From contig CAXWPH010000002.1 in the NCBI GenBank assembly GCA_963666055.2, positions 115,427-179,426 on the forward strand: a stretch of 64,000 bases of DNA. Reading direction: 5' to 3'. A program made the position numbers and the translations under genes. Source of the stretch: Acidobacteriota bacterium (GTDB taxonomy: Bacteria; Acidobacteriota; UBA890; WLXD01). The notes under the pieces were generated by a model. It had not been told where the DNA came from. It was given only the letters and a program-made list of their open reading frames with translations, and made no database searches. Every line of letters starts with the position of its first letter. Within the stretch, counting starts at the first letter, position 1. Below are positions 1 through 64,000 of the stretch, in pieces.

Positions 1-1045
1 GGCCCTTCAGCGGCGCGAAGAACCAGTGGGTGGCCATCGCCTGGAGGACCGTCACCCCGCCCGGGCCGGATCCCAGCGACTGGCAGACCAGGCCCGGTGT
101 GAGCCACTCGATGATGCCGGCGTACCAGGTACCGCCGATGTTCGCGATGGCCCACATGTTGGCGTTGACGTTGACGCCACCGCCGGGTTCGAAGGCCACC
201 GGCCACGAGAACTTCTTGGTGTGGTCCATGCACCACTGGAAGGTTCCCTGCGTGGCGGAGGTCAGCGTGGAGGTGACGGGCCACGGGCCGACGTTCATCG
301 GACCGTTCCATTTCACGATCTTCGTGTCGATGGCATCGACGCAGCCTCTGCAGCCGCCGCCACCGCCTCCAGGAATCAGAATTACTCCGGCCTTCCCGAA
401 CGTGACGAAGAAGTAGTCTTCCGTGGCGGCCACCACCGTGTCATAGGGGTTTTCGCTCACCGGAATCGCGGCTCTGGAACCGTTCACGGATCGGGCGCGT
501 ATTGGGATGGCGACATAGTCGTCCTTCCGGAAGCCCTTCAACCCGGAAATCTCGATCCAGTAGAAGATGCGTTCGCCCGGTTCCAACTCCACGATATCGC
601 CGTTGGCGCTGAAATCCGCCGTAACGTCGTCGCCCCGGAACATCTTCGATCGCTTGCGCGTCGCCGCGTAGATCGTTGCTTCGAACACCGCGGCCGCGCC
701 GCGCTCCTCGACGGTCGTAACCTCGGCGGGGATGTCGATCTTCAGACGCACCGAGTCGGACTTGGTGCCGTCGTTGTCGATCGCTACGAGGTAGCGTTCG
801 GTGACCTTCTTGCCGCCGTCGAGGATGATGTTCTGCGCTGGGACCTCGGCCCCGCCCTCGTAGAAGTTGTCGCCCTTGAACTCATCCAACCGTACGACGT
901 CGTCTTTGATGAGCCTTTTTACCTCGGAGACTGCGATGTCGGGTTTGAACTTGGCGGGCTTGCGCGACGGGCCGGCGTCCACTGTCGTCGACGCCACCGT
1001 GATGACACACAGGCCGAGCAGGATCGGGCGGAGGAAACGCGACAT
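1..1045 (-). CDS. hypothetical secreted protein (3' end runs off the window; absent from supplied ORF track)
   Basis: Own translation of the minus strand. ATG at 1045-1043 is preceded by AGGAG. The N-terminus MSRFLRPILLGLCVITVASTTVDAGPSRK looks like a signal peptide. The frame stays open to the window edge. Contains a GGGGGGCRGC motif. The listed 26..1060 + ORF is its antisense artefact. Confidence 0.6.
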   Translation of the reverse strand, partial: MSRFLRPILLGLCVITVASTTVDAGPSRKPAKFKPDIAVSEVKRLIKDDVVRLDEFKGDNFYEGGAEVPAQNIILDGGKKVTERYLVAIDNDGTKSDSVRLKIDIPAEVTTVEERGAAAVFEATIYAATRKRSKMFRGDDVTADFSANGDIVELEPGERIFYWIEISGLKGFRKDDYVAIPIRARSVNGSRAAIPVSENPYDTVVAATEDYFFVTFGKAGVILIPGGGGGGCRGCVDAIDTKIVKWNGPMNVGPWPVTSTLTSATQGTFQWCMDHTKKFSWPVAFEPGGGVNVNANMWAIANIGGTWYAGIIEWLTPGLVCQSLGSGPGGVTVLQAMATHWFFAPLKG

Positions 1046-1443
1046 GGGAGGAACTCCTGAGCAATGGCTGAAGTAGTCGCATCGGCGAGACTCACGCGCC
1101 CCTGCGCAGGCTCAACCAACGGCGTGTGGTTGTGAAATCCTGAGACAATCGTATCAAATCGACCGCCAGCAATGGCGATCGCCACCAATCGTTCGCCGTA
1201 GCGCGCGGCTCGGTCTTGGCGCCGTGCTGCATACTGTAAGTAGGGTGTTCCGTGTACGGTCGAGGTGCTGAGCAGCGGAATCCTACGTATCAGCGGGACT
1301 CGCACGACTTCGGTTAGGATGGTCGGTCGCCGATACGCGACCACGACGTGGAACGTTGCCGACCCCGCACGGTACCGGGCCGGGTTCGCCCGGCGCACTG
1401 CAACCACGCTTCCAACACAGCCTAACAGCGGCACGACGCTGCG

Positions 1444-3159
1444 GTGAGCAGAGGGCTTGTGCACTCACGTTTCACAAGAAATCCCGACAACACCATCACC
1501 GCCGAGGTGGTGAAGCGCGGCCGCGATGTGCTGCGTGATCCGCTGATTAACAAAGGCTCGGCATTTACGCCACGCGAACGGGCCGAGCTTCGTCTCGAAG
1601 GCCTGCTCCCGCCCGGGCTGGTCAGTATCGATCAGCAACTGGCGCGCGAGGTCGAATCGCTGAAGCACACCGAGCATCCGCTCGGCAAGTACATCGAGCT
1701 CGCCGACCTTCAGGATCGGAACGAGACCTTGTTCTACAGGCTCCTGGTTGACCGGCTCGAGGAGCTGATGCCGATCGTTTACACGCCGACCGTCGGGTCG
1801 GCCTGCAGCAACTTCAGCCACATCTTCCGTCGTGGCCGTGGGCGGTGGATTACCCCAGAGCACCGTGGCCGCATCGTCGACGTGCTTCGTCAGATCAAGG
1901 CTGATATCCGGCTGATCGTGGTGACCGACAACGAGCGAATTCTGGGACTTGGCGACCTCGGCGCCGGTGGCATGGGAATACCGACCGGCAAGCTTGCCCT
2001 CTACACTGCCGCGGCAGGGCTGCACCCCACGTTGACGTTGCCCGTGAGCCTCGACGTAGGCACCGACAACGCGTCGCTGCTCGACGATCCCAAGTACCTC
2101 GGTTGGCGCCACACACGGCTGCGGGGCCAGCTGTACGATGAGCTCGTCGACGAGTTCGTGCTGGCGGTTCGCGAGTGCTACCCGAACGCCATCCTGCAGT
2201 GGGAAGACTTCAAGAAAGCCAACGCGTTCGACCTGTTGCACCGCTACCGCGAGGTGTTGCCGTCGTTTAACGACGATATCCAGGGAACGGCGGCGATCGC
2301 GCTCGCCGGCATTCTGGCGGCATGTCGCGCCACTGGCACGCCGATGCGGGAGCAACGCGTCGCTATTCTGGGGGCGGGCGCCGCCGGTGTCGGGATCGCC
2401 GGTCTATTGCGTGACGCCTTCGCGCGTGAGGGACTCGAGGGCGACGAGCTGATTAGCCGAGTCGCCGTACTCGACAGCGGCGGTCTGCTGGTGAGCTCGC
2501 GCCACGGGCTCGACGAGCACAAGCGAGCGTTCGCGTGGCCGGCGCAGCTCACCGCCAAGATCGGGTTGGCAGGCGACTCACCGCCAGGGCTGGAGCGTGT
2601 TGTCGAGCTCTACAAGCCGACGGTGTTGATCGGCACGACCGGTCAGCCAGGTGCGTTTTCTAAGCCGATGATTCGCAAGATGGCCGCCAACGTCGAGCGC
2701 CCGGCGATCTTCCCGTTCTCGAATCCCACCAACAAGAGCGAGGCGACTCCCGAGGACATCTTTGGCTGGACCGAAGGTCGGGCGCTGGTGGCGACCGGCA
2801 GTCCGTTTCCGCCCGTTCAGCTCGAGGATCGTCTCGCCAAAGTGTCGCAGGGCAACAACGTCTATATCTTCCCGGGAGTCGGCCTGGGGGCGCTGGCCGT
2901 CGGCGCGCGCCAGATCACCGATTCCATGTTTACTGCCGCCGCCACCTCGCTGGCCGCACAGGTAACCGCGGCCGACCTCGCGGCAGGGGCCCTGTACCCG
3001 CCGGTGCCCCAGTTACGGCAGGTCACCCGCAAGATCGCCGAGGCGGTAGCACAAACGGCGGTTGATGACGGGGCTGCCGACGATCCTGAAGGGGGAATCT
3101 TGGCCGCCGTGGAGTCGTGGATCTGGGATCCCGTCTACCCGACGATCAAGGCGATCTAA
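1444..3159 (+). CDS. maeA: NAD(P)-dependent malic enzyme
   Basis: 571 aa. N-terminal LRDPLINKGSAFTPRER, the VVTDNERILGLGDLG and GIPTGKLALYTAAAG blocks, and FNDDIQGTAAIALAG are hallmark malic-enzyme motifs. GTG start; the exact start is uncertain. Confidence 0.9.
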   Translation: MSRGLVHSRFTRNPDNTITAEVVKRGRDVLRDPLINKGSAFTPRERAELRLEGLLPPGLVSIDQQLAREVESLKHTEHPLGKYIELADLQDRNETLFYRLLVDRLEELMPIVYTPTVGSACSNFSHIFRRGRGRWITPEHRGRIVDVLRQIKADIRLIVVTDNERILGLGDLGAGGMGIPTGKLALYTAAAGLHPTLTLPVSLDVGTDNASLLDDPKYLGWRHTRLRGQLYDELVDEFVLAVRECYPNAILQWEDFKKANAFDLLHRYREVLPSFNDDIQGTAAIALAGILAACRATGTPMREQRVAILGAGAAGVGIAGLLRDAFAREGLEGDELISRVAVLDSGGLLVSSRHGLDEHKRAFAWPAQLTAKIGLAGDSPPGLERVVELYKPTVLIGTTGQPGAFSKPMIRKMAANVERPAIFPFSNPTNKSEATPEDIFGWTEGRALVATGSPFPPVQLEDRLAKVSQGNNVYIFPGVGLGALAVGARQITDSMFTAAATSLAAQVTAADLAAGALYPPVPQLRQVTRKIAEAVAQTAVDDGAADDPEGGILAAVESWIWDPVYPTIKAI

Positions 3160-3196
3160 CAGGGTGCCGAAAGCCGCGTTTCGCGGGCCCTCTGTT
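3158..3196. terminator. stem-loop between convergent genes (possible bidirectional terminator)
   Basis: AACAGGG...CCTCTGTT outer pairing encloses CCGCG-TTT-CGCGG. It lies between the maeA stop (3157-3159) and the stop of the minus-strand gene (3205-3207). No U-tract. Confidence 0.3.
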
Positions 3197-3204
3197 GCCT
3201 GGTG

Positions 3205-4188
3205 CTAGGGCGCGCCGGAAGTCGGCGTGAGGCCGTTGACCTGCCCGTCTAGATCCCAGCCGGGATCGACCTCGATGCCCAGATGTGCCAGCGCGGTGGG
3301 CACGATATCGACGATATGGGGTGTGGCGGTCAGCGCCGCCGGATCGGCAGACGGACCGCTGACCAGATAGTAGATGGTCCGCTCTTCGATCGAGTCATCG
3401 CCGTGGCCGCCCTCGTCAGTGCGCCCGTGATCGGTGCTCGAGAGGATCAGCCAGTCCTCCTGAGCGTAGGTGGGGCGCGCCTGCACCGCAGCCACTAGCT
3501 CGCCCACTCGCTGATCGGCTAGCTCGATGGCGGCGCGGTACTCCGCCGACAACGAACTCGTCTCGTGCGCCACACTGTCGGTATTGGTCATGTACACGAA
3601 GGTGGCATCCGGATCACCGACACGTAGGTAATGAGTGGCGATCGATACAACCTCGGCGTCGGCGGCCGCATAGCCGACAGCGTCACCGTTGATGTTCACC
3701 AGCACGTCTACGATCCGGCTGATCATCGGGCCACCGTCGGCCGTCGTTCCCATTGCCGGCCAGTGGATCACCGCGTAGGTGTTGAGCTCCGGACGCACTT
3801 GCTCGATGCGAGTCAGGAAGTCGGGATACTCCGCGTAGTGGTTGCCGGTGAAGTCGTTGCTCTCGACGCCGTGTTTCTCCATCCACACGCCGGTCAACAT
3901 GCTCGACCAACCGGGGCCGCTGACGGTAATCGGCCTGGTGCGAGCATCGGCAGAGAAGGCCCCCGTGGCGATCAACGCATCGAGGTTGGGTGTATTCGCC
4001 TGCTCGAGGATGTCGACACGGATGCCATCAATGCCGATCAGCAAGACCTTCTTGCGTGCCTCTGTGGGCGCCGCGAGCGCGGGCGCTTCAGTGGCGCTCC
4101 TGCCGGCGCCATCTTGCGAGGCGCTGGATGGCAAGGTGGTCACTGAAAGAGCGACGAGCAGCGGTGCGAGGGCGGCGCGGGTTAGCAT
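3205..4188 (-). CDS. nucleotide pyrophosphatase/phosphodiesterase (alkaline-phosphatase superfamily), secreted
   Basis: VLLIGIDGIRVD, TVSGPGWSSMLTG and STDHGR...GGHG motifs. Start moved to the internal ATG at 4188 (MLTRAALAPLLVALSVTTLPSSA signal peptide, AGGAG upstream). The longer 399-aa ORF extension is R-rich junk. Confidence 0.8.
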   Translation of the reverse strand: MLTRAALAPLLVALSVTTLPSSASQDGAGRSATEAPALAAPTEARKKVLLIGIDGIRVDILEQANTPNLDALIATGAFSADARTRPITVSGPGWSSMLTGVWMEKHGVESNDFTGNHYAEYPDFLTRIEQVRPELNTYAVIHWPAMGTTADGGPMISRIVDVLVNINGDAVGYAAADAEVVSIATHYLRVGDPDATFVYMTNTDSVAHETSSLSAEYRAAIELADQRVGELVAAVQARPTYAQEDWLILSSTDHGRTDEGGHGDDSIEERTIYYLVSGPSADPAALTATPHIVDIVPTALAHLGIEVDPGWDLDGQVNGLTPTSGAP

Positions 4189-4302
4189 CGAACACTCCTG
4201 AGCTTTGCGGTTCCGGGGAGCCCATCCTAGTGGATACGCGGTGCGATATGATCGCCCGCACCGGCCCCGGCGCCGGATTTGGCGAACCGATCGAGGAGAG
4301 AC

Positions 4303-5406
4303 GTGAGCGATCGCATAGGCGCCCTGCAGCAGGCGATTGGTGCCGCCGGTGCCGATCTGGTGGTGCTCAATCCCGGGGCGAGCATGACCTACTTCACCGG
4401 TCATTCGTTCGACTCATATGAGCGACTGTTCTTGCTCTTCGTGCCCGCCGACGGTGAGCCCGGCGCCATCGTGCCGTTGCTCGAGGAGAACAACTGGGCC
4501 AGCTCAGTGCCGGGTGTGAGCCAGGTGTGGCTGTGGGACGACAAGGACGGGCCGCAAGAGGCCGCCGCGGCGGCTTGTGCGCATTTCTCGGACGCTAGAA
4601 CAGTGGCCATCGAGCCTCTGGGCTTGCGCTACATGGAAGTGACGGTGCTGCAGCGGCACCTGCCGACGATAGAGCTGGTCTCGGCCGACGCGGCCATCAA
4701 CTCGTTGCGGCAGTTCAAGGACGCGCACGAGGCGGCGAGTATTCGCACCGCCGCGGAGATTTGCGAGGCTGCGTTGGAGGAAACGATTCACCAAGTACGC
4801 GTTGGCATGACCGAGAAACAGGTGGCCGCCGAGCTCATCGGTCGAATGTTCGGGAAGGGCGGCGAGGGCATCTCGTTCGGCCCGATTGTGCTGGGCGGCC
4901 CCAAGAGCGCGCTGCCGCACGGCGTACCCGATGAGCGGCCATTGGAGGCGGGGGACTTCCTGTTGATCGACTTCGGAACGAGCCATGACGGCTACCATAG
5001 CGACATCACGCGAACTTTCGTTGTGGGCGCCGAACCGAATGATCGCCAGCTCGCCGTCTACGATGCCGTGCGCACCGGCAACGCTGCGGGGTGCGCCTGC
5101 GCCACCGCCGGAGCAACCGCGCACGATGTCCACATGGCGGCGGCCGCTCCGCTGCAAGCGCCTGAATTCGACGACTACTTCAAACACCGTACCGGCCACG
5201 GCTTGGGCGTTGACATTCACGAGCCTCCGTCGGTAATGGAAGGCAACCACGATCCGCTCGGAGCCGGAACGGTGATCACCATCGAGCCGGGTCTGTACAT
5301 GGAAGGCTGGGGAGGAGTTCGCATCGAGGACGACATCTGGGTCACCGACGACGGGCCGGTGAGCCTGACCTCATTCCCACGTGAGCTTCGTACCATCGGT
5401 ACATGA
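4303..5406 (+). CDS. M24-family Xaa-Pro peptidase
   Basis: HRTGHGLGVDIHEPP, GTVITIEPGLY and GGVRIEDD metal-ligand motifs. GTG at 4303 with GAGGAGAG upstream is preferred over TTG at 4279. Confidence 0.85.
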   Translation: MSDRIGALQQAIGAAGADLVVLNPGASMTYFTGHSFDSYERLFLLFVPADGEPGAIVPLLEENNWASSVPGVSQVWLWDDKDGPQEAAAAACAHFSDARTVAIEPLGLRYMEVTVLQRHLPTIELVSADAAINSLRQFKDAHEAASIRTAAEICEAALEETIHQVRVGMTEKQVAAELIGRMFGKGGEGISFGPIVLGGPKSALPHGVPDERPLEAGDFLLIDFGTSHDGYHSDITRTFVVGAEPNDRQLAVYDAVRTGNAAGCACATAGATAHDVHMAAAAPLQAPEFDDYFKHRTGHGLGVDIHEPPSVMEGNHDPLGAGTVITIEPGLYMEGWGGVRIEDDIWVTDDGPVSLTSFPRELRTIGT

Positions 5407-5780
5407 CGCCGTTTCTGAACGTCCTCGTACAGTTCCTGGGGATCATCATCGCCATGATCGGCATCCTGGCGATACGCTCGCCGCAGCTCGTGACCGGGGC
5501 GATCCATCACGTTGAGGAAGCTGGGTGGCTGCGCACTGTGGTTGTCACAAAGCTCGTGGCAGGGATTGTCTTGTTGGTTGCTGCGAGCGGTACCCGCTTG
5601 CCCACGTTGGCGCGGGTGCTCGGTGCCGGCATGGCGATCGGTACCGGCTGGGTGTTGCTCGACGCGTCGAGCCTCGCGTCGCTGGCGCAGTTGAGCCAGC
5701 GGCAAGGGACTCTGGCAACGCGCCTCTACGGATCGCTGGCGATGTTCGCGGGCTCGTTCCTGGTCTACGCCTCGCGATAG
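5403..5780 (+). CDS. small integral membrane protein, unknown function
   Basis: 125 aa with 3-4 hydrophobic helices. ATGA start/stop overlap with the upstream peptidase gene. Confidence 0.55.
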   Translation: MTPFLNVLVQFLGIIIAMIGILAIRSPQLVTGAIHHVEEAGWLRTVVVTKLVAGIVLLVAASGTRLPTLARVLGAGMAIGTGWVLLDASSLASLAQLSQRQGTLATRLYGSLAMFAGSFLVYASR

Positions 5781-5807
5781 CTAGAGTCTCCTGCTACAGG
5801 CGATTAG
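5781..5807. repeat. degenerate mini copy of the CTAG-bounded repeat family
   Basis: CTAGagtctCCTGctACAGGCGATTAG resembles the 3' end of the 87-bp unit (CCTGacACAGGCGATgccCTAG). It fills the gap between convergent stop codons at 5778-5780 and 5804-5806. Confidence 0.3.
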
Positions 5808-7105
5808 TCGCAGGTCACCGCGGGCCGGCCGCGTTCGAGCTCGGCGCAGAAGGGAACTCCCGAGCGGCCGGTCTCCCGATCCACTGCTACGACGCGCAGC
5901 CGCGCCCGGCCCGGTCCGATGCCAGCGCCAATACCATCCACCACCATGAACCCGTGGTCGGGGCTCTTGAAGAGTGTGTTGTCGCGGCGCGCCGTGGGGT
6001 TGGACTTGGAAGCGCTGCCGCTGACCACATAGGTTGTTGGCCGATCGCCTTTGTCAGTGAACACCTGCAGATCGTGTTCGTGACCCGCTGCGTATAGCAG
6101 CGGTGGAAATTCGGCGAACGCTGCCTGCAGGCTGTCCACCATCGCCTTGTTAGCGCCGCCCGAGAGGTCTTGACCGCTGTTCGCCCCGCCGATCTTGCGC
6201 AGCGCGACGCCTAGCACCGGGATAGGAATCCATGCCCACTTCTTCAACATGCGCGTCGAGAAAATCCATTCGTCAGCGGGGAAGAAGCCGCCATGTGACC
6301 CGGCCGTGTAGATCGGATGGTGGCCGGCGACAATAGTCAGCAGATCGTGCTCGGCTGCTTCCTCCAGTCCCGTGACCAGCCGCTCGTACACCTGCCCAGG
6401 TTCGGCGACGCTGCCTTCATACGCCGTGCCAGCATCGAGCGGGCCCCAAGAGCATCCCTCCCAGCCCTGCACATGCTCGGTGGTCAGCAACCATTCAGTG
6501 TCGAGAAACACCAGGCGCACTCCAGGTATCCGCGAGCCACTGTCGATCGTCAGGTCAACCCAGACTGGCCCTGGACATCCGCCGCTCGGGGCCTGCAGCG
6601 AAGCGACTCCCGTGGCGATGAAGCGGTCGGCAGCGCGTATCCGCGCCAGGCCGCGCCTGCCCGAATGGTCCCAGTCGTGGTTCCCGGGGACAAAAAAGGC
6701 ACGCGCGCCGTTGGACGCGACTTGCATCTGTGCCCTCAAGACGCGCTCGCCCCGTCGGCGCTCGGCGGCGGACTTGGGGTCGGTCTCGTCCTCGGCCGGT
6801 AGCCCGTTTGTGTACACGTTGTCCCCTAACCAGACAATCGTGGTGCGTTCAGGTGACGCCACCACGTAGGCGCTCGCCGCGGCGATCACGTTGGCTAGTG
6901 CGGGGGTGTCGGCGCCGCCGTCGCCAAGCAGCAGCAGCCGCCAATTGGGCTCCTCGAGCTCGGTGACGGTGTCGAAGCCGCCGCGAACGTAGAGCGAGTT
7001 GCCGCAGGCCGCGGTCGCCAGAGCGGTGACCGTGATGAGCAGCCGGCGGTACCGCTGGCGACGCGGTCGCGGTCGTCGTGGTGGGAGCTCGGTCGGCGTC
7101 AACAT
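5804..7105 (-). CDS. calcineurin-like metallophosphoesterase, probable lipoprotein
   Basis: LLLLGDGG, WLGDNVY and FFVPGNHDWD motifs. Start set at the internal ATG at 7105 (MLTPTELPP...LITVTALATAACG). The longer ORF would overlap the neighbouring gene. Confidence 0.8.
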   Translation of the reverse strand: MLTPTELPPRRPRPRRQRYRRLLITVTALATAACGNSLYVRGGFDTVTELEEPNWRLLLLGDGGADTPALANVIAAASAYVVASPERTTIVWLGDNVYTNGLPAEDETDPKSAAERRRGERVLRAQMQVASNGARAFFVPGNHDWDHSGRRGLARIRAADRFIATGVASLQAPSGGCPGPVWVDLTIDSGSRIPGVRLVFLDTEWLLTTEHVQGWEGCSWGPLDAGTAYEGSVAEPGQVYERLVTGLEEAAEHDLLTIVAGHHPIYTAGSHGGFFPADEWIFSTRMLKKWAWIPIPVLGVALRKIGGANSGQDLSGGANKAMVDSLQAAFAEFPPLLYAAGHEHDLQVFTDKGDRPTTYVVSGSASKSNPTARRDNTLFKSPDHGFMVVDGIGAGIGPGRARLRVVAVDRETGRSGVPFCAELERGRPAVTCD

Positions 7106-7133
7106 GTCAGGCTCCGGCTTGGTGCTCGGATTC

Positions 7134-8249
7134 TCAGCCCAGGTGAAACCCCGCGGCCGCCGGTCGAACCTCCAGCGGGCTGCCGGGCAGCTCGCCGAAC
7201 GTATCGCTGGTGTTGTATTCGGCCGGCGCAACGTCGTTGGGGGCGTCCGGATGAAACAGGGCGGCGAGGTACTGGATCTGATGACGACCAATCCCCAGCT
7301 CGAACTGTCCTCCACCGTAGATATTTATGCCACGGTGGCGGCAGAAATCGTAGGCGTCGAACAACCGCTGGAGGGTTCCGAAGCGCGAGGGTTTGAAGTT
7401 GATCATGCGTGGCTGATGACGCAGCGATCGGATGTCGTCGACTGAGTGAATCGGAGCGTCCCAGGTCACCCGATCACGGTGTGGCGCGAGCAGCGCGTCA
7501 ATCTCGGGCTCATCGTGTGGATCCTCGATCAGCACGTCGGCCGGTAGCCCGTCCAGCACACGGCGGTAGAGCGCGGCATCGGCCGCCTGGTCGACGGGCG
7601 TTCCATGGTAGGCGCCCTTGAAATCAACCACGCGCACCGCGCCAGTAGTCGCCAACTCGTCGATGAGCTCATCGGTCCAGGCTTCGGTGGCGTCGAGTTT
7701 CAGCTCGAGGCCGGGTTGAGCGGCGAGCAGCTCGCGAAGGCGCGGCATCTTGTCGGGCGTGTCCAAATGCAACGAGGATACGAACCTCAGCGGTCCTGGG
7801 CTGAGCTCGAGACGTCGCGCCAGGCTGACGTCCGCCTGACGCAGCGCCAGGTCGAGCGCGGCGCTCTCGAACGCCCAGCGCCGGTAATCCTCGCTGCCCG
7901 GATAGACGGGCGTTGCTGGGAAGACGGGCAAGGTCTCGAGTAGATCGGACAGCTCACCCAGTGTGCGTCGCCCGCCCAGCGGAAGCGTCAGCCCGGCTTC
8001 CTGGAACGCCAGCTGCTCGCCAGGCTCGTAGTTTGGATCCTCCCCGAGACCCTCGTGTCCGCCGCCGCGCAGGCGCACCACGCTCGTCAGACGCCAGTCG
8101 CTGGTGTGGCCGGAAATCTCGTAGCCCTCGATGTCGATTTTCAGCCCGCTGACTCGTCTCCAGGTGTCCATTCTGGCATCGTAGTCGATGTCGATCGCGC
8201 CCGGGCGCGATAGGATTCCGCTGCCTTCTGACGCTGAGATCGACGGCAA
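7134..8249 (-). CDS. enolase-superfamily-like protein (racemase/lactonizing enzyme type)
   Basis: LELKLDA, VVDFKG, LIEDPH and INFKPSRFG blocks are spaced like the barrel ligands of mandelate racemase/MLE-type enzymes. TTG start is uncertain; ATG at 8171 is the alternative. Confidence 0.55.
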   Translation of the reverse strand: MPSISASEGSGILSRPGAIDIDYDARMDTWRRVSGLKIDIEGYEISGHTSDWRLTSVVRLRGGGHEGLGEDPNYEPGEQLAFQEAGLTLPLGGRRTLGELSDLLETLPVFPATPVYPGSEDYRRWAFESAALDLALRQADVSLARRLELSPGPLRFVSSLHLDTPDKMPRLRELLAAQPGLELKLDATEAWTDELIDELATTGAVRVVDFKGAYHGTPVDQAADAALYRRVLDGLPADVLIEDPHDEPEIDALLAPHRDRVTWDAPIHSVDDIRSLRHQPRMINFKPSRFGTLQRLFDAYDFCRHRGINIYGGGQFELGIGRHQIQYLAALFHPDAPNDVAPAEYNTSDTFGELPGSPLEVRPAAAGFHLG

Positions 8250-8263
8250 CCCCCAGGAGCCTG

Positions 8264-8722
8264 ATGGTGACCGACATGCGTACGCTGTTCCGTAGGGAGC
8301 GGACGTTTATCGGTCTGGTCGGGGCAGTGGCGGTGCTGCGATTCCTGTTGCCGCCCGGCAGGTGGCCGGGCGCGCTCGAGACCTGGCTCGCTATCCTTGG
8401 CCTGTGGCTGCTTGGCTGGGTGCTCGTGGCGACACGTTCTGCGCCTGCGGCCCCCGGTGAGTTCAGCGGCCCGATAGGTGTCCAGAACCTGGCGATCCAG
8501 GCGCTGATCGTGGTACCCGGGATTCTGGTGGGCACAGGTCGAAACTTGGCTTCGATCGAGGTCGCTCCCCCAGCATCCTACCCCGCCAACGCGCTGACGA
8601 CGCTGATCGTCTTGCCTCTCGCAAGCTTGGCCGTGCTCACGTTTGCGGCGCTGCCGCTGGCGATCGCGCTACGCGCGCTAGTGCAGCGATGGCGCCGCCA
8701 GGCGTCGGGGGCCACCGTCTGA
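8264..8722 (+). CDS. hypothetical membrane protein
   Basis: 152 aa with four hydrophobic segments. CAGGAG upstream of the ATG. Confidence 0.5.
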   Translation: MVTDMRTLFRRERTFIGLVGAVAVLRFLLPPGRWPGALETWLAILGLWLLGWVLVATRSAPAAPGEFSGPIGVQNLAIQALIVVPGILVGTGRNLASIEVAPPASYPANALTTLIVLPLASLAVLTFAALPLAIALRALVQRWRRQASGATV

Positions 8723-8738
8723 CATCATTGGCGAGATA

Positions 8739-9509
8739 ATGAAAGCTCGACGCGCGACCATGATGTGGGGGCTCCCCCTGTCGCTCTTGCTGGCGGGCTG
8801 CGGAGAATCGGCCGAACAGCCGGGCGTCGACCCGGTCGCCGCTCTGGCCGCCGATGTTGAGGCCGGTCGACGAATTTACGACGACAACGGCTGTGCCAAC
8901 TGCCACGGCTCGGATGGCAGCGGTCGGGGCCCCAATGCCGCATACATGAACCCGCCGCCGCGCGATTACCGCGATCCGAGGGCGTACAAGGCAGGCATCA
9001 CCGTGGATGCCGTGGCTCGATCGATCGCGACGGGCTTCAGCGAGGGTGGCGCGGCGATGCCAGCTTTCTCACACTTGACCGCGGAGCAGCTTCGACAGCT
9101 GGCCAGCCTCGTCGTTTCGCTGCAGCGGCCCGAAGCCGAGAGCGTCCGGATCGAGGACGCGTGGGTGGCCGAAACACTGCCTGAGACTGATGTGACCGCC
9201 GCGTACATGACGTTGTTGCACGACGCGTCGGAGCCGGATGTCCTCGTTGAGGTCGAGGCCAAGGGGGCGCGTGCGCGAGTGCATGCCACGCGCGCTCAGG
9301 ACGGTATGACCAGGATGGAACCAGTGGAGCGGGTGGAGCTCGATGCCGGTGGCATCGTCGAGCTTGCCCCCGGCGGGCTGCATCTGATGCTGAGCGGCCT
9401 GAGGTCGCCGCTGGTTGCCGGCGACGTGGTCGAGATGACGCTCTTTTTCGAGAGTCATACGGCACGGCGGCTGAGCGTGCCGGTACGCCGGCGTGGTGCA
9501 AAGAACTGA
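8739..9509 (+). CDS. lipoprotein fusing a c-type cytochrome domain to a PCu(A)C copper-chaperone domain
   Basis: LLLAGC lipobox. CANCH haem-binding motif with a downstream Met (AAMPAF). C-terminal half carries AAYMTL..VH..GMTRM..GGLHLMLSGL..GDVVEMTLFF, typical of DUF461/PCuAC. Confidence 0.75.
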   Translation: MKARRATMMWGLPLSLLLAGCGESAEQPGVDPVAALAADVEAGRRIYDDNGCANCHGSDGSGRGPNAAYMNPPPRDYRDPRAYKAGITVDAVARSIATGFSEGGAAMPAFSHLTAEQLRQLASLVVSLQRPEAESVRIEDAWVAETLPETDVTAAYMTLLHDASEPDVLVEVEAKGARARVHATRAQDGMTRMEPVERVELDAGGIVELAPGGLHLMLSGLRSPLVAGDVVEMTLFFESHTARRLSVPVRRRGAKN

Positions 9510-9511
9510 GT

Positions 9512-10564
9512 GTGAACCGTCGGTGGTTGCTCTACGGAGCCTACGGCTACACTGGCCGCCTGATCGCTCGTCTGGCGGCTGAGCGTGGCTTGTCGCCGCT
9601 GCTCGCTGGTAGGGATCCCCGGAAGCTGGAGGCGATGGCGAGCTCGCTGGGCTTGGAGCAGCGCGTATTCCGGCTCGGCAAGCCTGCCGCTATCGCGGAG
9701 GCCCTCGACGGGATGGACGCCGTGGTCAACGCCGCCGGACCGTTCTCGCGCACGTTCTCCAGGATGGTCGACGCCTGCTTGGCGCGCCGATGCCACTACC
9801 TCGACATCACCGGAGAGATCGAGGTTTTCGAGGCCGCCTGGGCACTCGACGAACGCGCCCGCGCAGCAGGCGTGATCCTGCTGCCGGGCGTGGGGTTCGA
9901 TGTCGTACCGACCGACTGTGCTGCGTCGCGCGCCGCGTCGCGGTTGCGCGATCCGACGCATCTTGACATCGCGTTCGTGGCCAGCGGCTCCCCTAGCGCC
10001 GGAACGTTGAAGACGATGCTCGAGGGCTTCGGGCAGCCGGGCAAGGTACGTCGCGACGGCCGCATCGTCGACATAGAGCTGGGGTCGGTGCGACGCCGTG
10101 TCCCGTTCGCTGACCGCGAGCGCGACGCCATGGCGATCCCCTGGGGCGATGTCAGCACCGCATGGCAATCCACCGGTGTTCCCAACGTGCGTGTGTTCCT
10201 GGCCTCTCGGAACAAGCTTCCGGGATGGTCGTCGATACTGCGGCCGTTGCTGCGCATGCCTCCAGCGCGGCGGTTGATGCAGTGGGTCGTGGGGCGGATG
10301 GTCGACGGACCGGGTGTCGAGCAGCTTGCTCGGGGATGGGCGCGTATCTGGTGTGAGGCCCGCAACGCGACCGGCGAGGTTGCCGAGGTCGAGCTGCTCA
10401 CGCCGAACGGGTACGCGCTTACCGCCGACAGCGCCGTGACCGCCGTCGAATCGCTGCTCGCGCCGACCTATGAGGGCCCGCCGTGCGGCGCGTTGACGCC
10501 GTCGTGTGCCTTCGGTGACGACTTCGTCAGCCGTCTGCGCGGGGTCGAGTGGGTAAAGGGCTAG
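9512..10564 (+). CDS. saccharopine dehydrogenase-like NAD(P)-binding oxidoreductase
   Basis: N-terminal LLYGAYGYTGRLIA Rossmann motif, then HYLDITGE and LPGVGFDVVPTD blocks. Confidence 0.8.
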   Translation: MNRRWLLYGAYGYTGRLIARLAAERGLSPLLAGRDPRKLEAMASSLGLEQRVFRLGKPAAIAEALDGMDAVVNAAGPFSRTFSRMVDACLARRCHYLDITGEIEVFEAAWALDERARAAGVILLPGVGFDVVPTDCAASRAASRLRDPTHLDIAFVASGSPSAGTLKTMLEGFGQPGKVRRDGRIVDIELGSVRRRVPFADRERDAMAIPWGDVSTAWQSTGVPNVRVFLASRNKLPGWSSILRPLLRMPPARRLMQWVVGRMVDGPGVEQLARGWARIWCEARNATGEVAEVELLTPNGYALTADSAVTAVESLLAPTYEGPPCGALTPSCAFGDDFVSRLRGVEWVKG

Positions 10565-10603
10565 CAGGCCGTGTCGATCAGGGGTAACGGTGGCGCGTTC
10601 TAA
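10561..10603. repeat. mini copy of the CTAG-bounded repeat between convergent genes
   Basis: CTAGCAGGCCGTG (identical to the unit terminus) ...GGTAACGGTGGCG...CTAA. The TAG at 10562-10564 and the CTA at 10600-10602 are the stop codons of the two flanking genes. Confidence 0.45.
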
Positions 10604-12339
10604 CGAGCCGCCTGCTCTTTAATGATCCACTCGACCAGTTTCGCCACGGCCTTCGAAGTCGCGGCGTCCAGGGCATCGAGGTCGTTGATGTCGTCGACAC
10701 GGATGCGCTCGTCCGTCTCGGCGTCGCGCTGCGTGCTCCGTACCCTGAGGCGGAGATCCATTTCTCGGCGGGGCTCGTCCGCGAGCTCATGCAGCTCGAT
10801 CCAGGCGGTGAAGTCGACCAAGGCCGGGTACCGCGCCAGCGCGATCGTGCGTTGTCGCTCCAGGTGTCGCGCGATGCGACGGTGCACGCTCCGCAGCGCC
10901 AGCTGAGCCGCGAGGTCGGGCACCATCGGCTTGAGAAACTCGATCACTGGCCCCTCGTTCAGGGCAACGAGTCCCTCGGGCGGGCCCGACACGCGGCGTA
11001 GCCGGTCGATGATCTCCTCGGCGGGCACCCCTGCGCGCCGCGCCCGGATGGCGTGATTCCAGGCGGCCGGGTAGTCCAACAGCCGGTACGCGACTTGGGC
11101 GATGCGCGCGTGCAGCTCACCGGAGCCTGGGGTCAGATCAAGCGCCTGCTCGTAGGCCAGGCGCGCCCCTGACCACAGGCCGGCACCCTCGAGCACCCGG
11201 CCGCGACCCAGGTGCGCGGAGCTCAGCTGCGGATCGATGGCGGCGGCCGCCCGGAACATCGACAGGGCGGCCGTCGGGTCATCCGCCAGCAGGCGCGACG
11301 CCTGCCGTAGCGCCGACCGCGCGCCGGCATAGTCCACCGCCGTGCGGAAGACGCCGGGCTGCACCAACGGATCGGCACCGGCAACCTTGACCGCCACGCT
11401 ATGCCAACCTTCCTGTACCGGCGTGGGACCGCGGTAGGCGAGCACGTAGTAGCCGCGCACCAGCGCCAGCACTTTGTCGTAGCCGTCGCGTATGTCACGT
11501 TGCATGACCAACTGCCCGCCGGAGACGCGCGCCAGCTCTCCGAGTTGTTGCTGTAGCTGCTCGATGTAGAAGCGCTCACGCCGGTAGCTGGCGAAATCCC
11601 GTAGAAAGCTGGGCGCCGAGCGGCGGCCGGCCGCCAATCCGACGGCGACCGCGAAGATCGGTGTCTCGGCCTGATGCGTTGCCAGCAGAACGTCGGCGTA
11701 TTGTGCGTTGCCACCGGTGTCTTCGCCGTCGGAGAGCAGCATGATCGCGGCACGTCGGCCAAGGGCCTCGGACGCCGACAGCGGCTCGGTGCAGCTGGCG
11801 TGGCCGGTGGCCGCATCGAGGGGCTCTTCATCTTCGGGCCGCCGCCTCTGCAGACCGCGGTAGGCGGCCTGAATGGCATCGTAGAGGCGTGTCTCCGAAC
11901 CGTAGGGAATGGCGTCGACGATACGTCTCAGCAACGCATCCCGAGGCGATCCCCATCGGCCGGGCCCTACCGCCGAATGGAACGGCATGAGCAGGACACA
12001 GTCGTCGGGCGCCAGGGCGTCGAGAAGCGAGTGAATCGCCTCGCGAGGTCTCGGGTCCGGCCATTCCTGCTCGACGCTCGCGCTGAAGTCCAACACCAGC
12101 GCCAGGTCCAAGGGTGCGTTGCTGGGTGCGAGCACCAACTGAATTTCCTGCTCGATGCCGTCTTCGAAAAGCGCAAAGTCGTCGACCCCGAGACCGGTGA
12201 CGGGCTCACCGTCGTCATCGAGTACCGCCACCTTGATGCGCGTCAGGTAGACAGCGGTGCGGTAGCTGTGCTGGTCCTGCGCGTCGAGCCGACCGCAGAC
12301 CATCGCCACCAATGCCAGCAGCGCGAGCGTACGAACCAT
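10600..12339 (-). CDS. VWFA-domain protein with C-terminal TPR repeats (Acidobacterial VWFA-related type), secreted
   Basis: Signal peptide MVRTLALLALVAMVCG. The pattern VAVLDDDGEPVTGLGVDDFALFEDG..LDLALVLDFSASV is characteristic of the VWFA-related Acidobacterial domain. TPR-like helices at the C-terminus. Confidence 0.85.
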   Translation of the reverse strand: MVRTLALLALVAMVCGRLDAQDQHSYRTAVYLTRIKVAVLDDDGEPVTGLGVDDFALFEDGIEQEIQLVLAPSNAPLDLALVLDFSASVEQEWPDPRPREAIHSLLDALAPDDCVLLMPFHSAVGPGRWGSPRDALLRRIVDAIPYGSETRLYDAIQAAYRGLQRRRPEDEEPLDAATGHASCTEPLSASEALGRRAAIMLLSDGEDTGGNAQYADVLLATHQAETPIFAVAVGLAAGRRSAPSFLRDFASYRRERFYIEQLQQQLGELARVSGGQLVMQRDIRDGYDKVLALVRGYYVLAYRGPTPVQEGWHSVAVKVAGADPLVQPGVFRTAVDYAGARSALRQASRLLADDPTAALSMFRAAAAIDPQLSSAHLGRGRVLEGAGLWSGARLAYEQALDLTPGSGELHARIAQVAYRLLDYPAAWNHAIRARRAGVPAEEIIDRLRRVSGPPEGLVALNEGPVIEFLKPMVPDLAAQLALRSVHRRIARHLERQRTIALARYPALVDFTAWIELHELADEPRREMDLRLRVRSTQRDAETDERIRVDDINDLDALDAATSKAVAKLVEWIIKEQAAR

Positions 12340-12634
12340 CGAACCTAGCAGGCCGTCCTATTCCTGTTTTCCCGGTACCCGAGGCGGCACGGGGAGTCGC
12401 CGGCAAGTTGCCGAGCATAGTAGCGAGCTGCGCAAAGGTACCGTCGAACCTGCTTGTCTTCCACAGGCAGCCGGCGGTCTCCCGACTCGGAAGGTGCCCG
12501 ATCTCGGCGTACGACCAGGACGTCTGTCGTCCTGTGTTCGCCAAGCGCTGACTTCGACTCCGGCTTCCGACGTAGCGATGTCCAGAGGAAGTTCTGAACC
12601 TGATTAGAAGACTAACTCAATTTAATGATAGTTT

Positions 12635-12663
12635 TTGACGTTTAAATCAATGCTAAATATATT
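12635..12663 (+). promoter_or_regulatory. near-consensus sigma70-type promoter inside an AT-rich island
   Basis: TTGACG (12635-12640), exactly 17 nt, then TATATT (12658-12663). AAGGAG at 12687-12692 and a perfect TATAAT at 12694-12699 follow, then ATG at 12706 and ATG at 12719. Confidence 0.4.
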
Positions 12664-12718
12664 TTAGATAGCTTCTAACGACTTTTAAGGAGTTATAATA
12701 GGTAAATGAGGGTGGCCG

Positions 12719-13180
12719 ATGATCAACAAGCGGCCTGGAGGAGCGTCTTTCGCGTGGGGCACACGGTCGAGCACCGCGCCCCTTGGGCGCGGCTGTGCAA
12801 GCTCGGCCACCCCTGTCCGACAACTGCGGACGACGCTGGTGTTGGTCGTTGCGGCTGTGGCGTGGTCTTGGCTACTTTCTCGAAAGGCACCAGGAGCCAG
12901 TAGTGCCAACCGCCGAGACTACGGCGAGTTCTTGCAGGAAATGCTGGCGTTCCACTCCGCGGACATGGCGCTTGCCTTCGGCGGAGGCGGGCTGAACCGG
13001 GTGCCGGTGGTCAGCGTTGGCTCGTGGAATGAAGAATGGGAAGGGCATGCAGTGATGCCGTCCCGGTTCAATTCCACACTTTCGCCGCGCACGCAGCAGG
13101 GATTCGACTACGTGCTGGCGATCAAGCAGGCCTTCGGCTGGAACCACTACGCCGAGAAGAGCGCGCAACTGTCGTACTAG
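12719..13180 (+). CDS. hypothetical membrane-anchored protein
   Basis: 153 aa. GAGG lies 6 nt upstream of the ATG. One TM segment (TTLVLVVAAVAWSWLL). The C-terminal half looks protein-like (GSWNEEWEGHAVMPSRF..YVLAIKQAFGWNHYAEK). By eye, third-position GC is lower than in neighbouring genes. Confidence 0.5.
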   Translation: MINKRPGGASFAWGTRSSTAPLGRGCASSATPVRQLRTTLVLVVAAVAWSWLLSRKAPGASSANRRDYGEFLQEMLAFHSADMALAFGGGGLNRVPVVSVGSWNEEWEGHAVMPSRFNSTLSPRTQQGFDYVLAIKQAFGWNHYAEKSAQLSY

Positions 13181-13194
13181 TGGCCGGCCACTAG
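13177..13194. repeat. perfect 18-bp palindrome CTAGTGGCCGGCCACTAG
   Basis: Seen directly. Its first TAG (13178-13180) is the stop codon of the preceding ORF. The termini resemble CTAG(CA)GGCCG of the repeat family. Confidence 0.5.
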
Positions 13195-13359
13195 AAGGTT
13201 GGCGCTCGGCCAATCTCGCGTTTCGATCCTGTGCCGCATCTCGCTTGCGTATCCTTACGGCGCGACGACGCGGCAGAGTAGGCTTGGCGCGGCTGGGGCC
13301 ATCTGACGGCCATGCGACCGGCACAGCGTCGGCCGCCGGTCCGCTCCGAGGAGACAGTG

Positions 13360-14775
13360 GTGAGCGCGCAACTGGGCCTGTTGATCGGCTACTCGGCGGC
13401 GCTGATCTGCATCGGCGTGTGGGTTGGTCGGCGGGTCGATAGCGCCCGGCAGTTCTTCGTTGCCGGACGCCAGCTCGGGCCGTTTCTGCTGTTCTCGACC
13501 ATCCTGGCGGCCAACATCGGGGCCGGTACCACGATGGGTGCCGCCAGCCTCGGATACCGTGACGGCATCAGCGCCTGGTGGTGGGTCGGCTCGGCCGGAC
13601 TGGGCACGTTGCTGCTGGCATACTCGATCGGCCCCATCATCTGGCGACATGCACGCGAGCACGACCTGCGCACCGTGGGCGACTGGCTGGAGTGGCGCTA
13701 TGGATCCGGCGTGCGAGGTGTTACAGCTGCCCTTCTTTGGGTTGCCAGCCTGACGGCGTTGTCGGCTCAGTTGGTGGCGGTGGCGTTCGTGCTCAATGTT
13801 GTCGCCGGCGTTCCGGCAGCCTTCGGCTGTGTGCTCGGTGGCTTGGTGGTGACCGTTTACTTCACCGCCGGCGGCCTGGTGACCTCGGCGTGGGTAAACA
13901 TGGTGCAGCTCGCGGTCTTGCTGACCGGCTTCGCGCTGGCGCTGCCGATCGCGATGGCCGCGGCCGGTGGGTGGCAGTCGATCGTCGAGGCCGCGCCGGC
14001 CGGTAGCACCGACTTCTTCAGCTGGACGCATGGGGGAGCATCTGGATGGCACTACATGGCGTTGCTGATTCCTGCGTTCATGGTTTCGCCGGGGCTGCTG
14101 CAGAAAGTGTATGGAGCGCGCAGCGCGCGTACAGTTCGACTCGGCGTTGGGGCAAGCGCCTTGGGACTGTTGCTGTTCGCAGCCGTTCCGCCGCTGCTCG
14201 GTATGTTGGCACGCGTCTACGATCCGACCCTGACCGGCGATGCGATCAACCGGGCATTACCCGTGGTGTTGACGGTGGGGTTGCCGCTGGCGATCGGCAC
14301 CCTCGGGCTGGCGGCCGTTTTCTCTGCCGAGGTGAGCTCGGCGGATGCCGTGCTCTTCATGCTTTCCACCTCGTTGTCCGAGGATCTCTATCGCAGGTAC
14401 CTGGCGCCGGATGCTGGCGATCGCCAGGTGTTGAAGATGGCGCGTCTCGGCGCCGCCGCAGGCGGGGTGCTCGCCACGATGCTGGCCATCGCGCTGGGTT
14501 CGGTGATCGAATCCATCACCATTTTTTACTCGTTGCTGTCGATGAGCCTGTTTGTTCCGATTGTTGGCGGGGTGTACTGGGCGCGGGCGGGCAGCCGCGA
14601 TGCGATTGCGGCTATCGTCGTGGGTGTGGGGGTCTTCGTGGTGGCCCGATACATTGCCGACATTCCAACCACCGGTTTGTGGAATCCCAACTTTGTCGGG
14701 CTGCTAGCATCCGCCCTGGCATTCGCGGTCTCGGGATGGCTAACATCCGACCGCCGGTCGCGGGCGACCACCTGA
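13360..14775 (+). CDS. sodium:solute symporter family transporter
   Basis: FFVAGRQLGPF, ANIGAGTTMGAA and about 12-13 TM helices. GTG at 13360 lies 6 nt after GAGGAG. The 13312 start adds an R/P-rich leader. Confidence 0.85.
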   Translation: MSAQLGLLIGYSAALICIGVWVGRRVDSARQFFVAGRQLGPFLLFSTILAANIGAGTTMGAASLGYRDGISAWWWVGSAGLGTLLLAYSIGPIIWRHAREHDLRTVGDWLEWRYGSGVRGVTAALLWVASLTALSAQLVAVAFVLNVVAGVPAAFGCVLGGLVVTVYFTAGGLVTSAWVNMVQLAVLLTGFALALPIAMAAAGGWQSIVEAAPAGSTDFFSWTHGGASGWHYMALLIPAFMVSPGLLQKVYGARSARTVRLGVGASALGLLLFAAVPPLLGMLARVYDPTLTGDAINRALPVVLTVGLPLAIGTLGLAAVFSAEVSSADAVLFMLSTSLSEDLYRRYLAPDAGDRQVLKMARLGAAAGGVLATMLAIALGSVIESITIFYSLLSMSLFVPIVGGVYWARAGSRDAIAAIVVGVGVFVVARYIADIPTTGLWNPNFVGLLASALAFAVSGWLTSDRRSRATT

Positions 14776-14786
14776 GGAGGAGCTAG

Positions 14787-16307
14787 ATGTTCGATCGTAG
14801 GTACTTCGTGGGCTTGTTCGCGGGTACTGCTTTTGCCGGCACTCGGCTGCCCGCGACGCTCTGGGAGGCGGTGCAAGACGAACCCGAATCGCCGATCACC
14901 GTCGGCATGATCGAGGGCGCGGAGCAGATCGCCGGCCTGGAGATGACGCCGGACGAGCGCGAGATGATGCGTTCCGGCCTGGGTCGCCACCTCGAGTCGT
15001 ACCGCGCGCTGCGTGGCATCGAGATTCCCAATGCGGTGCCCCCCGCCCTTGGCTTCGAGCCCGACATGCCAGGTGTGGGTGCAACCCTGCCGGAGGGACC
15101 GGATCGCGTGCGTCCGACACGCCTGCAGCGGATGGCGCGGCCGGCCGATAGCGACGAGCTGGCGTTCATGCCGGTCACCCGGCTGGCGCGCTTGTTGCGC
15201 AGCCGACAGGTCAGCTCTGTCGAGCTGACGGAACTCTACTTGGAGCGCTTACAGCGCTACGACCCGGCGCTGTTGTTCACCGTCAGCCTCACCGCCGAGC
15301 GCGCCCAGCGACAGGCCCGAGTCGCTGATCGCGAGATCGCCGCGGGCAACTACCGCGGGCCGTTACACGGGATTCCCTGGGGCGCCAAGGATCTGTTGGC
15401 GGTGAAGGGGTATCCGACCACCTGGGGGGCGGCTCCGTACCGCGAGCAGGCGATGTCCGAGGACGCCAGCGTCGTGCGCCGACTCGACGAGGCCGGCGCC
15501 GTGCTGGTTGCCAAGCTGACCCTGGGGGCGCTGGCGATGGGCGATTACTGGTTCGGTGGCCGCACCCGGAACCCATGGAATCCGGAAGAGGGCTCCAGCG
15601 GGTCATCAGCTGGCCCCGGTTCGGCGACGGCAGCCGGCTGCGTCGGATTCGGAATCGGTACCGAGACGCGCGGCAGCATCGTATCGCCGAGCACGCGCAA
15701 CGGCGTGTCGGGACTCCGACCCACGTTCGGTCGCGTCAGCCGCGCCGGCGCCATGGCGCTGTCGTGGAGCATGGACAAGATCGGCCCGATGTGCCGTAGC
15801 GTCGAGGACTGTGTCTTGGTCTTCGCAGCGATCCACGGGGCCGATGGGATTGACCCGAGTGCCCGCGACGTGCCGTTCTCCTGGGACGCGCGTCGTGACG
15901 TGCACGGCCTTCGGATCGGGTACCTGGAGGCGGCCTTCGAGGACGACGAAGACTACGCGAATCGCGCCTTCGATCTAGAAACGTTGCGGGTTCTTCGAGA
16001 GGATCTCGGAGTGCACATGGAGCCGGTGCAGATGCCCGACTTCCCGGTCGAGGCAATCGGCTTCGTGCTCATGGCCGAGGCTGCTGCGGCATTCGACGAC
16101 CTCACACGCAGCGGGCGGGACGATGAGCTGACGCGGCAAACGCGCGGCTCGTGGCCGAACTCGTTTCGCACCGCCCGGCTGATTCCGGCCGTTGAGTACA
16201 CGCACGTGGCCGATGAGGCGGGCATCGACCTGCACGAACACCCCAACGTCGAGTCGTGGCTTGCCCGGGTCGCCGCGCAGCCAGGACACGTGACGATCGA
16301 TGCCTGA
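14787..16307 (+). CDS. amidase-signature family amidase (Tat-type signal) with aberrant GST-like C-terminus
   Basis: MFDRRYFVGLFAG twin-arginine-like leader. GGSSGSSAGPGSATAAG, GTETRGSI and PSTRNGV amidase-signature blocks. The last 35 aa are not amidase-like (see findings). Confidence 0.85.
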   Translation: MFDRRYFVGLFAGTAFAGTRLPATLWEAVQDEPESPITVGMIEGAEQIAGLEMTPDEREMMRSGLGRHLESYRALRGIEIPNAVPPALGFEPDMPGVGATLPEGPDRVRPTRLQRMARPADSDELAFMPVTRLARLLRSRQVSSVELTELYLERLQRYDPALLFTVSLTAERAQRQARVADREIAAGNYRGPLHGIPWGAKDLLAVKGYPTTWGAAPYREQAMSEDASVVRRLDEAGAVLVAKLTLGALAMGDYWFGGRTRNPWNPEEGSSGSSAGPGSATAAGCVGFGIGTETRGSIVSPSTRNGVSGLRPTFGRVSRAGAMALSWSMDKIGPMCRSVEDCVLVFAAIHGADGIDPSARDVPFSWDARRDVHGLRIGYLEAAFEDDEDYANRAFDLETLRVLREDLGVHMEPVQMPDFPVEAIGFVLMAEAAAAFDDLTRSGRDDELTRQTRGSWPNSFRTARLIPAVEYTHVADEAGIDLHEHPNVESWLARVAAQPGHVTIDA

Positions 16308-16449
16308 CGGCGCGTCCACCTGCGCTTGGACGACCGCAGCCATCGGACTGGCTGTCGGGCGCCCGGTCGGGGGCAACCCGGACCCGCACTCGGCGGACCG
16401 CCGTCATGCGCTGGTGACTGCGGAGACGTTCGGTTGGCTAAGGCCTCGG

Positions 16450-19143
16450 TCAGCTTTTCAGTGCGTCGACCGGGTCGACCCGCGTAGCGCGTAGCGCCGG
16501 AGAAAGACAGGCTGCGGTCGCCACGGCGAGCAGAGTGAGCGCTACGGTCAGGACCGTCACCGGGTCGCCCGGAGCGACGCCGTAGAGCAGGCCGGCGAGC
16601 AGCCTCGATACGGCAAGACTGGCCACGGTGCCAAAGACGACCCCGAGTGCCGTCAGCCGGAGGCCGCCGCCGATTACCAGCGTCAGCACGTCTCTGCGGT
16701 CGGCGCCCAGGGCCATGCGCACACCCATCTCCTGGGTACGCCGTGACACCGTGTACGTCAACACGGCGTAGATTCCGGCGGTTCCCAGAATCAACGCCAG
16801 GCCGGCGAAGATCGTCAACAGTTGCATGGCGAAGCGCGATTGCCACATCAAGTTGCCGAGCCGCTGCTGCAGCGTTTCTATGCTGTAAACGTTCATGCGC
16901 CTGCCGAGCGACCAGATTGCCTGCTCGGCTGGCCGCAACATGCTCTCGGGAGCTTCGCGAGTTCGCGCCACCAGGTTCATGATCGGCAGCGGCAAATGCG
17001 CTGCGGACACGTACACCATGGGGGGAGGTGCGGGGTCGGTGCCGGCACCACGGACGTTGGCCACCAACCCGACGATCTCCCATTCCATGTCAGGAAAGCG
17101 ACGTAGCGTCGCTGCGGTTCCGCTCAACTCGGGGACTATGCGTTCTCCGATAGGGTCCCGGTCGCCGAAATATCGCCGCGCGAACTCCGCGTTGACCACC
17201 AGTACTGGCGCCGCCTCGACGGTGTCGAATTGGTCGATCGTGCGGCCGCTGAGCAGGGCGATTCCCATGGTCTCGAAGTAGCCGCGCATTACGATACGCG
17301 CCACGACGTTGGGGTTGCGCGCCGCGTCGGGTGCCTCGCCTGGCCGGTGGAACCGAATCGGGGCATTGGCGAACTCGGGCGGCACAAAGCTCACGGCGCT
17401 CGCAGATTCGATGCCCGGCAACTGCTCCAACGCAGCTGCGGCCTGCTCGAAATGCGATATCCAGGCTGCCGGGTCGGGTCCAATGCGCAGCGAGTTGCGA
17501 AGCGTGATGAGCTGGTCAGCGTCGTAACCGAGCTCCACATTCTGCAGGTTGCGGAAGCTCTGAAGAAGCAAGCTGGCTCCCACCAATAGCACCACCGAGA
17601 CGGCTGTTTCAGTGATCACCAAGAGACCGCGCAGCCGCCCTGCGCGTCCGCCGGTAGTGCTGCCCCGACTGCCGTCTTGGAGTGCCGAGGACAGCGTCTG
17701 GCGTCTGGCGACGCGCGCCGGGGCCAGTGCCGCGACAACTCCTGTTAGAACGCACAGCACGGCAGCAAACCCGAGCACCGTGCTATCGACTCGTACATGT
17801 TCGAGGAACGGCACGGCGGCGAGCCCGCCGATGGTCGTCGACCCGCCCGCGCCGGTGCCGGGAATTAGCCGCAGCAGGACCGGCAGCGTGGCGAACGCCA
17901 CGAGCACGCCTACGCCACCGCCCAACGTGGCGAGCACCAACCCCTCGCTGACCATCTGTCGCAACAGCCGTCCGCGGCCGGCGCCCAGGGCGCTGCGCAG
18001 CGCCACCTCGCGTGATCGCTCGATGGCGTGCGCCAGGCCGAGGTTAGTGACATTGGCGCACGCGATGAGCAGAACCAGGCCAACAGCCAGCAGCAAGAAT
18101 CCGAAGGTCTGCCGGTAGGCGCCGACCGCATTATCCCGAACCGGTGTGACCTTGACGCCCCAGCCGCTGTTGGACTCCGGGAACTCGACCTCGGCGTCGG
18201 CCGCGATCGCCGACATCTCCTGCTGCGCTCGAGCTACCGTCACGCCGGGCTTGAGGCGCGCGAAAACTGCGTTGTTGCGGGTCGTGCGGTCCTGCTCGCG
18301 GCCGACAAATGCGGTAGGCATCCACAGATCCGGTTGAACCGGTAACTGGTGCGTCGAGTAGAAGTCGGGGCGCAGGATACCGATCACGACGAAGGGCTCG
18401 TCATCCAGCACAACCGTCTTGCCGATGAGGGCCGGGTCCCCGCCTAAAGCCCGCTGCCAGATACCGTGACTGACGATGACAACACCCGTGCCGGTCGCGT
18501 CACCCCGCTCGAACGTGCGTCCGAGGTATGGCTTGACCCCCAGCACGTCGAAGTAGTTTTCCGTAACCACATGCGTCAACGGCACGAGCGGCTCGTCGAG
18601 CTGCGTGAAGGCCACGCTGTTGTTGGACATGGCGGCCATGTCGGTGAACGACGAGGCGCGTGCCGTCCATGCCAAGAATTCGGCCGGGGGTGCTCCGGCA
18701 AAGGTCGTCAGTCCACGCCGGCTACCGTCGCCCCATAGAAGCATGAGGCGGTCGGGCTCCGCATACGGTAGGGGATGGAACAGCACCCCATGGACGATGC
18801 TGAAGATGGCGGTGTTGGCGCCGATCCCGAGCGCCAAGGCGAAGACTGCTCCCGCGACGTAAGCAGGCCGACGCCACAGGGCACGCACGGCGTAGCGTAG
18901 ATCCTGGGCGGCCCCGTCCACGAAGTTCGCCAAGGGTCGCTGGATGCCGCGGCGCAGTCCGAGGCGGATGGCGTCCTCGGCGGCGTTGAGGAGGCGTCGG
19001 GCGCGGAAACCGCGGCCGTGGCCCTCGGCGCGAGCCTGCGCCAGCTCGCCCTCCCACTCCGCATACCAGTCGTGCCGACGTGCACCGGGCACGACTCGGC
19101 GGAGGATTCGCAGTAGGTACGATCCAGTGCCCCGGCTAGACAC
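16450..19143 (-). CDS. duplicated orphan FtsX/MacB-type permease (ADOP family), full length
   Basis: 897 aa. Has the typical ADOP N-terminus, two MacB-like periplasmic domains, two FtsX modules (8 TM), and the ending LPALRATRVDPVDALKS. Confidence 0.9.
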   Translation of the reverse strand: MSSRGTGSYLLRILRRVVPGARRHDWYAEWEGELAQARAEGHGRGFRARRLLNAAEDAIRLGLRRGIQRPLANFVDGAAQDLRYAVRALWRRPAYVAGAVFALALGIGANTAIFSIVHGVLFHPLPYAEPDRLMLLWGDGSRRGLTTFAGAPPAEFLAWTARASSFTDMAAMSNNSVAFTQLDEPLVPLTHVVTENYFDVLGVKPYLGRTFERGDATGTGVVIVSHGIWQRALGGDPALIGKTVVLDDEPFVVIGILRPDFYSTHQLPVQPDLWMPTAFVGREQDRTTRNNAVFARLKPGVTVARAQQEMSAIAADAEVEFPESNSGWGVKVTPVRDNAVGAYRQTFGFLLLAVGLVLLIACANVTNLGLAHAIERSREVALRSALGAGRGRLLRQMVSEGLVLATLGGGVGVLVAFATLPVLLRLIPGTGAGGSTTIGGLAAVPFLEHVRVDSTVLGFAAVLCVLTGVVAALAPARVARRQTLSSALQDGSRGSTTGGRAGRLRGLLVITETAVSVVLLVGASLLLQSFRNLQNVELGYDADQLITLRNSLRIGPDPAAWISHFEQAAAALEQLPGIESASAVSFVPPEFANAPIRFHRPGEAPDAARNPNVVARIVMRGYFETMGIALLSGRTIDQFDTVEAAPVLVVNAEFARRYFGDRDPIGERIVPELSGTAATLRRFPDMEWEIVGLVANVRGAGTDPAPPPMVYVSAAHLPLPIMNLVARTREAPESMLRPAEQAIWSLGRRMNVYSIETLQQRLGNLMWQSRFAMQLLTIFAGLALILGTAGIYAVLTYTVSRRTQEMGVRMALGADRRDVLTLVIGGGLRLTALGVVFGTVASLAVSRLLAGLLYGVAPGDPVTVLTVALTLLAVATAACLSPALRATRVDPVDALKS

Positions 19144-19438
19144 GCTGTTGCCCGCCCGTCGCGGCGAGATGCTGGGCAGGGTAGCGGTCTCGAGCCTGGG
19201 CGATAAGCGTCGTCGCGTGCCTGGTGAGCTCGTAGTACTTACGAGCCGGTCGGTTGCTCGAGCGTGCTACACGCACCGCCTCCCAGCGCGATCGCAGCAC
19301 GCCGGCCTCCTCGAGTCGTCGCAGCAGCGGATAGACGGTACCGCTACGCACGCCCACCACCTCGATAATCTCGAAACCGTATCGATAACCGGCGTCGAGC
19401 GCCTGCAACACCATGGCGGTCGCGTATGTCATGCGCAT
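19136..19438 (-). CDS. PadR-family transcriptional regulator
   Basis: LQALDAGYRYGFEI...SGTVYPLLRRLEEAGVL...RKYYELT winged-helix motif. It overlaps the permease start by 8 nt. Confidence 0.9.
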   Translation of the reverse strand: MRMTYATAMVLQALDAGYRYGFEIIEVVGVRSGTVYPLLRRLEEAGVLRSRWEAVRVARSSNRPARKYYELTRHATTLIAQARDRYPAQHLAATGGQQRV

Positions 19439-19459
19439 GCCGGTGACCTCCCGTAGTTT

Positions 19460-19491
19460 ATCTATCTAAGTCTAAATCGATATAGATAGAT
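19460..19491. promoter_or_regulatory. candidate PadR operator (9-bp perfect inverted repeat)
   Basis: ATCTATCTA (19460-19468), 14 nt, TAGATAGAT (19483-19491), in a ~40-bp AT-rich patch directly upstream of the padR RBS (GGGAGG). Confidence 0.4.
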
Positions 19492-19521
19492 TTGCACGTC
19501 ACCCGTGGCGTGAGATTCGGA

Positions 19522-20079
19522 TTACTCGAGGGTGCGGCCTTCGGCGAGGAGCGCGTCGACGTGTTCGAATAGGTCGTCGCCGCGGACGTCCAGCGCACGC
19601 ACGCGACCGCGCCGGTCGAGCAGCAGATTGGTCGGCAACCGGTCGATGCCGAACTGCAGCGCGATGCTGTCCTGGTAGCCGCAGTCGGCGTGAATCTGCG
19701 GCCACGCGACACCATGCCGGCGTCGCCAGCTGGTGAGGTCGCGGCGGCTCATACGGTCGAGGCTTATTCCAAGCACGCGGAAATCATCGCCGTATGTGGC
19801 GCGCGCCCGCTTCAGGTGTGGCAGCTCGCGCAAGCAGGGCGCACACCAGGTTGCCCAGAAGTCGACCAACGTGATGCGCCCCTGGATGCGCTCGTAGGTC
19901 CAGGTACTGCCGTCCAAAGCCTGCGCGTCGAGGTTGATCAGAGCACGCACGAGCTGGGCCCGATCAACGGTCCGTTGAGCAGCGCGAGGCGCTGCCGCGA
20001 CGGTCAAAGCAAACATCGCGATAACCAGACCGGTGAGACGGGTTCCAACCGGAAGGCTGCAACACCAGCAGGCGGCCAT
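19522..20079 (-). CDS. TlpA/ResA-like thiol:disulfide oxidoreductase (thioredoxin fold), membrane anchored
   Basis: VDFWATWCAPCLRELPHL contains the CxxC redox motif. N-terminal signal anchor. Confidence 0.85.
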   Translation of the reverse strand: MAACWCCSLPVGTRLTGLVIAMFALTVAAAPRAAQRTVDRAQLVRALINLDAQALDGSTWTYERIQGRITLVDFWATWCAPCLRELPHLKRARATYGDDFRVLGISLDRMSRRDLTSWRRRHGVAWPQIHADCGYQDSIALQFGIDRLPTNLLLDRRGRVRALDVRGDDLFEHVDALLAEGRTLE

Positions 20080-20270
20080 TCAAGAGCGCCGGCTTGGAAA
20101 CCGAGACATCCGCGGTCAGGAACGGCCGTAAGGTCTCATGCCCCTCAATCGGACCCAGGAGGGGCGCCCGACGAAGCCTTCGGAGGGCCCAACTCAGCGA
20201 ACCTTGCGCCTCGATAGGGTTTCACCTGCAGTGCCCGACTTCTGGGGGCGTGCCGCGGTCGCGATCCGCG

Positions 20271-20510
20271 TCAGGTAACGTCCTTCAACTTGAGGCCGTT
20301 CTTCTTCAGGTAGCGCAGCAGGCCGTCGCGGTCGATGCTCTTGAGCGCCGTGGTCGACAGCTTCAGGCGTACCGACCTTCCGAGCTCGGGTATCCACACT
20401 TTCTTGCGCGCCAGGTTGGGGCGGAACCACCGCTTGGTGCGGTTGTTCGCATGCGAGACATTGTTGCCCGAGCGGGGCCCCTTACCGGTAATCACACACC
20501 TTCTGGCCAT
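20271..20510 (-). CDS. rpmB: 50S ribosomal protein L28
   Basis: [33 protein letters not shown] is the canonical L28 N-terminus. Start set at the internal ATG at 20510. Confidence 0.95.
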
Positions 20511-20872
20511 GACTATGATCTCTGAAATCACTCGGATGTTGCCGCGACCATCCGGGCGCTCACAGACAAGGAGCGTCACCGGAACGGCGAGAGGCGCAAG
20601 GATAGCACAGCGCCCCGCGTTCAGTGCGTGCCGGTGCGTGCCACGATGGTCTTGCGGTACCTGCTGTTTCTGGCTTCTCGAAGGATGGTCCGATGCTCCG
20701 TTTCGGAATCATGGCTGGCCGGCAACGCACGTCGTCGCGGTGGGCCGACCGACCAGCGTCCCGAAGCCTTCCGACTACGATAACGGCGCAAAGCGCCGAC
20801 GTCCCGTCGGGAGCCCTGACTGAGCACGCTGGTGATTCGAATGCGGAAAGTGGTGCAGGCTAGAATCCAACC

Positions 20873-21502
20873 ATGACCGAGCTGGCTCTGGAACGTAGCG
20901 CGCTGGTGCGGCGCGGACTGCTGCTGAGCTGGGCAACGCTGGCGTACAACGGCATCGAGGCCGGGCTGGCGCTGGCGGCCGCCGCCATGGCCGGGTCGGT
21001 GGCCCTCGTAGGCTTCGGTGCCGATAGCACCATCGAGGTCTCGGCGGCCGCCGTGGCCCTTTGGCGCTTGCACGCCGATGCCGACCCCGTCCGCCGTGCG
21101 CACGCCGAGAGAGTCTCACTGCGGCTCATCGGTGGGAGCTTTCTGGTGCTTGCTGTCTATGTGACCATCGAGGCTCTGCGTATGTTGTCGCTTCGCCAGG
21201 CTCCGGACGGGAGCTTGCTAGGTATCGCTGTGGCCGCCGGCTCGGTGCTGGTGATGCCGCTGCTGGCGCGGGCCAAGCGCAAGGTAGCGTTGGCGATGTC
21301 CAGTAGCGCACTGCACCTCGAGGCCAACCAGACGATGCTATGTACGTATTTGTCGGCCATTCTCCTGGGCGGGCTGCTGTTGAACGCGCTGTTCGGCTGG
21401 TGGTGGGCAGATCCAATGGCCGCCCTCGTGATGGCGCCGATCATCGTGCGCGAGGGATGGCACGCCTTCCGCGGCCGCTCGTGCCCGTGCTGCCCTCGCT
21501 AG
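20873..21502 (+). CDS. cation-efflux (CDF-like) membrane protein lacking a cytoplasmic C-terminal domain
   Basis: 209 aa. SVALVGFGADSTIEVSAA and LHLEANQTMLCTYLSAILL resemble TM2/TM5 of cation-diffusion-facilitator-type transporters. Ends in RSCPCCPR. Confidence 0.65.
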   Translation: MTELALERSALVRRGLLLSWATLAYNGIEAGLALAAAAMAGSVALVGFGADSTIEVSAAAVALWRLHADADPVRRAHAERVSLRLIGGSFLVLAVYVTIEALRMLSLRQAPDGSLLGIAVAAGSVLVMPLLARAKRKVALAMSSSALHLEANQTMLCTYLSAILLGGLLLNALFGWWWADPMAALVMAPIIVREGWHAFRGRSCPCCPR

Positions 21503-22197
21503 GGGGCTCGCGCACGATCGACGTGTGGCCGTTCTCCCTCGACGGAGCCCTGGCGGCGCCCGACACGCTCGACAGCGTCGAGCACGCTCGCCTGCGGCGG
21601 ATGCGCTCACCGTCGAAGCGACTCGAGTTTCTCGTTGGGCGGTCAGTGCTGCGGCGCATTCTCGGCGAGGTTCTCGACATCAATCCAGGCGAGGTACAGC
21701 TCGACTACGGGGCGCACGGCAAGCCGCTATTGCGCGGCGACGAGCTGACGTTCAATCTCTCGCACTCCGGACAGCGCGCCCTGGTCGCCATCGCGGCGGG
21801 TGGACGAGTGGGTGTGGACGTTGAACAGTGCCGAGCGCGGCGACCGTTCCAACAGCTATCGCGGCGCTTCTTCTCGGAGGCGGAGGATCGTTGGCTGCGG
21901 GCGCTGCCGGCGCCCGACCGGGCCGCGGGCTTCTATCAGATGTGGACGTTAAAAGAGTCGTACCTCAAGGCGATCGGCACCGGGCTGGCCTTCTCGCCTC
22001 GCGGTTTCGCAATGGATCTGACGTGCGCGCCGCCCCGCCTGATGGCGACGGAGTACCCCGGCGACGAACCCGCCCGGTGGCGCTTTGCCACCCCCGGGCT
22101 GCGCGGCAACTACGCCGCCGCGCTGTGCTGGGACGGCGAGGGCCGCCGGGTCCGTCAGCGCGACGTTTCGGAGTTGTCCTGGAGCGGCGGCGTGTGA
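21457..22197 (+). CDS. Sfp-type 4'-phosphopantetheinyl transferase
   Basis: GKPLL....FNLSHSG, VGVDVE and WTLKESYLKAIGTGL motifs. Start uncertain: the 21340 ORF start overlaps the upstream gene by 160 nt, and ATG 21457 or the GTGs near 21481-21487 are plausible. Confidence 0.8.
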   Translation: MARLPRPLVPVLPSLGGSRTIDVWPFSLDGALAAPDTLDSVEHARLRRMRSPSKRLEFLVGRSVLRRILGEVLDINPGEVQLDYGAHGKPLLRGDELTFNLSHSGQRALVAIAAGGRVGVDVEQCRARRPFQQLSRRFFSEAEDRWLRALPAPDRAAGFYQMWTLKESYLKAIGTGLAFSPRGFAMDLTCAPPRLMATEYPGDEPARWRFATPGLRGNYAAALCWDGEGRRVRQRDVSELSWSGGV

Positions 22198-22264
22198 GGT
22201 TCGCGACCCGCTACACTTGCAAGACAGGCTGCTGGGGACACCTCGGATGGCGCAAGGAGGGGAC

Positions 22265-22846
22265 ATGAAGTGGCTCAAACCACTGCTGTTGCTTGCCGCG
22301 CTCGGCCATATCGCGGTCGGGCTTTACTTTCTCTATGCAGTCGATGCGGCTGCGCGCCTGGTGGGGTTCGACCTGCTCAACACCGGTTCCCGCGGCGAGC
22401 TGCGGGCGCTGGCAGGCGGTCTCGTAGTGGCTATCGGCGCAATGATATTGAGGGGCGTTTTCGGAGGGCGGTTCGGGCGGCAGTGGCTCTACGCGGCGGG
22501 GATCATCTATACGGGGCTTCTCGCCGGCCGCGTCGTCAGCCTCGGCATGGATGGGCTGGCCGCCCACACCGTCTTCGCCGGGTTGTTCGAGGCGGCGCTG
22601 GCGGTGTTGTTCTTCTGGTCCGGAGCCGAGGTCAGTCGATCTGTAACCGTTGCCGGCGAGGCGCCCAAACTGGGGGCCTCCAGCGAGCCGGTTGAGACCT
22701 CGGCGACACCCGGTTCGATCGCACCACCGCTGCAGGCCGAGACCCTGCCGGGGTCGGCGCCGATGGTGAAAGACGATGTGGCGCCGGAGGTCGACGGGCA
22801 GGACGCATCGGACCGCCCGCCCGGGTCAGCTGGAGACGGCGAGTAG
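22265..22846 (+). CDS. DUF4345-like membrane protein with acidic/proline-rich tail
   Basis: ATG at 22265 after AAGGAGGGG. Four TM helices. GELRALAGGL motif. Confidence 0.55.
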   Translation: MKWLKPLLLLAALGHIAVGLYFLYAVDAAARLVGFDLLNTGSRGELRALAGGLVVAIGAMILRGVFGGRFGRQWLYAAGIIYTGLLAGRVVSLGMDGLAAHTVFAGLFEAALAVLFFWSGAEVSRSVTVAGEAPKLGASSEPVETSATPGSIAPPLQAETLPGSAPMVKDDVAPEVDGQDASDRPPGSAGDGE

Positions 22847-23554
22847 CTCCGTCACGAACGTCAGAATCTGCCGCGGGTGCTCGGCACGGTAGTGGGGTTC
22901 GGCGGACCAATGCGAGTCGTCGGACAAGGGCCCATAGACGGCGCTGATGCCAATTACCTCCACCGGAATTCCCTGGCCGGCGTAATGGAGGTTGGTGTTG
23001 TGAACGCACTCGATATCCGACTCGTGGTCACCGACGTAGATGATGCGGCCGGGTCGTGTCCCCGTCAGGCGCTCGACGCAGGCCACGAGCGCGTCCGGCT
23101 GAGGTTTTTGTCGCCCGGGATCGACGGTTTCGAACCCCATCACCTCGTCGAAGTGCGCTTCCAGCTGCAGCCGTTCGAGAAAGCGGATGATGTTTTGAGT
23201 TGCGTTGAGCGACACGATGCCGTGCGATAGGTGCGCCAGCCCTTCCAGGACCTCGGGAATACCGTCGTAGGAGGCTGTAGCAGTCTCGTCGGCGAGTTGC
23301 TCATCCCGCCAGCTCGACTCGGCCAGCCGGATCTGATCGTCCGTCATTTCAAGTTCCTGTCGATAAAAGTCCTTCCAATGCCGGTGCCGATGGAGGGCGC
23401 GCTCGTAGCGCTGCAGCGAGCGCAGAGCATCGAAGACGTCGGGCGACTCTCCCTTGATGCGCTGCACCAGCGTCCGCGTGACGTTGAAGTTCTTCTGGCG
23501 CGTGTCGACCAACGTGCCGTCGAAATCCCAGATGACCGCCTGCACCTCGCGCAT
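22826..23554 (-). CDS. HAD-superfamily hydrolase (phosphatase)
   Basis: VIWDFDGTLVDT motif I and YVGDHESD motif IV. Confidence 0.85.
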   Translation of the reverse strand: MREVQAVIWDFDGTLVDTRQKNFNVTRTLVQRIKGESPDVFDALRSLQRYERALHRHRHWKDFYRQELEMTDDQIRLAESSWRDEQLADETATASYDGIPEVLEGLAHLSHGIVSLNATQNIIRFLERLQLEAHFDEVMGFETVDPGRQKPQPDALVACVERLTGTRPGRIIYVGDHESDIECVHNTNLHYAGQGIPVEVIGISAVYGPLSDDSHWSAEPHYRAEHPRQILTFVTELLAVSS

Positions 23555-23563
23555 ACGGTGAGA

Positions 23564-23616
23564 CTAGCAGGCGATGGTGGAAGTCGGCCCACTACACTTC
23601 CACCGCGGCCTTCTAA
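23564..23616. repeat. mini hairpin copy of the CTAG-bounded repeat
   Basis: CTAGCAGGCgaTGGTGGAAGT, 11 nt, ACTTCCACCgcGGCCttCTAA. GGTGGAAGT/ACTTCCACC are perfect complements. The termini match the family terminus CTAGCAGGCCGTGGTGAAAGT. Confidence 0.5.
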
Positions 23617-23695
23617 CCGATCGCCCGGCGCGCTTGACGGGACAATGGAGCCTGTATTAAACGATGTTTAGTAAATCAGGAGAGGCGCGATCCCA

Positions 23696-24034
23696 ATGGG
23701 CAAGAAGGGCTATCTGGGGGAGTTTGAGCACATCGTCTTGTTGGCGCTAGTGCGTCTCGGCGGTGAGGCCGCTGGCCGAGCCATCTACGAGGAGATCGAC
23801 CGGCTGGCCAGCACTTCGGTGGCCATCACGGCGGTCTATGTGACCCTTTCGCGGCTCGAAAAGAAGAGCTATGTCTCCGCGAAGCTCTCCGCGCCCACCC
23901 CCGTACGCGGCGGGCGAGCCACCAAGAGCTTTCGGATCGAGGCCGCCGGCCTGGCGGCGCTGCAGCGCTCACGCCAACAGCTCGAACGGTTCTGGGATGG
24001 GGTCGAGATCGGCTCCGAGGCCGAAGGTCGATGA
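23696..24034 (+). CDS. PadR-family transcriptional regulator
   Basis: GEFEHIVLLALVRLGGEAAGRAIYEEI....AVYVTLSRLEKKSYV winged helix. ATGA overlap with the downstream permease. Confidence 0.85.
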   Translation: MGKKGYLGEFEHIVLLALVRLGGEAAGRAIYEEIDRLASTSVAITAVYVTLSRLEKKSYVSAKLSAPTPVRGGRATKSFRIEAAGLAALQRSRQQLERFWDGVEIGSEAEGR

Positions 24035-25836
24035 TGCCGCCGGTGTGGGCTGGTTGCCTGAGGGTCTTGTTGCCGCCGAGACTGCGCTCCGCGGTGATGC
24101 GGGATACCTGCACGACGTTCGAGAACCTCGAGGCGCGCCTCGGGCGTCGAGCCGCGCTGCGATGGCTGCGCAGCCAGGTGCGTGGCGCCGTCGGGCCCTC
24201 CCTGCGACATCGGCTCGAATCGGGCGCTGTACCGATGCGACATATCAGGTGCGCCGTGACCAGCCTGGGCGCGGATGTTCGCCAGGCGGTGCGCGGTGCA
24301 GTGCATCAGCCGGGCTTCAGCGTTGCAGTCGTGCTCACCCTCGGTCTGGGGATTGGCGGCACCGTCGCCATCTTCAGTGTTGTCGACGCGGTGTTACTGC
24401 GCCCGCTGCCGTATCTGGACGCCGAACGGCTTGTTCGGGTCTGGGAGTCAAATGCCATGCTCGGATTCCTCGAAGATGGCCCATCGCCGGCCAATTTCCT
24501 CGACTGGGAAGCGCGCAACGAGGTGTTCGATGGCATTGCGGCGTGGTGGCCGGAGACCGCCATATACAAGTCCGCCGACCGCGCCGAACAGCTGGAGGTA
24601 GCGCATGTTTCTGGCGATTTCTTCCGCCTTCTAGGCACCGAGCCGCTGCTCGGCCGCCTGCTCTCGCCCGACGATGCGGTCGGCTCGTGGTACGACAACA
24701 GCGGCAATCACTACGGCGCCGAGCCGCTGATCGCGGTGAGCCACCAGTTCTGGAGCTCCCGCCTCGGGGCTGATCCACAGGCCGTTGGGCGAGTCATCGA
24801 GGTGAATCGTGTGCTGTGGCGGATCGTCGGCGTGATGCCGGCGAGCTTCGCCCTACCCAGGGCGGATATCGACCTGTGGAACTCTTGGGATCTCGGGGCG
24901 CGCGCCCGATCGACCGCCGGCCAGCCTTCGCGTGACTCGCGGTTTCTTGGTGTGGTCGCGCGCCTCCGTGAAGGATTGCACATGTCGGCAGCCCAGCTAC
25001 GGCTGGACGCTCTTGCAGCCGCGCTCGCCACCGAATATCCGGCCACCAACGCCGGTTGGGGTATCCGCGTTACGCCGCTCAGCGGTCAACTGATCGACCC
25101 GGCCCGGCGGCCGCTCGGGGTGCTGTCCGGTGCTGTCGGACTTCTTTTGTTGACGGCTTGCGCCAACGTTGCGGGATTGCTGTTGGCGCGGTCCACGGCG
25201 CGTCGTGGCGTCGGTGTAGTAGGTGACGTTCGCCACCACGACTTGCGCCAGGGGCCACAGCCCGAGATTTTCCTTCCCTACGCCCAGAACCCGTATCCAG
25301 CGCTCAACGTGGTGTTGCGGACCCGTCCGGGTGAGGCGCCCAGTATCGCCGCGATCGAGGCGCTGGTGACGGAGATCAATCCCGATCAACCCGTGCACAG
25401 CGTGGTGGCGATGCGCGAGCTGGTCGCTGCCACGCTGGCACGGCAACGCTTTGCCGCCACGCTGCTGATCGTCTTCGCTGGCATCGCGCTGCTGCTGACC
25501 ACCGTCGGGACCTACGGGGTCGTCGCCTGGTCGGTGAGCCGTCGCGTGCGCGAGCTGGGTATCCGCTCGGCGCTCGGCGCACGCTCCTCGGAGGTGCGCG
25601 TGATGGTCGTCCGCGAGGGCCTGGGTCTTGGCATGATGGGTGTGCTTATGGGTCTCGGTGCCTCGCTGTTGCTCATCCGGTCGCTGGACGGATTGCTGTA
25701 TGAAGTGCGCAGTGACGACGCTGCGACCCGCTTCATTGTGGGTGCGGGACTGCTCGTGGTCACCGCCGCCGCGAGCTACTTGCCGGCGCGGCGTGCCTCG
25801 GCGGTGGAACCGACCGAGGCCTTGCGGTCCGAGTAG
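24031..25836 (+). CDS. ADOP-family permease carrying a large in-frame internal deletion (possibly non-functional)
   Basis: 601 aa versus 888-897 aa for the two paralogues. The N-terminus, first periplasmic domain and first FtsX helix are intact. The sequence then jumps at ~25200-25212 to VGVVGDVRH..PEIFLPYAQ, the end of the second periplasmic domain. Confidence 0.8.
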   Translation: MMPPVWAGCLRVLLPPRLRSAVMRDTCTTFENLEARLGRRAALRWLRSQVRGAVGPSLRHRLESGAVPMRHIRCAVTSLGADVRQAVRGAVHQPGFSVAVVLTLGLGIGGTVAIFSVVDAVLLRPLPYLDAERLVRVWESNAMLGFLEDGPSPANFLDWEARNEVFDGIAAWWPETAIYKSADRAEQLEVAHVSGDFFRLLGTEPLLGRLLSPDDAVGSWYDNSGNHYGAEPLIAVSHQFWSSRLGADPQAVGRVIEVNRVLWRIVGVMPASFALPRADIDLWNSWDLGARARSTAGQPSRDSRFLGVVARLREGLHMSAAQLRLDALAAALATEYPATNAGWGIRVTPLSGQLIDPARRPLGVLSGAVGLLLLTACANVAGLLLARSTARRGVGVVGDVRHHDLRQGPQPEIFLPYAQNPYPALNVVLRTRPGEAPSIAAIEALVTEINPDQPVHSVVAMRELVAATLARQRFAATLLIVFAGIALLLTTVGTYGVVAWSVSRRVRELGIRSALGARSSEVRVMVVREGLGLGMMGVLMGLGASLLLIRSLDGLLYEVRSDDAATRFIVGAGLLVVTAAASYLPARRASAVEPTEALRSE

Positions 25837-25931
25837 CATCCCGGCCGGCGTTCGACTCTCCCCGGAAACCAGCATACTGGGTGGTGTCGATATCGTCCGC
25901 GTTACGGCGGCACGAGTGATCCCGGGAAGCC

Positions 25932-26522
25932 ATGATTGAATCGCTCGCACATTGGATCGAGGGTTCGGGCGCCCTCGTGTACGCGCTCGCCCCGCTGTTT
26001 ACCTTGCTCGTGGCAATCTTGCCGATTCCGGCCGAGATCCCCGCTCTGCTGAACGGCATGGTATTCGGCCCGCTCTGGGGCACGCTCATCACCTGGCTCT
26101 TCGCTCTTGCGGGGGCACAGATCAGCTTTGAGCTCGCCCGTCGCTTCGGACGCCCCCTGGGCGACCGGCTCATGCCGGCAGGCGTTCTGCACCGTGCCGA
26201 TCGCGCCGTGCAGTCGGCTGGCTGGCCGGTGCTGTTGACCCTGCGCCTCCTCCCTACGGTTGCTTTCACCGCGGTCAACTGGGCCGCGGGGCTGACGATG
26301 GTTTCCCGGTGGACGTTCGTGTGGACCACGGCTCTGGGCATTCTCCCCGGCGCCATTGTCTTCACGCTTACCGGGACGGGGCTCGGCCCGCTGCTTCGCG
26401 GCGGCCCTGCAGAGTCCATGGGCGCTTGGCCGTGGGTCGCCGCCGCGATGCTGACGGTGGTACTGACGGCGTGGCTCTGGCGCCGCAGGGGGCGTTCGGA
26501 TGCGGACACGCCGTCCCGCTAG
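25932..26522 (+). CDS. DedA/TVP38-TMEM64 (SNARE-associated) family membrane protein
   Basis: LPIPAEIPALLNGMVFGPLWG..ELARRFGRP..LLRLLP...FTAVNWAAGLT pattern. Confidence 0.8.
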   Translation: MIESLAHWIEGSGALVYALAPLFTLLVAILPIPAEIPALLNGMVFGPLWGTLITWLFALAGAQISFELARRFGRPLGDRLMPAGVLHRADRAVQSAGWPVLLTLRLLPTVAFTAVNWAAGLTMVSRWTFVWTTALGILPGAIVFTLTGTGLGPLLRGGPAESMGAWPWVAAAMLTVVLTAWLWRRRGRSDADTPSR

Positions 26523-26565
26523 TGGAACAGTCGCGACCAAGTGCTCTTGTGTGTCACGACGCAGG

Positions 26566-29232
26566 CTACTCGCCGCGTAGTGACACCGCCGGATCGATCG
26601 AGGCCGCTCGTCGCGCCGGCAGCACCGAAGCCACAACAGCGGCGACCAAGAGACAGGCGACGACGGCGAGATAGGTGGTGGGCTCCGTCGGACTCACGCC
26701 GAACAGTAGTGCCGCGATCCATCGTGACGTGATGATGGCGAGCAACAGGCCAATCACCAGCCCACCTCCGACCATCCTGCTGCTCTGGCCAAGCACCATG
26801 CGCACCACATCGCTGCTGCTGGCCCCGAGCGCCATCCGTACGCCGACTTCGTGCTGTCGCTGCGACACCAGGTAACTGAGCACCCCGTACACCCCGAGAG
26901 CTGCCAGAAACAGAGCAATGAGCGAGAAGATCCCCAGGATTGTCGACGCGAAGCGCTGGCGCGACACCGAATTCTCCAGCGTCGACGTCATCGTGTCGAT
27001 GTTGTAGACGGCGAGCTCCCTGTCCAGCGACCAGATACCCGAGCGCACCGACGCAACCATGTCGAGCGGGTCGCCGTTGGTGCGCACCATCAGAGTGACT
27101 ACTCCGAACGCCGGCGCTTGTAGCAGGTTCACGTACATCGCCGGGGGCGCGTCGCGATCCAGTCCCAGCGTTCTTTCGTTCTCGATCACGCCGAGGACGC
27201 GGCGTGGTATCCCCGCCCACGGTAGCTCGAGCTGGTGCTCGAGTGGCTCGAGTCCGTCGAAGTAGCGCTCTCGGGCGGCGCGGTTGATAAGCACCACGGG
27301 CTCGCTCTGCGCATCGTCGGTGGCATCCATCAGTCGACCGTGGAGAAGCGTTGCACCGACGGTGTCGAAGTAGGTCGGAGTCACCAGGCGTAAGGTGATC
27401 TCACCCTGCCCCGCGTTGTAGGGGATGCCGACGATCCCGAAGCTGTTGGTGAAGCCAGCCTGGAGTGGGTGGTTCGAGGCAAGCGCGGCCGCGCGCACGC
27501 CCGGCAGTGCCTGTACGCGCTCCAGCAGCGAACCGTAGAAGTTGCGTCGTTCCGGCCAGCTGGGCCAATTCTGGAAATCGCGCGGATAGCGGGAGTCGGG
27601 AAGCTGGAAGTCGGCTCGGAGCACGTTTGCGGCGCGGAACCCGGGGTCGACTCCCTGGAGATTCCACAGCGTTCCGATGAGTAACGCGGCAGCGACCAGC
27701 AGCACCACCGCCAGAGCGGTCTGTCCCGCAACCAAGCAGCGGCGCATGAACAGCTTCGACACGGCCGCCGCTTCGGCCTGCGAGCGTCCCTCCTTGAGGG
27801 CGCTCTGGACGTCGATCCGGCGTGCTTGGAGCGTCGGCAGCAACCCGCAACCGATGCCGATGAGCGCACTTGTCACGGCCGCAAACAGCAACACCCGGGA
27901 GTCGATGCCGACGATCGCCTGACCGAGCAACTGCGGCGGTGCCAACGCTAGGAGCGCGCCCAAGCCGACGTTCGAGAGCACCCCGCCAGCCAGCAGTGCC
28001 AAGCCGGTCAGCAGCAACCCCTCGGTCAGGAAACGCCGTGCCAGACGCGCATCGCTGGCCCCGAGTGCCACGTAGACGGCGGTCTCCTGGGCGCGGGCGG
28101 CTCCTCGTGCCAGCAACAAGTTGGCGACGTTGGCGCAAGCGATCGCCAACACGGTCGTCACAGCCGCAAACAGCAGCCACAATGTCGTCTCGGCGCCGCC
28201 ACGTCGATAGTCGGTCAGCGGCTCGACGAAGACACCGCGATTGGCGTTCTCCGGGTAGCTGGCCTCCAGATCTGCGGCAATCGACTCGAGCTCGTCGGCA
28301 GCGTTCGCAAACGATGATGCGGCGGCCAGTCGCCCCAGCACTGTCACGTCGTGTCGGGCGCGTGCCGAGTTGGTTGAGTCGCGCTGCAACGGTATCCACA
28401 GGTCGTAGTCGAGGTCGGGAAAATCCACACCGGGTGGAAGGACGCCGACGATCGTATGACTTCGATCGTTGAGCTCGATCGACGTGCCGATCACCTCCGG
28501 TGCGGCGGCGAACGCGTCCTGCCAGAAGGCGTGGGTGAGGAGCGCAACCGGCTCCCCGCCGGGGACGTCCTCGGCCGCCGTGATCGCTCGCCCGAGGGCA
28601 GGGGCCACACCGAGCACCCTCAAGAGGTCCGCGCCCGCCGTGACTACTTTGAGCCGCCGTGGCTCGCCACCGGCTCGGGTCAGATTGAGGTTGCCGGTGG
28701 CGTACATCGCCATGCCGTCGAAGGCGCGGCTACGCTCTCGGAAATCCAAGAAATCATGTACCGACGCCTGCTCGCGCACCGTTCCTGTGGCGCGGTCGTT
28801 TTCCCAGATCATCGCTAGCCGGGCAGCGTCTTCGTAGGGAAGCGGGCGCAGCAGCACGCCGTTGACGACACTGAAGATAGCGGTGGTCGTACCGATGCCG
28901 AGCGCCAGCGTGAGCACAATCACGGCGCTCAGGCCCGGCTGCCTGGTTAACGATCGGCCTGCCATACGTAGGTCTTGCCAGAGATGGTCGACCACCATGC
29001 TCCATTCCTCCCGCTCGATTCGTTGCAGCCCCAGCCGATGGCAGTCTTCGCGCACCTGCGCCCGATCGCCGAACCTTTGCATCACATCGTGACGCGCTTC
29101 TTCTTCGGTCAGCCCGCATTGCACGAGCTCCGCGACGCGCCCGTCGATGTGGAAGTCGAGCTCGTCGTCGATATCGGACCGCAGCACTCGGCGTGGGAAC
29201 AGACGGCGCCAGACATCGCGCCAATCACGCAC
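26566..29232 (-). CDS. duplicated orphan FtsX/MacB-type permease (ADOP family), full length
   Basis: 888 aa with the same architecture as 16450-19143. Ends LPARRAASIDPAVSLRGE. Confidence 0.9.
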   Translation of the reverse strand: MRDWRDVWRRLFPRRVLRSDIDDELDFHIDGRVAELVQCGLTEEEARHDVMQRFGDRAQVREDCHRLGLQRIEREEWSMVVDHLWQDLRMAGRSLTRQPGLSAVIVLTLALGIGTTTAIFSVVNGVLLRPLPYEDAARLAMIWENDRATGTVREQASVHDFLDFRERSRAFDGMAMYATGNLNLTRAGGEPRRLKVVTAGADLLRVLGVAPALGRAITAAEDVPGGEPVALLTHAFWQDAFAAAPEVIGTSIELNDRSHTIVGVLPPGVDFPDLDYDLWIPLQRDSTNSARARHDVTVLGRLAAASSFANAADELESIAADLEASYPENANRGVFVEPLTDYRRGGAETTLWLLFAAVTTVLAIACANVANLLLARGAARAQETAVYVALGASDARLARRFLTEGLLLTGLALLAGGVLSNVGLGALLALAPPQLLGQAIVGIDSRVLLFAAVTSALIGIGCGLLPTLQARRIDVQSALKEGRSQAEAAAVSKLFMRRCLVAGQTALAVVLLVAAALLIGTLWNLQGVDPGFRAANVLRADFQLPDSRYPRDFQNWPSWPERRNFYGSLLERVQALPGVRAAALASNHPLQAGFTNSFGIVGIPYNAGQGEITLRLVTPTYFDTVGATLLHGRLMDATDDAQSEPVVLINRAARERYFDGLEPLEHQLELPWAGIPRRVLGVIENERTLGLDRDAPPAMYVNLLQAPAFGVVTLMVRTNGDPLDMVASVRSGIWSLDRELAVYNIDTMTSTLENSVSRQRFASTILGIFSLIALFLAALGVYGVLSYLVSQRQHEVGVRMALGASSSDVVRMVLGQSSRMVGGGLVIGLLLAIITSRWIAALLFGVSPTEPTTYLAVVACLLVAAVVASVLPARRAASIDPAVSLRGE

Positions 29233-29235
29233 GCC

Positions 29236-29583
29236 TCAGTCGCTCCATTCCGGCGCAACGTCGAGCACGGCGGCGACCGCGTTGGCGTGGCGCAACCAGC
29301 GGCGCGTGTCGCGGCGCAGCCGCTCGTGTCCCGTCTGGGTGAGCTCATAGAGCTTGGCGCGCCGTTGCGTATCCGATATTCCCCATGAGCTGATGAGCAG
29401 GGCATCGCGCTCCAACCGGTGCAGCGCCGGGTACAGGGCCCCCTCTTCTATACGCAGGGCATTGCCAGCAAGCTCTTCGATGCGACGGCTGACCCCCAGT
29501 CCGTGCAGCGGGCCGTGGGTCAACGCCTGCAGGATGAGCAGGCTCAGGGAGCCGTACAGTGTTCCCGCGTCGACGGTGCCCAT
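29236..29583 (-). CDS. PadR-family transcriptional regulator
   Basis: LLILQALTHGPLHGLGV...EGALYPALHRLERDALL...RRAKLYELT. Stop lies 3 nt from the permease start. Confidence 0.9.
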   Translation of the reverse strand: MGTVDAGTLYGSLSLLILQALTHGPLHGLGVSRRIEELAGNALRIEEGALYPALHRLERDALLISSWGISDTQRRAKLYELTQTGHERLRRDTRRWLRHANAVAAVLDVAPEWSD

Positions 29584-29685
29584 GGATGGTCTCTCCGGCG
29601 AAAATCCGGCCGCCGCCGGCTCCCTTTACCTAATCTATTTAGGAGATGGAAAAATAGCATACCTAAGCTGCTAAGGGAAAGGATC

Positions 29686-29727
29686 GCATGAGCGATCCGC
29701 GCCGCAACTTGCTGCGGCGCGTCATGC
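29686..29727. other. extended GC-rich stem-loop in a divergent intergenic region
   Basis: GCATGA-gcgatcc-GCGCCGCA-acttgc-TGCGGCGC-g-TCATGC: an 8-bp perfect inner stem plus a 6-bp outer stem. It ends 28 nt upstream of the HAD-IIA start. Confidence 0.3.
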
Positions 29728-29754
29728 GCATGCCCGGCGACGTAGACTGATGAA

Positions 29755-30567
29755 ATGAGCGTCGAATCGGTGCTGATTCCAGAGTTGGAGGGTGTCGACG
29801 GGCTAGTGTTCGACCTGGAGGGGACCCTGTACGTGGGGGACCGTCCGGTGGCCGGCGCCGCCGCATCGATTGCCACGCTGCGCGCCCGCGGCATGCCGCT
29901 GCGCTTCCTTACCAACACCACTACGTGCGCTCATGAGGCGCTGACCGTCAAGCTCGAGGGCATGGGATTCGAGGTGTCCGGCGACGAGGTGTTCTGTGCC
30001 CCCACCGTCGCCGGCCGTTTCCTGCGAGAGAACGACGCGAGCGCCTGGCTACTCGTGTCGCCGGCTGCGCTGCCGGACTTCGATGGTGTGCGCACCGACC
30101 CCGACAATCCCGACTACGTGGTGGTGGGCGATCTGGGCGATGACTGGACGTTCGAGCTGCTGAACCGCGCCTTCGTCCTGGTGCGTGAGCGTGGCGCACG
30201 CCTCATCGGATTGGTACGAAGCCGATACTGGCTGTCGGCAGATGGCGCGCGACTCGACGTGGGGCCGTTCGTCGTAGCGCTGGAGTACGCCACGGGGCGG
30301 TCAGCCACGATCTTCGGCAAGCCGGAGCGCGCCATCTTCGAGACCGTGCTTCGCACGATGGGGCTACCGGCAGGATCGGTCGCCATGGTCGGCGACGATC
30401 CGATCACCGATGCCGCCGCCGCCGCGGCGGTCGGGATGCGCACCGTGCTGGTACGTACCGGCAAGTATCGGGAAGGGGCCGAGGACCCGAGTGAGTCGGT
30501 CGGCGACGCCCCTGGTAACGCCGACGTGGTGGTCGACTCGGTGGCCGACCTGATCGTCTCCGGCTAG
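29755..30567 (+). CDS. HAD-superfamily subfamily IIA hydrolase
   Basis: VFDLEGTLYVG, LRFLTNTTT and MVGDDPITD motifs. Confidence 0.85.
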   Translation: MSVESVLIPELEGVDGLVFDLEGTLYVGDRPVAGAAASIATLRARGMPLRFLTNTTTCAHEALTVKLEGMGFEVSGDEVFCAPTVAGRFLRENDASAWLLVSPAALPDFDGVRTDPDNPDYVVVGDLGDDWTFELLNRAFVLVRERGARLIGLVRSRYWLSADGARLDVGPFVVALEYATGRSATIFGKPERAIFETVLRTMGLPAGSVAMVGDDPITDAAAAAAVGMRTVLVRTGKYREGAEDPSESVGDAPGNADVVVDSVADLIVSG

Positions 30568-30843
30568 CAGGCCGTGGTGAAAGTGTGGTGGGTCTGGTTA
30601 CGGCGAGTTGGGGCCAGATGCAAGGCGGCCTGACACAGGCGATGCCCTAGCCATCGTCGAGAAAGGCCAACACCGCAGATGGCCCCAAATCGCCGTAACC
30701 CTTCGGGCGACACGGGGTTGCGCGCGTATGCTGCGTCGTTCCTCGTCAACGATGGGGTAACCATCGCCTACCTCCTCTCTCTTTGCCTCCACTTCGCAAG
30801 ACCCTGTCGCCAGACCCACCACACTTTCACCACGGCCTGCTAG
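30564..30843. repeat. 280-bp composite palindromic element (two inverted 87-bp-type units, perfect 34-bp terminal inverted repeats)
   Basis: 30564-30597 is the exact reverse complement of 30810-30843 (checked base by base). Unit 1 is 30564-30650. Unit 2 is inverted, at 30647-30843, with ~105 bp of extra sequence. Confidence 0.75.
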
Positions 30844-30845
30844 CG

Positions 30846-31523
30846 TCAGCTCGTCTGTGGCGCCTTCAGAGCTGCCTTGCGGTTCCGGTAAAGCTGCTGG
30901 TCCACGACCGCAGCCATCGCCTCGGCGTCCAGCCCGTACTCGAGGAATTCATCGATCACGCCAACAAACCTGGCTGGATCCTCGAGCGCGTCCTTGTAGT
31001 GCACCTCGATCATCTGGAAGTTGGGGCGATCGCGCACCAGGAACTGGACCTGCACCAGATGTCGCAGGAAGAACTGTTTCGTTTGCAGATCGTCGAGCGG
31101 ATTGTCTTCGGCGCGCCGCTCGAGCATCTTGTTCTGCGATGCCACGACCTCGTCGAGGTCGCGACGCATGAAGATCACCTTGTAGAAGTGCTCCGCCGGC
31201 AAGTCTTTGAGCAAGTGCGAGATGACCTTCAAGACCTTGCCGCGCGCCTCGCCGACCCACGACTTATCGGTCTCGCTTTCGAGGTCCTTGACGCGCTCGT
31301 GCTCGTAGTAGCCCTTGGGGTTGTCGACATCGGCGGCGCGCTCGTTGTCCGTGAGGATGGGCAGTCCGGCGGCATCGAGCATGCGCATCATCATCGAGGT
31401 GCCGGAACGCGGTAGCCCGGACACGATGATTACCTCGTCGCCGTACTTGCGACGGCGGAGAGCTCTCTTGAGCGAAGTCAGCAAGGGAATCTCTCGGCAC
31501 GCAGGAGTGGATGATCGGGTCAT
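30846..31523 (-). CDS. sulfotransferase-family protein
   Basis: IIVSGLPRSGTSMMMRML is a PAPS 5'-phosphosulfate-binding loop. FMRRDLDEVVASQ resembles the 3'-phosphate motif. Start set at ATG 31523; uncertain. Confidence 0.75.
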   Translation of the reverse strand: MTRSSTPACREIPLLTSLKRALRRRKYGDEVIIVSGLPRSGTSMMMRMLDAAGLPILTDNERAADVDNPKGYYEHERVKDLESETDKSWVGEARGKVLKVISHLLKDLPAEHFYKVIFMRRDLDEVVASQNKMLERRAEDNPLDDLQTKQFFLRHLVQVQFLVRDRPNFQMIEVHYKDALEDPARFVGVIDEFLEYGLDAEAMAAVVDQQLYRNRKAALKAPQTS

Positions 31524-31623
31524 TGTAGCAAGGCGACCACTCTGGCCCTTGCGGCGCCGGCGCCCATCTTTCGCGGTGGCGGGGCACGTCAGGGACCGCA
31601 TCGTTACGTGTACACTGCGGCCT

Positions 31624-32805
31624 ATGAAATGGGCCTCGTTCTTGTCGGAGGAAGCCTGTCTCGACGTCGCCGTGCAACAGGCGTCCGGCGAGATCGATCG
31701 GGCTCTGGGGGGCCGCCAGCCCGACTTGCTATTGCTCTTTGCCTCCGATCATCACGCCGATGACTATCCGGAGGTGCCTCAGGAGGTCCGGCGATACTTC
31801 CCATCCGCACGCTTCTTGGGTTGCTCCGGTGGCGGGGTAGTGGGCGGTGGGCGCGAGATCGAGCATGCTCCCGCGCTGTCGATGACCGCCGCCGTCCTCC
31901 CGGATGTACGCATCGAACCTTTTCACCTCGACTCTGACGAGAGCGACCAATTGATCGAGGAGCCCCAGCGGTGGCACCGGTGCCTCGACGTTGACATGTC
32001 CCGGCCGGCGCACTTCGTGCTGCTGGCGGACCCCTTCAGCTGCGATGCGCGCGGGCTACTGGCCTCGCTCGACTCGGTGTATCCGGAGAGTCGCAAAGTG
32101 GGTGGGCTGGCCAGCGGAGCGAGCCGGCCTGGCGACAACGCACTGTTCATCGATGACGACGTGCGGACCGAGGGCGTTGCCGGCCTGTTGCTCAACGGTG
32201 ACATCGCCATGGACACGATCGTTGCGCAGGGCTGCCGACCGATCGGTCCGCTGCTGTTCATCACCAGCGCGGTACGCAATCGAATTCTCGAGCTTGACGG
32301 AAGACGTCCGACGGAGCTGCTCGGTGAGCTGTACGACGAGCTGTCGGTTGCAGACCGGAAACTCTTTCGACACTCATTGTTCATCGGCGTGGTGATGACG
32401 GAGGGGCGCTCGGCCTATTCGCGTGGCGACTTCCTGGTGCGCAATCTGGTGGGCGTGGAGCCCGAGACTGGCGTCATCACGGTTGGCGAGCTCGTGCAGC
32501 CGGGGCAGGTAGTGCAGTTTCACCTGCGTGATGCCGACACATCGGCAGAGGATCTCGATGCTCTGCTGCGCGAATACAAGAACAGCAATGGTGCGACGCC
32601 CGACGGAGCGCTGCTGTTCTCTTGCCTGGGTCGCGGCGAGACACTCTACGGGGAGCCTGATCACGACAGCCGCATGATCAATAGCCGCCTGGGTGACATG
32701 CCCATTGGTGGTTTTTTTTGCAGTGGCGAGATCGGCCCGGTTGACTGCCGCACGTTCGTACATGGTTACACCAGCTCGATCGCCCTGTTCCGGCAGGAGA
32801 GCTGA
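31624..32805 (+). CDS. FIST N/C domain-containing (putative sensory) protein
   Basis: ATG at 31624 (MKWASFLSEE). LLLLFAS..FLGCSGGGVVG (FIST_N) and GALLFSCLGRGETLYG...PIGGFFCSGEIGPV (FIST_C). Confidence 0.8.
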   Translation: MKWASFLSEEACLDVAVQQASGEIDRALGGRQPDLLLLFASDHHADDYPEVPQEVRRYFPSARFLGCSGGGVVGGGREIEHAPALSMTAAVLPDVRIEPFHLDSDESDQLIEEPQRWHRCLDVDMSRPAHFVLLADPFSCDARGLLASLDSVYPESRKVGGLASGASRPGDNALFIDDDVRTEGVAGLLLNGDIAMDTIVAQGCRPIGPLLFITSAVRNRILELDGRRPTELLGELYDELSVADRKLFRHSLFIGVVMTEGRSAYSRGDFLVRNLVGVEPETGVITVGELVQPGQVVQFHLRDADTSAEDLDALLREYKNSNGATPDGALLFSCLGRGETLYGEPDHDSRMINSRLGDMPIGGFFCSGEIGPVDCRTFVHGYTSSIALFRQES

Positions 32806-32808
32806 GGC

Positions 32809-33585
32809 GTGGGCCCGTCGCCGACCGGGACGCTGCTGGTGGCGTTGTGCTGCAGCGCCAGCGCCACACAGGCGACGCTGTCCATCGAGTACATCGCTCA
32901 CGCCAGCTTCTTGATCGAGTCGCCGGGTGGCGCCCGCATCCTGGTGGATCCGTTCGCCAGCCGTGTGTGGATCGGCTACGACTTTCCCGAGGGCCTGCAT
33001 CCCGACGCGGTCGTGATCACCCATCCGCACTATGATCACGATGCCGGGCGGTTCCGTGGCTCGCCGTTCCCGTGGCCTGAGGCGCGCATCTTCGACGCCC
33101 CCGGCGAGTTCATGGTCGACGACGTTCGCGTGATCGGGCTGCGCGGAAAGCACGCCGATCCGTACGGCGAGGAGTTCGGCCAGCGCAACACGATCTGGGT
33201 GATCGAGACGGCCGGTCTCCGAATCGCACACATCGGCGACAACGGCCCGCTGACACGCGACAACGTTCGCGATCTCGGCACCATCGACATTCTCATGTTG
33301 CCGATCGATGCCCAGTACCACATCCTGGCGCGCGAGGAGGCCGCCGCGCTCGTTACGGCGGTGCAACCACGGCACCTGGTACCGATGCACTATCGGCTGC
33401 CGGAGCTGGAGCCGGACCCCGACTCGCCCGCTGACCTCGGCACCATCGACCCCTGGCTGCAGGGCCGCGCCGGAGTTGTGCGGCTCGGTTCCCACCGGTG
33501 GCAGGTGGGGCTCGACACGCTGCTCCCGGCCGGCAGCACGGTCGTCTTCGAGCCTTCGCCGCGGGTGGCGCGGCCAGCGCGCTAG
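32809..33585 (+). CDS. MBL-fold metallo-hydrolase, secreted
   Basis: Signal peptide. ITHPHYDHD metal motif, then IAHIGDNG. Confidence 0.85.
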   Translation: MGPSPTGTLLVALCCSASATQATLSIEYIAHASFLIESPGGARILVDPFASRVWIGYDFPEGLHPDAVVITHPHYDHDAGRFRGSPFPWPEARIFDAPGEFMVDDVRVIGLRGKHADPYGEEFGQRNTIWVIETAGLRIAHIGDNGPLTRDNVRDLGTIDILMLPIDAQYHILAREEAAALVTAVQPRHLVPMHYRLPELEPDPDSPADLGTIDPWLQGRAGVVRLGSHRWQVGLDTLLPAGSTVVFEPSPRVARPAR

Positions 33586-33668
33586 GGCATCGCCAGCGTC
33601 AGGCCGCCTTGCATCTAACCCCAGCTCGCCGAAACCAGGCCCGTCACACTTCCGCCACGGCCTGCTAG
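33582..33668. repeat. 87-bp CTAG-bounded palindromic unit (inverted orientation relative to 30564-30650)
   Basis: 76 of 87 positions identical to the reverse complement of 30564-30650 (hand alignment). Both terminal CTAGs contain the stop codons of the convergent flanking genes. Confidence 0.75.
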
Positions 33669-34396
33669 GGGTCGGAGTCGAACGGTGCTCCCAGTGCTGC
33701 CGCGAACGCGCGGATGCGGGCCGCGTTCGCTCCCAGATCACTGCGGCCGACGCGCGACGTCGAGCGTACGTCAACTACCGACCCCGACGAGACCGGGCGG
33801 ACGCGCACGACGAAATCCTCTACGAAGGCAAAAACACTCGATACCGCATAGGCCTCGATGTGGCCGTCGGCACGGTTACTGAAGGCAATGGTAAGGCCGA
33901 TCTCCTCCGCTGCCCGAATGGCGGCCGCGTGAGCCGCGCCGGGGTCGAGGTCGAGCTCGATGGGTCGCAAGTCGGGATAAGCGCGTCGTTGCTCGACGAT
34001 GACCTCGGCGCCGCCCTGCGGATAGGTCAAGTCGCGGCTCGCGTTATCGTCGTGGTCGAGGGCGACACGGTATGCGGGCGCATCGTCGGGTGACGTGGTG
34101 ATGTCGTGAATCGGCGGCGCGTTCATCTGCAGGCGGGCGGCCACCAGCGCAATGATCAGCACTGTGCCGCCGAAGAGTCCGCGTCGGCCTGCCGCCGGCG
34201 ACCGCGAATCCTTTCGTGCCCGGCGCCACGCCAGCAGGCCGAGGGCGATGCTGAGCAGGCCCCCCAGGGCCCAAGTCAGCACGAAGACTCCGAACCCGCT
34301 TAGCGGCCTGGCGGCGCCGACATGGATTGCTGCTACTGCGCCCCCCATGATGCCGACGGTAACGATGGGGGAGTATGCTGCACTCCGCATCAACAT
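33665..34396 (-). CDS. DUF1499-family membrane protein
   Basis: Three N-terminal TM helices, then PPIHDITT....SRVGRSDLGANAARIRAF, typical of DUF1499. Confidence 0.7.
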   Translation of the reverse strand: MLMRSAAYSPIVTVGIMGGAVAAIHVGAARPLSGFGVFVLTWALGGLLSIALGLLAWRRARKDSRSPAAGRRGLFGGTVLIIALVAARLQMNAPPIHDITTSPDDAPAYRVALDHDDNASRDLTYPQGGAEVIVEQRRAYPDLRPIELDLDPGAAHAAAIRAAEEIGLTIAFSNRADGHIEAYAVSSVFAFVEDFVVRVRPVSSGSVVDVRSTSRVGRSDLGANAARIRAFAAALGAPFDSDP

Positions 34397-34601
34397 TCCT
34401 TGCTCCCGAAGTGCCGGCAGGTGCGCCGTAGATGAGTCCCAGAGACCTCATCGGCCTGCTCTCGAGCTCCTCTGAATCCGACTTCGACGAGACGGTCCGC
34501 CGGTACTGCCAGCCGGCTGTTGGGGTAGGCATCGTACAAGACCCTGTACCGGCGCAGGATGCGCACGTCCCTACTAGGCTACTCGACTCAGGTAGACTCT
34601 C

Positions 34602-35528
34602 GTGATGGCCGAAGATCGCAAGGAGCTCGTGGCGATCGTCGCGGCGAGGGAGGATGAGCTCGCGCCGCTGCGCGAGCGTGTGCTCGTTTCCGAGAAGATC
34701 AAAGATGGGCCCCGCTACTACCTACGGGGCACGCTGCGCGGAGTGCAGGTCGTGCTCGCGGTTACCGGCGACGGCAAGCGCAACGCCGATCTCGGAATCC
34801 GACGGTTGATCCAGATGTGCGCGCCGACGCGCGTCCTGGCTGTCGGGTTGGGAGGCGCGCTCTCGACAGACCTTGCGGTTGGCGACCTGGTGGTCTCCAG
34901 CGAAGTGATGGAGGGAGAACACACACTCGCCTGTCCGGATCTGCAGTGGCTGGAGGAAGCGTCGATTCATCTGGATTATGACCTCGGGCGGCTGGTTACC
35001 GTCGACGAGATCTTGGCGACACCATCGAGCAAGTCGGAGTGGTACGGGCGGACATGGCGCGACCAGCCCGCTGCTGCCGACATGGAGTCCGCCTGCTTCG
35101 CCAGAGTGGCCGTAGCCTACAACCTGCCATACCTGATCGCGCGGGCTATCAGCGACGCTGCCGACGAGGTGCTACCAGAGTTCCTCGAGGACTGCCGCGC
35201 GCAGGACGGCAGCATCGACAAGCGTCAGGTGTTTTGGAAGACGCTCTGGCGACCACGCTCGTGGGGCAACATCGTACGCTTGCGCTCGCGCATGCGGCGG
35301 TGCGCTAGCACGCTGGCCGATTTCGCCGAAGGGATTGGTTGCTGCGTTAGCCTAGCTGCGTTCCCCTCACTGGGCGCGTTGCCAGCGTCCGCCATTGACA
35401 TGCCCCGAGGTGTCAAGGACACTCGGAACCCTATGCCCTCAGTGCGGTGCGCTGGTCTTGAACGCGGCGCGCCTGCCTCTTGTGCGTCGCCGTTGCCGGC
35501 GCCGATGCCGCGTTGCGAGTACGCATGA
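34602..35528 (+). CDS. PNP/UDP-1 family phosphorylase/nucleosidase, HpnG-like
   Basis: VVLAVTGDGKRNA, VGLGGAL, DMESA and ARAISDAADE motifs, plus a C-terminal extension (DGSID...LWRPRSW..VRLRSRM) like hopanoid-associated phosphorylases. ATGA coupling to the next gene. Confidence 0.65.
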   Translation: MMAEDRKELVAIVAAREDELAPLRERVLVSEKIKDGPRYYLRGTLRGVQVVLAVTGDGKRNADLGIRRLIQMCAPTRVLAVGLGGALSTDLAVGDLVVSSEVMEGEHTLACPDLQWLEEASIHLDYDLGRLVTVDEILATPSSKSEWYGRTWRDQPAAADMESACFARVAVAYNLPYLIARAISDAADEVLPEFLEDCRAQDGSIDKRQVFWKTLWRPRSWGNIVRLRSRMRRCASTLADFAEGIGCCVSLAAFPSLGALPASAIDMPRGVKDTRNPMPSVRCAGLERGAPASCASPLPAPMPRCEYA

Positions 35529-36571
35529 GCAGTACCGACTCACCGGCCGCCAAGCCACCGGCCGAGCGCGACCGCAAAGCCGAGCACATCCAGCTGGCGC
35601 TCGAAGAGCGTATGCAGCACGGCAGTCGCGGCTTCGACGCTTGGCGGCTCGAGCATTGCGCCCTTCCCGAGCTCGACCTGGCCGAGGTCGACCTCAGCAC
35701 CGAATTCCTCGGCAAGCAGCTGGCGGCGCCGCTCCTTATCTCCTGCATGACCGGTGGCACCGCTGACGCGGCCCGAATCAACCGCAACTTGGCCATCGGC
35801 GCCGAGCGGGCCGGTGTTGCGGTTGGCGTGGGGTCGCAGCGCAAGGCGCTGGAGGATCCTACGCTCCAAGCCACCTTCCAGGTTCGTGAGTACGCTCCCA
35901 CGGTCCCCCTGCTGGCCAATCTAGGGGCGGTGCAATTGAACTGCGGGTACGGCGTCGCCGAGTGCCGGGCGGCCGTTCATATGATCGATGCCGACGCTCT
36001 CGTGTTGCACCTGAACCCTCTGCAGGAGGCGATTCAGCCCGAGGGCGATGTCAACTTCGCCAACCTGTTGCCGAAGATCGGCGCGATTGTTGGTCAACTC
36101 GAGGTACCGGTCATCGTCAAGGAGATCGGCATGGGCATATCGCTGTCGGTGGCCGAGCGCCTCGCTGAAGCCGGCGTCCGTATCATCGACACTGCGGGGC
36201 ATGGGGGCACCAACTGGGCGCGCATCGAAGCGCAGCGTGCCGACGACCTCGAGCTCGGTGCGACGTTCGCCGAGTGGGGAATTCCAACGCCCGACAGCAT
36301 CCGCGCCGTCGCCAGCGTGCCGGGAGTCACCGTCATTGGCAGCGGCGGGGTCCGTACTGGAATCGACGTGGCCAAGGCGGTAGCGCTCGGCGCTGACATG
36401 GTCGGCCTGGCGTATCCGTTCCTCAAAGCGGCGCTGGAGTCAGCCGCTGCCGTCGTGGCGCGGATCGACCGTACCTTGACGGAGCTCAGGGTGTCGATGT
36501 TCTGCGCCGGCATCCGTACAGTGGCCGATCTGCGTGCCGCAAGTCTGATCGAGCGAGCGACTCGGCGATGA
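35525..36571 (+). CDS. fni: type 2 (FMN-dependent) isopentenyl-diphosphate delta-isomerase
   Basis: KAEHIQLAL, LISCMTGG, VGSQR and VKEIGMGIS motifs. ATG at 35525 overlaps the upstream stop. Confidence 0.9.
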   Translation: MSSTDSPAAKPPAERDRKAEHIQLALEERMQHGSRGFDAWRLEHCALPELDLAEVDLSTEFLGKQLAAPLLISCMTGGTADAARINRNLAIGAERAGVAVGVGSQRKALEDPTLQATFQVREYAPTVPLLANLGAVQLNCGYGVAECRAAVHMIDADALVLHLNPLQEAIQPEGDVNFANLLPKIGAIVGQLEVPVIVKEIGMGISLSVAERLAEAGVRIIDTAGHGGTNWARIEAQRADDLELGATFAEWGIPTPDSIRAVASVPGVTVIGSGGVRTGIDVAKAVALGADMVGLAYPFLKAALESAAAVVARIDRTLTELRVSMFCAGIRTVADLRAASLIERATRR

Positions 36572-37821
36572 CTGACGCTGCCGAGCCGGTCGACCAGGGC
36601 ACCCTCGTAGACGAGATCGTAGCCGGCACCCGGCGCTTCCATCACCTGCCGTCCGAGCTCGGCGCCGCTGAGGCTGCGGCCATTCGACGACAGGCGCTCG
36701 AGCGCCTGGCCGGAGTAAATCTGACACATACCGGCAAGTACTCATTCGACGCCGCGCGCGCCGCCGACAGCCATTGCGAGAATCTGATCGGTGTGACGCA
36801 GGTGCCGGTCGGTGTAGCAGGGCCACTACTCGTGCGGGGTGATTATATCGACGGTGAGGTCTACGTCCCTCTGGCTACGACGGAGGGAGCGCTCGTCGCC
36901 AGCATTAACCGGGGCTGTGCGGCCATCCGCGCGGCCGGCGGGGCCGCCGTGTACGTGGAGGACGTCGGCATGACCCGGGCGCCGGTGTTTCGCTCCAGCG
37001 GGCTGGCGCAGACACGTGAGTTCCTCCGCTGGGTTACCGACAACGAGGATGAGATCCGCTCCGTGGCAGAGGGCACGAGCCGCTTCCTGCAGCTGGTGGA
37101 TATCCGCCCCTATGCTTTCGGTACCACGATCTTCCTGCGCTTCAGGTTTCGCTCGGGCGATGCCATGGGAATGAACATGGCAACCATCGCCTGCGATCAG
37201 CTAGTGCGCGAGTTGATCGAGCCGGCGACCGGGGTACCCTGCGTTGCTCTTTCCGGAAACTACTGTACCGACAAGAAACCCGCGGCGATCAACTTCCAGG
37301 AAGGCCGCGGCAAGCGCATACACGCGCAGGTCAGACTCGACGCCGATGTGCTGGCGCGCCTGAAGACGAGCGCGGCCGAGCTGCTCGAGGTGCAGTATCG
37401 CAAGAACCTGCTGGGCTCGATTGCTGCCGGTTCGATAGGTTTCAATGCCCACGTCGCCAACGTTCTCGCGGCGGTGTTTCTCGCTACTGGACAGGATCCG
37501 GCGCATGTAGTGGAAGGGTCGATGGGAATCACCTCTATCGAGCCTGGCGACGAGGGTGGCGTGGTGGCATCGATGTACCTGCCTGCTGTTCCGCTGGCGG
37601 CGATCGGCGGTGGTACTGCGCTCGACACACAACGCGAGGCGCTTGCTGTGCTCGGCGTTGCTGCAGAGCCGGACCGGCCTGGTGTCGCGGTGCTGCGATT
37701 AGCCGAGATCCTCGGCGCCGCCGTCCTCGCAGGCGAGCTGTCGTTGCTGGCCGCTCTTACCTCTCAGGACCTCGCCGGCGCCCACAAGCGGCTGGGGCGG
37801 CGCGCCCGGCCCGGCAGCTAG
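36568..37821 (+). CDS. class I HMG-CoA reductase (soluble, archaeal-like)
   Basis: ENLIGVTQVPVGVAGPL, PLATTEGALVASINRG, GDAMGMNM and IGGGTAL motifs. 417 aa with no membrane domain. Confidence 0.9.
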   Translation: MTDAAEPVDQGTLVDEIVAGTRRFHHLPSELGAAEAAAIRRQALERLAGVNLTHTGKYSFDAARAADSHCENLIGVTQVPVGVAGPLLVRGDYIDGEVYVPLATTEGALVASINRGCAAIRAAGGAAVYVEDVGMTRAPVFRSSGLAQTREFLRWVTDNEDEIRSVAEGTSRFLQLVDIRPYAFGTTIFLRFRFRSGDAMGMNMATIACDQLVRELIEPATGVPCVALSGNYCTDKKPAAINFQEGRGKRIHAQVRLDADVLARLKTSAAELLEVQYRKNLLGSIAAGSIGFNAHVANVLAAVFLATGQDPAHVVEGSMGITSIEPGDEGGVVASMYLPAVPLAAIGGGTALDTQREALAVLGVAAEPDRPGVAVLRLAEILGAAVLAGELSLLAALTSQDLAGAHKRLGRRARPGS

Positions 37822-37832
37822 ACGGTCGCCTG

Positions 37833-38951
37833 ATGGAAGCGGCGCGGTTGCCCGAAGGGCGCTTGCTGACGCGCGTCTCGACGCCTGGAAAGCTCATCCT
37901 CATGGGCGAACATGCGGTCGTCTACGGTCGGCCGGCGCTGGTGGCGGCCACTAGCCTGCGCCTACGGGTCTACCTATACCGCGCACAGCGGGCCGGCGTG
38001 GAAGTGGAGTTGCCGGAGCTCCAGTTCCAAAACCACGTTTCTTGGCAAGAGATCTGGCGCTATGCGAGCCGAATGCGGCAGCGGTGGGACCGCTACGACA
38101 CGAGCCTGACGCCGGAGGTGTTCGCTCGCCTTCAGGACGACCGCCCCGACCGGTTGGTGCTGCTGGCACTGGGCGAGGCAATCACGGCGCTCGGTGAGGA
38201 TCCCGGCGCGAAGGACCATCCGCTGAGCGCGCTGCGGCTTCGGGTGGACTCGGCGGTCCCAATGGAGGTCGGCTTTGGGAGCTCCGCCGCCACCGCCGTG
38301 GCAGTGGTAACAGCGGTTTGTGCGCTCTCTGGTAAGGCGGAGAGGTGGTCACTGATTGGGCCGATCGTGGGCGAGGTGGAGCGCCGGCAGCATGGCGCGC
38401 CGTCTGGGGTGGATGTCGCGGCCGTGTTTCACGGCGGTGTGTTGCGCGCTCGCCGCGGCGGCGAAGAGCTATTGATCGAGCCGCTGGCGGCGCGCCCTGA
38501 CACCCTGCAGCGGCTGCGGGTGTTCGACACGGGTCGCTCGGCCGAGCCGACCGGCGCGGTGGTCGCGGCAGTACGGGCGCAACACGACCGCCACCCAGCC
38601 AGCTTCGAGGCGTCGCTGGACGCTGCCGAATCCGCAACCCGGGCCTTCCAGGACGCGGTTACCGCATCAGCTGACCAGATCGACCTGGTGCCACCGATCC
38701 GCGATGCTCAGCGCTACCTGGAGTCTCTCGGTGTGGTGCCCGAGCCAGTATGCGACGCCGTCCGCGCTGTCGAAGCTCTGGGCGGCGCCGCCAAGATCTC
38801 CGGTTCGGGTTCGCTCGCGGGGCCAGGGGCCGGCTCTTTGTTGGTATTGTTGCCTGCTGGGATCGAGAATCTCCCAGAGCCGCTGGCGAGGCTTCCGGAG
38901 CACGAAGTGTCGCTGGGCGCGGAGGGTGTGCGCGTAGAGGTGGCGTCATGA
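37833..38951 (+). CDS. mvk: mevalonate kinase (GHMP kinase)
   Basis: PGKLILMGEHAVVYG and EVGFGSSAATAVAVV (GHMP motif II). Confidence 0.85.
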   Translation: MEAARLPEGRLLTRVSTPGKLILMGEHAVVYGRPALVAATSLRLRVYLYRAQRAGVEVELPELQFQNHVSWQEIWRYASRMRQRWDRYDTSLTPEVFARLQDDRPDRLVLLALGEAITALGEDPGAKDHPLSALRLRVDSAVPMEVGFGSSAATAVAVVTAVCALSGKAERWSLIGPIVGEVERRQHGAPSGVDVAAVFHGGVLRARRGGEELLIEPLAARPDTLQRLRVFDTGRSAEPTGAVVAAVRAQHDRHPASFEASLDAAESATRAFQDAVTASADQIDLVPPIRDAQRYLESLGVVPEPVCDAVRAVEALGGAAKISGSGSLAGPGAGSLLVLLPAGIENLPEPLARLPEHEVSLGAEGVRVEVAS

Positions 38952-39973
38952 GCCGCAGCGCCACCGTCGAAGCACCCTCCAATATCGCGTTTGTGAAGTA
39001 CTGGGGTGCCGCTGACCTGGAGAAGGCCATCCCGCTCAACGCTTCGATCTCGATGTCGTTGCGGGCGTGCGTCACACGGACGAGCGTCGAGACGCTCGCG
39101 GCCGGCGCCGACGACCAGATCTGGATGCGCGTCGACGGCCAATGGCGTCGCGCCGAAGGAGCGTTCCGGCATCGCGCAGCGGCACATCTGGAAGGTCTGC
39201 GGCGTTGGGCCAAAGTCGACGTGGGCTTTCGGGTCGCTACCGAGAACAGCTTTCCTGCCGCCGCCGGTATCGCCTCGTCGGCTTCCGGCTTCGCCGCCCT
39301 CACCCTGGCGGTGCTGGCGGCGCTCGAGCGGGAGCCGGCAGGTGATGAGCTATCGAATTTGGCGCGGTTGTCTGGCTCAGGCTCCGCGTCGCGGTCGGTT
39401 TTCGGCGGCTACGTGCAGTGGCCGCACGGCGACGAGGCAGACCCGTGGCGCGCCGCACCGCTGGCGACGGCCTCGCATTGGGACCTGCGCGACGTAATCG
39501 CGATTGTGCAAACCGGTCCCAAGGCGGTGTCGTCTCTCGAGGGGCACGCCCGGGCCCCCACCAGCCCCCATTTCGCACGCCGGCAGGAGCTCATCCCGTC
39601 GCGTCTTCAACGGGTGCGCGACGCCATCGAGGCGCGCGACCTGGACCAACTCGGTCCGGTCGTCGAGGAAGACGCGATTGAGCTCCACCTGGTAGCGATG
39701 TCCTCGCAGCCTCCGATCTTCTACTGGCAGCCGGCGACGCTTCGCGTGCTGCACCACGTTCGCACCCTGCGGAGCGGTGGAACGTCGGCGTGGGCAACAA
39801 TGGACGCCGGAGCTAACGTGCATGTGATTTGCTCCGCCGACGACGAGGCAGACGTCGCCGCCGGGTTGGAAGCGCTCGATGGTGTCCAGAGTGTGATCCG
39901 CGACGGCGTGGGCTCGGGACCACGGACCCTGCCGGTATCGCTGCTCGATGCTCTGGATCGAGCGCAGCCATGA
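38948..39973 (+). CDS. mevalonate (di)phosphate decarboxylase family protein; substrate (MVA-5-PP versus MVA-5-P) unresolved
   Basis: APSNIAFVKYWG, AAAGIASSASGFAAL and GSGSASRS motifs. ATGA overlaps at both ends. Confidence 0.85.
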   Translation: MSRSATVEAPSNIAFVKYWGAADLEKAIPLNASISMSLRACVTRTSVETLAAGADDQIWMRVDGQWRRAEGAFRHRAAAHLEGLRRWAKVDVGFRVATENSFPAAAGIASSASGFAALTLAVLAALEREPAGDELSNLARLSGSGSASRSVFGGYVQWPHGDEADPWRAAPLATASHWDLRDVIAIVQTGPKAVSSLEGHARAPTSPHFARRQELIPSRLQRVRDAIEARDLDQLGPVVEEDAIELHLVAMSSQPPIFYWQPATLRVLHHVRTLRSGGTSAWATMDAGANVHVICSADDEADVAAGLEALDGVQSVIRDGVGSGPRTLPVSLLDALDRAQP

Positions 39974-40770
39974 ACGACCTGGTGGTAGTCAAGCTCGGTG
40001 GCAGCTTGATCACGAACAAGCGCCGCCATCGAACGGTGAGGCGGGCTGAGCTTTCGCGACTCGCCGGCGAGATCGCGGCGCTCACCCGCCGCTTTGGATT
40101 CCCGATGCTGTTAGGGCACGGTAGTGGGTCCTTTGGGCACGTGGCGGCAGCGGAGTCAGGCGTTCACGACGGGATGGCCGGGCGTCGTGCGCGGGTCGGT
40201 GTGTCGCAGACGCAGGCTGCAGCTGCAGAGCTGCACGCGATCGTGATGAGCGCTCTGCGCGATGCCGGTGTGGCTGCCTACTCGGTGGCGCCGTCGAGCG
40301 CTATTGTCGCCAGAGGCCCCGGTCTTCGGCCGAGCGTGCACCTGGAGCCGGTGCTCCGAGCGCTCGACAGTGGGCTGCTACCCGTTACGTATGGCGACAT
40401 CGTCATGGACCGGCAACGTGGCTGCTCGATTTGCTCGACCGAAATGGCGCTGCTGGCGTTCGTTCGCTCGCTACGCTCGTCAAATCGGCGTGTCTCCGAC
40501 GCCATCTGGCTCGGAGACACCGACGGCATTCTGGATGCGGCTGGGGTGAGCGTTACTCGCGTCCGCTTGCGAGACGCCAGGCGCGTCCGCCGCCTGGTGA
40601 GTGGCGCGGCCGCGACCGACGTGACCGGCGGCATGCGCCATCGGTTCGAGGCGGCGTTGGCGCTGGCCCGCATTGGCGTACGGTCCTATCTGCTCGATGG
40701 CCGTCGACCGGGCATCCTGCGACGTGCGCTGCGGGGCACCGCGGTGCCGGGGACAATCGTCGAGCGTTGA
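39970..40770 (+). CDS. isopentenyl phosphate kinase (amino-acid-kinase fold)
   Basis: VVKLGGSLITNK and LLGHGSGSFGH (IPK catalytic His motif). 266 aa. Confidence 0.75.
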   Translation: MNDLVVVKLGGSLITNKRRHRTVRRAELSRLAGEIAALTRRFGFPMLLGHGSGSFGHVAAAESGVHDGMAGRRARVGVSQTQAAAAELHAIVMSALRDAGVAAYSVAPSSAIVARGPGLRPSVHLEPVLRALDSGLLPVTYGDIVMDRQRGCSICSTEMALLAFVRSLRSSNRRVSDAIWLGDTDGILDAAGVSVTRVRLRDARRVRRLVSGAAATDVTGGMRHRFEAALALARIGVRSYLLDGRRPGILRRALRGTAVPGTIVER

Positions 40771-40817
40771 CCGGCGGCGGCTTCGTTGCCTGGGCCGCGC
40801 CCCCGCCAGGGTGGATA

Positions 40818-41771
40818 ATGGACCTCGGCCAGCCAAAGCCAGGCGCACGCATGGACCGCATCGAAGACCTTCTCGAGAAGACCAGCCGCACGTTCGCGCT
40901 ATCGATCCCGTTGCTGCCGGAGCCGACCCGCCGCGAGCTTGGCATCGCCTACCTGCTGTTCCGCATTGCGGACACCTTCGAGGACGCGTCGCAATGGGAC
41001 CGACAGCAGCGCATCGATGCCCTCGAAGAGTTCATGAGCCTGGTTCGAGATCCGGACGAGCAGCGCGCCGCCGAGCTGGGACGTAGGTGGGCCGCCTCCG
41101 TACCGATTGACCATCCCGGCTATCTCGAGCTACTCGGCGAATCCGCAACCGTGATCCGGGAATACCAGCGTCTGCGACCTGACGCACGGGAGATCATCCG
41201 TGAGCACACGTTGCGGACCGTTGCTGGCATGTCCGGATTCGTCAAGCGCTCTGTCGATGGCGTGCTCAAGCTCGAGTCTCTCGCTGACTTGCGCGAGTAC
41301 TGTTACGTGGTTGCCGGTATCGTCGGTGAGCTCAGCACTGATCTGTTCCTCCTCGAGCGCCCCCAGCTGGCGTCGTCGATCGAGTTCTTGCGACAGCGCG
41401 CTGCGCGGTTTGGCGAGGCGCTGCAACTGGTCAACATCCTCAAGGATGCCGCCACCGACCGGCGTGAGGGTCGGCGTTACCTGCCTGCAGCGTTGAAGCG
41501 CAAGGAGATCTTCCGGTTGGCCCGCGAAGACCTCCGAGTAGCAGCCCATTACACCAACGCACTGCAGGCGGCGGGTGCGCCGCGCGGCATCGTCGCGTTC
41601 TGCGCGCTACCTACACGGCTGGCCGTCGTCGCCCTCGACATCGTCGAGCGGTGCGGGCCCGGCGCGAAGATCTCACGCCAAGACGTTGCCGACATCGTCG
41701 AGGCCCTGAACCTAGATCTCGACGTCGGTGCTCCCGCGGTGGCGATTCCAGCAACCGCGAAACCGACGTGA
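40818..41771 (+). CDS. squalene synthase (squalene/phytoene synthase family, SQS type)
   Basis: SRTFALSIPLLP, YLLFRIADTFED (first Asp-rich motif) and NILKDAATDRREGRRYLP (second motif). The start could be ATG 40851. Confidence 0.8.
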   Translation: MDLGQPKPGARMDRIEDLLEKTSRTFALSIPLLPEPTRRELGIAYLLFRIADTFEDASQWDRQQRIDALEEFMSLVRDPDEQRAAELGRRWAASVPIDHPGYLELLGESATVIREYQRLRPDAREIIREHTLRTVAGMSGFVKRSVDGVLKLESLADLREYCYVVAGIVGELSTDLFLLERPQLASSIEFLRQRAARFGEALQLVNILKDAATDRREGRRYLPAALKRKEIFRLAREDLRVAAHYTNALQAAGAPRGIVAFCALPTRLAVVALDIVERCGPGAKISRQDVADIVEALNLDLDVGAPAVAIPATAKPT

Positions 41772-41800
41772 CCAAGCCGGTGTCCGGCGCTGCTCCGAGA

Positions 41801-42622
41801 TCACTTTTCGGCACCTTCGGGGTTAGCTCTCTTGGCGCGGTCGATCCAGGCGTCGGCGTCCGGATGGCCCCGTTGCTGCCATTCCCGGGCTCGATCCATA
41901 GTCCGCCGATAGGCGTCGCGGCTTGCCGCGGCGTCGTCGACTTCGGCGTAGGCCTCGGCTAGCGCGAGGAGGTTGGGGGGGTACTCGGGGTAGAGCTCGA
42001 CTGCGCGTCGCGCCTGCTCCAGGCCCTCGTCCGCGTCTCCGGGACCGGTGGGCCAGCCGGGCGCTTGCACCAGCATTTGCGACAACACGCGCCGAGGTCC
42101 CGCGTAGTCGAGACGTTCGTGCCCGGCGATGGCAGCACGGAGCTCGCGTTCCATCGTGCGTAGCCCGTCCGAAGCCGTGGCGCGACGCTGGTTGGCTTGT
42201 ACGCCGACGGCGATCGCCAGCCAGTAGTGGCAGTCCGGGTTCGTTGGCTCGCGCCTTCGGCACCACTGGGCCGTTTGCACTGCCTCGGTGGCCTTGTCCT
42301 TACGAGCCTGCGGATCGTCCAAATGCTCCCCGAGCCAGGTCTGTGCCCTCACGGCACCGATGATTGCCAGTGCGCTCGACGGACGGGCGATGGCGGATCG
42401 GATCCAGAGGGCCTCGGCCTGACGCACCGCGTCGACCTTGGGGCGTAGCCCGAACGCTTCCTCGGCGGCGGTAGCCAGACGGGCAGCCTCCTCCTCGTCG
42501 ATGCGTTCCGGATCGACGCGGCCGAGCGCCGAGCTCGTGTCGAGCGGCTGGAGCGCAGCGACACACGCGGACGAAGCGAGAGCTGCGGCTGCCAGTAAGG
42601 CGGCGGATCGACGAAGGCTCAT
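41801..42622 (-). CDS. hypothetical periplasmic helical-repeat (TPR-like) protein, possible lipoprotein
   Basis: Signal peptide MSLRRSAALLAAAALASSAC. All-helical repeats. 4-nt overlap with the upstream gene. Confidence 0.5.
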   Translation of the reverse strand: MSLRRSAALLAAAALASSACVAALQPLDTSSALGRVDPERIDEEEAARLATAAEEAFGLRPKVDAVRQAEALWIRSAIARPSSALAIIGAVRAQTWLGEHLDDPQARKDKATEAVQTAQWCRRREPTNPDCHYWLAIAVGVQANQRRATASDGLRTMERELRAAIAGHERLDYAGPRRVLSQMLVQAPGWPTGPGDADEGLEQARRAVELYPEYPPNLLALAEAYAEVDDAAASRDAYRRTMDRAREWQQRGHPDADAWIDRAKRANPEGAEK

Positions 42623-43512
42623 CGAGCCGCCGAGTACGCCGCCCGGGCAAGGTCCAGCGCCTCGGCGTCCAGGGCTTCGAAGCGCTCTAGTCGCATGGTT
42701 TCGAGCACGTCAGCGAAGCTCGCCGACTGGTGGATGCCGAGCAGCCCGTGGACTAACTGCCGACGCACCGGCTCGTCGACGCGGTCGCCCACGACGACGA
42801 CGAGCCAGGCCAAGAGAGGCGGTGACGTCGCCACCACCTCGAGCGACTCCGCGCCCGGAAACGAAGCCAACGCGGCAGTCTGGTTGCCATCGAGAAGTAC
42901 GGCAACTTCCTCGCCGGCGGCCACACGCCGTATGCCGGCAAGGACCCGCCGTGTGAACTTGACGGAAAGCGAATCCGGCAGCTCCCCCCAATGCGCCAGT
43001 GCCGGCCCGCGTACGAAACCGGGTGCGTATGCCGGAATGCCTAGTAGCTCCCAGCCGGAGAGCGAGGCGGGCCCGGTGACCGCTCCGGCGAAAGCCACCA
43101 GGCTCCAGCGCTCGGTGGCGCTCCCGGACGCCTGTACCGCCTGCACCACCGCCGTGAGCACCAGCTCCTGCTCGTACTTCAGATATAGCGGTAGTGGCAC
43201 CAACGCCAGCGACGTGGCGTGGTCGCGTAGACGGCCTACCCCGGCTTCCTCGCTCGGATGGTATTCGGCCGTCAAGGTCCCGGTCGGCCACCCTGAGGCG
43301 TCCGAGACCATCGCTGCGAAGTCGTTCATCGTCGGCTGCGCCTGCTCGGTGTTGCTCGGATACCCTGGCGCGCAGGCCACCAGCCGCAGAGTCTCCAGGT
43401 CGGCGGATACGCCAGCCTGACTCCCACCGCCTGCCGTCGTCGCAGCTGCCGTCGTCGCACAAAGCGCCACCGCGAAGAGAAGCTTGTTCATCGTCGGCGC
43501 AGAATCGTTCAT
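42619..43512 (-). CDS. putative periplasmic substrate-binding-like protein (PhnD-like fold suspected)
   Basis: Signal peptide MNKLLFAVALCATTAAA. LRLVACAPG...ALVPLPLYLKY pattern. Weak assignment. Confidence 0.4.
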   Translation of the reverse strand: MNDSAPTMNKLLFAVALCATTAAATTAGGGSQAGVSADLETLRLVACAPGYPSNTEQAQPTMNDFAAMVSDASGWPTGTLTAEYHPSEEAGVGRLRDHATSLALVPLPLYLKYEQELVLTAVVQAVQASGSATERWSLVAFAGAVTGPASLSGWELLGIPAYAPGFVRGPALAHWGELPDSLSVKFTRRVLAGIRRVAAGEEVAVLLDGNQTAALASFPGAESLEVVATSPPLLAWLVVVVGDRVDEPVRRQLVHGLLGIHQSASFADVLETMRLERFEALDAEALDLARAAYSAAR

Positions 43513-43558
43513 CGTGGGGAGGGTTGTCAGTATTCTTCGAAAGAATACCTGCCACCTG

Positions 43559-46252
43559 TCAACGGCGCGCGATCCCGCTCACGATCAACAGGTTCGGCAG
43601 CACGATCAAGGCGGCGACAGTGCAAGCGCCCACCCCTAGCAGCAGTACGACCCCAAGGCTCGCCATGCCGCGGTGTGTAGCAAACACGAGGCTTCCGAAT
43701 CCCACCATGGTCGTAAGCGAAGCGATGAGGATCGCCCGCCCGGTATGCGAAACGACCGTCATGATGCCGGCGCCGCCCTCTAGTCGCAGTCGGTGGACGA
43801 TGTGTACTCCGGCATCGATGCCGACTCCCAGGACGATCGGCACCGCCACCAGGTTGGCGAAATTAAACGACAGACCGAGCGCCCACATGAGTCCGAGCAT
43901 CCATACCGTCCCGAAGAAAACCGGGACGAGGGCGAGAGCCGTGTGCCGCGCGTTGCGCAGATCCAGCAGCAGCACCAGGAACACGACCAACGCGGCGCTC
44001 GCGAATGCTAGCCCGAACCCCGAGGTGATCAAGGCAGAGTGGGTTTCGAAGAGCACCGGAAAGCCGATGGCGTCGTTGGCGACGCGGCGCGACGCGAAGT
44101 TGAACTGTCGCAGGAAGCGGGTGTCATAAATATCGCCTGCCGGGAACAGATAGCCAACGTATCGGTCGTCCTCGGTGATGAATCGATCGACGATGTCTGA
44201 AGGCAAGGATGCTCGGGTCGGGAGCGGCACGCCGGCGGCGTCGCGCAGCTGCTGTAGGACGCTGAACGCCTCGAGGCGCAGGGCCTCCTGTGCCTCGGCC
44301 CACTCGGCGATCCGCTCGCGGCTCGCCGCGATCGTTAGCTCGATGGCTCTTGCGGTCACCTGACGGGCCTCTTCCAAGGCTCCGGACACCCCTCCCAGCC
44401 CGGCAACGAAAGCGTCGTCGGCGGCGATGGCCAAGGCAGACTCTAGTCGCGACAGCGAGTCACTCAGGCGGCGGCCGTCGAACGCCGCCTCGCCCACCTC
44501 GATGACTTCCAGAGTCCGGCGGAGGCGCGCCGCGGCGGCCTCCGACGCCAACGGTTGATCGGGCAGGAATGCGAGTACCGATTCGAACCGGCGGATGCTG
44601 GCCTCGCTCTCGGCGCGCCGACGTAGCGCGCGGAGCTGTTCCAGATCGTCGGCAACGACGAGGTTGAAGTCGTGGCTGAGCGCCGACTCGTCGTTGATGA
44701 TCTGCAGATAGCGGATTGACTCGGAGCCTGCCGGGAGAAGCTCTAACAGGCTCGATTCCAGCTTCACGCGGCTCGCTGCGAGCCCGGCGATCGCGGTCAG
44801 GCCGATCGCCAGCGCGACGACTAGGCTCGGTGACGCGCAAACCCAACGGGCTGCCCGATCGTCCCAGATCTGGTCGACGGCGGCAGGTGCGGCGGCGTTG
44901 TCGTCTTCGCGGCTGCCGCGCAACAACAGCAGCGCCGGTAGCACCAGCAGGGCGGCAAGCAGGCAGAGCAGCACGCCGACGCTGGTGACCAGGCCCAGCT
45001 GGGAAAAACCACGGAAGTCCATGAGCAGCAGACAGGCAAAGACCGCCGAGGTGGTGAACGCCGACGCGACGACTGCGGCACTTGTCTTTCGAAGCGCGGC
45101 GCGCACCGCCTCCCGTCGCCCTTTGTGCTGCCGTTCGAGCTCGTACTGCGATAGGGGGTGCACTGCGTAGTCGATACCCATGCCGACGAGAATGGGGATC
45201 AGGGCCGCGGTGATGATGTTGAGCGACCCAATCTCGAGCTGCACCGCGCCGATCGACCAAATCACTCCGGCCGCCCGGGTCGCCAAACCGAGCAGAGCGT
45301 GGCGCCGCCGGCGGAACACCAGCAACGAGATTCCGAGTACGCCGACGATAGCGATCAACGAAGTGCGGCGGGTGTCTCGTCCTATGGCGTTCATTTCTTC
45401 CACGGCCATGGCGACAGGACCGGTGAGTCCGTAGCGAACGCCTGGATGCTCCGACAATACGGAGGTGACGGCCACGCGGACGCTATCCACCAGCGTTCGC
45501 TGCGCTTCCAGGCTGCTATCCAGGTTCGCGGGGCTGACCAGTACGAACAAAACGCGCTCATCACTGGTCGACAGGTAGCCATCAGCGGTCAGCGATCCGC
45601 GCCGCCCGCTGTCGATCAGCCTCAGCGGCGCCTGCTTCAGCCGATCGACGAACCCATGAGGGTCGCTGAGGAAGTCGCGCTCGGCGTCGACGAGCGCGAG
45701 GAGCCGGGTGGCTGCTACGGCAGCATCGTCCGACCGCAAGACGCTGCCGGATTCGAGTGAATCCTCGACGCCAGTGGCAATGCGTACGTTCAGGTTGGCC
45801 CAGCTAGTCAGGGTCAGCGTGCCATCGACAGCAAGCAGCCCCTGCAACATCTCGAACGCCTGCTCGACCATGTCCGCCGGCGCCAAGGCAAGCGCATGAT
45901 CGGCAAGCCATTCCAAGTCGATGCGGTAGAACACGCTACGTACCTGCGAGTCTGCCTGTAGGCGCTCGGCGATCTCTCGCGCCGTGGTCTCCAGCTCTTC
46001 AACCGATGCGCCGCTCGCGCTTGCCTCGAGCGCGACAATGAGCGGCTCAGCGCTGGCGAACTGGGAGCGCAGCGAGTTCCATCGCGCCTGGTCCACGTCG
46101 TCTTGTGGCACCAGCTCCTGTCGCGAGGTCAGGAACTCGATTCCCGTTCCCAGCCAAATGGAGATAGCGCACAGTGCCACAGCGATGGTCAGCACGGCGC
46201 GTGGATGGTCCAGAACCAACGATTCGGCGCGCTTGAGCACAGGGCGTATCAT
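43559..46252 (-). CDS. RND-superfamily MMPL/HpnN-like transporter
   Basis: 897 aa from ATG 46252 (MIRPVLKRAESLVLDHP). Two 6-TM bundles with GMGIDYAVH and GVGIDAGVHIVHR motifs and two large periplasmic loops. The 1063-aa ORF extension is junk. Confidence 0.85.
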   Translation of the reverse strand: MIRPVLKRAESLVLDHPRAVLTIAVALCAISIWLGTGIEFLTSRQELVPQDDVDQARWNSLRSQFASAEPLIVALEASASGASVEELETTAREIAERLQADSQVRSVFYRIDLEWLADHALALAPADMVEQAFEMLQGLLAVDGTLTLTSWANLNVRIATGVEDSLESGSVLRSDDAAVAATRLLALVDAERDFLSDPHGFVDRLKQAPLRLIDSGRRGSLTADGYLSTSDERVLFVLVSPANLDSSLEAQRTLVDSVRVAVTSVLSEHPGVRYGLTGPVAMAVEEMNAIGRDTRRTSLIAIVGVLGISLLVFRRRRHALLGLATRAAGVIWSIGAVQLEIGSLNIITAALIPILVGMGIDYAVHPLSQYELERQHKGRREAVRAALRKTSAAVVASAFTTSAVFACLLLMDFRGFSQLGLVTSVGVLLCLLAALLVLPALLLLRGSREDDNAAAPAAVDQIWDDRAARWVCASPSLVVALAIGLTAIAGLAASRVKLESSLLELLPAGSESIRYLQIINDESALSHDFNLVVADDLEQLRALRRRAESEASIRRFESVLAFLPDQPLASEAAAARLRRTLEVIEVGEAAFDGRRLSDSLSRLESALAIAADDAFVAGLGGVSGALEEARQVTARAIELTIAASRERIAEWAEAQEALRLEAFSVLQQLRDAAGVPLPTRASLPSDIVDRFITEDDRYVGYLFPAGDIYDTRFLRQFNFASRRVANDAIGFPVLFETHSALITSGFGLAFASAALVVFLVLLLDLRNARHTALALVPVFFGTVWMLGLMWALGLSFNFANLVAVPIVLGVGIDAGVHIVHRLRLEGGAGIMTVVSHTGRAILIASLTTMVGFGSLVFATHRGMASLGVVLLLGVGACTVAALIVLPNLLIVSGIARR

Positions 46253-46384
46253 GCGCGGCAGTCTACCGAATGAGGCTGGCGGCGACTGGCGAGCCAGGAG
46301 CGCACAATGCGCACTATGCCGCGTCCACGAGCACCCTGTAGCATCGCGCTCACCTGACCAGCCCGCCCCCCTTGCGAGAATGCC

Positions 46385-47344
46385 GTGAAGTCGCTGATTC
46401 TCACCCAGTCTGATATTCGCTCCGTGGTGAAGATGAGCGCCGTGGTACCCGCGATCGAGACGGCGTTCGAGGCGCATGGGCGCGGCGACACACAGATGCC
46501 GGTGAAGGTCTACCTCGATCTGCCTGAGCACCATGGCGACTTCCGGGCCATGCCCGCCTACATGGATGGATCGGCGGGGGTGAAGTGGGTCAACTCGCAC
46601 CCGCGGAACCCGGAGGACCACGGGTTGCCGTCGGTTCTCGGCATGTACATTCTCAGCGACCCGTCCACTGCTGTGCCGCTGGCGGTCATGGATGCAACGC
46701 TGCTGACTGCGCTGCGCACCGGCGCGGCGGCGGCTGTCGCTGCCAAGCACCTGGCGCGGCCGGATGCCCGCAGCGTCGGCTTCGTCGGTTGTGGCGTGCA
46801 GGCGCGTACCATGCTCGACGCGCTACGCGTTGTCTTGGACGGCCTGCAGGTCGTGGCTGCCGATCAGAACCCCGACGCGGCGGCTACTTTCGCCACTGAG
46901 ATTGGCGGAATTGTCGGCGACGTGGCGGCTGCAGCAGCCTGCGACATCGTTTGCACCGCAACGCCTTCGCGCACCCCGATCGTGCGTCACGAGTGGGTGA
47001 AGCCGGGTACGCACATCAACGCCATGGGTGCCGATGCGCACGGCAAGCAGGAGCTCGAGTCCAGCCTGATGGCGGCTGCCAAGGTAGTCATTGACGACTG
47101 GCAGCAGGCCTGTGCGAGTGGCGAGGTGAACGTGCCCTTGCAGGAAGGCTCGCTCGCTCGAGACGACATTCACGCCGCCCTGGGGGAGATTGTGGCGAGG
47201 TTGGCGCCGGGTCGTGAGACCGATGCCGAGATTACCGTGTTCGATTCCACCGGGCTCGCCGTACAAGACGTCGCGTTGGCGCGCCTAATATACGAGCAGG
47301 CCCGCGCCGCCGGGGTCGGTCTGGAGGTCGATTTTCTCGCCTAG
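46385..47344 (+). CDS. ornithine cyclodeaminase/mu-crystallin family protein
   Basis: DATLLTALRTGAAAAVAAKHLA and VGFVGCGVQA Rossmann motif. Confidence 0.85.
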   Translation: MKSLILTQSDIRSVVKMSAVVPAIETAFEAHGRGDTQMPVKVYLDLPEHHGDFRAMPAYMDGSAGVKWVNSHPRNPEDHGLPSVLGMYILSDPSTAVPLAVMDATLLTALRTGAAAAVAAKHLARPDARSVGFVGCGVQARTMLDALRVVLDGLQVVAADQNPDAAATFATEIGGIVGDVAAAAACDIVCTATPSRTPIVRHEWVKPGTHINAMGADAHGKQELESSLMAAAKVVIDDWQQACASGEVNVPLQEGSLARDDIHAALGEIVARLAPGRETDAEITVFDSTGLAVQDVALARLIYEQARAAGVGLEVDFLA

Positions 47345-47420
47345 TCGCCTGTGCCAGTGGTGGAGGCCGGCCGTACGGGTGGACCCGGCGCGTACCCAAA
47401 CGAGTGAAGGAGCGATGGCC

Positions 47421-48545
47421 ATGAAGACGCGCGGATTTCAACAGACCAGCTGGTGGTTTACCCTGTTGCTGGTCGTCGCCACGGCATGCGTGCCGACGAC
47501 CGTCGCTGCTCCGGCAGCGATGCAGTACGCGCAGCTGCATCACTCCGAGTACGGAGCCGCGATCGAGGCTGCGCGCGCTGTTGTTCAGGAGCGCCTGCTC
47601 GAGTACCCCGGACTGTCGATCGCCGTTGGAATCGACGACCGGATCGTCTGGGCAGAGGGATTCGGCTGGGCCGATATCGAGCAGTGTGTTCCGGTGCGAC
47701 CCACGTCTCGGTTTCGCGTCGGCAGCGTCGCCAAGCCGATGACCGCGTCGCTTCTCGGCCTGCTCTACGAGGAAGGCAAGATCGACCTCGACGCGCCGGT
47801 GCAGACATACGTGCGGACGTTTCCAGAGAAGAGCCACCCGATCTCTACGCGCCTGCTCGCCGGGCACCTGGCCGGCATTCGCGACTACGAAGGCGACGAG
47901 TTCTTCAGCGCCGTTCGCTACGACACCGTGTCGGAAGGGCTGGAAATCTTCGCTGCCGACCCGTTGCGGTTCGAGCCGAGCAGCGAGTACTTGTACTCGA
48001 GCTACGGATGGAACCTGATCAGCGCCATCATCGAGGGTGCGAGCGGCGAGGAGTTTCTACCGCAAATGCAGAGCCGCGTATTCGAGCCGCTTGGCATGCT
48101 CGACACAACTTCGGATCAGAATGCCTTGATTGTCCGCGAGCGGGTCCGACCTTATGAGCGCGGGGATGACGGACTCCTGTACAACGCCCCTCATGTCGAC
48201 AACAGTTACAAGTGGGCCGGCGGGGGGTTTCTCTCTACTGCACAGGACCTCGTGCGCTTCGGCATGGCGCACATGAAGCCCGGCTTCTTGCAGATGGCGA
48301 CCCTGCAGGAGTGGCAGACGTCACAACGAACGAACGATGGCCTGGAGACCGGCTACGGAATGGGCTGGAGCGTTGGCACGGACGCGTCGGGCCGCCGAAG
48401 CGTCGGTCACGGCGGCGGCTCGGTGGGCGGAACCACCGGGCTCATGCTGCTGCCGGATGACGGCTTGGTGATTGCCGTCACCAGCAACATGAGCGGCGCG
48501 CCGGGTTTTCCCACTCAGGAAATTGTCGATCTGTTCCTGCAGTAG
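47421..48545 (+). CDS. beta-lactamase-related serine hydrolase, secreted
   Basis: FRVGSVAKPMT (SxxK motif), YSSYGWNL (YxN-like) and HGGGSVGG. Start ATG 47421 lies 8 nt after GAAGGAG. Confidence 0.85.
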   Translation: MKTRGFQQTSWWFTLLLVVATACVPTTVAAPAAMQYAQLHHSEYGAAIEAARAVVQERLLEYPGLSIAVGIDDRIVWAEGFGWADIEQCVPVRPTSRFRVGSVAKPMTASLLGLLYEEGKIDLDAPVQTYVRTFPEKSHPISTRLLAGHLAGIRDYEGDEFFSAVRYDTVSEGLEIFAADPLRFEPSSEYLYSSYGWNLISAIIEGASGEEFLPQMQSRVFEPLGMLDTTSDQNALIVRERVRPYERGDDGLLYNAPHVDNSYKWAGGGFLSTAQDLVRFGMAHMKPGFLQMATLQEWQTSQRTNDGLETGYGMGWSVGTDASGRRSVGHGGGSVGGTTGLMLLPDDGLVIAVTSNMSGAPGFPTQEIVDLFLQ

Positions 48546-48564
48546 CCGCCGCGGTCATGGCATG

Positions 48565-49359
48565 TCAGGAAGCCCGGCGGAGTTTGATATCTCCGTTCAT
48601 CGTGGATAACGAGATCGAGCGCCCTCCGGAGCCGATCGTGCCGCTCGCCTTGTTGCGGATCCAGCCTGACTTCTCCAACGGCCAGTCAGACTCGACGCTG
48701 CCGTTCATCGTCGAGGCGCTCACGTCGGCGTTCGCACCGACCGGCAGCACCACCTCGATGGCCACGTTCATCGACTTCAGCTCGAGGTCTCCCGACCAGT
48801 CGGTCGAACCGATGCGTGTCCACACCTCGCCGTTCATCGTCGAGGCGCGCGCCCAGCCCGTCGTCCATACCTCGATGGCACCGTTCATCGTCAGTAGCTC
48901 GACGTCACTGCGCAGGTTGTCGGCGCCGATGCGGCCATTCATCGTCTGGCCGACGAACCGTACTCCGGCCGGGACGCGCACGGTGAAGGTCACCTTGGTC
49001 TTGTTCTTGTTGCTGCTCATGTGCCCCGAGTCGGGCTCGCAGTCGTTGCTCGACCACAGTCGCCCTGGATAGATCGAGCAGATGGTCACGCCATCGTCGT
49101 GCTCGACGACCTCGAAGGTGACCTCGTCTCGGTCAACGGCGGGCCCCTCCTTGACGGCCTTTACCTCGACGCGGTCGCCGTCGCTGTATTCGGCTATCAA
49201 CGGGCCGTTGGCGTTCTTGATCTGCAGCGTCTTGCCTGGGGCGACACTGCCCGACCAGCTGAATTCGTCATTGCTCTGCACGGCGGTCGGGCCCATGCCG
49301 GTCAACAGAATGGCGGCAAAGCCGGTTGCCAAAGCGAGTCGAAGGCGAGTGCTCATCAC
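48565..49359 (-). CDS. DUF4097-type beta-helical repeat protein (putative adhesin), secreted
   Basis: Signal peptide. Six spaced (T/S)MN(G/V)x(I/V) repeats (TMNGRI, TMNGAI, TMNGEV, SMNVAI, TMNGSV, TMNGDI). Confidence 0.7.
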   Translation of the reverse strand: MMSTRLRLALATGFAAILLTGMGPTAVQSNDEFSWSGSVAPGKTLQIKNANGPLIAEYSDGDRVEVKAVKEGPAVDRDEVTFEVVEHDDGVTICSIYPGRLWSSNDCEPDSGHMSSNKNKTKVTFTVRVPAGVRFVGQTMNGRIGADNLRSDVELLTMNGAIEVWTTGWARASTMNGEVWTRIGSTDWSGDLELKSMNVAIEVVLPVGANADVSASTMNGSVESDWPLEKSGWIRNKASGTIGSGGRSISLSTMNGDIKLRRAS

Positions 49360-49538
49360 GGGCGCTGCTCCTTACGAGGGGATTGCCGATCGTAGGGCGT
49401 GGGGTCTCCACGGGTGGTCGGAGACTCTTGCTCTGCCCTTCTCTACGGTTGGACGCCACCCGAAGTTGCGCGGTTGCCACATCAACGCGATAACGAGTGC
49501 GATGCCCGCGACCAAATCTGGGCTCGCGGGTTTGCGTC

Positions 49539-49958
49539 CTATGTCGCGCGAGCGCGGATCTGATCGACGAAGAGATGGGCTTTCGGCGTTGAGAACCTGC
49601 ATTCGACTTTTCCCGACGCGTCGTCGTCGAACGCCGCTGCTTCAAACGCCACGAGTAACCTGGCGTTGCCCTCGAGCTCGCAGCGGAGCTTCTCCAGCGC
49701 TTCGGCCTTCAGTGGGATGTTGACGATCGGCTTGGAGAACGTGAACGCCGCGAAACGCTCTTGCGTGACGACCAGGGAGCCGACGAACCAGCTAGCCCGA
49801 TAGAGGGAGCGCTTGCCGGGTGCACGAAAGTTCCGATAGGTAACCCAGCCGCTGATGCCCTCCTCCATCAACACCAGCCCCTCCTCACGCAGCACCGGCA
49901 GCAGGGCCGCGGGCACGCTGCCGATTCCGAACAGCCGGTGGAGGAAGCTCTTCGCCAC
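49539..49958 (-). CDS. hypothetical protein
   Basis: 139 aa with protein-like composition. No recognised motif. Confidence 0.45.
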   Translation of the reverse strand: MAKSFLHRLFGIGSVPAALLPVLREEGLVLMEEGISGWVTYRNFRAPGKRSLYRASWFVGSLVVTQERFAAFTFSKPIVNIPLKAEALEKLRCELEGNARLLVAFEAAAFDDDASGKVECRFSTPKAHLFVDQIRARAT

Positions 49959-50007
49959 TGCTCTGATCGCCTCGAGCGGTCAGTCTGGCAGGCCGGCCGC
50001 GGTTGAT

Positions 50008-50955
50008 CTATCGAATCTCACTCAAGAAGCCTCTGACAGCTTCGTGAAACGCAACGGGCTGCTCGACGAACGGGAAGTGCCCGGCTTCCGGGATCAGCGT
50101 GAGCCGTGATCCCGGCATGCTGTCGTGCAGTGCCTTTCCACCGAGCTCCACCGCCGGTTCGTCGGCCCCGTACAGGATCAACGTCGGTACCGACACCTCT
50201 GCGAGGCGCTCATGAAGGTCGAAGCTCGTCAGGTCCACCATGATCGCACCGAACTGCTCGCTGCGCTGCGAGTAGTCGTCGGGAACGTACAGATCGAGAT
50301 CGGCGAGTCGTTCCGGATCGTGGAACTGCGGCCTGAACGACAGGCGCAGGAGCTCCTCGATGGCGCTTGGCTCGCGGTTGGCGAAGGCATCGGTGCCCAT
50401 GATCTCTTGACGGCGGACGCCATCCTCCGCGGTGATGCGCTCGGCCAGCAGCGCCTCCTCCTGTTGCCAAAACTCCGAGCTGGCGGGCATGGAGTCGAGC
50501 AGTATCAGCGATCGGAGGTTGCCGCCATGCTCCAGGGCATAGTTGATCGCCAACAGCCCGCCCCACGAATGCGCCATCAGGTGGATCCGACCGAGCTCCA
50601 ACGACACGCGTAGGGACTCGATGTCGTCGACGAAAGCGGCGATCCGCACGGTGCTCGGGTCGACCGTCGGCGCCGAGCGCCCGCTCAGCCGCTGGTCGTA
50701 GAAGACCAGCTCGTAGGAGTCGGCGAGCGGTGCCAGGTGGGGAAGTAGATAGCCGTGCTCGAGAACTGGTCCGCCGTGAACGACGACGATCGGGTCTCCG
50801 GCACCCATCTGCTTCACGTACAGCTCGGTGCCGTTGATCTCCCGTCGACCCTTGTCGATCGGAAGCTCTGACGGTGCCCCCGAGCATGTGGCAGCGCTGA
50901 GGATGCCCAGCAGGACACACGACAGGTTCCTCAGGTCATGCATCATTCCGCGCAT
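50008..50955 (-). CDS. alpha/beta hydrolase (proline iminopeptidase-like), secreted
   Basis: VVVHGGP oxyanion region and the HSWGG nucleophile elbow. Confidence 0.85.
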   Translation of the reverse strand: MRGMMHDLRNLSCVLLGILSAATCSGAPSELPIDKGRREINGTELYVKQMGAGDPIVVVHGGPVLEHGYLLPHLAPLADSYELVFYDQRLSGRSAPTVDPSTVRIAAFVDDIESLRVSLELGRIHLMAHSWGGLLAINYALEHGGNLRSLILLDSMPASSEFWQQEEALLAERITAEDGVRRQEIMGTDAFANREPSAIEELLRLSFRPQFHDPERLADLDLYVPDDYSQRSEQFGAIMVDLTSFDLHERLAEVSVPTLILYGADEPAVELGGKALHDSMPGSRLTLIPEAGHFPFVEQPVAFHEAVRGFLSEIR

Positions 50956-50981
50956 GAAGTAACGGCGACCATCGGCGAACG

Positions 50982-53900
50982 CTACTGCGACACGACCACG
51001 GCAGGTACGTTGGCGCCCTTGACCATGGTGTTAAACGCCGTCAGGTCCTTGTCGATGATCGCTTGTAGCTGACCCATGAGGTCGGTGAGCTGGGGCTTCA
51101 GGTCATCGAAGCGCTCGTAGGCTCCGTCGGTGGGACGGTTGTTGCCACCACCGAAGCCACCCAGGGCGTAGCCGTAGACGTTGACGATCTGGTTATCGAG
51201 CATCGGCGGGAAGTTGAGCGGGTCTTGGCTCGACCGGCTCTTGACTTGAGTGATCTTCTCCTCGATTACCGTCAGCTTGTCGGCCATGGTCTTTTGGGCG
51301 GTGGTGATCTGCTGGTTGTCGATACCGGCCCTACCCATCTGGGCAATGACCTCGGCGCTCTGCTTCTTGATGTCGCGGAGCCTCTGCAGTGCATCGTACA
51401 TCTCACCGATGGCGTCGCCGACCTCGCCGAGAAACTCGTGCTGCAGGCGCAGATCCTCGGCGGTCACACCCGGCTTGGGATTGATGTCGACGACGATCTG
51501 TTGCTCCTGGCTCCAGTCGCCGCGTGTCAGGCGGACGGTGTACGTGCCGGGCAGAACCGGCCGGCCGGGTGCAGAGCCCCACAACGTCACGTCGTCGGGA
51601 ATATCCGGCTCTTCCTCGCGTAGGCGCCAGGTGAACGTGTTCAGCCCCGGCTTCGCGGTGAGCGTGGCGGGGCCGTCGCCGAACTGGGCCGCGAACCCGC
51701 CACCGCCGGACCCCGGTGCAACATCGTCGTCAGGGTTGCCCGTGATCTCCTTTATGACCTCGCCGTCGCCGCCGACGATGGATAGCTTGATCTCGTCTTG
51801 CGGCTCTTGGTCGAGGTAGTAGCGGATGCGGGTGGGGCCAAAGTTGCCCGCCCGGTAGGCGTGGCGCGGCGGGAACAGGTAGTTGCCCGACGCTGCCATC
51901 GCCCCGTCCAAGTCGCGCAGCATGGTCATGTCGTCGAGGATCCAGAAGCCGCGACCCTGGGTCGACACCACCAAGTCTCCTCGATGGACTCGCAGGTCGG
52001 TGACCGGTGTCACCGGCAAGTTGAGCTGGAGCTCCTGCCAGTGGGTGCCGTCGTCGAACGAGGCGTACATGCCGTACTCGGTGCCGGCGAAAATCAGCCC
52101 TTGCTGCTCAGGGTCCTCGCGCACGGCGCGCACGAAGTTGGTGGCGGGAATGCCGTTGCTCCCATCGGTCAATAGCCGCCAACGGTCACCGTAGTTGCTG
52201 GTCTGGAAGATGTACGGTCGAAAGTCGCCCTCGCGGTATCGGTATACAGCGACGTGGGCGCGGCCGGGGTCGTGCGCCGACAGGTCGATGACGTTGACCG
52301 TCCCGCCGGCAGGCATGTCGCGGGGAGTGATGTCGGTCCAGCTGCCACCGTTGTTGCGCGACACGTGGATCTTGCCGTCGTCGGAGCCCGCCCACAAAAG
52401 CCCTTCAGTGTGGGGCGATTCCTCGAACGCGAAGATGGTGTTGTAAACCTCGACGCCGGTCGAGTCGTGGCTGATCGGGCCGCCGGCGTAGTCCTGAGTC
52501 TCGGGGTTGTCGGTGGTCAGGTCGGGGCTGATCACCTCCCAGCTTTGGCCGCCGTCGCCGGTGCGGTGCACTACCTGGGAGGTGTGGTAAACAACGTCGG
52601 GGTCGTGCGGCGAGATGCGGATGGGTGCGTTCCACTGGAAGCGATACTCGAGGTCGCGCGGTGCCTGGCCCAGCTGCAGTTGTGGGTAGGCGAGTATCTG
52701 ACGCGAGGAACCGGCATCGCGATCGACGCGTGAGATCGCCCCACCGTAACAACCTGCGTAGACTACCGAGTTGTCGCGTGGGTCGATGGCGATATGGCCG
52801 GACTCACAGCCGCCCACCGCATACCAATCCGGGAATACGCGGTTACGGCCAGTGAAGCTCGGCACCGAGATCGTGCTGTTGTCCTGCTGCGGGCCGTAGA
52901 TGCGGTACGGCCAGTCGTCGTCAACGAAAACGCGGTAGATCTCCGCGGTAGGCTGGTTCATCTGTGACGACCATGATTCGCCGCCGTTGAACGATACGTT
53001 GGCGCCGCCGTCGTTGGCGTTGATCATGATCTGCGGCGAGCCCGGGTTGATCCAGAGGTCGTGGTTGTCGCCGTGCGGCACGTCGATCTGCTGGTCGAAT
53101 TCGACCCCCCCGTCGATCGATCGGTATAGGCCGGTGTTGAGAGCGTAGACGGTGTTCTCGTCCTTGGGATCGGCGTAAATGTGAGTGTAGTACCAGGGCC
53201 GCTGGCGTAGGTTGGCGGCGCTGTTGATGCGGCTCCAGTTGGCGCCGGCGTCGTCGGAGCGATACACACCGCCGCGCTCCCCCTCGCCCTCGATCAGCGC
53301 CCAGAGCCGGTCGGAGTTGGCCGCCGAGACGGTCACGTCGATCTTGCCGAGCAGCCCGGTCGGGAGGCCGCCGGCGAGCGGGTTCCAGGTATCGCCACCA
53401 TCGGTGCTCTTCCAGATCCCGCCCTTGTCGTTGCCCGAGATCAGCGTCCAGGGCTTGCGCTCTACGCGCCAGGCGGCGGCATACAGGATGCGCGGGTTGT
53501 TGACGTTCATGGCGACCTGGTTGAAGCCGGTGGCCTCGTCGATGTAGAGGACCTTCTCCCAGCTGTCGCCACCGTCGGTGGTGCGGAAGACGCCGCGGTC
53601 CTCGTTGGGTCCGAAGATGTGCCCGAGCGCCGCCACGTAGACGACGTCAGGGTTGTCCGGATGGACGCGGATCTTGGGGATCTGGCCGGCGTGGTCGAGA
53701 CCGATGTGGGTCCAGGTCTTGCCGGCATCGGTCGATCGATAGATGCCGTCTCCGTTGGAGATGTTGCCGCGCGGACACCCCGAGCCGGTGCCCGCGTAGA
53801 GGACGTTGGGATCGGAGGGCGCCACGGCGATCGCGCCGATGGCACCGACGCCGAAGAACCCGTCGCTGATGTTGTTCCAATTGTTGCCGGCATCGCTGGT

Positions 53901-54173
53901 CTTCCAAACGCCGCCGCCGGTGCTGCCGAAGTAGTAGGTCAGCGGGTCACCGATGACGCCGGTTACCGCCGTCGATCGACCACCGCGCGAGAAACGCGAC
54001 GAGCGGTATTCCAGGCCCTCGAAGTACAGCGGGTCGACCGTAACGTTGGTTGCATCCTCTTGCAGGTCACGGCGACTCCCCTGGGCGAATGCGGCTGCGG
54101 TCGGCAGCGTGATGACTGCTACGAGCAAGAGGATCGCGAACGAGACACCGGTGATACGCCGATCAGGCTGCAT
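50982..54173 (-). CDS. large secreted BNR/Asp-box (sortilin/VPS10-like) beta-propeller protein
   Basis: At least 10 Asp-box repeats (SxDxGxxW: TSDAGNNW, STDAGKTW, TTDGGDSW, STDGGDTW, SDDAGANW, TGDGGQSW and others). Start set at ATG 54173 (MQPDRRITGVSFAILLLVAV signal). Confidence 0.85.
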   Translation of the reverse strand: MQPDRRITGVSFAILLLVAVITLPTAAAFAQGSRRDLQEDATNVTVDPLYFEGLEYRSSRFSRGGRSTAVTGVIGDPLTYYFGSTGGGVWKTSDAGNNWNNISDGFFGVGAIGAIAVAPSDPNVLYAGTGSGCPRGNISNGDGIYRSTDAGKTWTHIGLDHAGQIPKIRVHPDNPDVVYVAALGHIFGPNEDRGVFRTTDGGDSWEKVLYIDEATGFNQVAMNVNNPRILYAAAWRVERKPWTLISGNDKGGIWKSTDGGDTWNPLAGGLPTGLLGKIDVTVSAANSDRLWALIEGEGERGGVYRSDDAGANWSRINSAANLRQRPWYYTHIYADPKDENTVYALNTGLYRSIDGGVEFDQQIDVPHGDNHDLWINPGSPQIMINANDGGANVSFNGGESWSSQMNQPTAEIYRVFVDDDWPYRIYGPQQDNSTISVPSFTGRNRVFPDWYAVGGCESGHIAIDPRDNSVVYAGCYGGAISRVDRDAGSSRQILAYPQLQLGQAPRDLEYRFQWNAPIRISPHDPDVVYHTSQVVHRTGDGGQSWEVISPDLTTDNPETQDYAGGPISHDSTGVEVYNTIFAFEESPHTEGLLWAGSDDGKIHVSRNNGGSWTDITPRDMPAGGTVNVIDLSAHDPGRAHVAVYRYREGDFRPYIFQTSNYGDRWRLLTDGSNGIPATNFVRAVREDPEQQGLIFAGTEYGMYASFDDGTHWQELQLNLPVTPVTDLRVHRGDLVVSTQGRGFWILDDMTMLRDLDGAMAASGNYLFPPRHAYRAGNFGPTRIRYYLDQEPQDEIKLSIVGGDGEVIKEITGNPDDDVAPGSGGGGFAAQFGDGPATLTAKPGLNTFTWRLREEEPDIPDDVTLWGSAPGRPVLPGTYTVRLTRGDWSQEQQIVVDINPKPGVTAEDLRLQHEFLGEVGDAIGEMYDALQRLRDIKKQSAEVIAQMGRAGIDNQQITTAQKTMADKLTVIEEKITQVKSRSSQDPLNFPPMLDNQIVNVYGYALGGFGGGNNRPTDGAYERFDDLKPQLTDLMGQLQAIIDKDLTAFNTMVKGANVPAVVVSQ

Positions 54174-54388
54174 GGCGGTTCTCCTCGGATGATGACGCCG
54201 GGTCCCGCTCCGAGTGCTCGCGCCGCGGCGGCGGAGCGGCCGCTCGGTGCCCACGCGCCGGTGCCAGGTGCTGGCCGCGCCAAGTGAACCGAGAAAGGCT
54301 CAGGTGGTCAAGCCCGCGGCGCTGAGCGGACCTGCGGCGTGTCGAATCAGTGCAGATCGCACCACTTCGGCAGAATTGGCGGCGAGGC

Positions 54389-55753
54389 TCAGACGCTCCT
54401 GCGGCCGTAGCCCCCGAACACCGCCATCAGCACGATCGACAGCAGCAGCCACGAGTGCAGGTTGGCCATGCCGACTTGCATGGCACCCAGTCGCGGCATC
54501 CCGGTTGCCGAACCGGAAGCGGTCAGCGAAGCGGCGAGAATGGTAGGGATGAACCATGGGAGCAGAAACGGGTAGGTGCATACGGTGGTGTCGAGCAGGT
54601 TGGCACGGCGCGTCGGTCCGACGCCGAGTTGCTCGCCGGTCTGGCGGGCGAACGCTCCCACCGCCAGAATCGCGACGACGGAATGTGTGGTCAGCATGAC
54701 GGCGCCGGACACCGCTGCGAAGATCCAGACCTCTGCGCCGCGCTCCGATCGCACCGATCGACGCGTTGTACGCACCAGGCGATCGAGCAAACCGCTGGCC
54801 TCGATACCGGCTACCAGTCCCATCAACAGCAGCGTGAAGATCGAGATGCCGAGGGCTCGTTCGATGCCTTCTACGACCAGCCCGCGTGCCGCGAAGGCTC
54901 CAGGCTCGATTCGAAGTACGTCGCTTGGCTGGATCAACCCTCCGATCCAGCCTACCGCCAACGCTACGGCGATCCCCGCCAGCAAGCCCTCCACCAGATG
55001 GTGCCGCCGTAGCAGCATGACGAACACGAGAGCCGGAGCGACGAGCAACGCCAGCGGCGCGGCACTGCCGGTGGCCTCCGACGTGATCGGGAGACTGTCG
55101 CCGCCGCCGAGTACCGTGTACCCGAGCAGCGCGATCCCGGCGGCGGGAAGGGCGTAGCGCAAGCGTGACCGCACCACCTCGCCGATCGGCGCTCCCTGTG
55201 TGGTGGCCGAGGCGATGGTCGTATCGGAGACGGGAGAGATGTTGTCGCCGAATGTCGCACCGCCGATGATCGCGCCGGCGAGGATCACAGGGTCGGTTCC
55301 CAGCGCCGCTCCGGCCGGGTAGAGCACCGGAAGACACAAGATCAACGTCCCCAGGCTGGTACCCGTCGAGGCGGAGAACAGGCAGCAGACGAGAAACGCT
55401 GCCGCCGCATAGCCACCGCCGTGCAGCCCACTCGCCTGCGCTGCCCCAGCGAGCGCGTTTACCAAGCCGCCGCCGGTGAGCAGTGCGCCGAGGATTCCGG
55501 CGAGCATCCACGCCATCAGCATGAGCATGACGATCGGTTGGCTCATCCCGCGCAGCAACGTGTTGCAATACCGCTCGCGGTCGCGGGCCAGCAGCAGAGC
55601 CACCAGAATGGCGGCGATCAGCACTGGCCACAGGCCGCGCTCATCCGGTGCTCCGGAGAGCCCCAGCCAGGTGACACCGGCGATGAACATTACGAACGGC
55701 GCCAGCGCTGCGGCACTGCCGCCGAAGAACCCGAGTGGACGCGCTTCTTGCAT
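54389..55753 (-). CDS. Na+/H+ antiporter NhaC-family transporter
   Basis: 454 aa, about 11-12 TM. GGATFGDNISPVSDTTI motif. Confidence 0.8.
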   Translation of the reverse strand: MQEARPLGFFGGSAAALAPFVMFIAGVTWLGLSGAPDERGLWPVLIAAILVALLLARDRERYCNTLLRGMSQPIVMLMLMAWMLAGILGALLTGGGLVNALAGAAQASGLHGGGYAAAAFLVCCLFSASTGTSLGTLILCLPVLYPAGAALGTDPVILAGAIIGGATFGDNISPVSDTTIASATTQGAPIGEVVRSRLRYALPAAGIALLGYTVLGGGDSLPITSEATGSAAPLALLVAPALVFVMLLRRHHLVEGLLAGIAVALAVGWIGGLIQPSDVLRIEPGAFAARGLVVEGIERALGISIFTLLLMGLVAGIEASGLLDRLVRTTRRSVRSERGAEVWIFAAVSGAVMLTTHSVVAILAVGAFARQTGEQLGVGPTRRANLLDTTVCTYPFLLPWFIPTILAASLTASGSATGMPRLGAMQVGMANLHSWLLLSIVLMAVFGGYGRRSV

Positions 55754-55768
55754 CTACGCTCCCGGCAG

Positions 55769-55805
55769 CGTAACCAGACCCATCAGAATTCCCGGTGGCC
55801 TGCCA
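55769..55805. repeat. degenerate half copy of the CTAG-bounded repeat
   Basis: GTAACCAGACCCAtCAgaattcccggtGGCCTGCcAG versus the unit sequence GTAACCAGACCCAcCAcactttcaccacGGCCTGCtAG (13-nt identical run plus matching terminus). Confidence 0.35.
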
Positions 55806-55839
55806 GGGACCAACCTTATCGGAAGCGGGAGAGGTCAGC

Positions 55840-56184
55840 ATGAATGAACACGACGACGAGTTCACCCTGTACGACCTACGTGTCGAGGTGGTTGCAGGAG
55901 ACCGCCCGATGGTCTGCGCTCATCGGGAAGGCGACTATTTCGAGCTGCGCGGCGAGAACCTGTCGTTTCCAGCGGGTCAGACGTTCCCGATATACCCGCT
56001 GGCCGCTTTGCTGCCGTTGCTGCCGGCCAAGCAGCGCGAAACGCATCCACACGACTGGATGACCACCGACATGGAGGTCGCCTGCCCGGATCCTCTTTGC
56101 GGCGGACGCTTCCGCATCACCCGCCGGGGTCGCACCACCTTCCGTCATCAGGACGTGACTGCGGTGCGGCTGCCTAAGGAGTGA
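55840..56184 (+). CDS. TIGR04076-like small Cys-containing protein
   Basis: C..REGDYFEL....FPIYPLAALLPLLPA...ACPDPLCGGRFRI pattern, recalled from the TIGR04076 family. GGGAGAGG upstream. Confidence 0.55.
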   Translation: MNEHDDEFTLYDLRVEVVAGDRPMVCAHREGDYFELRGENLSFPAGQTFPIYPLAALLPLLPAKQRETHPHDWMTTDMEVACPDPLCGGRFRITRRGRTTFRHQDVTAVRLPKE

Positions 56185-56191
56185 CGCTGGC

Positions 56192-57241
56192 GTGAGGAGC
56201 CGACAAATGGAGATCACCCCCGGGTATACGGTGCCGCCGATCATTGTTGGGCTCTGGCAGCTTTCAGCCGGACATGCTCGGGGCGGCGCCGAGGATCGAT
56301 CCCGGGTGCTCGCTGGTCTGGAGCGGTTTGTCGAGGCCGGACTGTGCACGTTCGATTGCGCCGACATCTATACCGGTGTGGAGGAGTTGTTGGGGGACCT
56401 TCGCAGAAGGTTGTCGGGCGGTGCCGCGCGGCTTCGCGTGCATACGAAGTTCGTGCCCGATCGTGATGCCCTCGCAACGATCAACCGCGGCTACGTGGCG
56501 CATGTCATCGATCGTTCGCTCCGCCGGCTCGGAGTCGAGCGCCTCGATATGGTGCAGTTCTACTGGTGGGACGACGACGTTTCGGGGTACCTCGATACGG
56601 CTGGTTGGTTGTGCGATTTTCAGCGCGCCGGAAAGATCCGCCTGATCGCGGCCACTAACCTGGATGTCGCCCACTTGAGCGAGCTCGCCGACGCCGGCAT
56701 CCACCTGGTGAGCAACCAGGTGCAGTACTCGCTGCTCGACCGCCGCCCAGAACACGCGTTGGCCGACTACTGCGCGACGAACGACGCGTATTTGCTTTGC
56801 TATGGCACCGTCGCAGGTGGTTTCCTGTCGAATCGCTGGCTGGGCAGTCCAGAGCCGCACGCCCCGTGGGCCAATCGGTCGCTGCAGAAGTACCGGCTCA
56901 TCGTCGACGAATTCGGCGGCTGGGACGCTTTGCAGAAGCTGTTGCGGGTGCTTGCCGATATCGGCGCGCGTCACCAGGCAACGGTTGCCAACGTCGCGAC
57001 ACGATGGGTTCTAGGGCGCGCAGGAGTCGCGGCAGCGATCGTCGGTGCGCGTAACGCCGATTACCTGGACGAAATGACGCGGACCCTTGAGCTCACGCTC
57101 GACGCTGAAGATTACTCGCGCATCGACGACGTACTGGTTCGGCAACCCGGTCCCGACGGCGATGTGTTCTCGCTCGAGCGCAACTCCGAGAGCCCGCACG
57201 CGGCCATCATGCGCACCAATCTGAGCCGCGAATCGGGTTGA
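56192..57241 (+). CDS. aldo/keto reductase
   Basis: FDCADIYTG, LDMVQFYWWD and NQVQYSLLDRR motifs. The start could be ATG 56207. Confidence 0.9.
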   Translation: MRSRQMEITPGYTVPPIIVGLWQLSAGHARGGAEDRSRVLAGLERFVEAGLCTFDCADIYTGVEELLGDLRRRLSGGAARLRVHTKFVPDRDALATINRGYVAHVIDRSLRRLGVERLDMVQFYWWDDDVSGYLDTAGWLCDFQRAGKIRLIAATNLDVAHLSELADAGIHLVSNQVQYSLLDRRPEHALADYCATNDAYLLCYGTVAGGFLSNRWLGSPEPHAPWANRSLQKYRLIVDEFGGWDALQKLLRVLADIGARHQATVANVATRWVLGRAGVAAAIVGARNADYLDEMTRTLELTLDAEDYSRIDDVLVRQPGPDGDVFSLERNSESPHAAIMRTNLSRESG

Positions 57242-57338
57242 ACCCCGGCGTGAAGCGGCTACGATACGGAGCTGGGTGTGGAGACCGAGGGTGATATCCA
57301 CACGGCACGCGCCGGTTTCCTCACATGAGGGCAGGTAC

Positions 57339-58094
57339 ATGAACGGCGACATCAGAGTGGTCACGTTCGACGCTCGCGGCACGCTCTTGAAGGTGCGATT
57401 CTCGGTCGGCGAGACGTACAGCGCTGTGGCCAGGCGGCACGGCGCTGACCTGTCGACCACTGCGATCGAGGCGGCGTTCTTTGCGGTGTTTCCCAGCATG
57501 CCGCCGCTGGCCTTCCCACCCATGCACGATGAGCAGCTGCGCGAGCGTGAGCATCAGTGGTGGCGGACTCTGGTGGAGCGGGTCGTCGAATCCGCCGATC
57601 AGCAGGTCGACGACTTCGACGAGTTCTTCGCCGAGCTGTATTCGCTATACCGTGGCGCCGAGGGTTGGAAGCCATATCGTGAGGCGGCATCAGTGCTGTG
57701 CTTGCTGCGCTCGGCCGGCTACAAGCTGGGCGTCGTGTCCAACTTCGACTCGCGCATCGAGGATGTGTTGTTGGCGCTGAACATGAGCATCTGGTTCGAC
57801 TCGGTGGTGTTCTCCTCGCGCGCCGGTGTCGCCAAGCCGGGTGTCGGGATCTTCCGGCGGGCTCTGGCCGAGCTCGATGTAAAGGCGGAGCACGCGTTGC
57901 ATGTCGGCGACAGCCTCCGTAAGGACTGGGAAGGCGCCCGCAACGTCGGAATGAAGGCCATCCTGCTCGATCGCACCGCTCGTTACGCCGCCAACACGCC
58001 CTCGGATTGCGATGTGGTCCCCAGCCTCGAGGCAGTGCTCGAACGCCTCGGCGTGGCTGGCTTTTCCGAGTTGGCGCGCGCCCACGCCAGCTAG
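57339..58094 (+). CDS. HAD-superfamily hydrolase (subfamily IA)
   Basis: VVTFDARGTLL motif I, VVSNFD motif II and HVGDSLRKD motif IV. Confidence 0.85.
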   Translation: MNGDIRVVTFDARGTLLKVRFSVGETYSAVARRHGADLSTTAIEAAFFAVFPSMPPLAFPPMHDEQLREREHQWWRTLVERVVESADQQVDDFDEFFAELYSLYRGAEGWKPYREAASVLCLLRSAGYKLGVVSNFDSRIEDVLLALNMSIWFDSVVFSSRAGVAKPGVGIFRRALAELDVKAEHALHVGDSLRKDWEGARNVGMKAILLDRTARYAANTPSDCDVVPSLEAVLERLGVAGFSELARAHAS

Positions 58095-58107
58095 CAGGCC
58101 GTGGTGG
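58091..58107. repeat. terminal remnant of the CTAG-bounded repeat
   Basis: CTAGCAGGCCGTGGTGG: the first 16 nt are identical to the family terminus. Its TAG (58092-58094) is the HAD stop codon. The convergent gene stops at 58110. Confidence 0.4.
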
Positions 58108-58109
58108 CT

Positions 58110-59030
58110 TCAGTCCCCGATGTCGTCTGACACGAGGGCGATCTGGTCACCCATCGGACTTACTGCCAGCCGCGTGATCGAGCTTATCCCCGCCGTCGAT
58201 AGATCCGCCGCCAGCGTCCAGGTGTCGTCCCGGAACGGGTCGCGCACGAACACCCGCGAGTCGGTAGCCATCAGCATGCGGCCGTCCGGAGTCCACGCCA
58301 GGTCCTGGCTCCCCGGCAAGGCGTCGACGAGCTCGAACACCGCTCCGTTGATTGGGTTCACCAGTCGGATCGCCCAGTGGTCGCCATCACGCTGCAGGAA
58401 GCTGAAGAAGTCAGGGTCGTGGCGCGCCTGCAGCGATCGGCCGATGTCCTGCGCCACCGTCGTGGTGGTATCCGTGCGGAGGTCGGCCAGCTGCAACGTC
58501 GGCGGCTCGCCGAGGATGAACAGAATCAACGAACCGTACCGGTTCCAGGAGTGGTAGCCGACCGGGGCAACGTCGGGGAGCAGCAGTCGCGGCGAGGTGC
58601 CGTCGCGACGGAATGTCCACAGTCGTTGAGTCCCGTCCGACTCGACTCGTACAACCGACATGTCTTCGTTGGCCGGCCATACGACGCTGGGCGAGTATTC
58701 CGACTCGGGGGTGGCGGTGATTTGTGTGTGCTCTCCCGACGACAGATCCACCCGGAAGATGTCGGTCTGCTCGCCGCGTTGCGACGTGTACAACAGGCCG
58801 TCGCCCTCGGGCTCGAAGTGGGGTTGGTTGTCGTAGCCCGGGCGGTTGGTGAGGTTGCGCGGAGCACCCAAGGTTGGCGGGCTCGACGCAAGATCCAGAT
58901 CGACGAGAAAGATATCGGTTCCCGGCGCCGCCTGCCTGGAACCCGGGACGGCTGCTGACAGCGTCGCGACACCCGCCAGCAGAATTATCAGCCTCGAGGC
59001 AACGGTCTGCAAAGCTTTCCTCCCGCGCAT
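58110..59030 (-). CDS. TolB-like/WD40-like beta-propeller protein, secreted
   Basis: Start set at ATG 59030 (MRGRKALQTVASRLIILLAGVATLSAAV). NRPGYDNQPHFEPEGDGLLYTS and ITATPESEYSPS blades. Confidence 0.7.
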   Translation of the reverse strand: MRGRKALQTVASRLIILLAGVATLSAAVPGSRQAAPGTDIFLVDLDLASSPPTLGAPRNLTNRPGYDNQPHFEPEGDGLLYTSQRGEQTDIFRVDLSSGEHTQITATPESEYSPSVVWPANEDMSVVRVESDGTQRLWTFRRDGTSPRLLLPDVAPVGYHSWNRYGSLILFILGEPPTLQLADLRTDTTTTVAQDIGRSLQARHDPDFFSFLQRDGDHWAIRLVNPINGAVFELVDALPGSQDLAWTPDGRMLMATDSRVFVRDPFRDDTWTLAADLSTAGISSITRLAVSPMGDQIALVSDDIGD

Positions 59031-59143
59031 GCGATGGTGTGGCGCAGAGAATACCGTGCCTTGCGCCCGCCGCGTCGATCCGCTTCTCTGTGTGCTGCTC
59101 ATAGTCATGTCCCCGCGGCAGCGGGCTGGATTGGAGAACCTCG

Positions 59144-59604
59144 ATGTCGTTGCTGGAGATGCTCGCGCAACAGGTGGGCGGAAACCTCGTAGCCGATCTT
59201 GCCCGTCAACTCGGATCGGACCAAGGCGCAACCGGAAACGCGGTGACCGCAGCTTTGCCGGCGCTGGCGGCGGCGATAGCATCCTCGGGCATGTGCTGGG
59301 AAGTCGGCGTGGCCCGATGGAGCAGAGTCTCAGTCGCTCCAGCGGCCTGGACGTGGGCACGATCACAAAGTTGTTGCCGTTGTTGGCGCCGATCGTGATG
59401 GGCATGCTGGGCAAGCAGCAACGTCAGCAAGGCCTGGACGCCGGCGGGCTGGCGGGAATGCTTTCCGGAGAGCAGGCACGTGTCGAGCGTCAAGCGCCCG
59501 GAATGCTGGGTAAGCTACTCGATGCCGACGGCGATGGCGACGCCACGGACGACGTCCTGCGGATGGGCGCCAGTCTGCTCGGAGGGCTCTTCGGCAAGAG
59601 GTGA
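59144..59604 (+). pseudogene. DUF937-like gene split over two reading frames (frameshift near 59255-59285)
   Basis: The N-terminal MSLLEMLAQQVGGNLVADLARQLGSDQGATGNAVTAALPALAAAIA reads in the frame of 59144. The C-terminal DSILGHVLGS...LLPLLAPIVMGMLGKQQRQQGLDAGG...LLDADGDGDATDDVLRMGASLLGGLFGKR reads in the frame of the 58846..59604 ORF. Confidence 0.6.
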
Positions 59605-59671
59605 GCTCGCGGCTCCGCGACCGGCTCCGACAGGGCTGGTATCCCGGCAATCGGTCCCCGGGGTCGAGGTG

Positions 59672-59989
59672 CTAGGTCGTGCCGTCGCCACCCAGGCAAG
59701 GCGGCGACTCGATGCGTGCGGCTTCGGTTTCGGCGAACTCCTCGGGAGTCAGCGTCTGGATCCCGAGCGCGTGGATGCCATCCTGCCGCTCGGCGTCAAG
59801 CAACTGGTAGATTCGCTGGTGACGTCGCACCCGCGTCTCGCCGTTGAACGCGGCCGACACTACGAAGACGCGAAAGTGGGTCTCCGATCCGGGTGCCACA
59901 TTGTGCATGCCGCTCTCGTTCACAACCTCGAGACGCTCGGGGTGGAGCGCGTCTTGTAGCTTGCTTTCAATTCGACTCTGCAATTGCAT
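59672..59989 (-). CDS. BolA-family protein
   Basis: LEVVNESGMHNV..GSETHFRVFVVSAAFNG...RRHQRIYQLL......IHALGIQTLTPEE. ATG 59989 is preferred over GTG 60007. Confidence 0.85.
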   Translation of the reverse strand: MQLQSRIESKLQDALHPERLEVVNESGMHNVAPGSETHFRVFVVSAAFNGETRVRRHQRIYQLLDAERQDGIHALGIQTLTPEEFAETEAARIESPPCLGGDGTT

Positions 59990-60042
59990 CAGGAGCACCT
60001 GCTTCACAGGGAGTGACTATTGTAGAGGCTCGGAGGTGGCGG

Positions 60043-60399
60043 ATGGGACGATCGATGCTGCGACGGGCGCTCCTGTCGATCTTGTTTGTCGCGGTCGGCT
60101 ACGCGGGCTTGTCGGGAGCCTCGTCGGCGGCGATCCAGGAACGTGTCGAGGGAGTGTGGGACGCACGAACCTACGTGCTTGCCGACGGCACCCTTCATTC
60201 GGTTGAGCTCAACCTGTCGGTTGGTGACGCCGTTCAGGGCCTGCCAGAGGCGCCGTTACGGATGATTGCCCGACACCCGGAGCAGGCGGTTCCCGAGACA
60301 GCTCGCGTGACGGTCGAAGGAGACGCTCTGACACTCCTGTTCCCGAGCGGCAACCGCCTCTACTTCGAGCCTGTGAAGCCGCCGTCGGGTCAACCATGA
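60043..60399 (+). CDS. small secreted hypothetical protein
   Basis: GGAGG lies 6 nt upstream of ATG 60043. Signal peptide MGRSMLRRALLSILFVAVGYAGLSGASSAA. Confidence 0.5.
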   Translation: MGRSMLRRALLSILFVAVGYAGLSGASSAAIQERVEGVWDARTYVLADGTLHSVELNLSVGDAVQGLPEAPLRMIARHPEQAVPETARVTVEGDALTLLFPSGNRLYFEPVKPPSGQP

Positions 60400-60956
60400 A
60401 AGTTCTCGTCGGCTCGACAAACCCGGTGAAGCGTGCCTCGGTAGAGGAGGCGTTCGGACTCTTCTTCGATACTCCTCATGTGCGGGGCGTGGCGGTTCCC
60501 TCGGGGGTGCCCGACCAGCCGGTCAACGACGAGACGTTGATCGGTGCACGCAATCGGGCGACGGCGCTGCGCGCCCTTCGCGAAGACCGTGAAGTCGACT
60601 ATTTCGTCGGTATCGAGGGTGGAATCGTCGAGCAAGCCGAGCGGGTGTTCGCGTTCGGCGGCATGTGCGTGGTCGATCGACAGGGTCGTGAGGCTCTGGG
60701 CAGCTCGCCTCACTTCGAGCTGCCACCTAACGTCGCCCGCCAGGTGCTGGCGGGACGCGAGCTGGGCATGGTGATCGATGAAATCACCGGCCAGCAGAAC
60801 AGCAAGCACAAGGGCGGAGCGATCGGATACTTCACGCGCGGTGTGATGGACCGTCGCGCACTGTACGTAGCCGGCCTCGTGGTCACGCTGGTGCCGTTCT
60901 TGAATCATGCCTTGTACTTCAACGACGGCTCGGTGCAATCGGTAGGCGGGGCGTGA
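60396..60956 (+). CDS. yjjX: inosine/xanthosine triphosphatase (non-canonical purine NTPase, YjjX/DUF84)
   Basis: MKVLVGSTNPVK, SGVPDQP and FVGIEGGI motifs. ATGA overlap upstream. Confidence 0.85.
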   Translation: MKVLVGSTNPVKRASVEEAFGLFFDTPHVRGVAVPSGVPDQPVNDETLIGARNRATALRALREDREVDYFVGIEGGIVEQAERVFAFGGMCVVDRQGREALGSSPHFELPPNVARQVLAGRELGMVIDEITGQQNSKHKGGAIGYFTRGVMDRRALYVAGLVVTLVPFLNHALYFNDGSVQSVGGA

Positions 60957-61381
60957 GCGCCGTGCCGGGCCCGCGCGTCGGCGGCATCGTAGAGACCTCG
61001 CTCTACGTGTCAGATCTCGATCGCGCCGAGCGCTTCTATCGACGTCTGTTTGGCTTCGAACGGCTTGTCGGGGACGATCGTATGCGGGCGCTGGCTGTCT
61101 GCGAGCGGCAGGTGCTGCTGCTGTTTCGTCGCGGCGGCTCTCTGCAGTCCATAGAAACGTCTGAGGGCACGATCCCGCCTCACGACGGCGTCGGGCAGCT
61201 GCACGTGGCGTTTGCCTCTCGAGCCGATGAGCTCGACGATTGGGGGCGCCGCCTGGCGGCCGCGGGCATCGAGGTCGAGAGTCGGATGCGATGGCCGGCC
61301 GGGGGAGAGAGCGTGTTCTTCCGCGACCCCGATGGCCATCTGGTCGAGCTGGTCACTCCGGGCTTGTGGGCAGTGTACTGA
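60953..61381 (+). CDS. VOC (glyoxalase/bleomycin-resistance/dioxygenase) family protein
   Basis: VSDLDRAERFYRRLFGF, H(V)AF and FFRDPDGHLVEL. Confidence 0.85.
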   Translation: MSAVPGPRVGGIVETSLYVSDLDRAERFYRRLFGFERLVGDDRMRALAVCERQVLLLFRRGGSLQSIETSEGTIPPHDGVGQLHVAFASRADELDDWGRRLAAAGIEVESRMRWPAGGESVFFRDPDGHLVELVTPGLWAVY

Positions 61382-61397
61382 GGCTGATAGCGCATCG

Positions 61398-62333
61398 ATG
61401 CTTGGCGAACGGAGCTTGGGCTGGCTGGCGATTGCGGTGTGCTCGATCGCCGCCTGTGGCCCCGCAGATGGCGACCCCGAACCGCTCGTTCCTGGCGCTG
61501 TGCATCGCTTCGAGACGGTTGGCGAAGAGCGCTGGCACTGGGTGGAGTCGGGTTCTGGTCCGCCGCTCGTCGTCCTGCACGGCTTCCCCGAGAGCTGGTA
61601 CGCCTGGAGCGAGCTTGTCGAGACGATGGCCTCTGATTTCCGCGTGCTGGCTGTCGATCTCAAGGGCGCGGGGCTGTCTAGCACTAGCGACGGCGACTAT
61701 AGCGTCGCGGCGATGGCCGACGAGCTGGCCGCGCTGCTCGAGCAGATCGGCGTCGATCGGTTCTACCTCGCAGGCCACGACTGGGGCGGGCTGGTCGGAG
61801 CGCGGCTGGCTGGCGAGCATCCGCAGCGAGTTATCGCCTACGCACACGTCAGCGCGCCGGTCGAACGCTACGACCTGAGCCGCATGGCCGATCTGCGCGA
61901 CTTGTACAACGATCCCGAATCGGCGACCGCCCTGATGTTGAACGCCGAGCTGTTCGTAAAGCGGATGCTGGGCCTCACCGTGGCGGGGGGAGTCGAGGCG
62001 CTCTCAGCACAGCGCGTACAGCACCATATCGACTCCTTCGGTCGGGGCGATGTCCGCGCCGCAATGGCGCGCTATTTCCGTGATCTGGACCTTGACGAGG
62101 GCTGGCGCCTCGGCGGACGCGCGCGAGCCGACTGGTCGCGCATGAGCTTTCCCGTCCTGGTGCTGGCCGGCGGCCGCGACCTGATGGTGCCGCTGGAGGA
62201 ATACCTCGGTGTGCACGGACGCGCCCCCGGCCTCGAACGTGTGGTGGTGATCGACGGGGCAGGGCACTATCCGCACGAGGAACGGCCCCTCGAGGTGATC
62301 GACATCCTGCAGGAGTTCTTCGAGCGAACATGA
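61398..62333 (+). CDS. alpha/beta hydrolase (epoxide-hydrolase/haloalkane-dehalogenase-like), lipoprotein
   Basis: LAIAVCSIAACG lipobox, VVLHGFPESWYAW, GHDWGG nucleophile elbow and GHYPHEE. Confidence 0.85.
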   Translation: MLGERSLGWLAIAVCSIAACGPADGDPEPLVPGAVHRFETVGEERWHWVESGSGPPLVVLHGFPESWYAWSELVETMASDFRVLAVDLKGAGLSSTSDGDYSVAAMADELAALLEQIGVDRFYLAGHDWGGLVGARLAGEHPQRVIAYAHVSAPVERYDLSRMADLRDLYNDPESATALMLNAELFVKRMLGLTVAGGVEALSAQRVQHHIDSFGRGDVRAAMARYFRDLDLDEGWRLGGRARADWSRMSFPVLVLAGGRDLMVPLEEYLGVHGRAPGLERVVVIDGAGHYPHEERPLEVIDILQEFFERT

Positions 62334-63310
62334 GCGAGTTTCCCGTCGTCCGCGCCGCCGTTGTGCAGGCTGCCCCGGTGCTGTTCGAGCGTGACGCCAC
62401 CATCGACAAGCTTGCCGATCTGGTTGCCGACGCCAGCGCAGCGGGAGCGCGTCTCGTGGTGCTGCCAGAGGCGTTCATCCCCGCCTATCCTCGAGGTCTC
62501 TCGTTTGGCGCTGTGGTCGGCAGCCGCAGCGAGGAAGGACGCGACCTATGGGCTCGCTACTGGGCTAACTCGGTCGACCTGGACGGGCCGGAAGGGCAGC
62601 GAGTCGCCGATATCGCCGCCCGTAACGACGTCTATCTGGCGGTCGGAGTGATCGAGAAGGACTCCGAGTTCGGTGCCGGGACGCTTTATTGCACGCTGGC
62701 CTACTTCGGCCCCGTTGGCACACTGCTCGGCAAGCATCGGAAGCTGAAACCGACCGGGTCAGAGCGCCTGATCTGGGGTGAGGGTGACGGCAGCACGCTG
62801 AGCACAGTGCACACCGAGTGGGCAACTCTTGGCGGCCTTATCTGCTGGGAGAACTACATGCCGCTCGCTCGGGCGACGATGTACGCCAAAGGTGTGGAGA
62901 TCTACATTGCGCCGACCGCCGACTGCCGAGATACATGGCAGGCGACGATGCGACACATCGCTGTAGAAGGTCGCTGCTTCGTGCTGGGCTGCAATCAGTT
63001 CGTTACGCGCGCCATGTATCCGGCCGACCTGCGCGCCAGCGCGGAGATTCAAGACCTTCCGGAAGAAGTGTGCCGCGGCGGCAGCGTCGTGTACTCGCCG
63101 CAGGGAGAGCTTCTTGCTGGACCGTTGTACGGTGCTGAAGGAATGCTGGTCGTCGAGCTGGACATGCGTGAGATAACCCGCGGCAAGTACGATTTCGACC
63201 CGGTGGGGCACTACGGTCGTCACGACGTGTTCCGTTTGAGCGTCGACGAACGACCCCAGCGCCCGTTGTACGGCGGCGGTCCCGAAAACCGTCGCCACGG
63301 CGATTCATGA
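62330..63310 (+). CDS. nitrilase (carbon-nitrogen hydrolase superfamily)
   Basis: VVLPEAF (Glu), HRKLKPT (Lys) and LICWENYMP (Cys) form the catalytic triad blocks. Confidence 0.9.
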   Translation: MSEFPVVRAAVVQAAPVLFERDATIDKLADLVADASAAGARLVVLPEAFIPAYPRGLSFGAVVGSRSEEGRDLWARYWANSVDLDGPEGQRVADIAARNDVYLAVGVIEKDSEFGAGTLYCTLAYFGPVGTLLGKHRKLKPTGSERLIWGEGDGSTLSTVHTEWATLGGLICWENYMPLARATMYAKGVEIYIAPTADCRDTWQATMRHIAVEGRCFVLGCNQFVTRAMYPADLRASAEIQDLPEEVCRGGSVVYSPQGELLAGPLYGAEGMLVVELDMREITRGKYDFDPVGHYGRHDVFRLSVDERPQRPLYGGGPENRRHGDS

Positions 63311-64000
63311 GCGAGCTAGCCGTCAGCTACGACGACGTGGTGGCCGCTGCCCGGCGTCTGCGCGGTGTCGCGCATCGGACGCCCGTGTTGAGCTCGCGCA
63401 GTTTCAACGAGCGCTGCGGCGGCACCGTGTTTTTCAAGTGCGAGAGCTTGCAGCGCAGCGGGGCATTCAAGTTCCGTGGCGCCTACAACGCGCTGTCCAA
63501 GCTGTCTCCAGACGAGGCTGCCCGCGGGGTGGTCGCCTACTCGAGTGGCAACCACGCGCAGGCGATGGCGCTTGCCGGCAAGCTTCTCGAAATCCCGGTC
63601 ACGATCGTCATGCCCGACGATGCGGCGCAGGTAAAGGTCGACGCGACGCGCGGCTACGGGGCAGGGATCGTCACCTACGACCCGCACACCGAGCGACGCG
63701 AGGAGCTCGGGGCGGCGATCCGCGACGAGCGTGGCCTGGTGCTGGTGCCGCCCTTCGACCACCCCGACATCGTCGCGGGGCAGGGGACGGCTGCGCTCGA
63801 GCTGCTTCGAGAGACGGGAGAGCTCGACATGCTCCTGACGCCGTGTGGCGGCGCTGGTCTGCTGTCGGGGTGTGCTATCGCCACTGCTGCGATGGCGCCG
63901 GGCTGCCGGGTGATCGGGGTTGAGCCCGAAGCCGGGGACGACGCCAATCGCTCGTTTCGTAGCGGCAAGCTCGAGAGCGTCGAGTATCCTGACACCATCG
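63307..64000 (+). CDS. PLP-dependent threonine/serine dehydratase-like enzyme (3' end beyond the window; absent from ORF track)
   Basis: Own translation: MSELAVSYDDVVAAARRLRGVAHRTPVLSS...CESLQRSGAFKFRGAYN (PLP-Lys), YSSGNHAQ and PCGGAGLLSG. ATGA overlap with the nitrilase stop. Confidence 0.85.
   Translation, partial: MSELAVSYDDVVAAARRLRGVAHRTPVLSSRSFNERCGGTVFFKCESLQRSGAFKFRGAYNALSKLSPDEAARGVVAYSSGNHAQAMALAGKLLEIPVTIVMPDDAAQVKVDATRGYGAGIVTYDPHTERREELGAAIRDERGLVLVPPFDHPDIVAGQGTAALELLRETGELDMLLTPCGGAGLLSGCAIATAAMAPGCRVIGVEPEAGDDANRSFRSGKLESVEYPDTI

Follow-up and report, generated by a model that had tools for sequence, protein, structure and literature searches.

What kind of sequence lies between the convergent HAD-IIA hydrolase and sulfotransferase genes of this uncultured member of the Acidobacteriota, and why does it begin on a stop codon? 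An earlier note had described a composite palindrome of 280 bp at this position and had likened it to REP/BIME mosaics or to a MITE with a CTAG target duplication. We followed up that description over the whole stretch of 64 kb (64,000 nucleotides, here called the window) and in other DNA carrying the same termini.

Architecture of the 280-bp element

The two 34-bp termini (T and T') are, as first described, perfect inverted copies of each other, and the inverted repeat of the element reaches 48 nt at 88%. The terminus has two matches in the window at ≤3 mismatches and none in 100 shuffles, which argues against a chance palindrome. Assembly artefact, which the earlier note had named as a possible objection, is contradicted by the recurrence of the 280-bp unit in independent projects, both in MAGs built from long reads and in metagenome contigs built from short reads, and we regard both explanations as refuted. 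The position of the central CTAG was also confirmed. The interior had been divided into two 87-bp units sharing this CTAG, the second interrupted by some 105 bp of extra sequence; instead, the full-length layout is T, hairpin A, hairpin B (approximately the reverse complement of A), and T' (Table 1). The supposed extra sequence is no interruption but hairpin B itself, shared by all full-length copies, and the 280-bp T-A-B-T' arrangement is the master form from which the 87-nt form derives by truncation. The T termini are 94 to 100% identical between subfamilies, the cores of the same subfamilies only 69 to 81%. T has only a 6-bp internal stem (a CAGGCC...GGYCTG palindrome after the CTAG head).

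The gene boundaries proposed at either end agree with the open reading frames, the HAD-IIA frame closing at the left TAG and the sulfotransferase frame just past the right CTAG. The HAD orthologues used for the locus comparisons below were reached by homology search, an exact-protein look-up of the window gene having given no match. The internal ORFs had been described as looking noncoding, and the data agree: their GC3 is 0.61 to 0.67 against 0.81 to 0.86 in the flanking genes, they have no Pfam match, and they are broken in divergent copies. A coding reading of the minus-strand 66-aa ORF was rejected on the same grounds, i.e., nonconservation in the divergent subfamilies, low GC3, and the lack of a Pfam match. 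This ORF carries an SD-like GGAGG followed by ATG.

Table 1. Coordinates of the element, its parts, neighboring genes, and further copies or relics in the window
Feature	Position	Strand	Details
Full-length element with both junction CTAGs	30564..30843	+	Terminus match, copies, empty site, flank statistics
Element proper in the favored model (G...C)	30567-30840		Duplicated TA at 30565-30566 and 30841-30842
Left terminus T, 34-bp terminal inverted repeat	30564..30597	+	CTAGCAGGCCGTGGTGAAAGTGTGGTGGGTCTGG
Right terminus T'	30810..30843	-	Exact reverse complement of T
Hairpin A	30596..30700	+	Covarying stems GGTTACGGCGAGTTGGGGCC / GGCCCCAAATCGCCGTAACC, plus inner 4-5-bp stem
Hairpin A near-invariant apical box	30638-30644 and 30652-30658		GGCGATG ... 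CATCGTC; central CTAG (30647-30650) in loop between
Short linker at three-way junction	30701..30706	+	CTTCGG
Hairpin B, diverged inverted version of A	30707..30810	+	Basal covarying stem GCGACACGGGGTTGCG / CGCAAGACCCTGTCGC
Hairpin B near-invariant apical box	within 30707..30810	+	ACGATGG...CCATCGCC
HAD-IIA hydrolase gene	29755..30567	+	Ends in TAG (30565-30567), which makes up the left junction: duplicated TA and the first G of the element
Sulfotransferase gene, convergent with HAD	30846..31601	-	Stop 2 nt outside right CTAG
MBL-fold gene	32809-33585	+	TAG stop 33583-33585
Truncated copy	33581..33668	-	T plus 5' half of hairpin A to loop CTAG
Short T-T' hairpin relic	23564..23616	+	21-bp stem; divergent intergenic region
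Degenerate relic	55746..55803	-	T plus start of hairpin A; resembles divergent subfamily
Relic	58091..58150	+	First 16 nt of T exact, then degenerate hairpin-A-like fragment
Probable deletion relic	10561..10625	+	CTAGCAGGCCGTG ... GCCGCCTGCTC
Relic	12345
Weak relic	22202
18-bp palindrome at gene end, read as minimal sister-family (terminus T2) relic	13177..13194	.	CTAGTGGCCGGCCACTAG

Copies, relics, and a sister family

The suggestion that the element belongs to an abundant family proved right. A 22-nt T pattern matches at least 87 loci from 15 or more species-level MAGs, of which nearly all carry the label Acidobacteriota, and 29 independent copies of 276 to 288 bp align end to end in unrelated flanks. 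The estimate of at least ten related loci in 64 kb was not reproduced: we find two clear copies in the window, one short hairpin, and four to five relics, besides the main-family copies there being one relic of a sister family (13177-13194). The family is also present in metagenomes, where a scan for T followed by a purine, aimed at non-MITE (IS) contexts, gave instead another 280-bp subfamily, the third, along with a small number of truncated copies.

Shorter forms (T-A-T', T-B-T', T-T', and remnants of 32 to 66 bp) have microhomology junctions and are, together with the 87- to 88-nt "unit," deletion derivatives of the full-length element. One of them, the truncated copy at 33581-33668, is that unit in inverted orientation at 87 to 88% identity; it lies exactly between the stops of the MBL-fold gene and a convergent ORF (33665-34396, minus strand), identified as a putative DUF1499 gene by position and length in orthologous loci. 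At a syntenic locus with about 67% nucleotide identity (L041), a T relic occupies the position that matches the short T-T' hairpin relic of the window. A sister family has the same A-B core between unrelated termini (T2), and a T/T2 chimera was also found. The sister-family terminus is the target of an IS110-family IS; REPs in Pseudomonas are also targeted by IS110-family elements.

The earlier note could not name the family, and it was absent from the libraries searched. Rfam covariance models gave no match at the gathering score on the window plus four loci and nothing meaningful at E ≤ 10 (the best subthreshold E value, 0.92, was to miRNA models). No match was found in plasmid and phage collections, and a literature search for the terminus sequence returned only chance matches. 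The element is 280 bp long, within the size range of MITEs (less than about 500 bp), noncoding, and bounded by terminal inverted repeats (TIRs), with dispersed copies and a target duplication evident from the comparison of empty and filled sites. It is genuine and complete, and belongs to a MITE family of soil Acidobacteriota that is not catalogued.

Target duplication and possible mobilizing systems

At the HAD/sulfotransferase junction, the orthologous loci L091-L093 present an empty site, GGCTAGCGTCAGC, with a single CTAG, as against CTAG[276 bp]CTAG in the window. This, with the many copies in unrelated flanks, upholds the earlier proposal of a MITE inserting at CTAG. In the closest relative (L088-L090), the site holds a deletion remnant, GGCCTGCTAG; the deletion, which involved the element, took the HAD stop codon, and the ORF is lengthened to 341 aa.

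The earlier note had considered, for a MITE, an IS5-type 4-bp duplication of CTAG/YTAR. One CTAG in the empty site and two in the filled site are consistent with this, as is the presence of CTAG at every sampled end of the main subfamily, one end of each of these copies having been ascertained by a CTAG-containing pattern. There is also a parallel in MITEPsy1, an IS5-family derivative of Pseudomonas syringae related to ISPsy2 (100 nt, 18-nt TIRs), which like our element inserts at CTAG and duplicates 4 bp, CTAG or YTAA (PMC3189936). The flanks of the present family, however, do not fit 4 bp. Among the copies without CTAG at both ends, none of 15 had the identical flanking tetranucleotides on both sides that characterize IS5-type insertions; 43/44 copies have G or C immediately beside the element body (inner bases G..C) whatever the outer base, while the outer bases are C..G in only 29/44. 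Ten copies have TA on both sides and different outer bases, and the A expected beside the element at one end, had the 4 bp of ATAG or CTAA been duplicated, was not seen. In the metagenome subfamily, an unbiased sample, 7/20 outer bases were noncanonical against an overall divergence of 6% (P = 1e-4), TA being retained in 17/20 and the inner G/C in 20/20. A 4-bp IS5-type duplication is quite improbable on these counts.

The duplication is more likely to be of TA, the IS630/Tc1-mariner signature, with the element running from G to C; the TA duplication at NTAN that marks this group is read from patterns in the flank statistics and the empty site. The call between TA and CTAG is based on those flank statistics, and selection on TAG stops could keep the inner three bases while the outer C drifts. 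The GCAGG...AAGT of the element ends may resemble mariner ends. IS630 is reported to prefer TA within CTAG, according to the mention of Tenzen & Ohtsubo (1991) in PMC2170065. A small element of comparable kind is RUP, 107 bp with 9-bp TIRs, thought to be mobilized in trans by IS630-Spn1 (PMC2229807). Our element is likewise noncoding, with TIRs and insertion at TA, and shows no evident sequence similarity to RUP or IS630. It differs from RUP, which has no reported conserved internal structure, in its 280 bp, its 34-bp TIRs, its two covarying hairpins, and in that no parent IS was identified.

The search for a partner covered about 0.9 Mb of sampled DNA, in which no transposase with T ends was found. 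No autonomous element with T ends emerged either: T...T' pairs 0.4 to 4 kb apart all enclose host genes, and the candidate parents L079 (1.37 kb), L037 (2.2 kb), L010, and L077 were rejected for this reason, their contents being RidA-like, peroxiredoxin/YbaK-like, dGTPase-like, and permease genes (translations judged by eye). The previous statement that the window contains no transposase stands for genes of the Y1/RAYT type, the one type searched for.

Genes of that type would be expected if the element were a REP/REPIN/BIME-like single-stranded DNA element moved by a Y1 HUH transposase (RAYT/TIRYT), with CTAG as the cleavage tetranucleotide and the hairpins as recognition structures. The family does share with REP/REPIN/BIME and "TIRtrons" an abundance of extragenic palindromes, a conserved terminal tetranucleotide (preceding, in T, a small palindrome), a modular, mosaic architecture, and termini that give TAG stops, as REP termini often do (PMC3733652). 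For Acidobacteria, Di Nocera et al. (2013, PMC3733652) also describe tyrosine transposases flanked by TIRs, which make up a sharply delimited group and in some cases have repeated TIR families. The hairpins covary without strand bias, as expected for DNA hairpins, and the targeting of the sister-family terminus by an IS110-family IS would fit too. Yet the head is the palindromic CTAG instead of an unpaired GTAG/CGTC, the unit is 280 bp rather than an imperfect palindrome of 20 to 40 nt, and in the long termini it is the sequence, not a structure, that is conserved. Insertion has duplicated TA (or CTAG); IS200/IS605-type transposition is not known to make a duplication. The outer flank bases vary at both ends (e.g., TTAG...CTAA), where an encoded cleavage site should stay constant at one end. 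A motif scan plus tblastn with seven RAYT/TIRYT sequences detected no Y1 gene in 0.9 Mb around ~140 termini, which is weak evidence because RAYTs are single copy, and a TIRYT profile search of a 5.8-billion-protein set returned >8,000 matches, none on carrier contigs among the 120 listed. We consider such an origin unlikely; the REP/BIME resemblance, with no RAYT-like gene found in the DNA searched and with termini that are conserved in sequence and not as a short palindrome, is one of architecture only.

On balance, we think it probable that the locus holds a non-autonomous DNA transposon (MITE), complete in this copy, whose family belongs to uncultured Acidobacteriota. A putative transposase acting in trans, most likely a DDE enzyme of the IS630/Tc1-mariner type, would bind the conserved 34-bp termini and insert the element at a TA dinucleotide, preferably within CTAG, duplicating the TA. 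As the element would start with G and end with C, each junction would read TA-G from the outside in, and where the TA hit is that of a stop codon, TAG or TAA, the gene that runs into the element would again end in TAG. In a genome of 65% GC, TA and CTAG would be rare inside genes and intragenic insertions would be purged; copies would therefore gather at gene ends, especially those of convergent genes with a shared CTAG. Stowaway MITEs, which are eukaryotic Tc1/mariner derivatives, combine TA duplication and strong fold-back with microhomology-mediated deletion in origin and decay; set beside our element by description only, they differ in host and in having no stop-codon logic.

Gene ends and the hairpin core

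The junction TAG closes an open frame of ≥100 codons at 48% of termini versus 10 to 20% in control frames. Of the paired elements, 16/22 border an ORF end on one or both sides and 6/22 on both, compared with 21/53 and 5/53 for other CTAG sites in the window. The anchoring on stop codons would arise because each junction reads TAG, so that a TAG or TAA stop survives insertion.

The folding z score of the element is -13 for DNA and, for RNA of the opposite strand, -11, both strands adopting a Y shape with a T/T' stem and hairpins A and B. In the hairpin alignment, 97.5% of cells are paired, and 33 pairs have double changes versus at most 9 in slid controls, with none of 500 shuffles attaining the observed value; these analyses show that compensatory changes preserve the stems of the hairpins. 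The apical boxes and internal loops are near-invariant across subfamilies. A strand-specific RNA signal was considered and rejected, G.U and A.C mismatches being about equally frequent (25 versus 29 in the 77 pairs common to both strands). Element orientation relative to genes is unbiased (14 versus 10), and a promoter and terminator scan gave no U-tract terminator and no promoter signal. By its quasi-twofold symmetry, the element would be transcribed into similar RNAs from both sides.

In the core of a junk MITE, one would not expect strong covariation or loop boxes that do not vary. In the transposon model the hairpins are probably needed in cis, a conjecture under which they might act as DNA, in transposase or host-factor binding or in end synapsis, or as RNA, giving a stable 3' structure to transcripts that read through from one side or the other. 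A tentative possibility, which we put well short of probable, is that the A-B double-hairpin core is a functional module in its own right, common to the T and T2 families. It could serve convergent genes as an RNA 3'-end or insulator structure that works in both directions, or else be a platform to which a host or transposase protein binds.

Alternatively, the element might be primarily a host-selected structured RNA or DNA module (for example, a bidirectional 3'-end stabilizer, terminator, or insulator between convergent genes) for which spread by transposition is secondary. Such selection would account for covariation and near-invariant boxes in cores that are otherwise so divergent, for a core found also in the sister family and the T/T2 chimera, for the symmetry and the gene 3'-end location, and for a T relic kept at the same site in genomes only ~67% identical. 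It sits poorly, however, with the free decay by deletion, with the differences in presence or absence between close relatives, with the lack of orientation preference, and with the absence of U-tract terminator, promoter signal, and Rfam match. We rate it as very unlikely.

Further parallels are Correia/NEMIS elements of Neisseria and ERIC/IRU of enterobacteria, which have TIRs and TA termini, are intergenic, and are cotranscribed with their neighbors, the transcripts forming long stem-loops that are RNase III/RNase E substrates and affect mRNA stability (PMC2229807). Our element shares the TIRs, the terminal TA, and the intergenic location. The Correia and ERIC types, in contrast, are single fold-back hairpins of 100 to 155 bp from Proteobacteria, without the Y-shaped three-way junction, the constrained core, and the systematic placement on stop codons seen in this other phylum. 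The kind of element, a bacterial MITE, is thus known; what is new is this family, with its unusually constrained core.

The study names and dissects a repeat family that is abundant in a major, poorly studied soil phylum and shapes its gene ends. It will confound gene calling and assembly, and it offers many polymorphic markers for Acidobacteriota population genomics. A covarying core present in two families with different termini provides a tractable test of selection on MITE interiors, whether for the element or for the host. Stop regeneration, by which insertion at TA plus a terminal G would give TAG, is a simple mechanism that may apply to other GC-rich genomes. If the functional-module reading is true, we would be dealing with a mobile "gene-end cassette" that, on insertion, recreates the stop codon and supplies a 3' structure.

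The 280-bp unit and its derivatives

The earlier note had described a 280-bp element with perfect 34-bp inverted termini (T and T′), anchored on a stop codon. Its coordinates and complementarity were reproduced, and the observation is real. At up to three mismatches the terminus matches the window only at 30564-30597 and 30810-30843, there were no matches in 100 dinucleotide-preserving shuffles, and the inverted repeat reaches 48 nt at 88%. In agreement with the earlier note, the two internal minus-strand ORFs are not genes: GC3 is 0.61 to 0.67 in them versus 0.81 to 0.86 in the genes on either side, Pfam gave no match, and divergent copies break their frames.

When one genome per prokaryotic species was searched with a 22-nt terminus pattern, at least 87 loci came up, spread over at least 15 MAGs of which nearly all carry the label Acidobacteriota; in many loci, plus and minus matches lie about 280 bp apart. 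Extracted and aligned, the copies form a discrete unit of 279 to 288 bp, conserved throughout, which occurs in either orientation and whose flanks are unrelated from the first base beyond the CTAGs. All fetched DNA together holds 44 paired elements, 29 independent ones measuring 276 to 288 bp; nhmmer recovered ~20 copies of full length from the sampled DNA, along with many partial ones, and metagenome scanning yielded a third subfamily, also of 280 bp. No match to the element was found in plasmid and phage collections or in the searchable literature. The proposal of an abundant dispersed family is thus borne out. The count of at least ten related loci in the 64 kb stands as to multiple copies but was somewhat high, the window holding one full copy, one of 88 nt, one short hairpin and relics.

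Hairpin B of the element is a diverged inverted version of hairpin A (A and the reverse complement of B are 56% identical in the window copy). Because the discrete ~280-bp unit recurs in many loci, conserved end to end, the supposed composite of two 87-bp units is the master form of the family, and the “87-bp unit” consists of T and the 5′ half of hairpin A. Truncated forms like the one in the window were also seen in three loci fetched from other genomes (L016, L062, and L048). Derivatives that have lost interior sequence keep their ends and carry short direct repeats at the junctions, e.g., GGCC or GGYCTG, suggesting that they arose by microhomology-mediated deletion; the shortest remnants are 32 to 66 bp long, often with GGCCTGCTAG at the end.

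Features of the element, its derivatives and its sister family (L-numbers, loci from other genomes)
Feature	Location	Description
Full unit	window 30564-30843	T (34 bp), hairpin A (~105 nt), 6-nt linker, hairpin B (~104 nt), T′
Left terminus T	window 30564-30597 (+)	CTAGCAGGCCGTGGTGAAAGTGTGGTGGGTCTGG; exact reverse complement of 30810-30843
Right terminus T′	window 30810-30843	exact reverse complement of 30564-30597
CTAG	window 30647-30650	centre of first internal hairpin
HAD-type hydrolase ORF	window 29755-30567	stop is TAG within left CTAG
Sulfotransferase ORF	window 30846-31601	convergent with HAD; stop 2 nt beyond right CTAG
Truncated derivative	window 33581-33668	T + 5′ half of A; solitary; 88 nt
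T-A-T′ derivative	L073	172 bp
T-B-T′ derivative	L082, L075	
Bare T-T′ hairpin	window 23564-23616, L078, L008, L045	
Relics	window 55746-55803, 58091, 10561	
Doubtful relics	window 12345, 22202	perhaps relics
Sister-family relic	window 13177-13194	18-bp palindrome
T2-family elements	L078 5013-5290; L044 7695-8000; L090 7580-7790	
T/T2 chimera	L049 88-362	
IS110-family IS	L088 ~7581-8990; also L089; L044 ~7690	

Three further arrangements were noted. In L062 (2588-2952) and L048 (5040-5401), an 87-nt T plus half-A unit abuts a full-length element with a CTAG in common, the rest of the first element being absent downstream; either an insertion nested in the loop CTAG with a later deletion, or recombination, could have produced this. 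In L079 (1282-2652), a 1.37-kb segment with one host gene, tandem RidA/YjgF-like by eye, lies between inward-facing T termini and CTAGs and could be a MITE-pair composite with a passenger gene or merely two independent relics. An AT-rich motif, GTATTAAACGATGTTTAGTAAATC, adjoins a T relic within a 65% GC genome (window 23617-23690; L041 ~20-95); it is kept between genomes whose flanking genes are only ~67% identical, and it resembles an operator within a divergent promoter region.

Insertion sites and target duplication

Orthologous loci were reached via close orthologues of the window HAD protein, and their contigs were compared. In L091 to L093 (HAD 84% identical in amino acids), the HAD and sulfotransferase genes lie 2 bp apart, the element is absent, and the junction, ...GCGGCTAGCGTCAGCC..., equals the window flanks exactly with a single CTAG. 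In the closest relative (L088 to L090; 95% identity, CBDBHB010000009.1), GGCCTGCTAG alone is left at the site (4770-5026, equivalent to window 30540-30850), a deletion between GGCC microhomologies having taken the element together with the last seven HAD codons and stop. The ORF is consequently extended to 341 aa, into the sulfotransferase antisense, which illustrates how a gene end can be remodelled with the element's involvement. As the site is empty, filled, or scarred among these relatives, the pattern is what a mobile element would leave behind. Very short remnants at orthologous insertion sites in L094 (~7590-7605 and ~4805-4830), e.g., ATAG-CCTGC-TAG and GTAGCCGGCCCGGCTTCTAG, may have been left by excision rather than by deletion.

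By itself, the empty site fits both a 4-bp duplication of CTAG and a duplication of TA by an element with G...C ends. In 43/44 paired copies the element body is bordered by G on its left and C on its right, while the outermost flank bases are C and G in only 29/44; ten copies have TA on both sides with a differing outer base (ATAG...CTAG, TTAG...CTAA, CTAG...CTAT, etc.). An IS5-type 4-bp duplication would give the same tetranucleotide on both sides, which was found in none of the 15 copies without CTAG at both ends. In the metagenome subfamily, recovered by a pattern lacking the tetranucleotide, the outer bases are non-canonical in 7/20 at an overall divergence of only 6% (p = 1e-4), with TA intact in 17/20 ends and the inner G/C in 20/20. 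Such flanks are the signature of TA-duplicating IS630/Tc1-mariner elements, and an entry in the reference list of PMC2170065 reports a preference of IS630 for TA within CTAG. However, selection on the TAG stop codon would likewise protect the inner three bases, and all sampled ends of the main subfamily are CTAG. For these reasons TA duplication is favoured over 4-bp duplication but not proven, and we lean, by a modest margin, towards an IS630-like element with TA duplication. CTAG thus holds as the insertion site, single when empty; its duplication as a 4-bp target, also proposed in the earlier note, probably does not, given the flank statistics.

With G...C ends and a duplicated TA, both junctions would read TAG towards the element, so that a gene hit at a TAG or TAA stop would still end in TAG, and neither of two convergent genes with a CTAG in common would lose its stop. 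In 48% of 101 termini the junction TAG closes an open frame that is 100 codons or longer, versus 20% and 10% in the control frames, and 16/22 paired elements have an ORF end adjoining one side or both (6/22 both). Such frames are closed by 21/53 of the window's other CTAG sites on at least one strand and by 5/53 on both; CTAG is ~3.4-fold under-represented in this 65.5% GC window (59 observed versus ~200 expected from base composition). Stop-codon anchoring is explained by target choice, harmlessness at stops, and purging of intragenic insertions.

The sister family and the mobilising enzyme

A second family shares the architecture of the first and has a homologous core (~70% identical), but its 34-bp terminus, T2 (CTAGTGRCCTGTAACAGATGATCGTTGCATATCG), is unrelated; in L044, a T-family fragment is nested within a T2 element. 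At two loci at least, possibly three, an IS110-family insertion sequence lies precisely where the CTAG meets the T2 body, and it is missing from the same site in L090 (7580). Identified by precomputed Pfam matches (DEDD_Tnp_IS110 and Transposase_20) and bearing subterminal inverted repeats ATGAGAAGGCC/GGCCTTCTCAT, it appears to target the T2 terminus site-specifically.

No mobilising enzyme was found among T...T′ pairs 0.4 to 4 kb apart, all of which enclose host genes. Tyrosine transposases flanked by long TIRs (“TIRYT”) include a distinct Acidobacteria group (Di Nocera et al., PMC3733652, whose supplement supplied the sequences used here). A profile search of a large protein set gave thousands of homologues, none of the 120 listed being on a carrier contig, and a motif scan and tblastn for tyrosine transposases were negative in 0.9 Mb of fetched DNA. 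The REP/REPIN alternative is unlikely, as the GTAG or CGTC head and the short palindrome are lacking and no associated RAYT transposase was found in the 0.9 Mb.

Constrained hairpins and standing of the element

Either strand is predicted to fold into a Y-shaped three-way junction of the T/T′ stem and hairpins A and B, with z-scores of -13 (DNA parameters, plus strand) and -11 (RNA parameters, minus strand). The RNAalifold consensus was tested on a MAFFT alignment, made without use of structure, of 27 copies from three T subfamilies. In it, 97.5% of cells are paired and 33/88 pairs show changes on both sides (213 cells), values reached in 0/500 shuffles; with partners slid by 1 to 3 columns, at most nine pairs do so. 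Most of the covariation is in the stems of hairpin A and, in B, the basal stem. Mostly invariant are the T stem, the apical boxes (GGCGATG...CATCGYC in A, CGATG...CATCGCC in B), and several internal-loop motifs, among them GATGCAAGGCG and AACGCCGCAG. Since the termini are 94 to 100% identical between subfamilies while the cores are only 69 to 81%, the former are conserved as sequence, as would be expected of a transposase-binding site; in the core, conservation is of the structure and of a few boxes of sequence. Nothing points to one strand as a functional RNA: G.U and A.C mismatches occur equally often (25 versus 29, in the 77 pairs common to both strands' folds), orientation relative to flanking genes shows no preference (14 versus 10), and the element contains no promoter- or terminator-like signal. 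No Rfam family matches.

The element is very probably a non-autonomous transposon. The MITE reading is supported, with its unit structure corrected and its target duplication probably so. It works like the TA-flanked bacterial MITEs, such as RUP, thought to be mobilised by IS630-Spn1, and Correia/NEMIS and ERIC, which are co-transcribed and whose stem-loops are RNase targets (PMC2229807), but by sequence belongs to none of them. Its size sets it apart from typical MITEs, as do termini that are very long and strictly conserved and a clearly constrained core common to two families with different ends. Of all these results, the role that the constrained hairpins may play holds the most interest.

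What the first reader, a model, noticed from the sequence alone, without database searches (positions are those of the whole stretch)
33582..33668. 87-bp repeat unit whose two CTAG ends provide the stop codons of both convergent flanking genes
33582-33668 aligns to the reverse complement of 30564-30650 with 76/87 identities (hand alignment). The element exactly fills the gap between the MBL hydrolase gene (stop TAG 33583-33585) and the DUF1499 gene on the other strand (stop CTA 33665-33667). CTAG seems rare here and concentrated at gene ends. An element that targets and duplicates CTAG would therefore land on C-TAG stop codons and regenerate them, which would explain the precise placement (inference). 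Two substitutions between the copies turn G-C pairs of the predicted inner stem into G-T pairs. These are tolerated only at RNA level on one strand, which is a weak hint of an RNA-level 3'-end hairpin.
Basis: partly seen in the sequence, partly recalled or inferred. Interest (0 to 1): 0.65.

Follow-up and report, generated by a model that had tools for sequence, protein, structure and literature searches.

The report
Truncated copy of CTAG-targeting MITE
The 87-bp repeat is a broken copy of a small non-coding mobile element, common in a group of uncultured Acidobacteriota, that inserts at the rare sequence CTAG; many CTAGs are stop codons, so it lands between genes and leaves their stops intact, which is an ordinary kind of element in a family not described before.

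Summary
33582-33668 is an inverted copy (76/87) of 30564-30650, and its two CTAG ends overlap the stop codons of an MBL-fold gene and a DUF1499 gene. It is not a unit of its own. It is one arm of a ~280-bp element (full copy at 30564-30843) with 30-bp terminal inverted repeats and CTAG at both ends. At least 138 terminal modules occur in 91 loci from 13 or more Acidobacteriota MAGs. Orthologous loci have exactly one CTAG, the HAD gene's stop, where the window has CTAG-element-CTAG. This is a clean empty site. The MBL stop CTAG is also ancestral. Stop codons are hit about as often as their share of non-coding CTAGs predicts, so the stop overlap follows from target choice. Host genomes carry a multi-copy IS5-family IS, CTAG-flanked in 8 of 8 copies, whose tip resembles the element's. 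It is the likely mobiliser, but this is not proven. The proposed RNA hairpin in the 87-nt unit is not supported (z +0.8/-1.3, no T-tract). The full element does have a strongly covarying Y-shaped fold. A second CTAG-flanked family with different termini shares this fold, and that is unexplained.

The parts
33582..33668 (+). The finding: a truncated, one-armed copy of the MITE family. Layout: CTAG (33582-33585, MBL stop TAG 33583-33585) + 3' half of arm II (33586-33634) + 30-nt terminal repeat (33635-33664) + CTAG (33665-33668, DUF1499 stop CTA 33665-33667).
   Evidence: 76/87 to the left arm of the full copy; position within the consensus fold; coordinates
30564..30843 (-). Full-length copy (280 bp from CTAG to CTAG), between the convergent HAD (+) and sulfotransferase (-) genes. 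Layout: CTAG 30564-30567 (HAD stop TAG 30565-30567); terminal repeat 30568-30597; arm II 30596-30700 with the internal CTAG 30647-30650 at its apex; arm I 30706-30809; terminal repeat 30810-30839; CTAG 30840-30843.
   Evidence: I2; 92-97% identical copies elsewhere; fold and covariation; empty sites
23564..23616 (.). Mini palindromic copy made of two terminal repeats back to back, flanked by CTAG and CTAA, in a divergent intergenic region.
   Evidence: (D1); folds with z -3.8
58091..58107 (+). Remnant: CTAG (stop of gene 57339-58094) plus the first 13 nt of the terminal repeat (CAGGCCGTGGTGG). It lies in the 15-nt gap to the convergent gene 58110-59030.
10561..10573 (+). Possible remnant: CTAG (stop of gene 9512-10564) plus CAGGCCGTG. 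The convergent gene's stop lies in a CTAA at 10600-10603.
   Evidence: weak
12345..12356 (+). Possible remnant: CTAGCAGGCCGT, 6 nt upstream of the start of gene 10600-12339(-).
   Evidence: weak
22202..22235 (+). Degenerate terminal repeat (71% to the reference) in a tail-to-head intergenic region.
   Evidence: (D1)
32809..33585 (+). MBL-fold hydrolase gene. Its stop lies in the left CTAG, which is ancestral: it is present without any element in L097, L098 and L100.
33665..34396 (-). DUF1499 gene. Its stop lies in the right CTAG. The stop position is conserved in orthologues (TAA within TTAG in L097).
29755..30567 (+). HAD-family hydrolase gene. Its stop is the target CTAG of the full-length copy.
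30846..31601 (-). Sulfotransferase gene. Its stop (TCA) lies 2 nt beyond the right CTAG of the full-length copy. The spacing to the CTAG is the same in the empty sites.

Best explanation
The 87-bp sequence is a decayed copy of a non-autonomous DNA transposon (MITE) family that is abundant in one clade of uncultured Acidobacteriota.

The intact element is about 280 bp. It consists of CTAG, a 30-bp terminal inverted repeat (CAGGCCGTGGTGRAAGTGTGRYGGGYCTGG), two internal palindromic arms, the inverted terminal repeat, and CTAG.

It inserts into CTAG (more loosely NTAG). It duplicates either the central TA or the whole tetranucleotide, so a CTAG sits at each junction (shown by empty versus filled sites).

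CTAG is depleted inside genes, and roughly a third of the remaining CTAGs are C-TAG stop codons. Insertions therefore often land on a stop codon, and the duplication leaves a stop for the gene on each side. Convergent genes that abut or share one CTAG end up separated by the element, each keeping its stop.

The window's 87-bp copy keeps only one terminal repeat and half of arm II, ending at a CTAG that forms the apex of arm II in the main subfamily. The most likely origin is a deletion between the target CTAG at the MBL stop and this internal CTAG (inferred). The alternative is insertion of an already truncated or composite variant.

The most likely mobiliser is a DDE transposase of the IS5 family. 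A 1305-bp IS5-family IS in the same genomes has the same CTAG flanks and a related terminal motif (inferred, not demonstrated).

In its present form the 87-bp copy is probably inert. It has no fold of its own, no terminator features and no coding capacity.
For: Repeat family:
- A genome-collection scan with a pattern lacking CTAG found 91+ loci, all in Acidobacteriota or uncultured MAGs.
- 23 full copies are 83-97% identical to the window's.
- Lengths cluster at 275-289 bp, with many truncated forms anchored on the terminal repeat.

Target:
- The outer 4-mer is CTAG in 94 of 138 terminal modules and NTAG in 109 of 138. There is no preference at the next base out.
- 17 of 30 complete pairs are CTAG/CTAG.

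Empty sites:
- L094/95/96 read '...cgcggCTAGcgtcagc' and L097 reads '...gccggCTAGcgag'. The window reads '...tccggCTAG[272 nt]CTAGcgtcagc'.
- The nearest relative, L092/93, has a junction 'GGCCTG-CTAG' with loss of the last 11 nt of HAD. This fits deletion of a resident copy (inference).
- L098 has a solo terminal repeat at the same CTAG.
- The MBL stop 'gcgCTAG' is present without any element in L097, L098/99 and L100/101.

No special stop targeting:
- 25 of 94 CTAG-flanked ends share a stop, against 62 stop: 114 intergenic among background non-coding CTAGs.
- C precedes TAG stops (47%) as often as it precedes TGA stops (45%).
- Full copies sit in 9 convergent, 11 tandem and 1 divergent contexts. 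L060 and L005 also have both ends on stop codons.

Non-coding:
- The 66-aa ORF is broken or frameshifted in 9 or more of 23 copies.
- It has only 7 tiny homologues among 5.8 billion proteins.

Candidate mobiliser:
- The IS at L027 5070-6382 has DUF772 + DDE_Tnp_1 domains and matches NCBIfam transpos_IS5_4.
- More than 30 near-identical intact transposases occur in one host contig, and relatives occur in two other host assemblies.
- 8 of 8 IS copies are flanked by CTAG (one TTAG/CTAG).
- The tip CAGGC--TGCTGAAA aligns with the MITE's CAGGCCGTGGTGAAA.
- IS5 is known to duplicate YTAR, most often CTAG (PMC5493358).
Against: - No autonomous element with the MITE's own 30-bp terminal repeat was found. 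None lies next to 138 modules in 91 loci. None turned up via the ORF, in plasmids or phages, or in a metagenome scan that returned only chance hits.
- The IS5-family IS shares only the first ~15 nt, with a 2-nt indel, and nothing further in. Cross-mobilisation is therefore conjecture.
- The duplication length is unresolved. The outer 4-mers give NTAG variants 15 against CTAN variants 4. IS copy L105 (TTAG/CTAG) and MITE L082 (ATAG/CTAG) also favour a TA duplication with element ends G...C. L003 (CTAA/CTAA) favours 4 bp.
- For the 87-bp copy itself, no orthologue shows both flanks abutting a single CTAG. The intergenic spacer differs in every lineage, so its insertion and truncation history is inferred.
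- The strong covariation of the internal arms, which a second family with different termini also shows, is not explained by a plain 'junk MITE' model.
Confidence: 0.8

Rival explanations
1. REP/REPIN-like element moved by a RAYT- or TIRYT-type HUH tyrosine transposase. The 30-nt module with its CTAG 'head' would play the role of a GTAG-tagged REP. The 280-bp form would be an inverted doublet (REPIN), and solo modules would be decayed remnants. Insertion would occur 3' of CTAG without a true duplication.
For: - Solo modules, doublets and clusters occur, as with REPs.
- The head tetranucleotide is adjacent to every module.
- Stems covary, as in REPINs.
- GTAG REP termini are reported to supply TAG stops to flanking ORFs, and Acidobacteria encode a distinct group of TIR-flanked RAYT-like transposases (PMC3733652).
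- The empty/filled pattern (one CTAG against two) is also what an IS200/IS605-type insertion next to its target would give, if the element's right end terminates in CTAG.
Against: - The 30-nt module is not a real palindrome (6-bp stem with one G-T, 17-nt loop). This differs from REPs (sequence).
- The head is CTAG, not GTAG or CGTC.
- No RAYT-sized ORF lies between inverted modules in 91 loci.
- A DDE IS with the same flanks and a related tip is present in the hosts.
Confidence: 0.1
2. Same MITE, but mobilised by an IS630/Tc1-mariner-type transposase. IS630 inserts at the TA within CTAG and duplicates TA.
For: - The outermost base of the flank varies (TTAG 8, ATAG 5, GTAG 2), while the base next to the repeat is almost fixed (CTAA 2, CTAC 1, CTAT 1). 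This is the geometry expected for a TA duplication with element ends G...C.
- The preference of IS630 for TA in CTAG is documented (Tenzen & Ohtsubo 1991, cited in PMC2170065).
Against: - No IS630-family gene was seen.
- The only CTAG-flanked IS with a related tip in the host genomes belongs to the IS5 family, and it shows the same TTAG/CTAG asymmetry (L105).
- The asymmetry can also arise from selection on the TAG when it serves as a stop codon (inference).
Confidence: 0.07
3. One reading: the 87-nt unit acts at RNA level as a 3'-end hairpin (stabiliser or terminator) shared by the two convergent transcripts.
For: - Its position is exactly between two convergent stops.
- The minus-strand fold of 33582-33668 reaches -38 kcal/mol.
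- Convergent contexts are over-represented among full copies (9 of 21).
Against: - Folding is not better than shuffles on either strand or for either copy (z +0.81, -1.32, -0.22, 0.01).
- There is no T-tract terminator and no Rfam match.
- In the covarying family fold, the unit's partners are the missing half of arm II and the missing terminal repeat.
- There is no G-U versus A-C asymmetry (28 vs 29) and no orientation bias relative to the upstream gene (17:12).
- Half of all module ends face gene starts.
Confidence: 0.03

Closest known systems
IS5-family insertion sequences and MITEs derived from or mobilised by them
   Same: - Target is CTAG (YTAR), with CTAG on both sides after insertion.
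- Short terminal inverted repeats.
- A 1305-bp IS5-family IS (DUF772 + DDE_Tnp_1, NCBIfam transpos_IS5_4) with CTAG flanks in 8 of 8 copies and a related tip (CAGGC..TG.TGAAA) lives in the same genomes. The target preference is documented in PMC5493358.
   Different: - The MITE's repeat is 30 bp against 16 bp. It matches only over the tip, with a 2-nt indel.
- The interior is unrelated to the IS.
- The flank statistics lean towards a 2-bp TA duplication rather than the canonical 4 bp of IS5.
- Mobilisation has not been tested.
IS630 (Tc1/mariner superfamily) and its MITEs
   Same: Insertion at the TA within 5'-CTAG-3' with TA duplication (cited in PMC2170065). This is the geometry the flank statistics favour.
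   Different: No IS630-type transposase was found. The associated IS found here belongs to the IS5 family.
GTAG-tagged REPs / REPINs with RAYT transposases
   Same: - Short modules carry a conserved terminal tetranucleotide.
- Singlets, inverted doublets and clusters all occur.
- Termini often provide the TAG stop of flanking ORFs (PMC3733652).
- Stems covary.
   Different: - The head is CTAG.
- The module is not a hairpin.
- The doublet spacer is about 210 nt and is itself structured.
- No RAYT was found.
Correia (NEMIS) elements of Neisseria and ERIC/IRU elements of enterobacteria
   Same: These are small, TIR-bounded, highly structured intergenic repeats, often co-transcribed at gene ends, that occur in full and internally deleted forms (from general knowledge, not tested here).
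   Different: The sequences and hosts are unrelated. The CTAG target and the two-arm Y-shaped core are specific to this family.

Membership tests
MITE (non-autonomous class II transposon) | Terminal inverted repeats | tested here: met
   30-bp TIRs. Helix 1 of the consensus fold has 30 pairs and 97.7% of cells paired across 23 copies.
MITE (non-autonomous class II transposon) | Target-site duplication, shown by empty versus filled sites | tested here: met
   One CTAG in L094/95/96 and L097, against CTAG-element-CTAG in the window with identical outer flanks. 17 of 30 complete copies are CTAG/CTAG.
MITE (non-autonomous class II transposon) | Small, multi-copy, no transposase gene | tested here: met
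The ORF is not conserved and has no long homologue.
MITE (non-autonomous class II transposon) | Autonomous partner with matching ends | tested here: inconclusive
   Only a related tip on an IS5-family IS was found. No IS with the full 30-bp repeat was found.
IS5-family-associated element | YTAR/CTAG target | tested here: met
   CTAG 94, TTAG 8, CTAA 2 of 138. The IS copies themselves are CTAG-flanked in 8 of 8.
IS5-family-associated element | 4-bp duplication | tested here: inconclusive
   CTAG is palindromic, so 2 bp and 4 bp cannot be told apart. L003 (CTAA/CTAA) favours 4 bp. L082 (ATAG/CTAG), L105 (TTAG/CTAG) and the 15:4 asymmetry favour 2 bp.
IS5-family-associated element | Ends recognised and cut by an IS5-family transposase | not testable with these tools
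   Needs a biochemical or genetic assay.
IS630/Tc1-mariner-derived MITE | IS630-family transposase with matching ends in the host | not tested
   Whole host genomes could not be scanned for it. None was seen in about 0.75 Mb of loci.
REP / REPIN | 20-40-nt imperfect palindrome with a GTAG or CGTC head | tested here: not met
   The module has only a 6-bp terminal complementarity around a 17-nt loop, and the head is CTAG.
REP / REPIN | Cognate RAYT gene flanked by the repeats | tested here: inconclusive
   None lies between inverted modules 400-6000 bp apart in 91 loci. Whole genomes were not scanned.
Intrinsic terminator / 3'-end RNA hairpin | Stable GC-rich hairpin followed by a T-tract | tested here: not met
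   There are no terminator-like sites in either element. The 87-nt fold is not better than shuffles.
Any curated RNA family (Rfam 15) | Covariance-model match | tested here: not met
   0 hits at gathering thresholds over the window. In E-value mode over 30500-30900, only chance hits with E of about 1 or more.

The most novel reading that the evidence does not exclude
The about 210-nt two-arm core of the full-length element is itself a selected, functional structure rather than passive filler between transposon ends. It could be a folded single-stranded DNA intermediate needed for mobilisation, or a structured RNA.

Support:
- It keeps a Y-shaped fold through 33 compensated pairs across subfamilies.
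- Its stems are 2-3 times less variable than its loops among recent copies.
- The same collinear core, again with compensatory changes, is carried by a second CTAG-flanked family with completely different 30-nt termini.

That would mean a conserved 'payload' that has changed transposon ends. This is the reverse of the usual MITE pattern, in which the ends are shared and the interiors are unrelated.
Probability: 0.25. Interest if true: 0.6.

Novelty: new member of a known kind. Interest (0 to 1): 0.35.

Why it matters
Practical value:
- It explains why repeats sit exactly on stop codons in these genomes.
- It warns annotators that gene ends next to CTAG may carry element-derived sequence. L092/93 show a HAD gene that lost its stop when a copy was deleted.
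- It gives a high-copy, polymorphic marker for a poorly known, uncultured Acidobacteriota clade.

Conceptual value: it is a clean natural example of how target specificity for a tetranucleotide that is counter-selected inside genes steers a transposon to gene boundaries without disrupting them.

The one part that goes beyond the routine is the conserved, covarying core shared by two families with different termini. If that core is functional, it would be a new kind of structured mobile module.

Tried and rejected
- Autonomous partner next to the repeats. All-against-all comparison of ORFs of 150 aa or more in 91 loci found only paralogous ABC-transporter ATPases.
- Inverted module pairs 0.4-6 kb apart. 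They enclose ordinary genes: peroxiredoxin etc. in L046 and a triple RidA gene in L084.
- The 66-aa ORF as a possible transposase N-terminus. It has only 7 short homologues.
- Plasmid and phage collections. Only chance hits, or none.
- Metagenome scan with the 12-nt tip plus a degenerate DUF772 motif. The pattern was too loose.
- Rfam. Nothing.
- tRNA or tmRNA as an integration target. None in the window.
- A 6-bp NCTAGN duplication (IS481-like). Rejected because the base outside the tetranucleotide shows no pattern.
- Excess of C-TAG stops created by the element. Not seen (47% against 45%).
- First look-up of the window's own MBL protein. Not on record.
- A first, GC3-based gene caller missed DUF1499 and the sulfotransferase. 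It was replaced by a codon-usage model.

Full report
**1. The observation.** The sequence is as described. 33582-33668 reads CTAG-GGCATCGCC...CCACGGCCTG-CTAG and matches the reverse complement of 30564-30650 at 76 of 87 positions. The repeat finder reports the pair as 88 nt, 88% complementary. A 19-mer common to both copies is expected 0.02 times in shuffled sequence. Pfam confirms the neighbours. 32809-33585(+) is an MBL-fold protein, with its stop TAG inside the left CTAG. 33665-34396(-) is DUF1499, with its stop CTA inside the right CTAG. CTAG occurs 59 times in the 65.5% G+C window, against 91-109 expected from Markov models. With a self-trained codon-usage gene caller (61 genes, 93% coding), 36 CTAGs lie in coding sequence, 13 are stop codons and 10 lie in about 4.5 kb of intergenic DNA.

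**2. The 87 bp is a fragment of a larger element.** The copy at 30564-30650 is the left arm of a 280-bp unit, 30564-30843. Its ends are 30-48-nt inverted repeats, and both abut CTAG (I2). This unit sits between a HAD hydrolase gene (stop in the left CTAG) and a convergent sulfotransferase gene (stop 2 nt beyond the right CTAG). The window also holds:
- a 53-bp version made of two terminal repeats back to back (23564-23616);
- short CTAG-anchored remnants (58091, 10561, 12345);
- a degenerate repeat (22202).

Nine of the 23 CTAGs outside coding sequence touch this family.

**3. The family elsewhere.** A scan of one genome per species used a pattern taken from the terminal repeat that deliberately left out the CTAG. 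All were in Acidobacteriota or unclassified MAGs, from 13 or more assemblies. Twenty-three full-length copies are 83-97% identical to the window's. Lengths cluster at 275-289 bp. There is a long tail of shorter forms:
- 33-bp solo units between two CTAGs;
- about 55-bp repeat-to-repeat minis;
- one-sided truncations with many different inner endpoints;
- a 365-bp variant in which an extra 83-nt module plus CTAG precedes a full copy at two unrelated loci (L056, L069).

Of 138 terminal modules, 94 abut CTAG and 109 abut NTAG. The next base out shows no preference.

**4. Mobility and target.** I recovered orthologues of the window's region through the MBL protein.
- In L094/95/96 (87% MBL identity) the HAD and sulfotransferase genes are separated by '...cgcggCTAGcgtcagc...'. 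L097 (86%) has '...gccggCTAGcgag...'. The window has '...tccggCTAG[272 nt]CTAGcgtcagc...'. One CTAG in the empty site and two in the filled one is the signature of insertion with target duplication.
- The nearest relative (L092/93, 92%) lacks the element but reads '...ggccgGCCTG-CTAGcgtcagc'. It is missing the last 11 nt of HAD, and the gene there runs on to 341 aa. The junction is identical to the element's last six bases plus CTAG, so I read it as a deletion scar (inference).
- L098 (85%) has a solo terminal repeat at the same CTAG.
- At the site of the finding, three lineages (L097, L098/99, L100/101) have the MBL stop in 'gcgCTAG' followed by 20-46 nt of unrelated spacer and no element. 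The left CTAG is therefore an ancestral target, not something the element brought.
- The DUF1499 stop is at the same codon in the window, L093, L094 (CTAG) and L097 (TAA within TTAG).
- The gap is occupied differently in each lineage: the 87-bp piece (window); a 25-nt mini element plus an IS110-family IS (L092/93); a degenerate repeat in the opposite orientation (L094); nothing (L097, L098, L100).

This site is therefore a recurrent target. The exact history of the 87-bp copy cannot be reconstructed.

**5. Why stop codons.** Among CTAGs at least 320 nt from any module, 248 are coding, 114 intergenic and 62 are stop codons. So 35% of non-coding CTAGs are stops. Of CTAG-flanked module ends, 25 of 94 (27%) share a stop. 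C precedes TAG stops (47%) no more often than it precedes TGA stops (45%). The overlap with stops is therefore what target availability predicts. Full copies lie in 9 convergent, 11 tandem and 1 divergent contexts, with no orientation bias (17:12). Two more copies (L060, L005) have both ends on the stops of convergent genes. The likely pre-insertion state in such cases is two genes abutting or sharing one CTAG. The HAD/sulfotransferase empty site shows this arrangement.

**6. Which enzyme.** No transposase lies beside the modules. A search for long inverted repeats in the loci found one IS at L027 5070-6382:
- It is 1305 bp with 16-bp ends, CAGGCTGCTGAAAAAC, and CTAG on both sides.
- It has a 358-codon frame with one TGA.
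- It carries DUF772 and DDE_Tnp_1 domains, and its best NCBIfam model is 'IS5 family transposase'.
- Intact copies are very numerous in that MAG: more than 30 variants at 99% identity in one 4.36-Mb contig.
- Relatives occur in two other host assemblies, including the one that holds the window's nearest relative.
- All eight copies examined, at eight different sites, are CTAG-flanked. One is TTAG on the left and CTAG on the right, and there it sits on a glycosyltransferase stop codon.
- The IS tip aligns with the MITE tip (CAGGC--TGCTGAAA against CAGGCCGTGGTGAAA), but nothing further in is similar.

IS5 is known to duplicate YTAR, most often CTAG (PMC5493358). IS630 is known to insert at the TA of CTAG (cited in PMC2170065). 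The flank statistics lean towards a TA duplication with element ends G...C: 15 NTAG variants against 4 CTAN, plus the pairs L082 ATAG/CTAG and L105 TTAG/CTAG. L003 (CTAA/CTAA) points to 4 bp. Selection on TAG stops could also produce the asymmetry. I leave the duplication length open, and I regard an IS5-family transposase as the most likely but unproven mobiliser.

**7. Structure.**
- The 87-nt unit does not fold better than shuffled sequence on either strand (z +0.81, -1.32; other copy -0.22, 0.01). It has no T-tract and matches no Rfam family.
- The full element folds to -171.6 kcal/mol (z -10.8).
- On 23 copies, RNAalifold gives a Y shape: the terminal repeats pair, and two arms of about 100 nt each form hairpins.
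- 97.0% of cells are paired (90.6% in shuffles). 33 pairs carry compensated double changes (17 in shuffles, 3-9 when the partner is slid). 0 of 500 shuffles reach the observed values.
- The internal CTAG is the apex of arm II and exists only in the main subfamily. The 87-bp unit is therefore the 3' half of arm II plus one terminal repeat, and its pairing partners are absent.
- Sporadic G-U (28) and A-C (29) mismatches are balanced. Only four fixed G-U pairs favour one strand. So nothing points specifically to RNA.
- Within the main subfamily, stems vary 2-3 times less than unpaired columns.
- The 66-aa ORF with a GAGGAGG motif is not conserved.

**8. An unexpected relative.** A second repeat family has termini TGGCCTGTAACAGATGATCGTTGCGTATCG and is also CTAG-flanked. 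It carries the same two-arm core, collinear and with further compensatory changes. One family-1 copy is nested in a family-2 copy (L018), and a family-1 fragment is nested in another (L053). The cause could be two related ISs with diverged ends and homologous subterminal regions, or a selected core that has changed ends. This is open, and it is the only aspect that goes beyond the routine.

**9. Verdict.**
- The 'CTAG-targeting mobile element that preserves stop codons' reading is supported by an empty site and by family-wide statistics.
- The 'unit' and 'RNA hairpin' parts are not supported.
- The element is a new family of a well-known kind (MITE), probably tied to IS5-family transposases.
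- Interest is modest. The conserved structured core deserves a follow-up.

Noticed in passing
L027 5070-6382; also L103 1410-2717, L104 1414-2746, L105-L109 511-1823: A 1305-bp IS5-family IS (DUF772 + DDE_Tnp_1) with 16-bp ends CAGGCTGCKGAAAAAC. It is CTAG-flanked at 8 of 8 sites. It is present in dozens of near-identical intact copies in one Acidobacteriota MAG contig (4.36 Mb) and in two other MITE-host assemblies. The L027 copy has a single in-frame TGA.
   Followed up: yes
L092 12217-12486; L053 7699-7996; L018 6747-7303: A second CTAG-flanked MITE family with unrelated 30-nt termini (TGGCCTGTAACAGATGATCGTTGCGTATCG). It has the same two-arm core as the family studied, collinear and with compensatory changes. 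In L018 a family-1 element is nested inside a family-2 copy.
   Followed up: partly
L092 10908-11954 and L093 8163-9209 (orthologues of window ~33586-33664): In the window's nearest relative, an IS110-family IS (DEDD_Tnp_IS110 + Transposase_20) sits directly after the CTAG of a 25-nt mini element between the MBL and DUF1499 genes. Its other side adjoins a family-2 MITE. It may target these repeats. L092 and L093 share the left flank but diverge to the right of the IS.
   Followed up: no
L092 ~8020-8040 / L093 ~5275-5295 (orthologue of window 30550-30850): The HAD gene there has lost its last 11 nt and its stop codon. It is called as 341 aa instead of 270 and runs antisense into the sulfotransferase gene. 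The junction GGCCTG-CTAG looks like the scar of a deleted element copy.
   Followed up: partly
L084 1282-2652: A gene with three RidA/L-PSP domains (428 aa) is bracketed by inverted 27-31-nt terminal repeats of the family, each with CTAG. This could be two decayed insertions or a cargo-carrying composite.
   Followed up: partly
window 35480-41771: A mevalonate-pathway-like cluster: FMN_dh, HMG-CoA reductase, GHMP kinase, MVD-like, AA_kinase (isopentenyl-phosphate-kinase-like) and SQS_PSY. It was inferred from synteny with the Pfam-labelled orthologous loci L094/L097.
   Followed up: no
L006, L026, L037, L064, L067, L068 (5986), L083 (coordinates): A recurrent 33-bp solo form, CTAG + CAGGCCGTGGTGRAAGTGTGRTGGGYCTG + CTAG. 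Its own ends (CAGGCC / GGYCTG) are inverted. It may be the minimal unit from which the 30-nt terminal repeat was built.
   Followed up: no
window 30564-30764 (- strand): A 66-codon ORF with a strong GAGGAGG motif 6 nt (5 in most other copies) upstream of its ATG lies inside the full-length element and ends at the element's terminal CTAG. It is intact in most recent copies but frameshifted or truncated in 9 or more of 23. Gene callers have annotated it as a protein in a few MAGs (7 database entries).
   Followed up: yes
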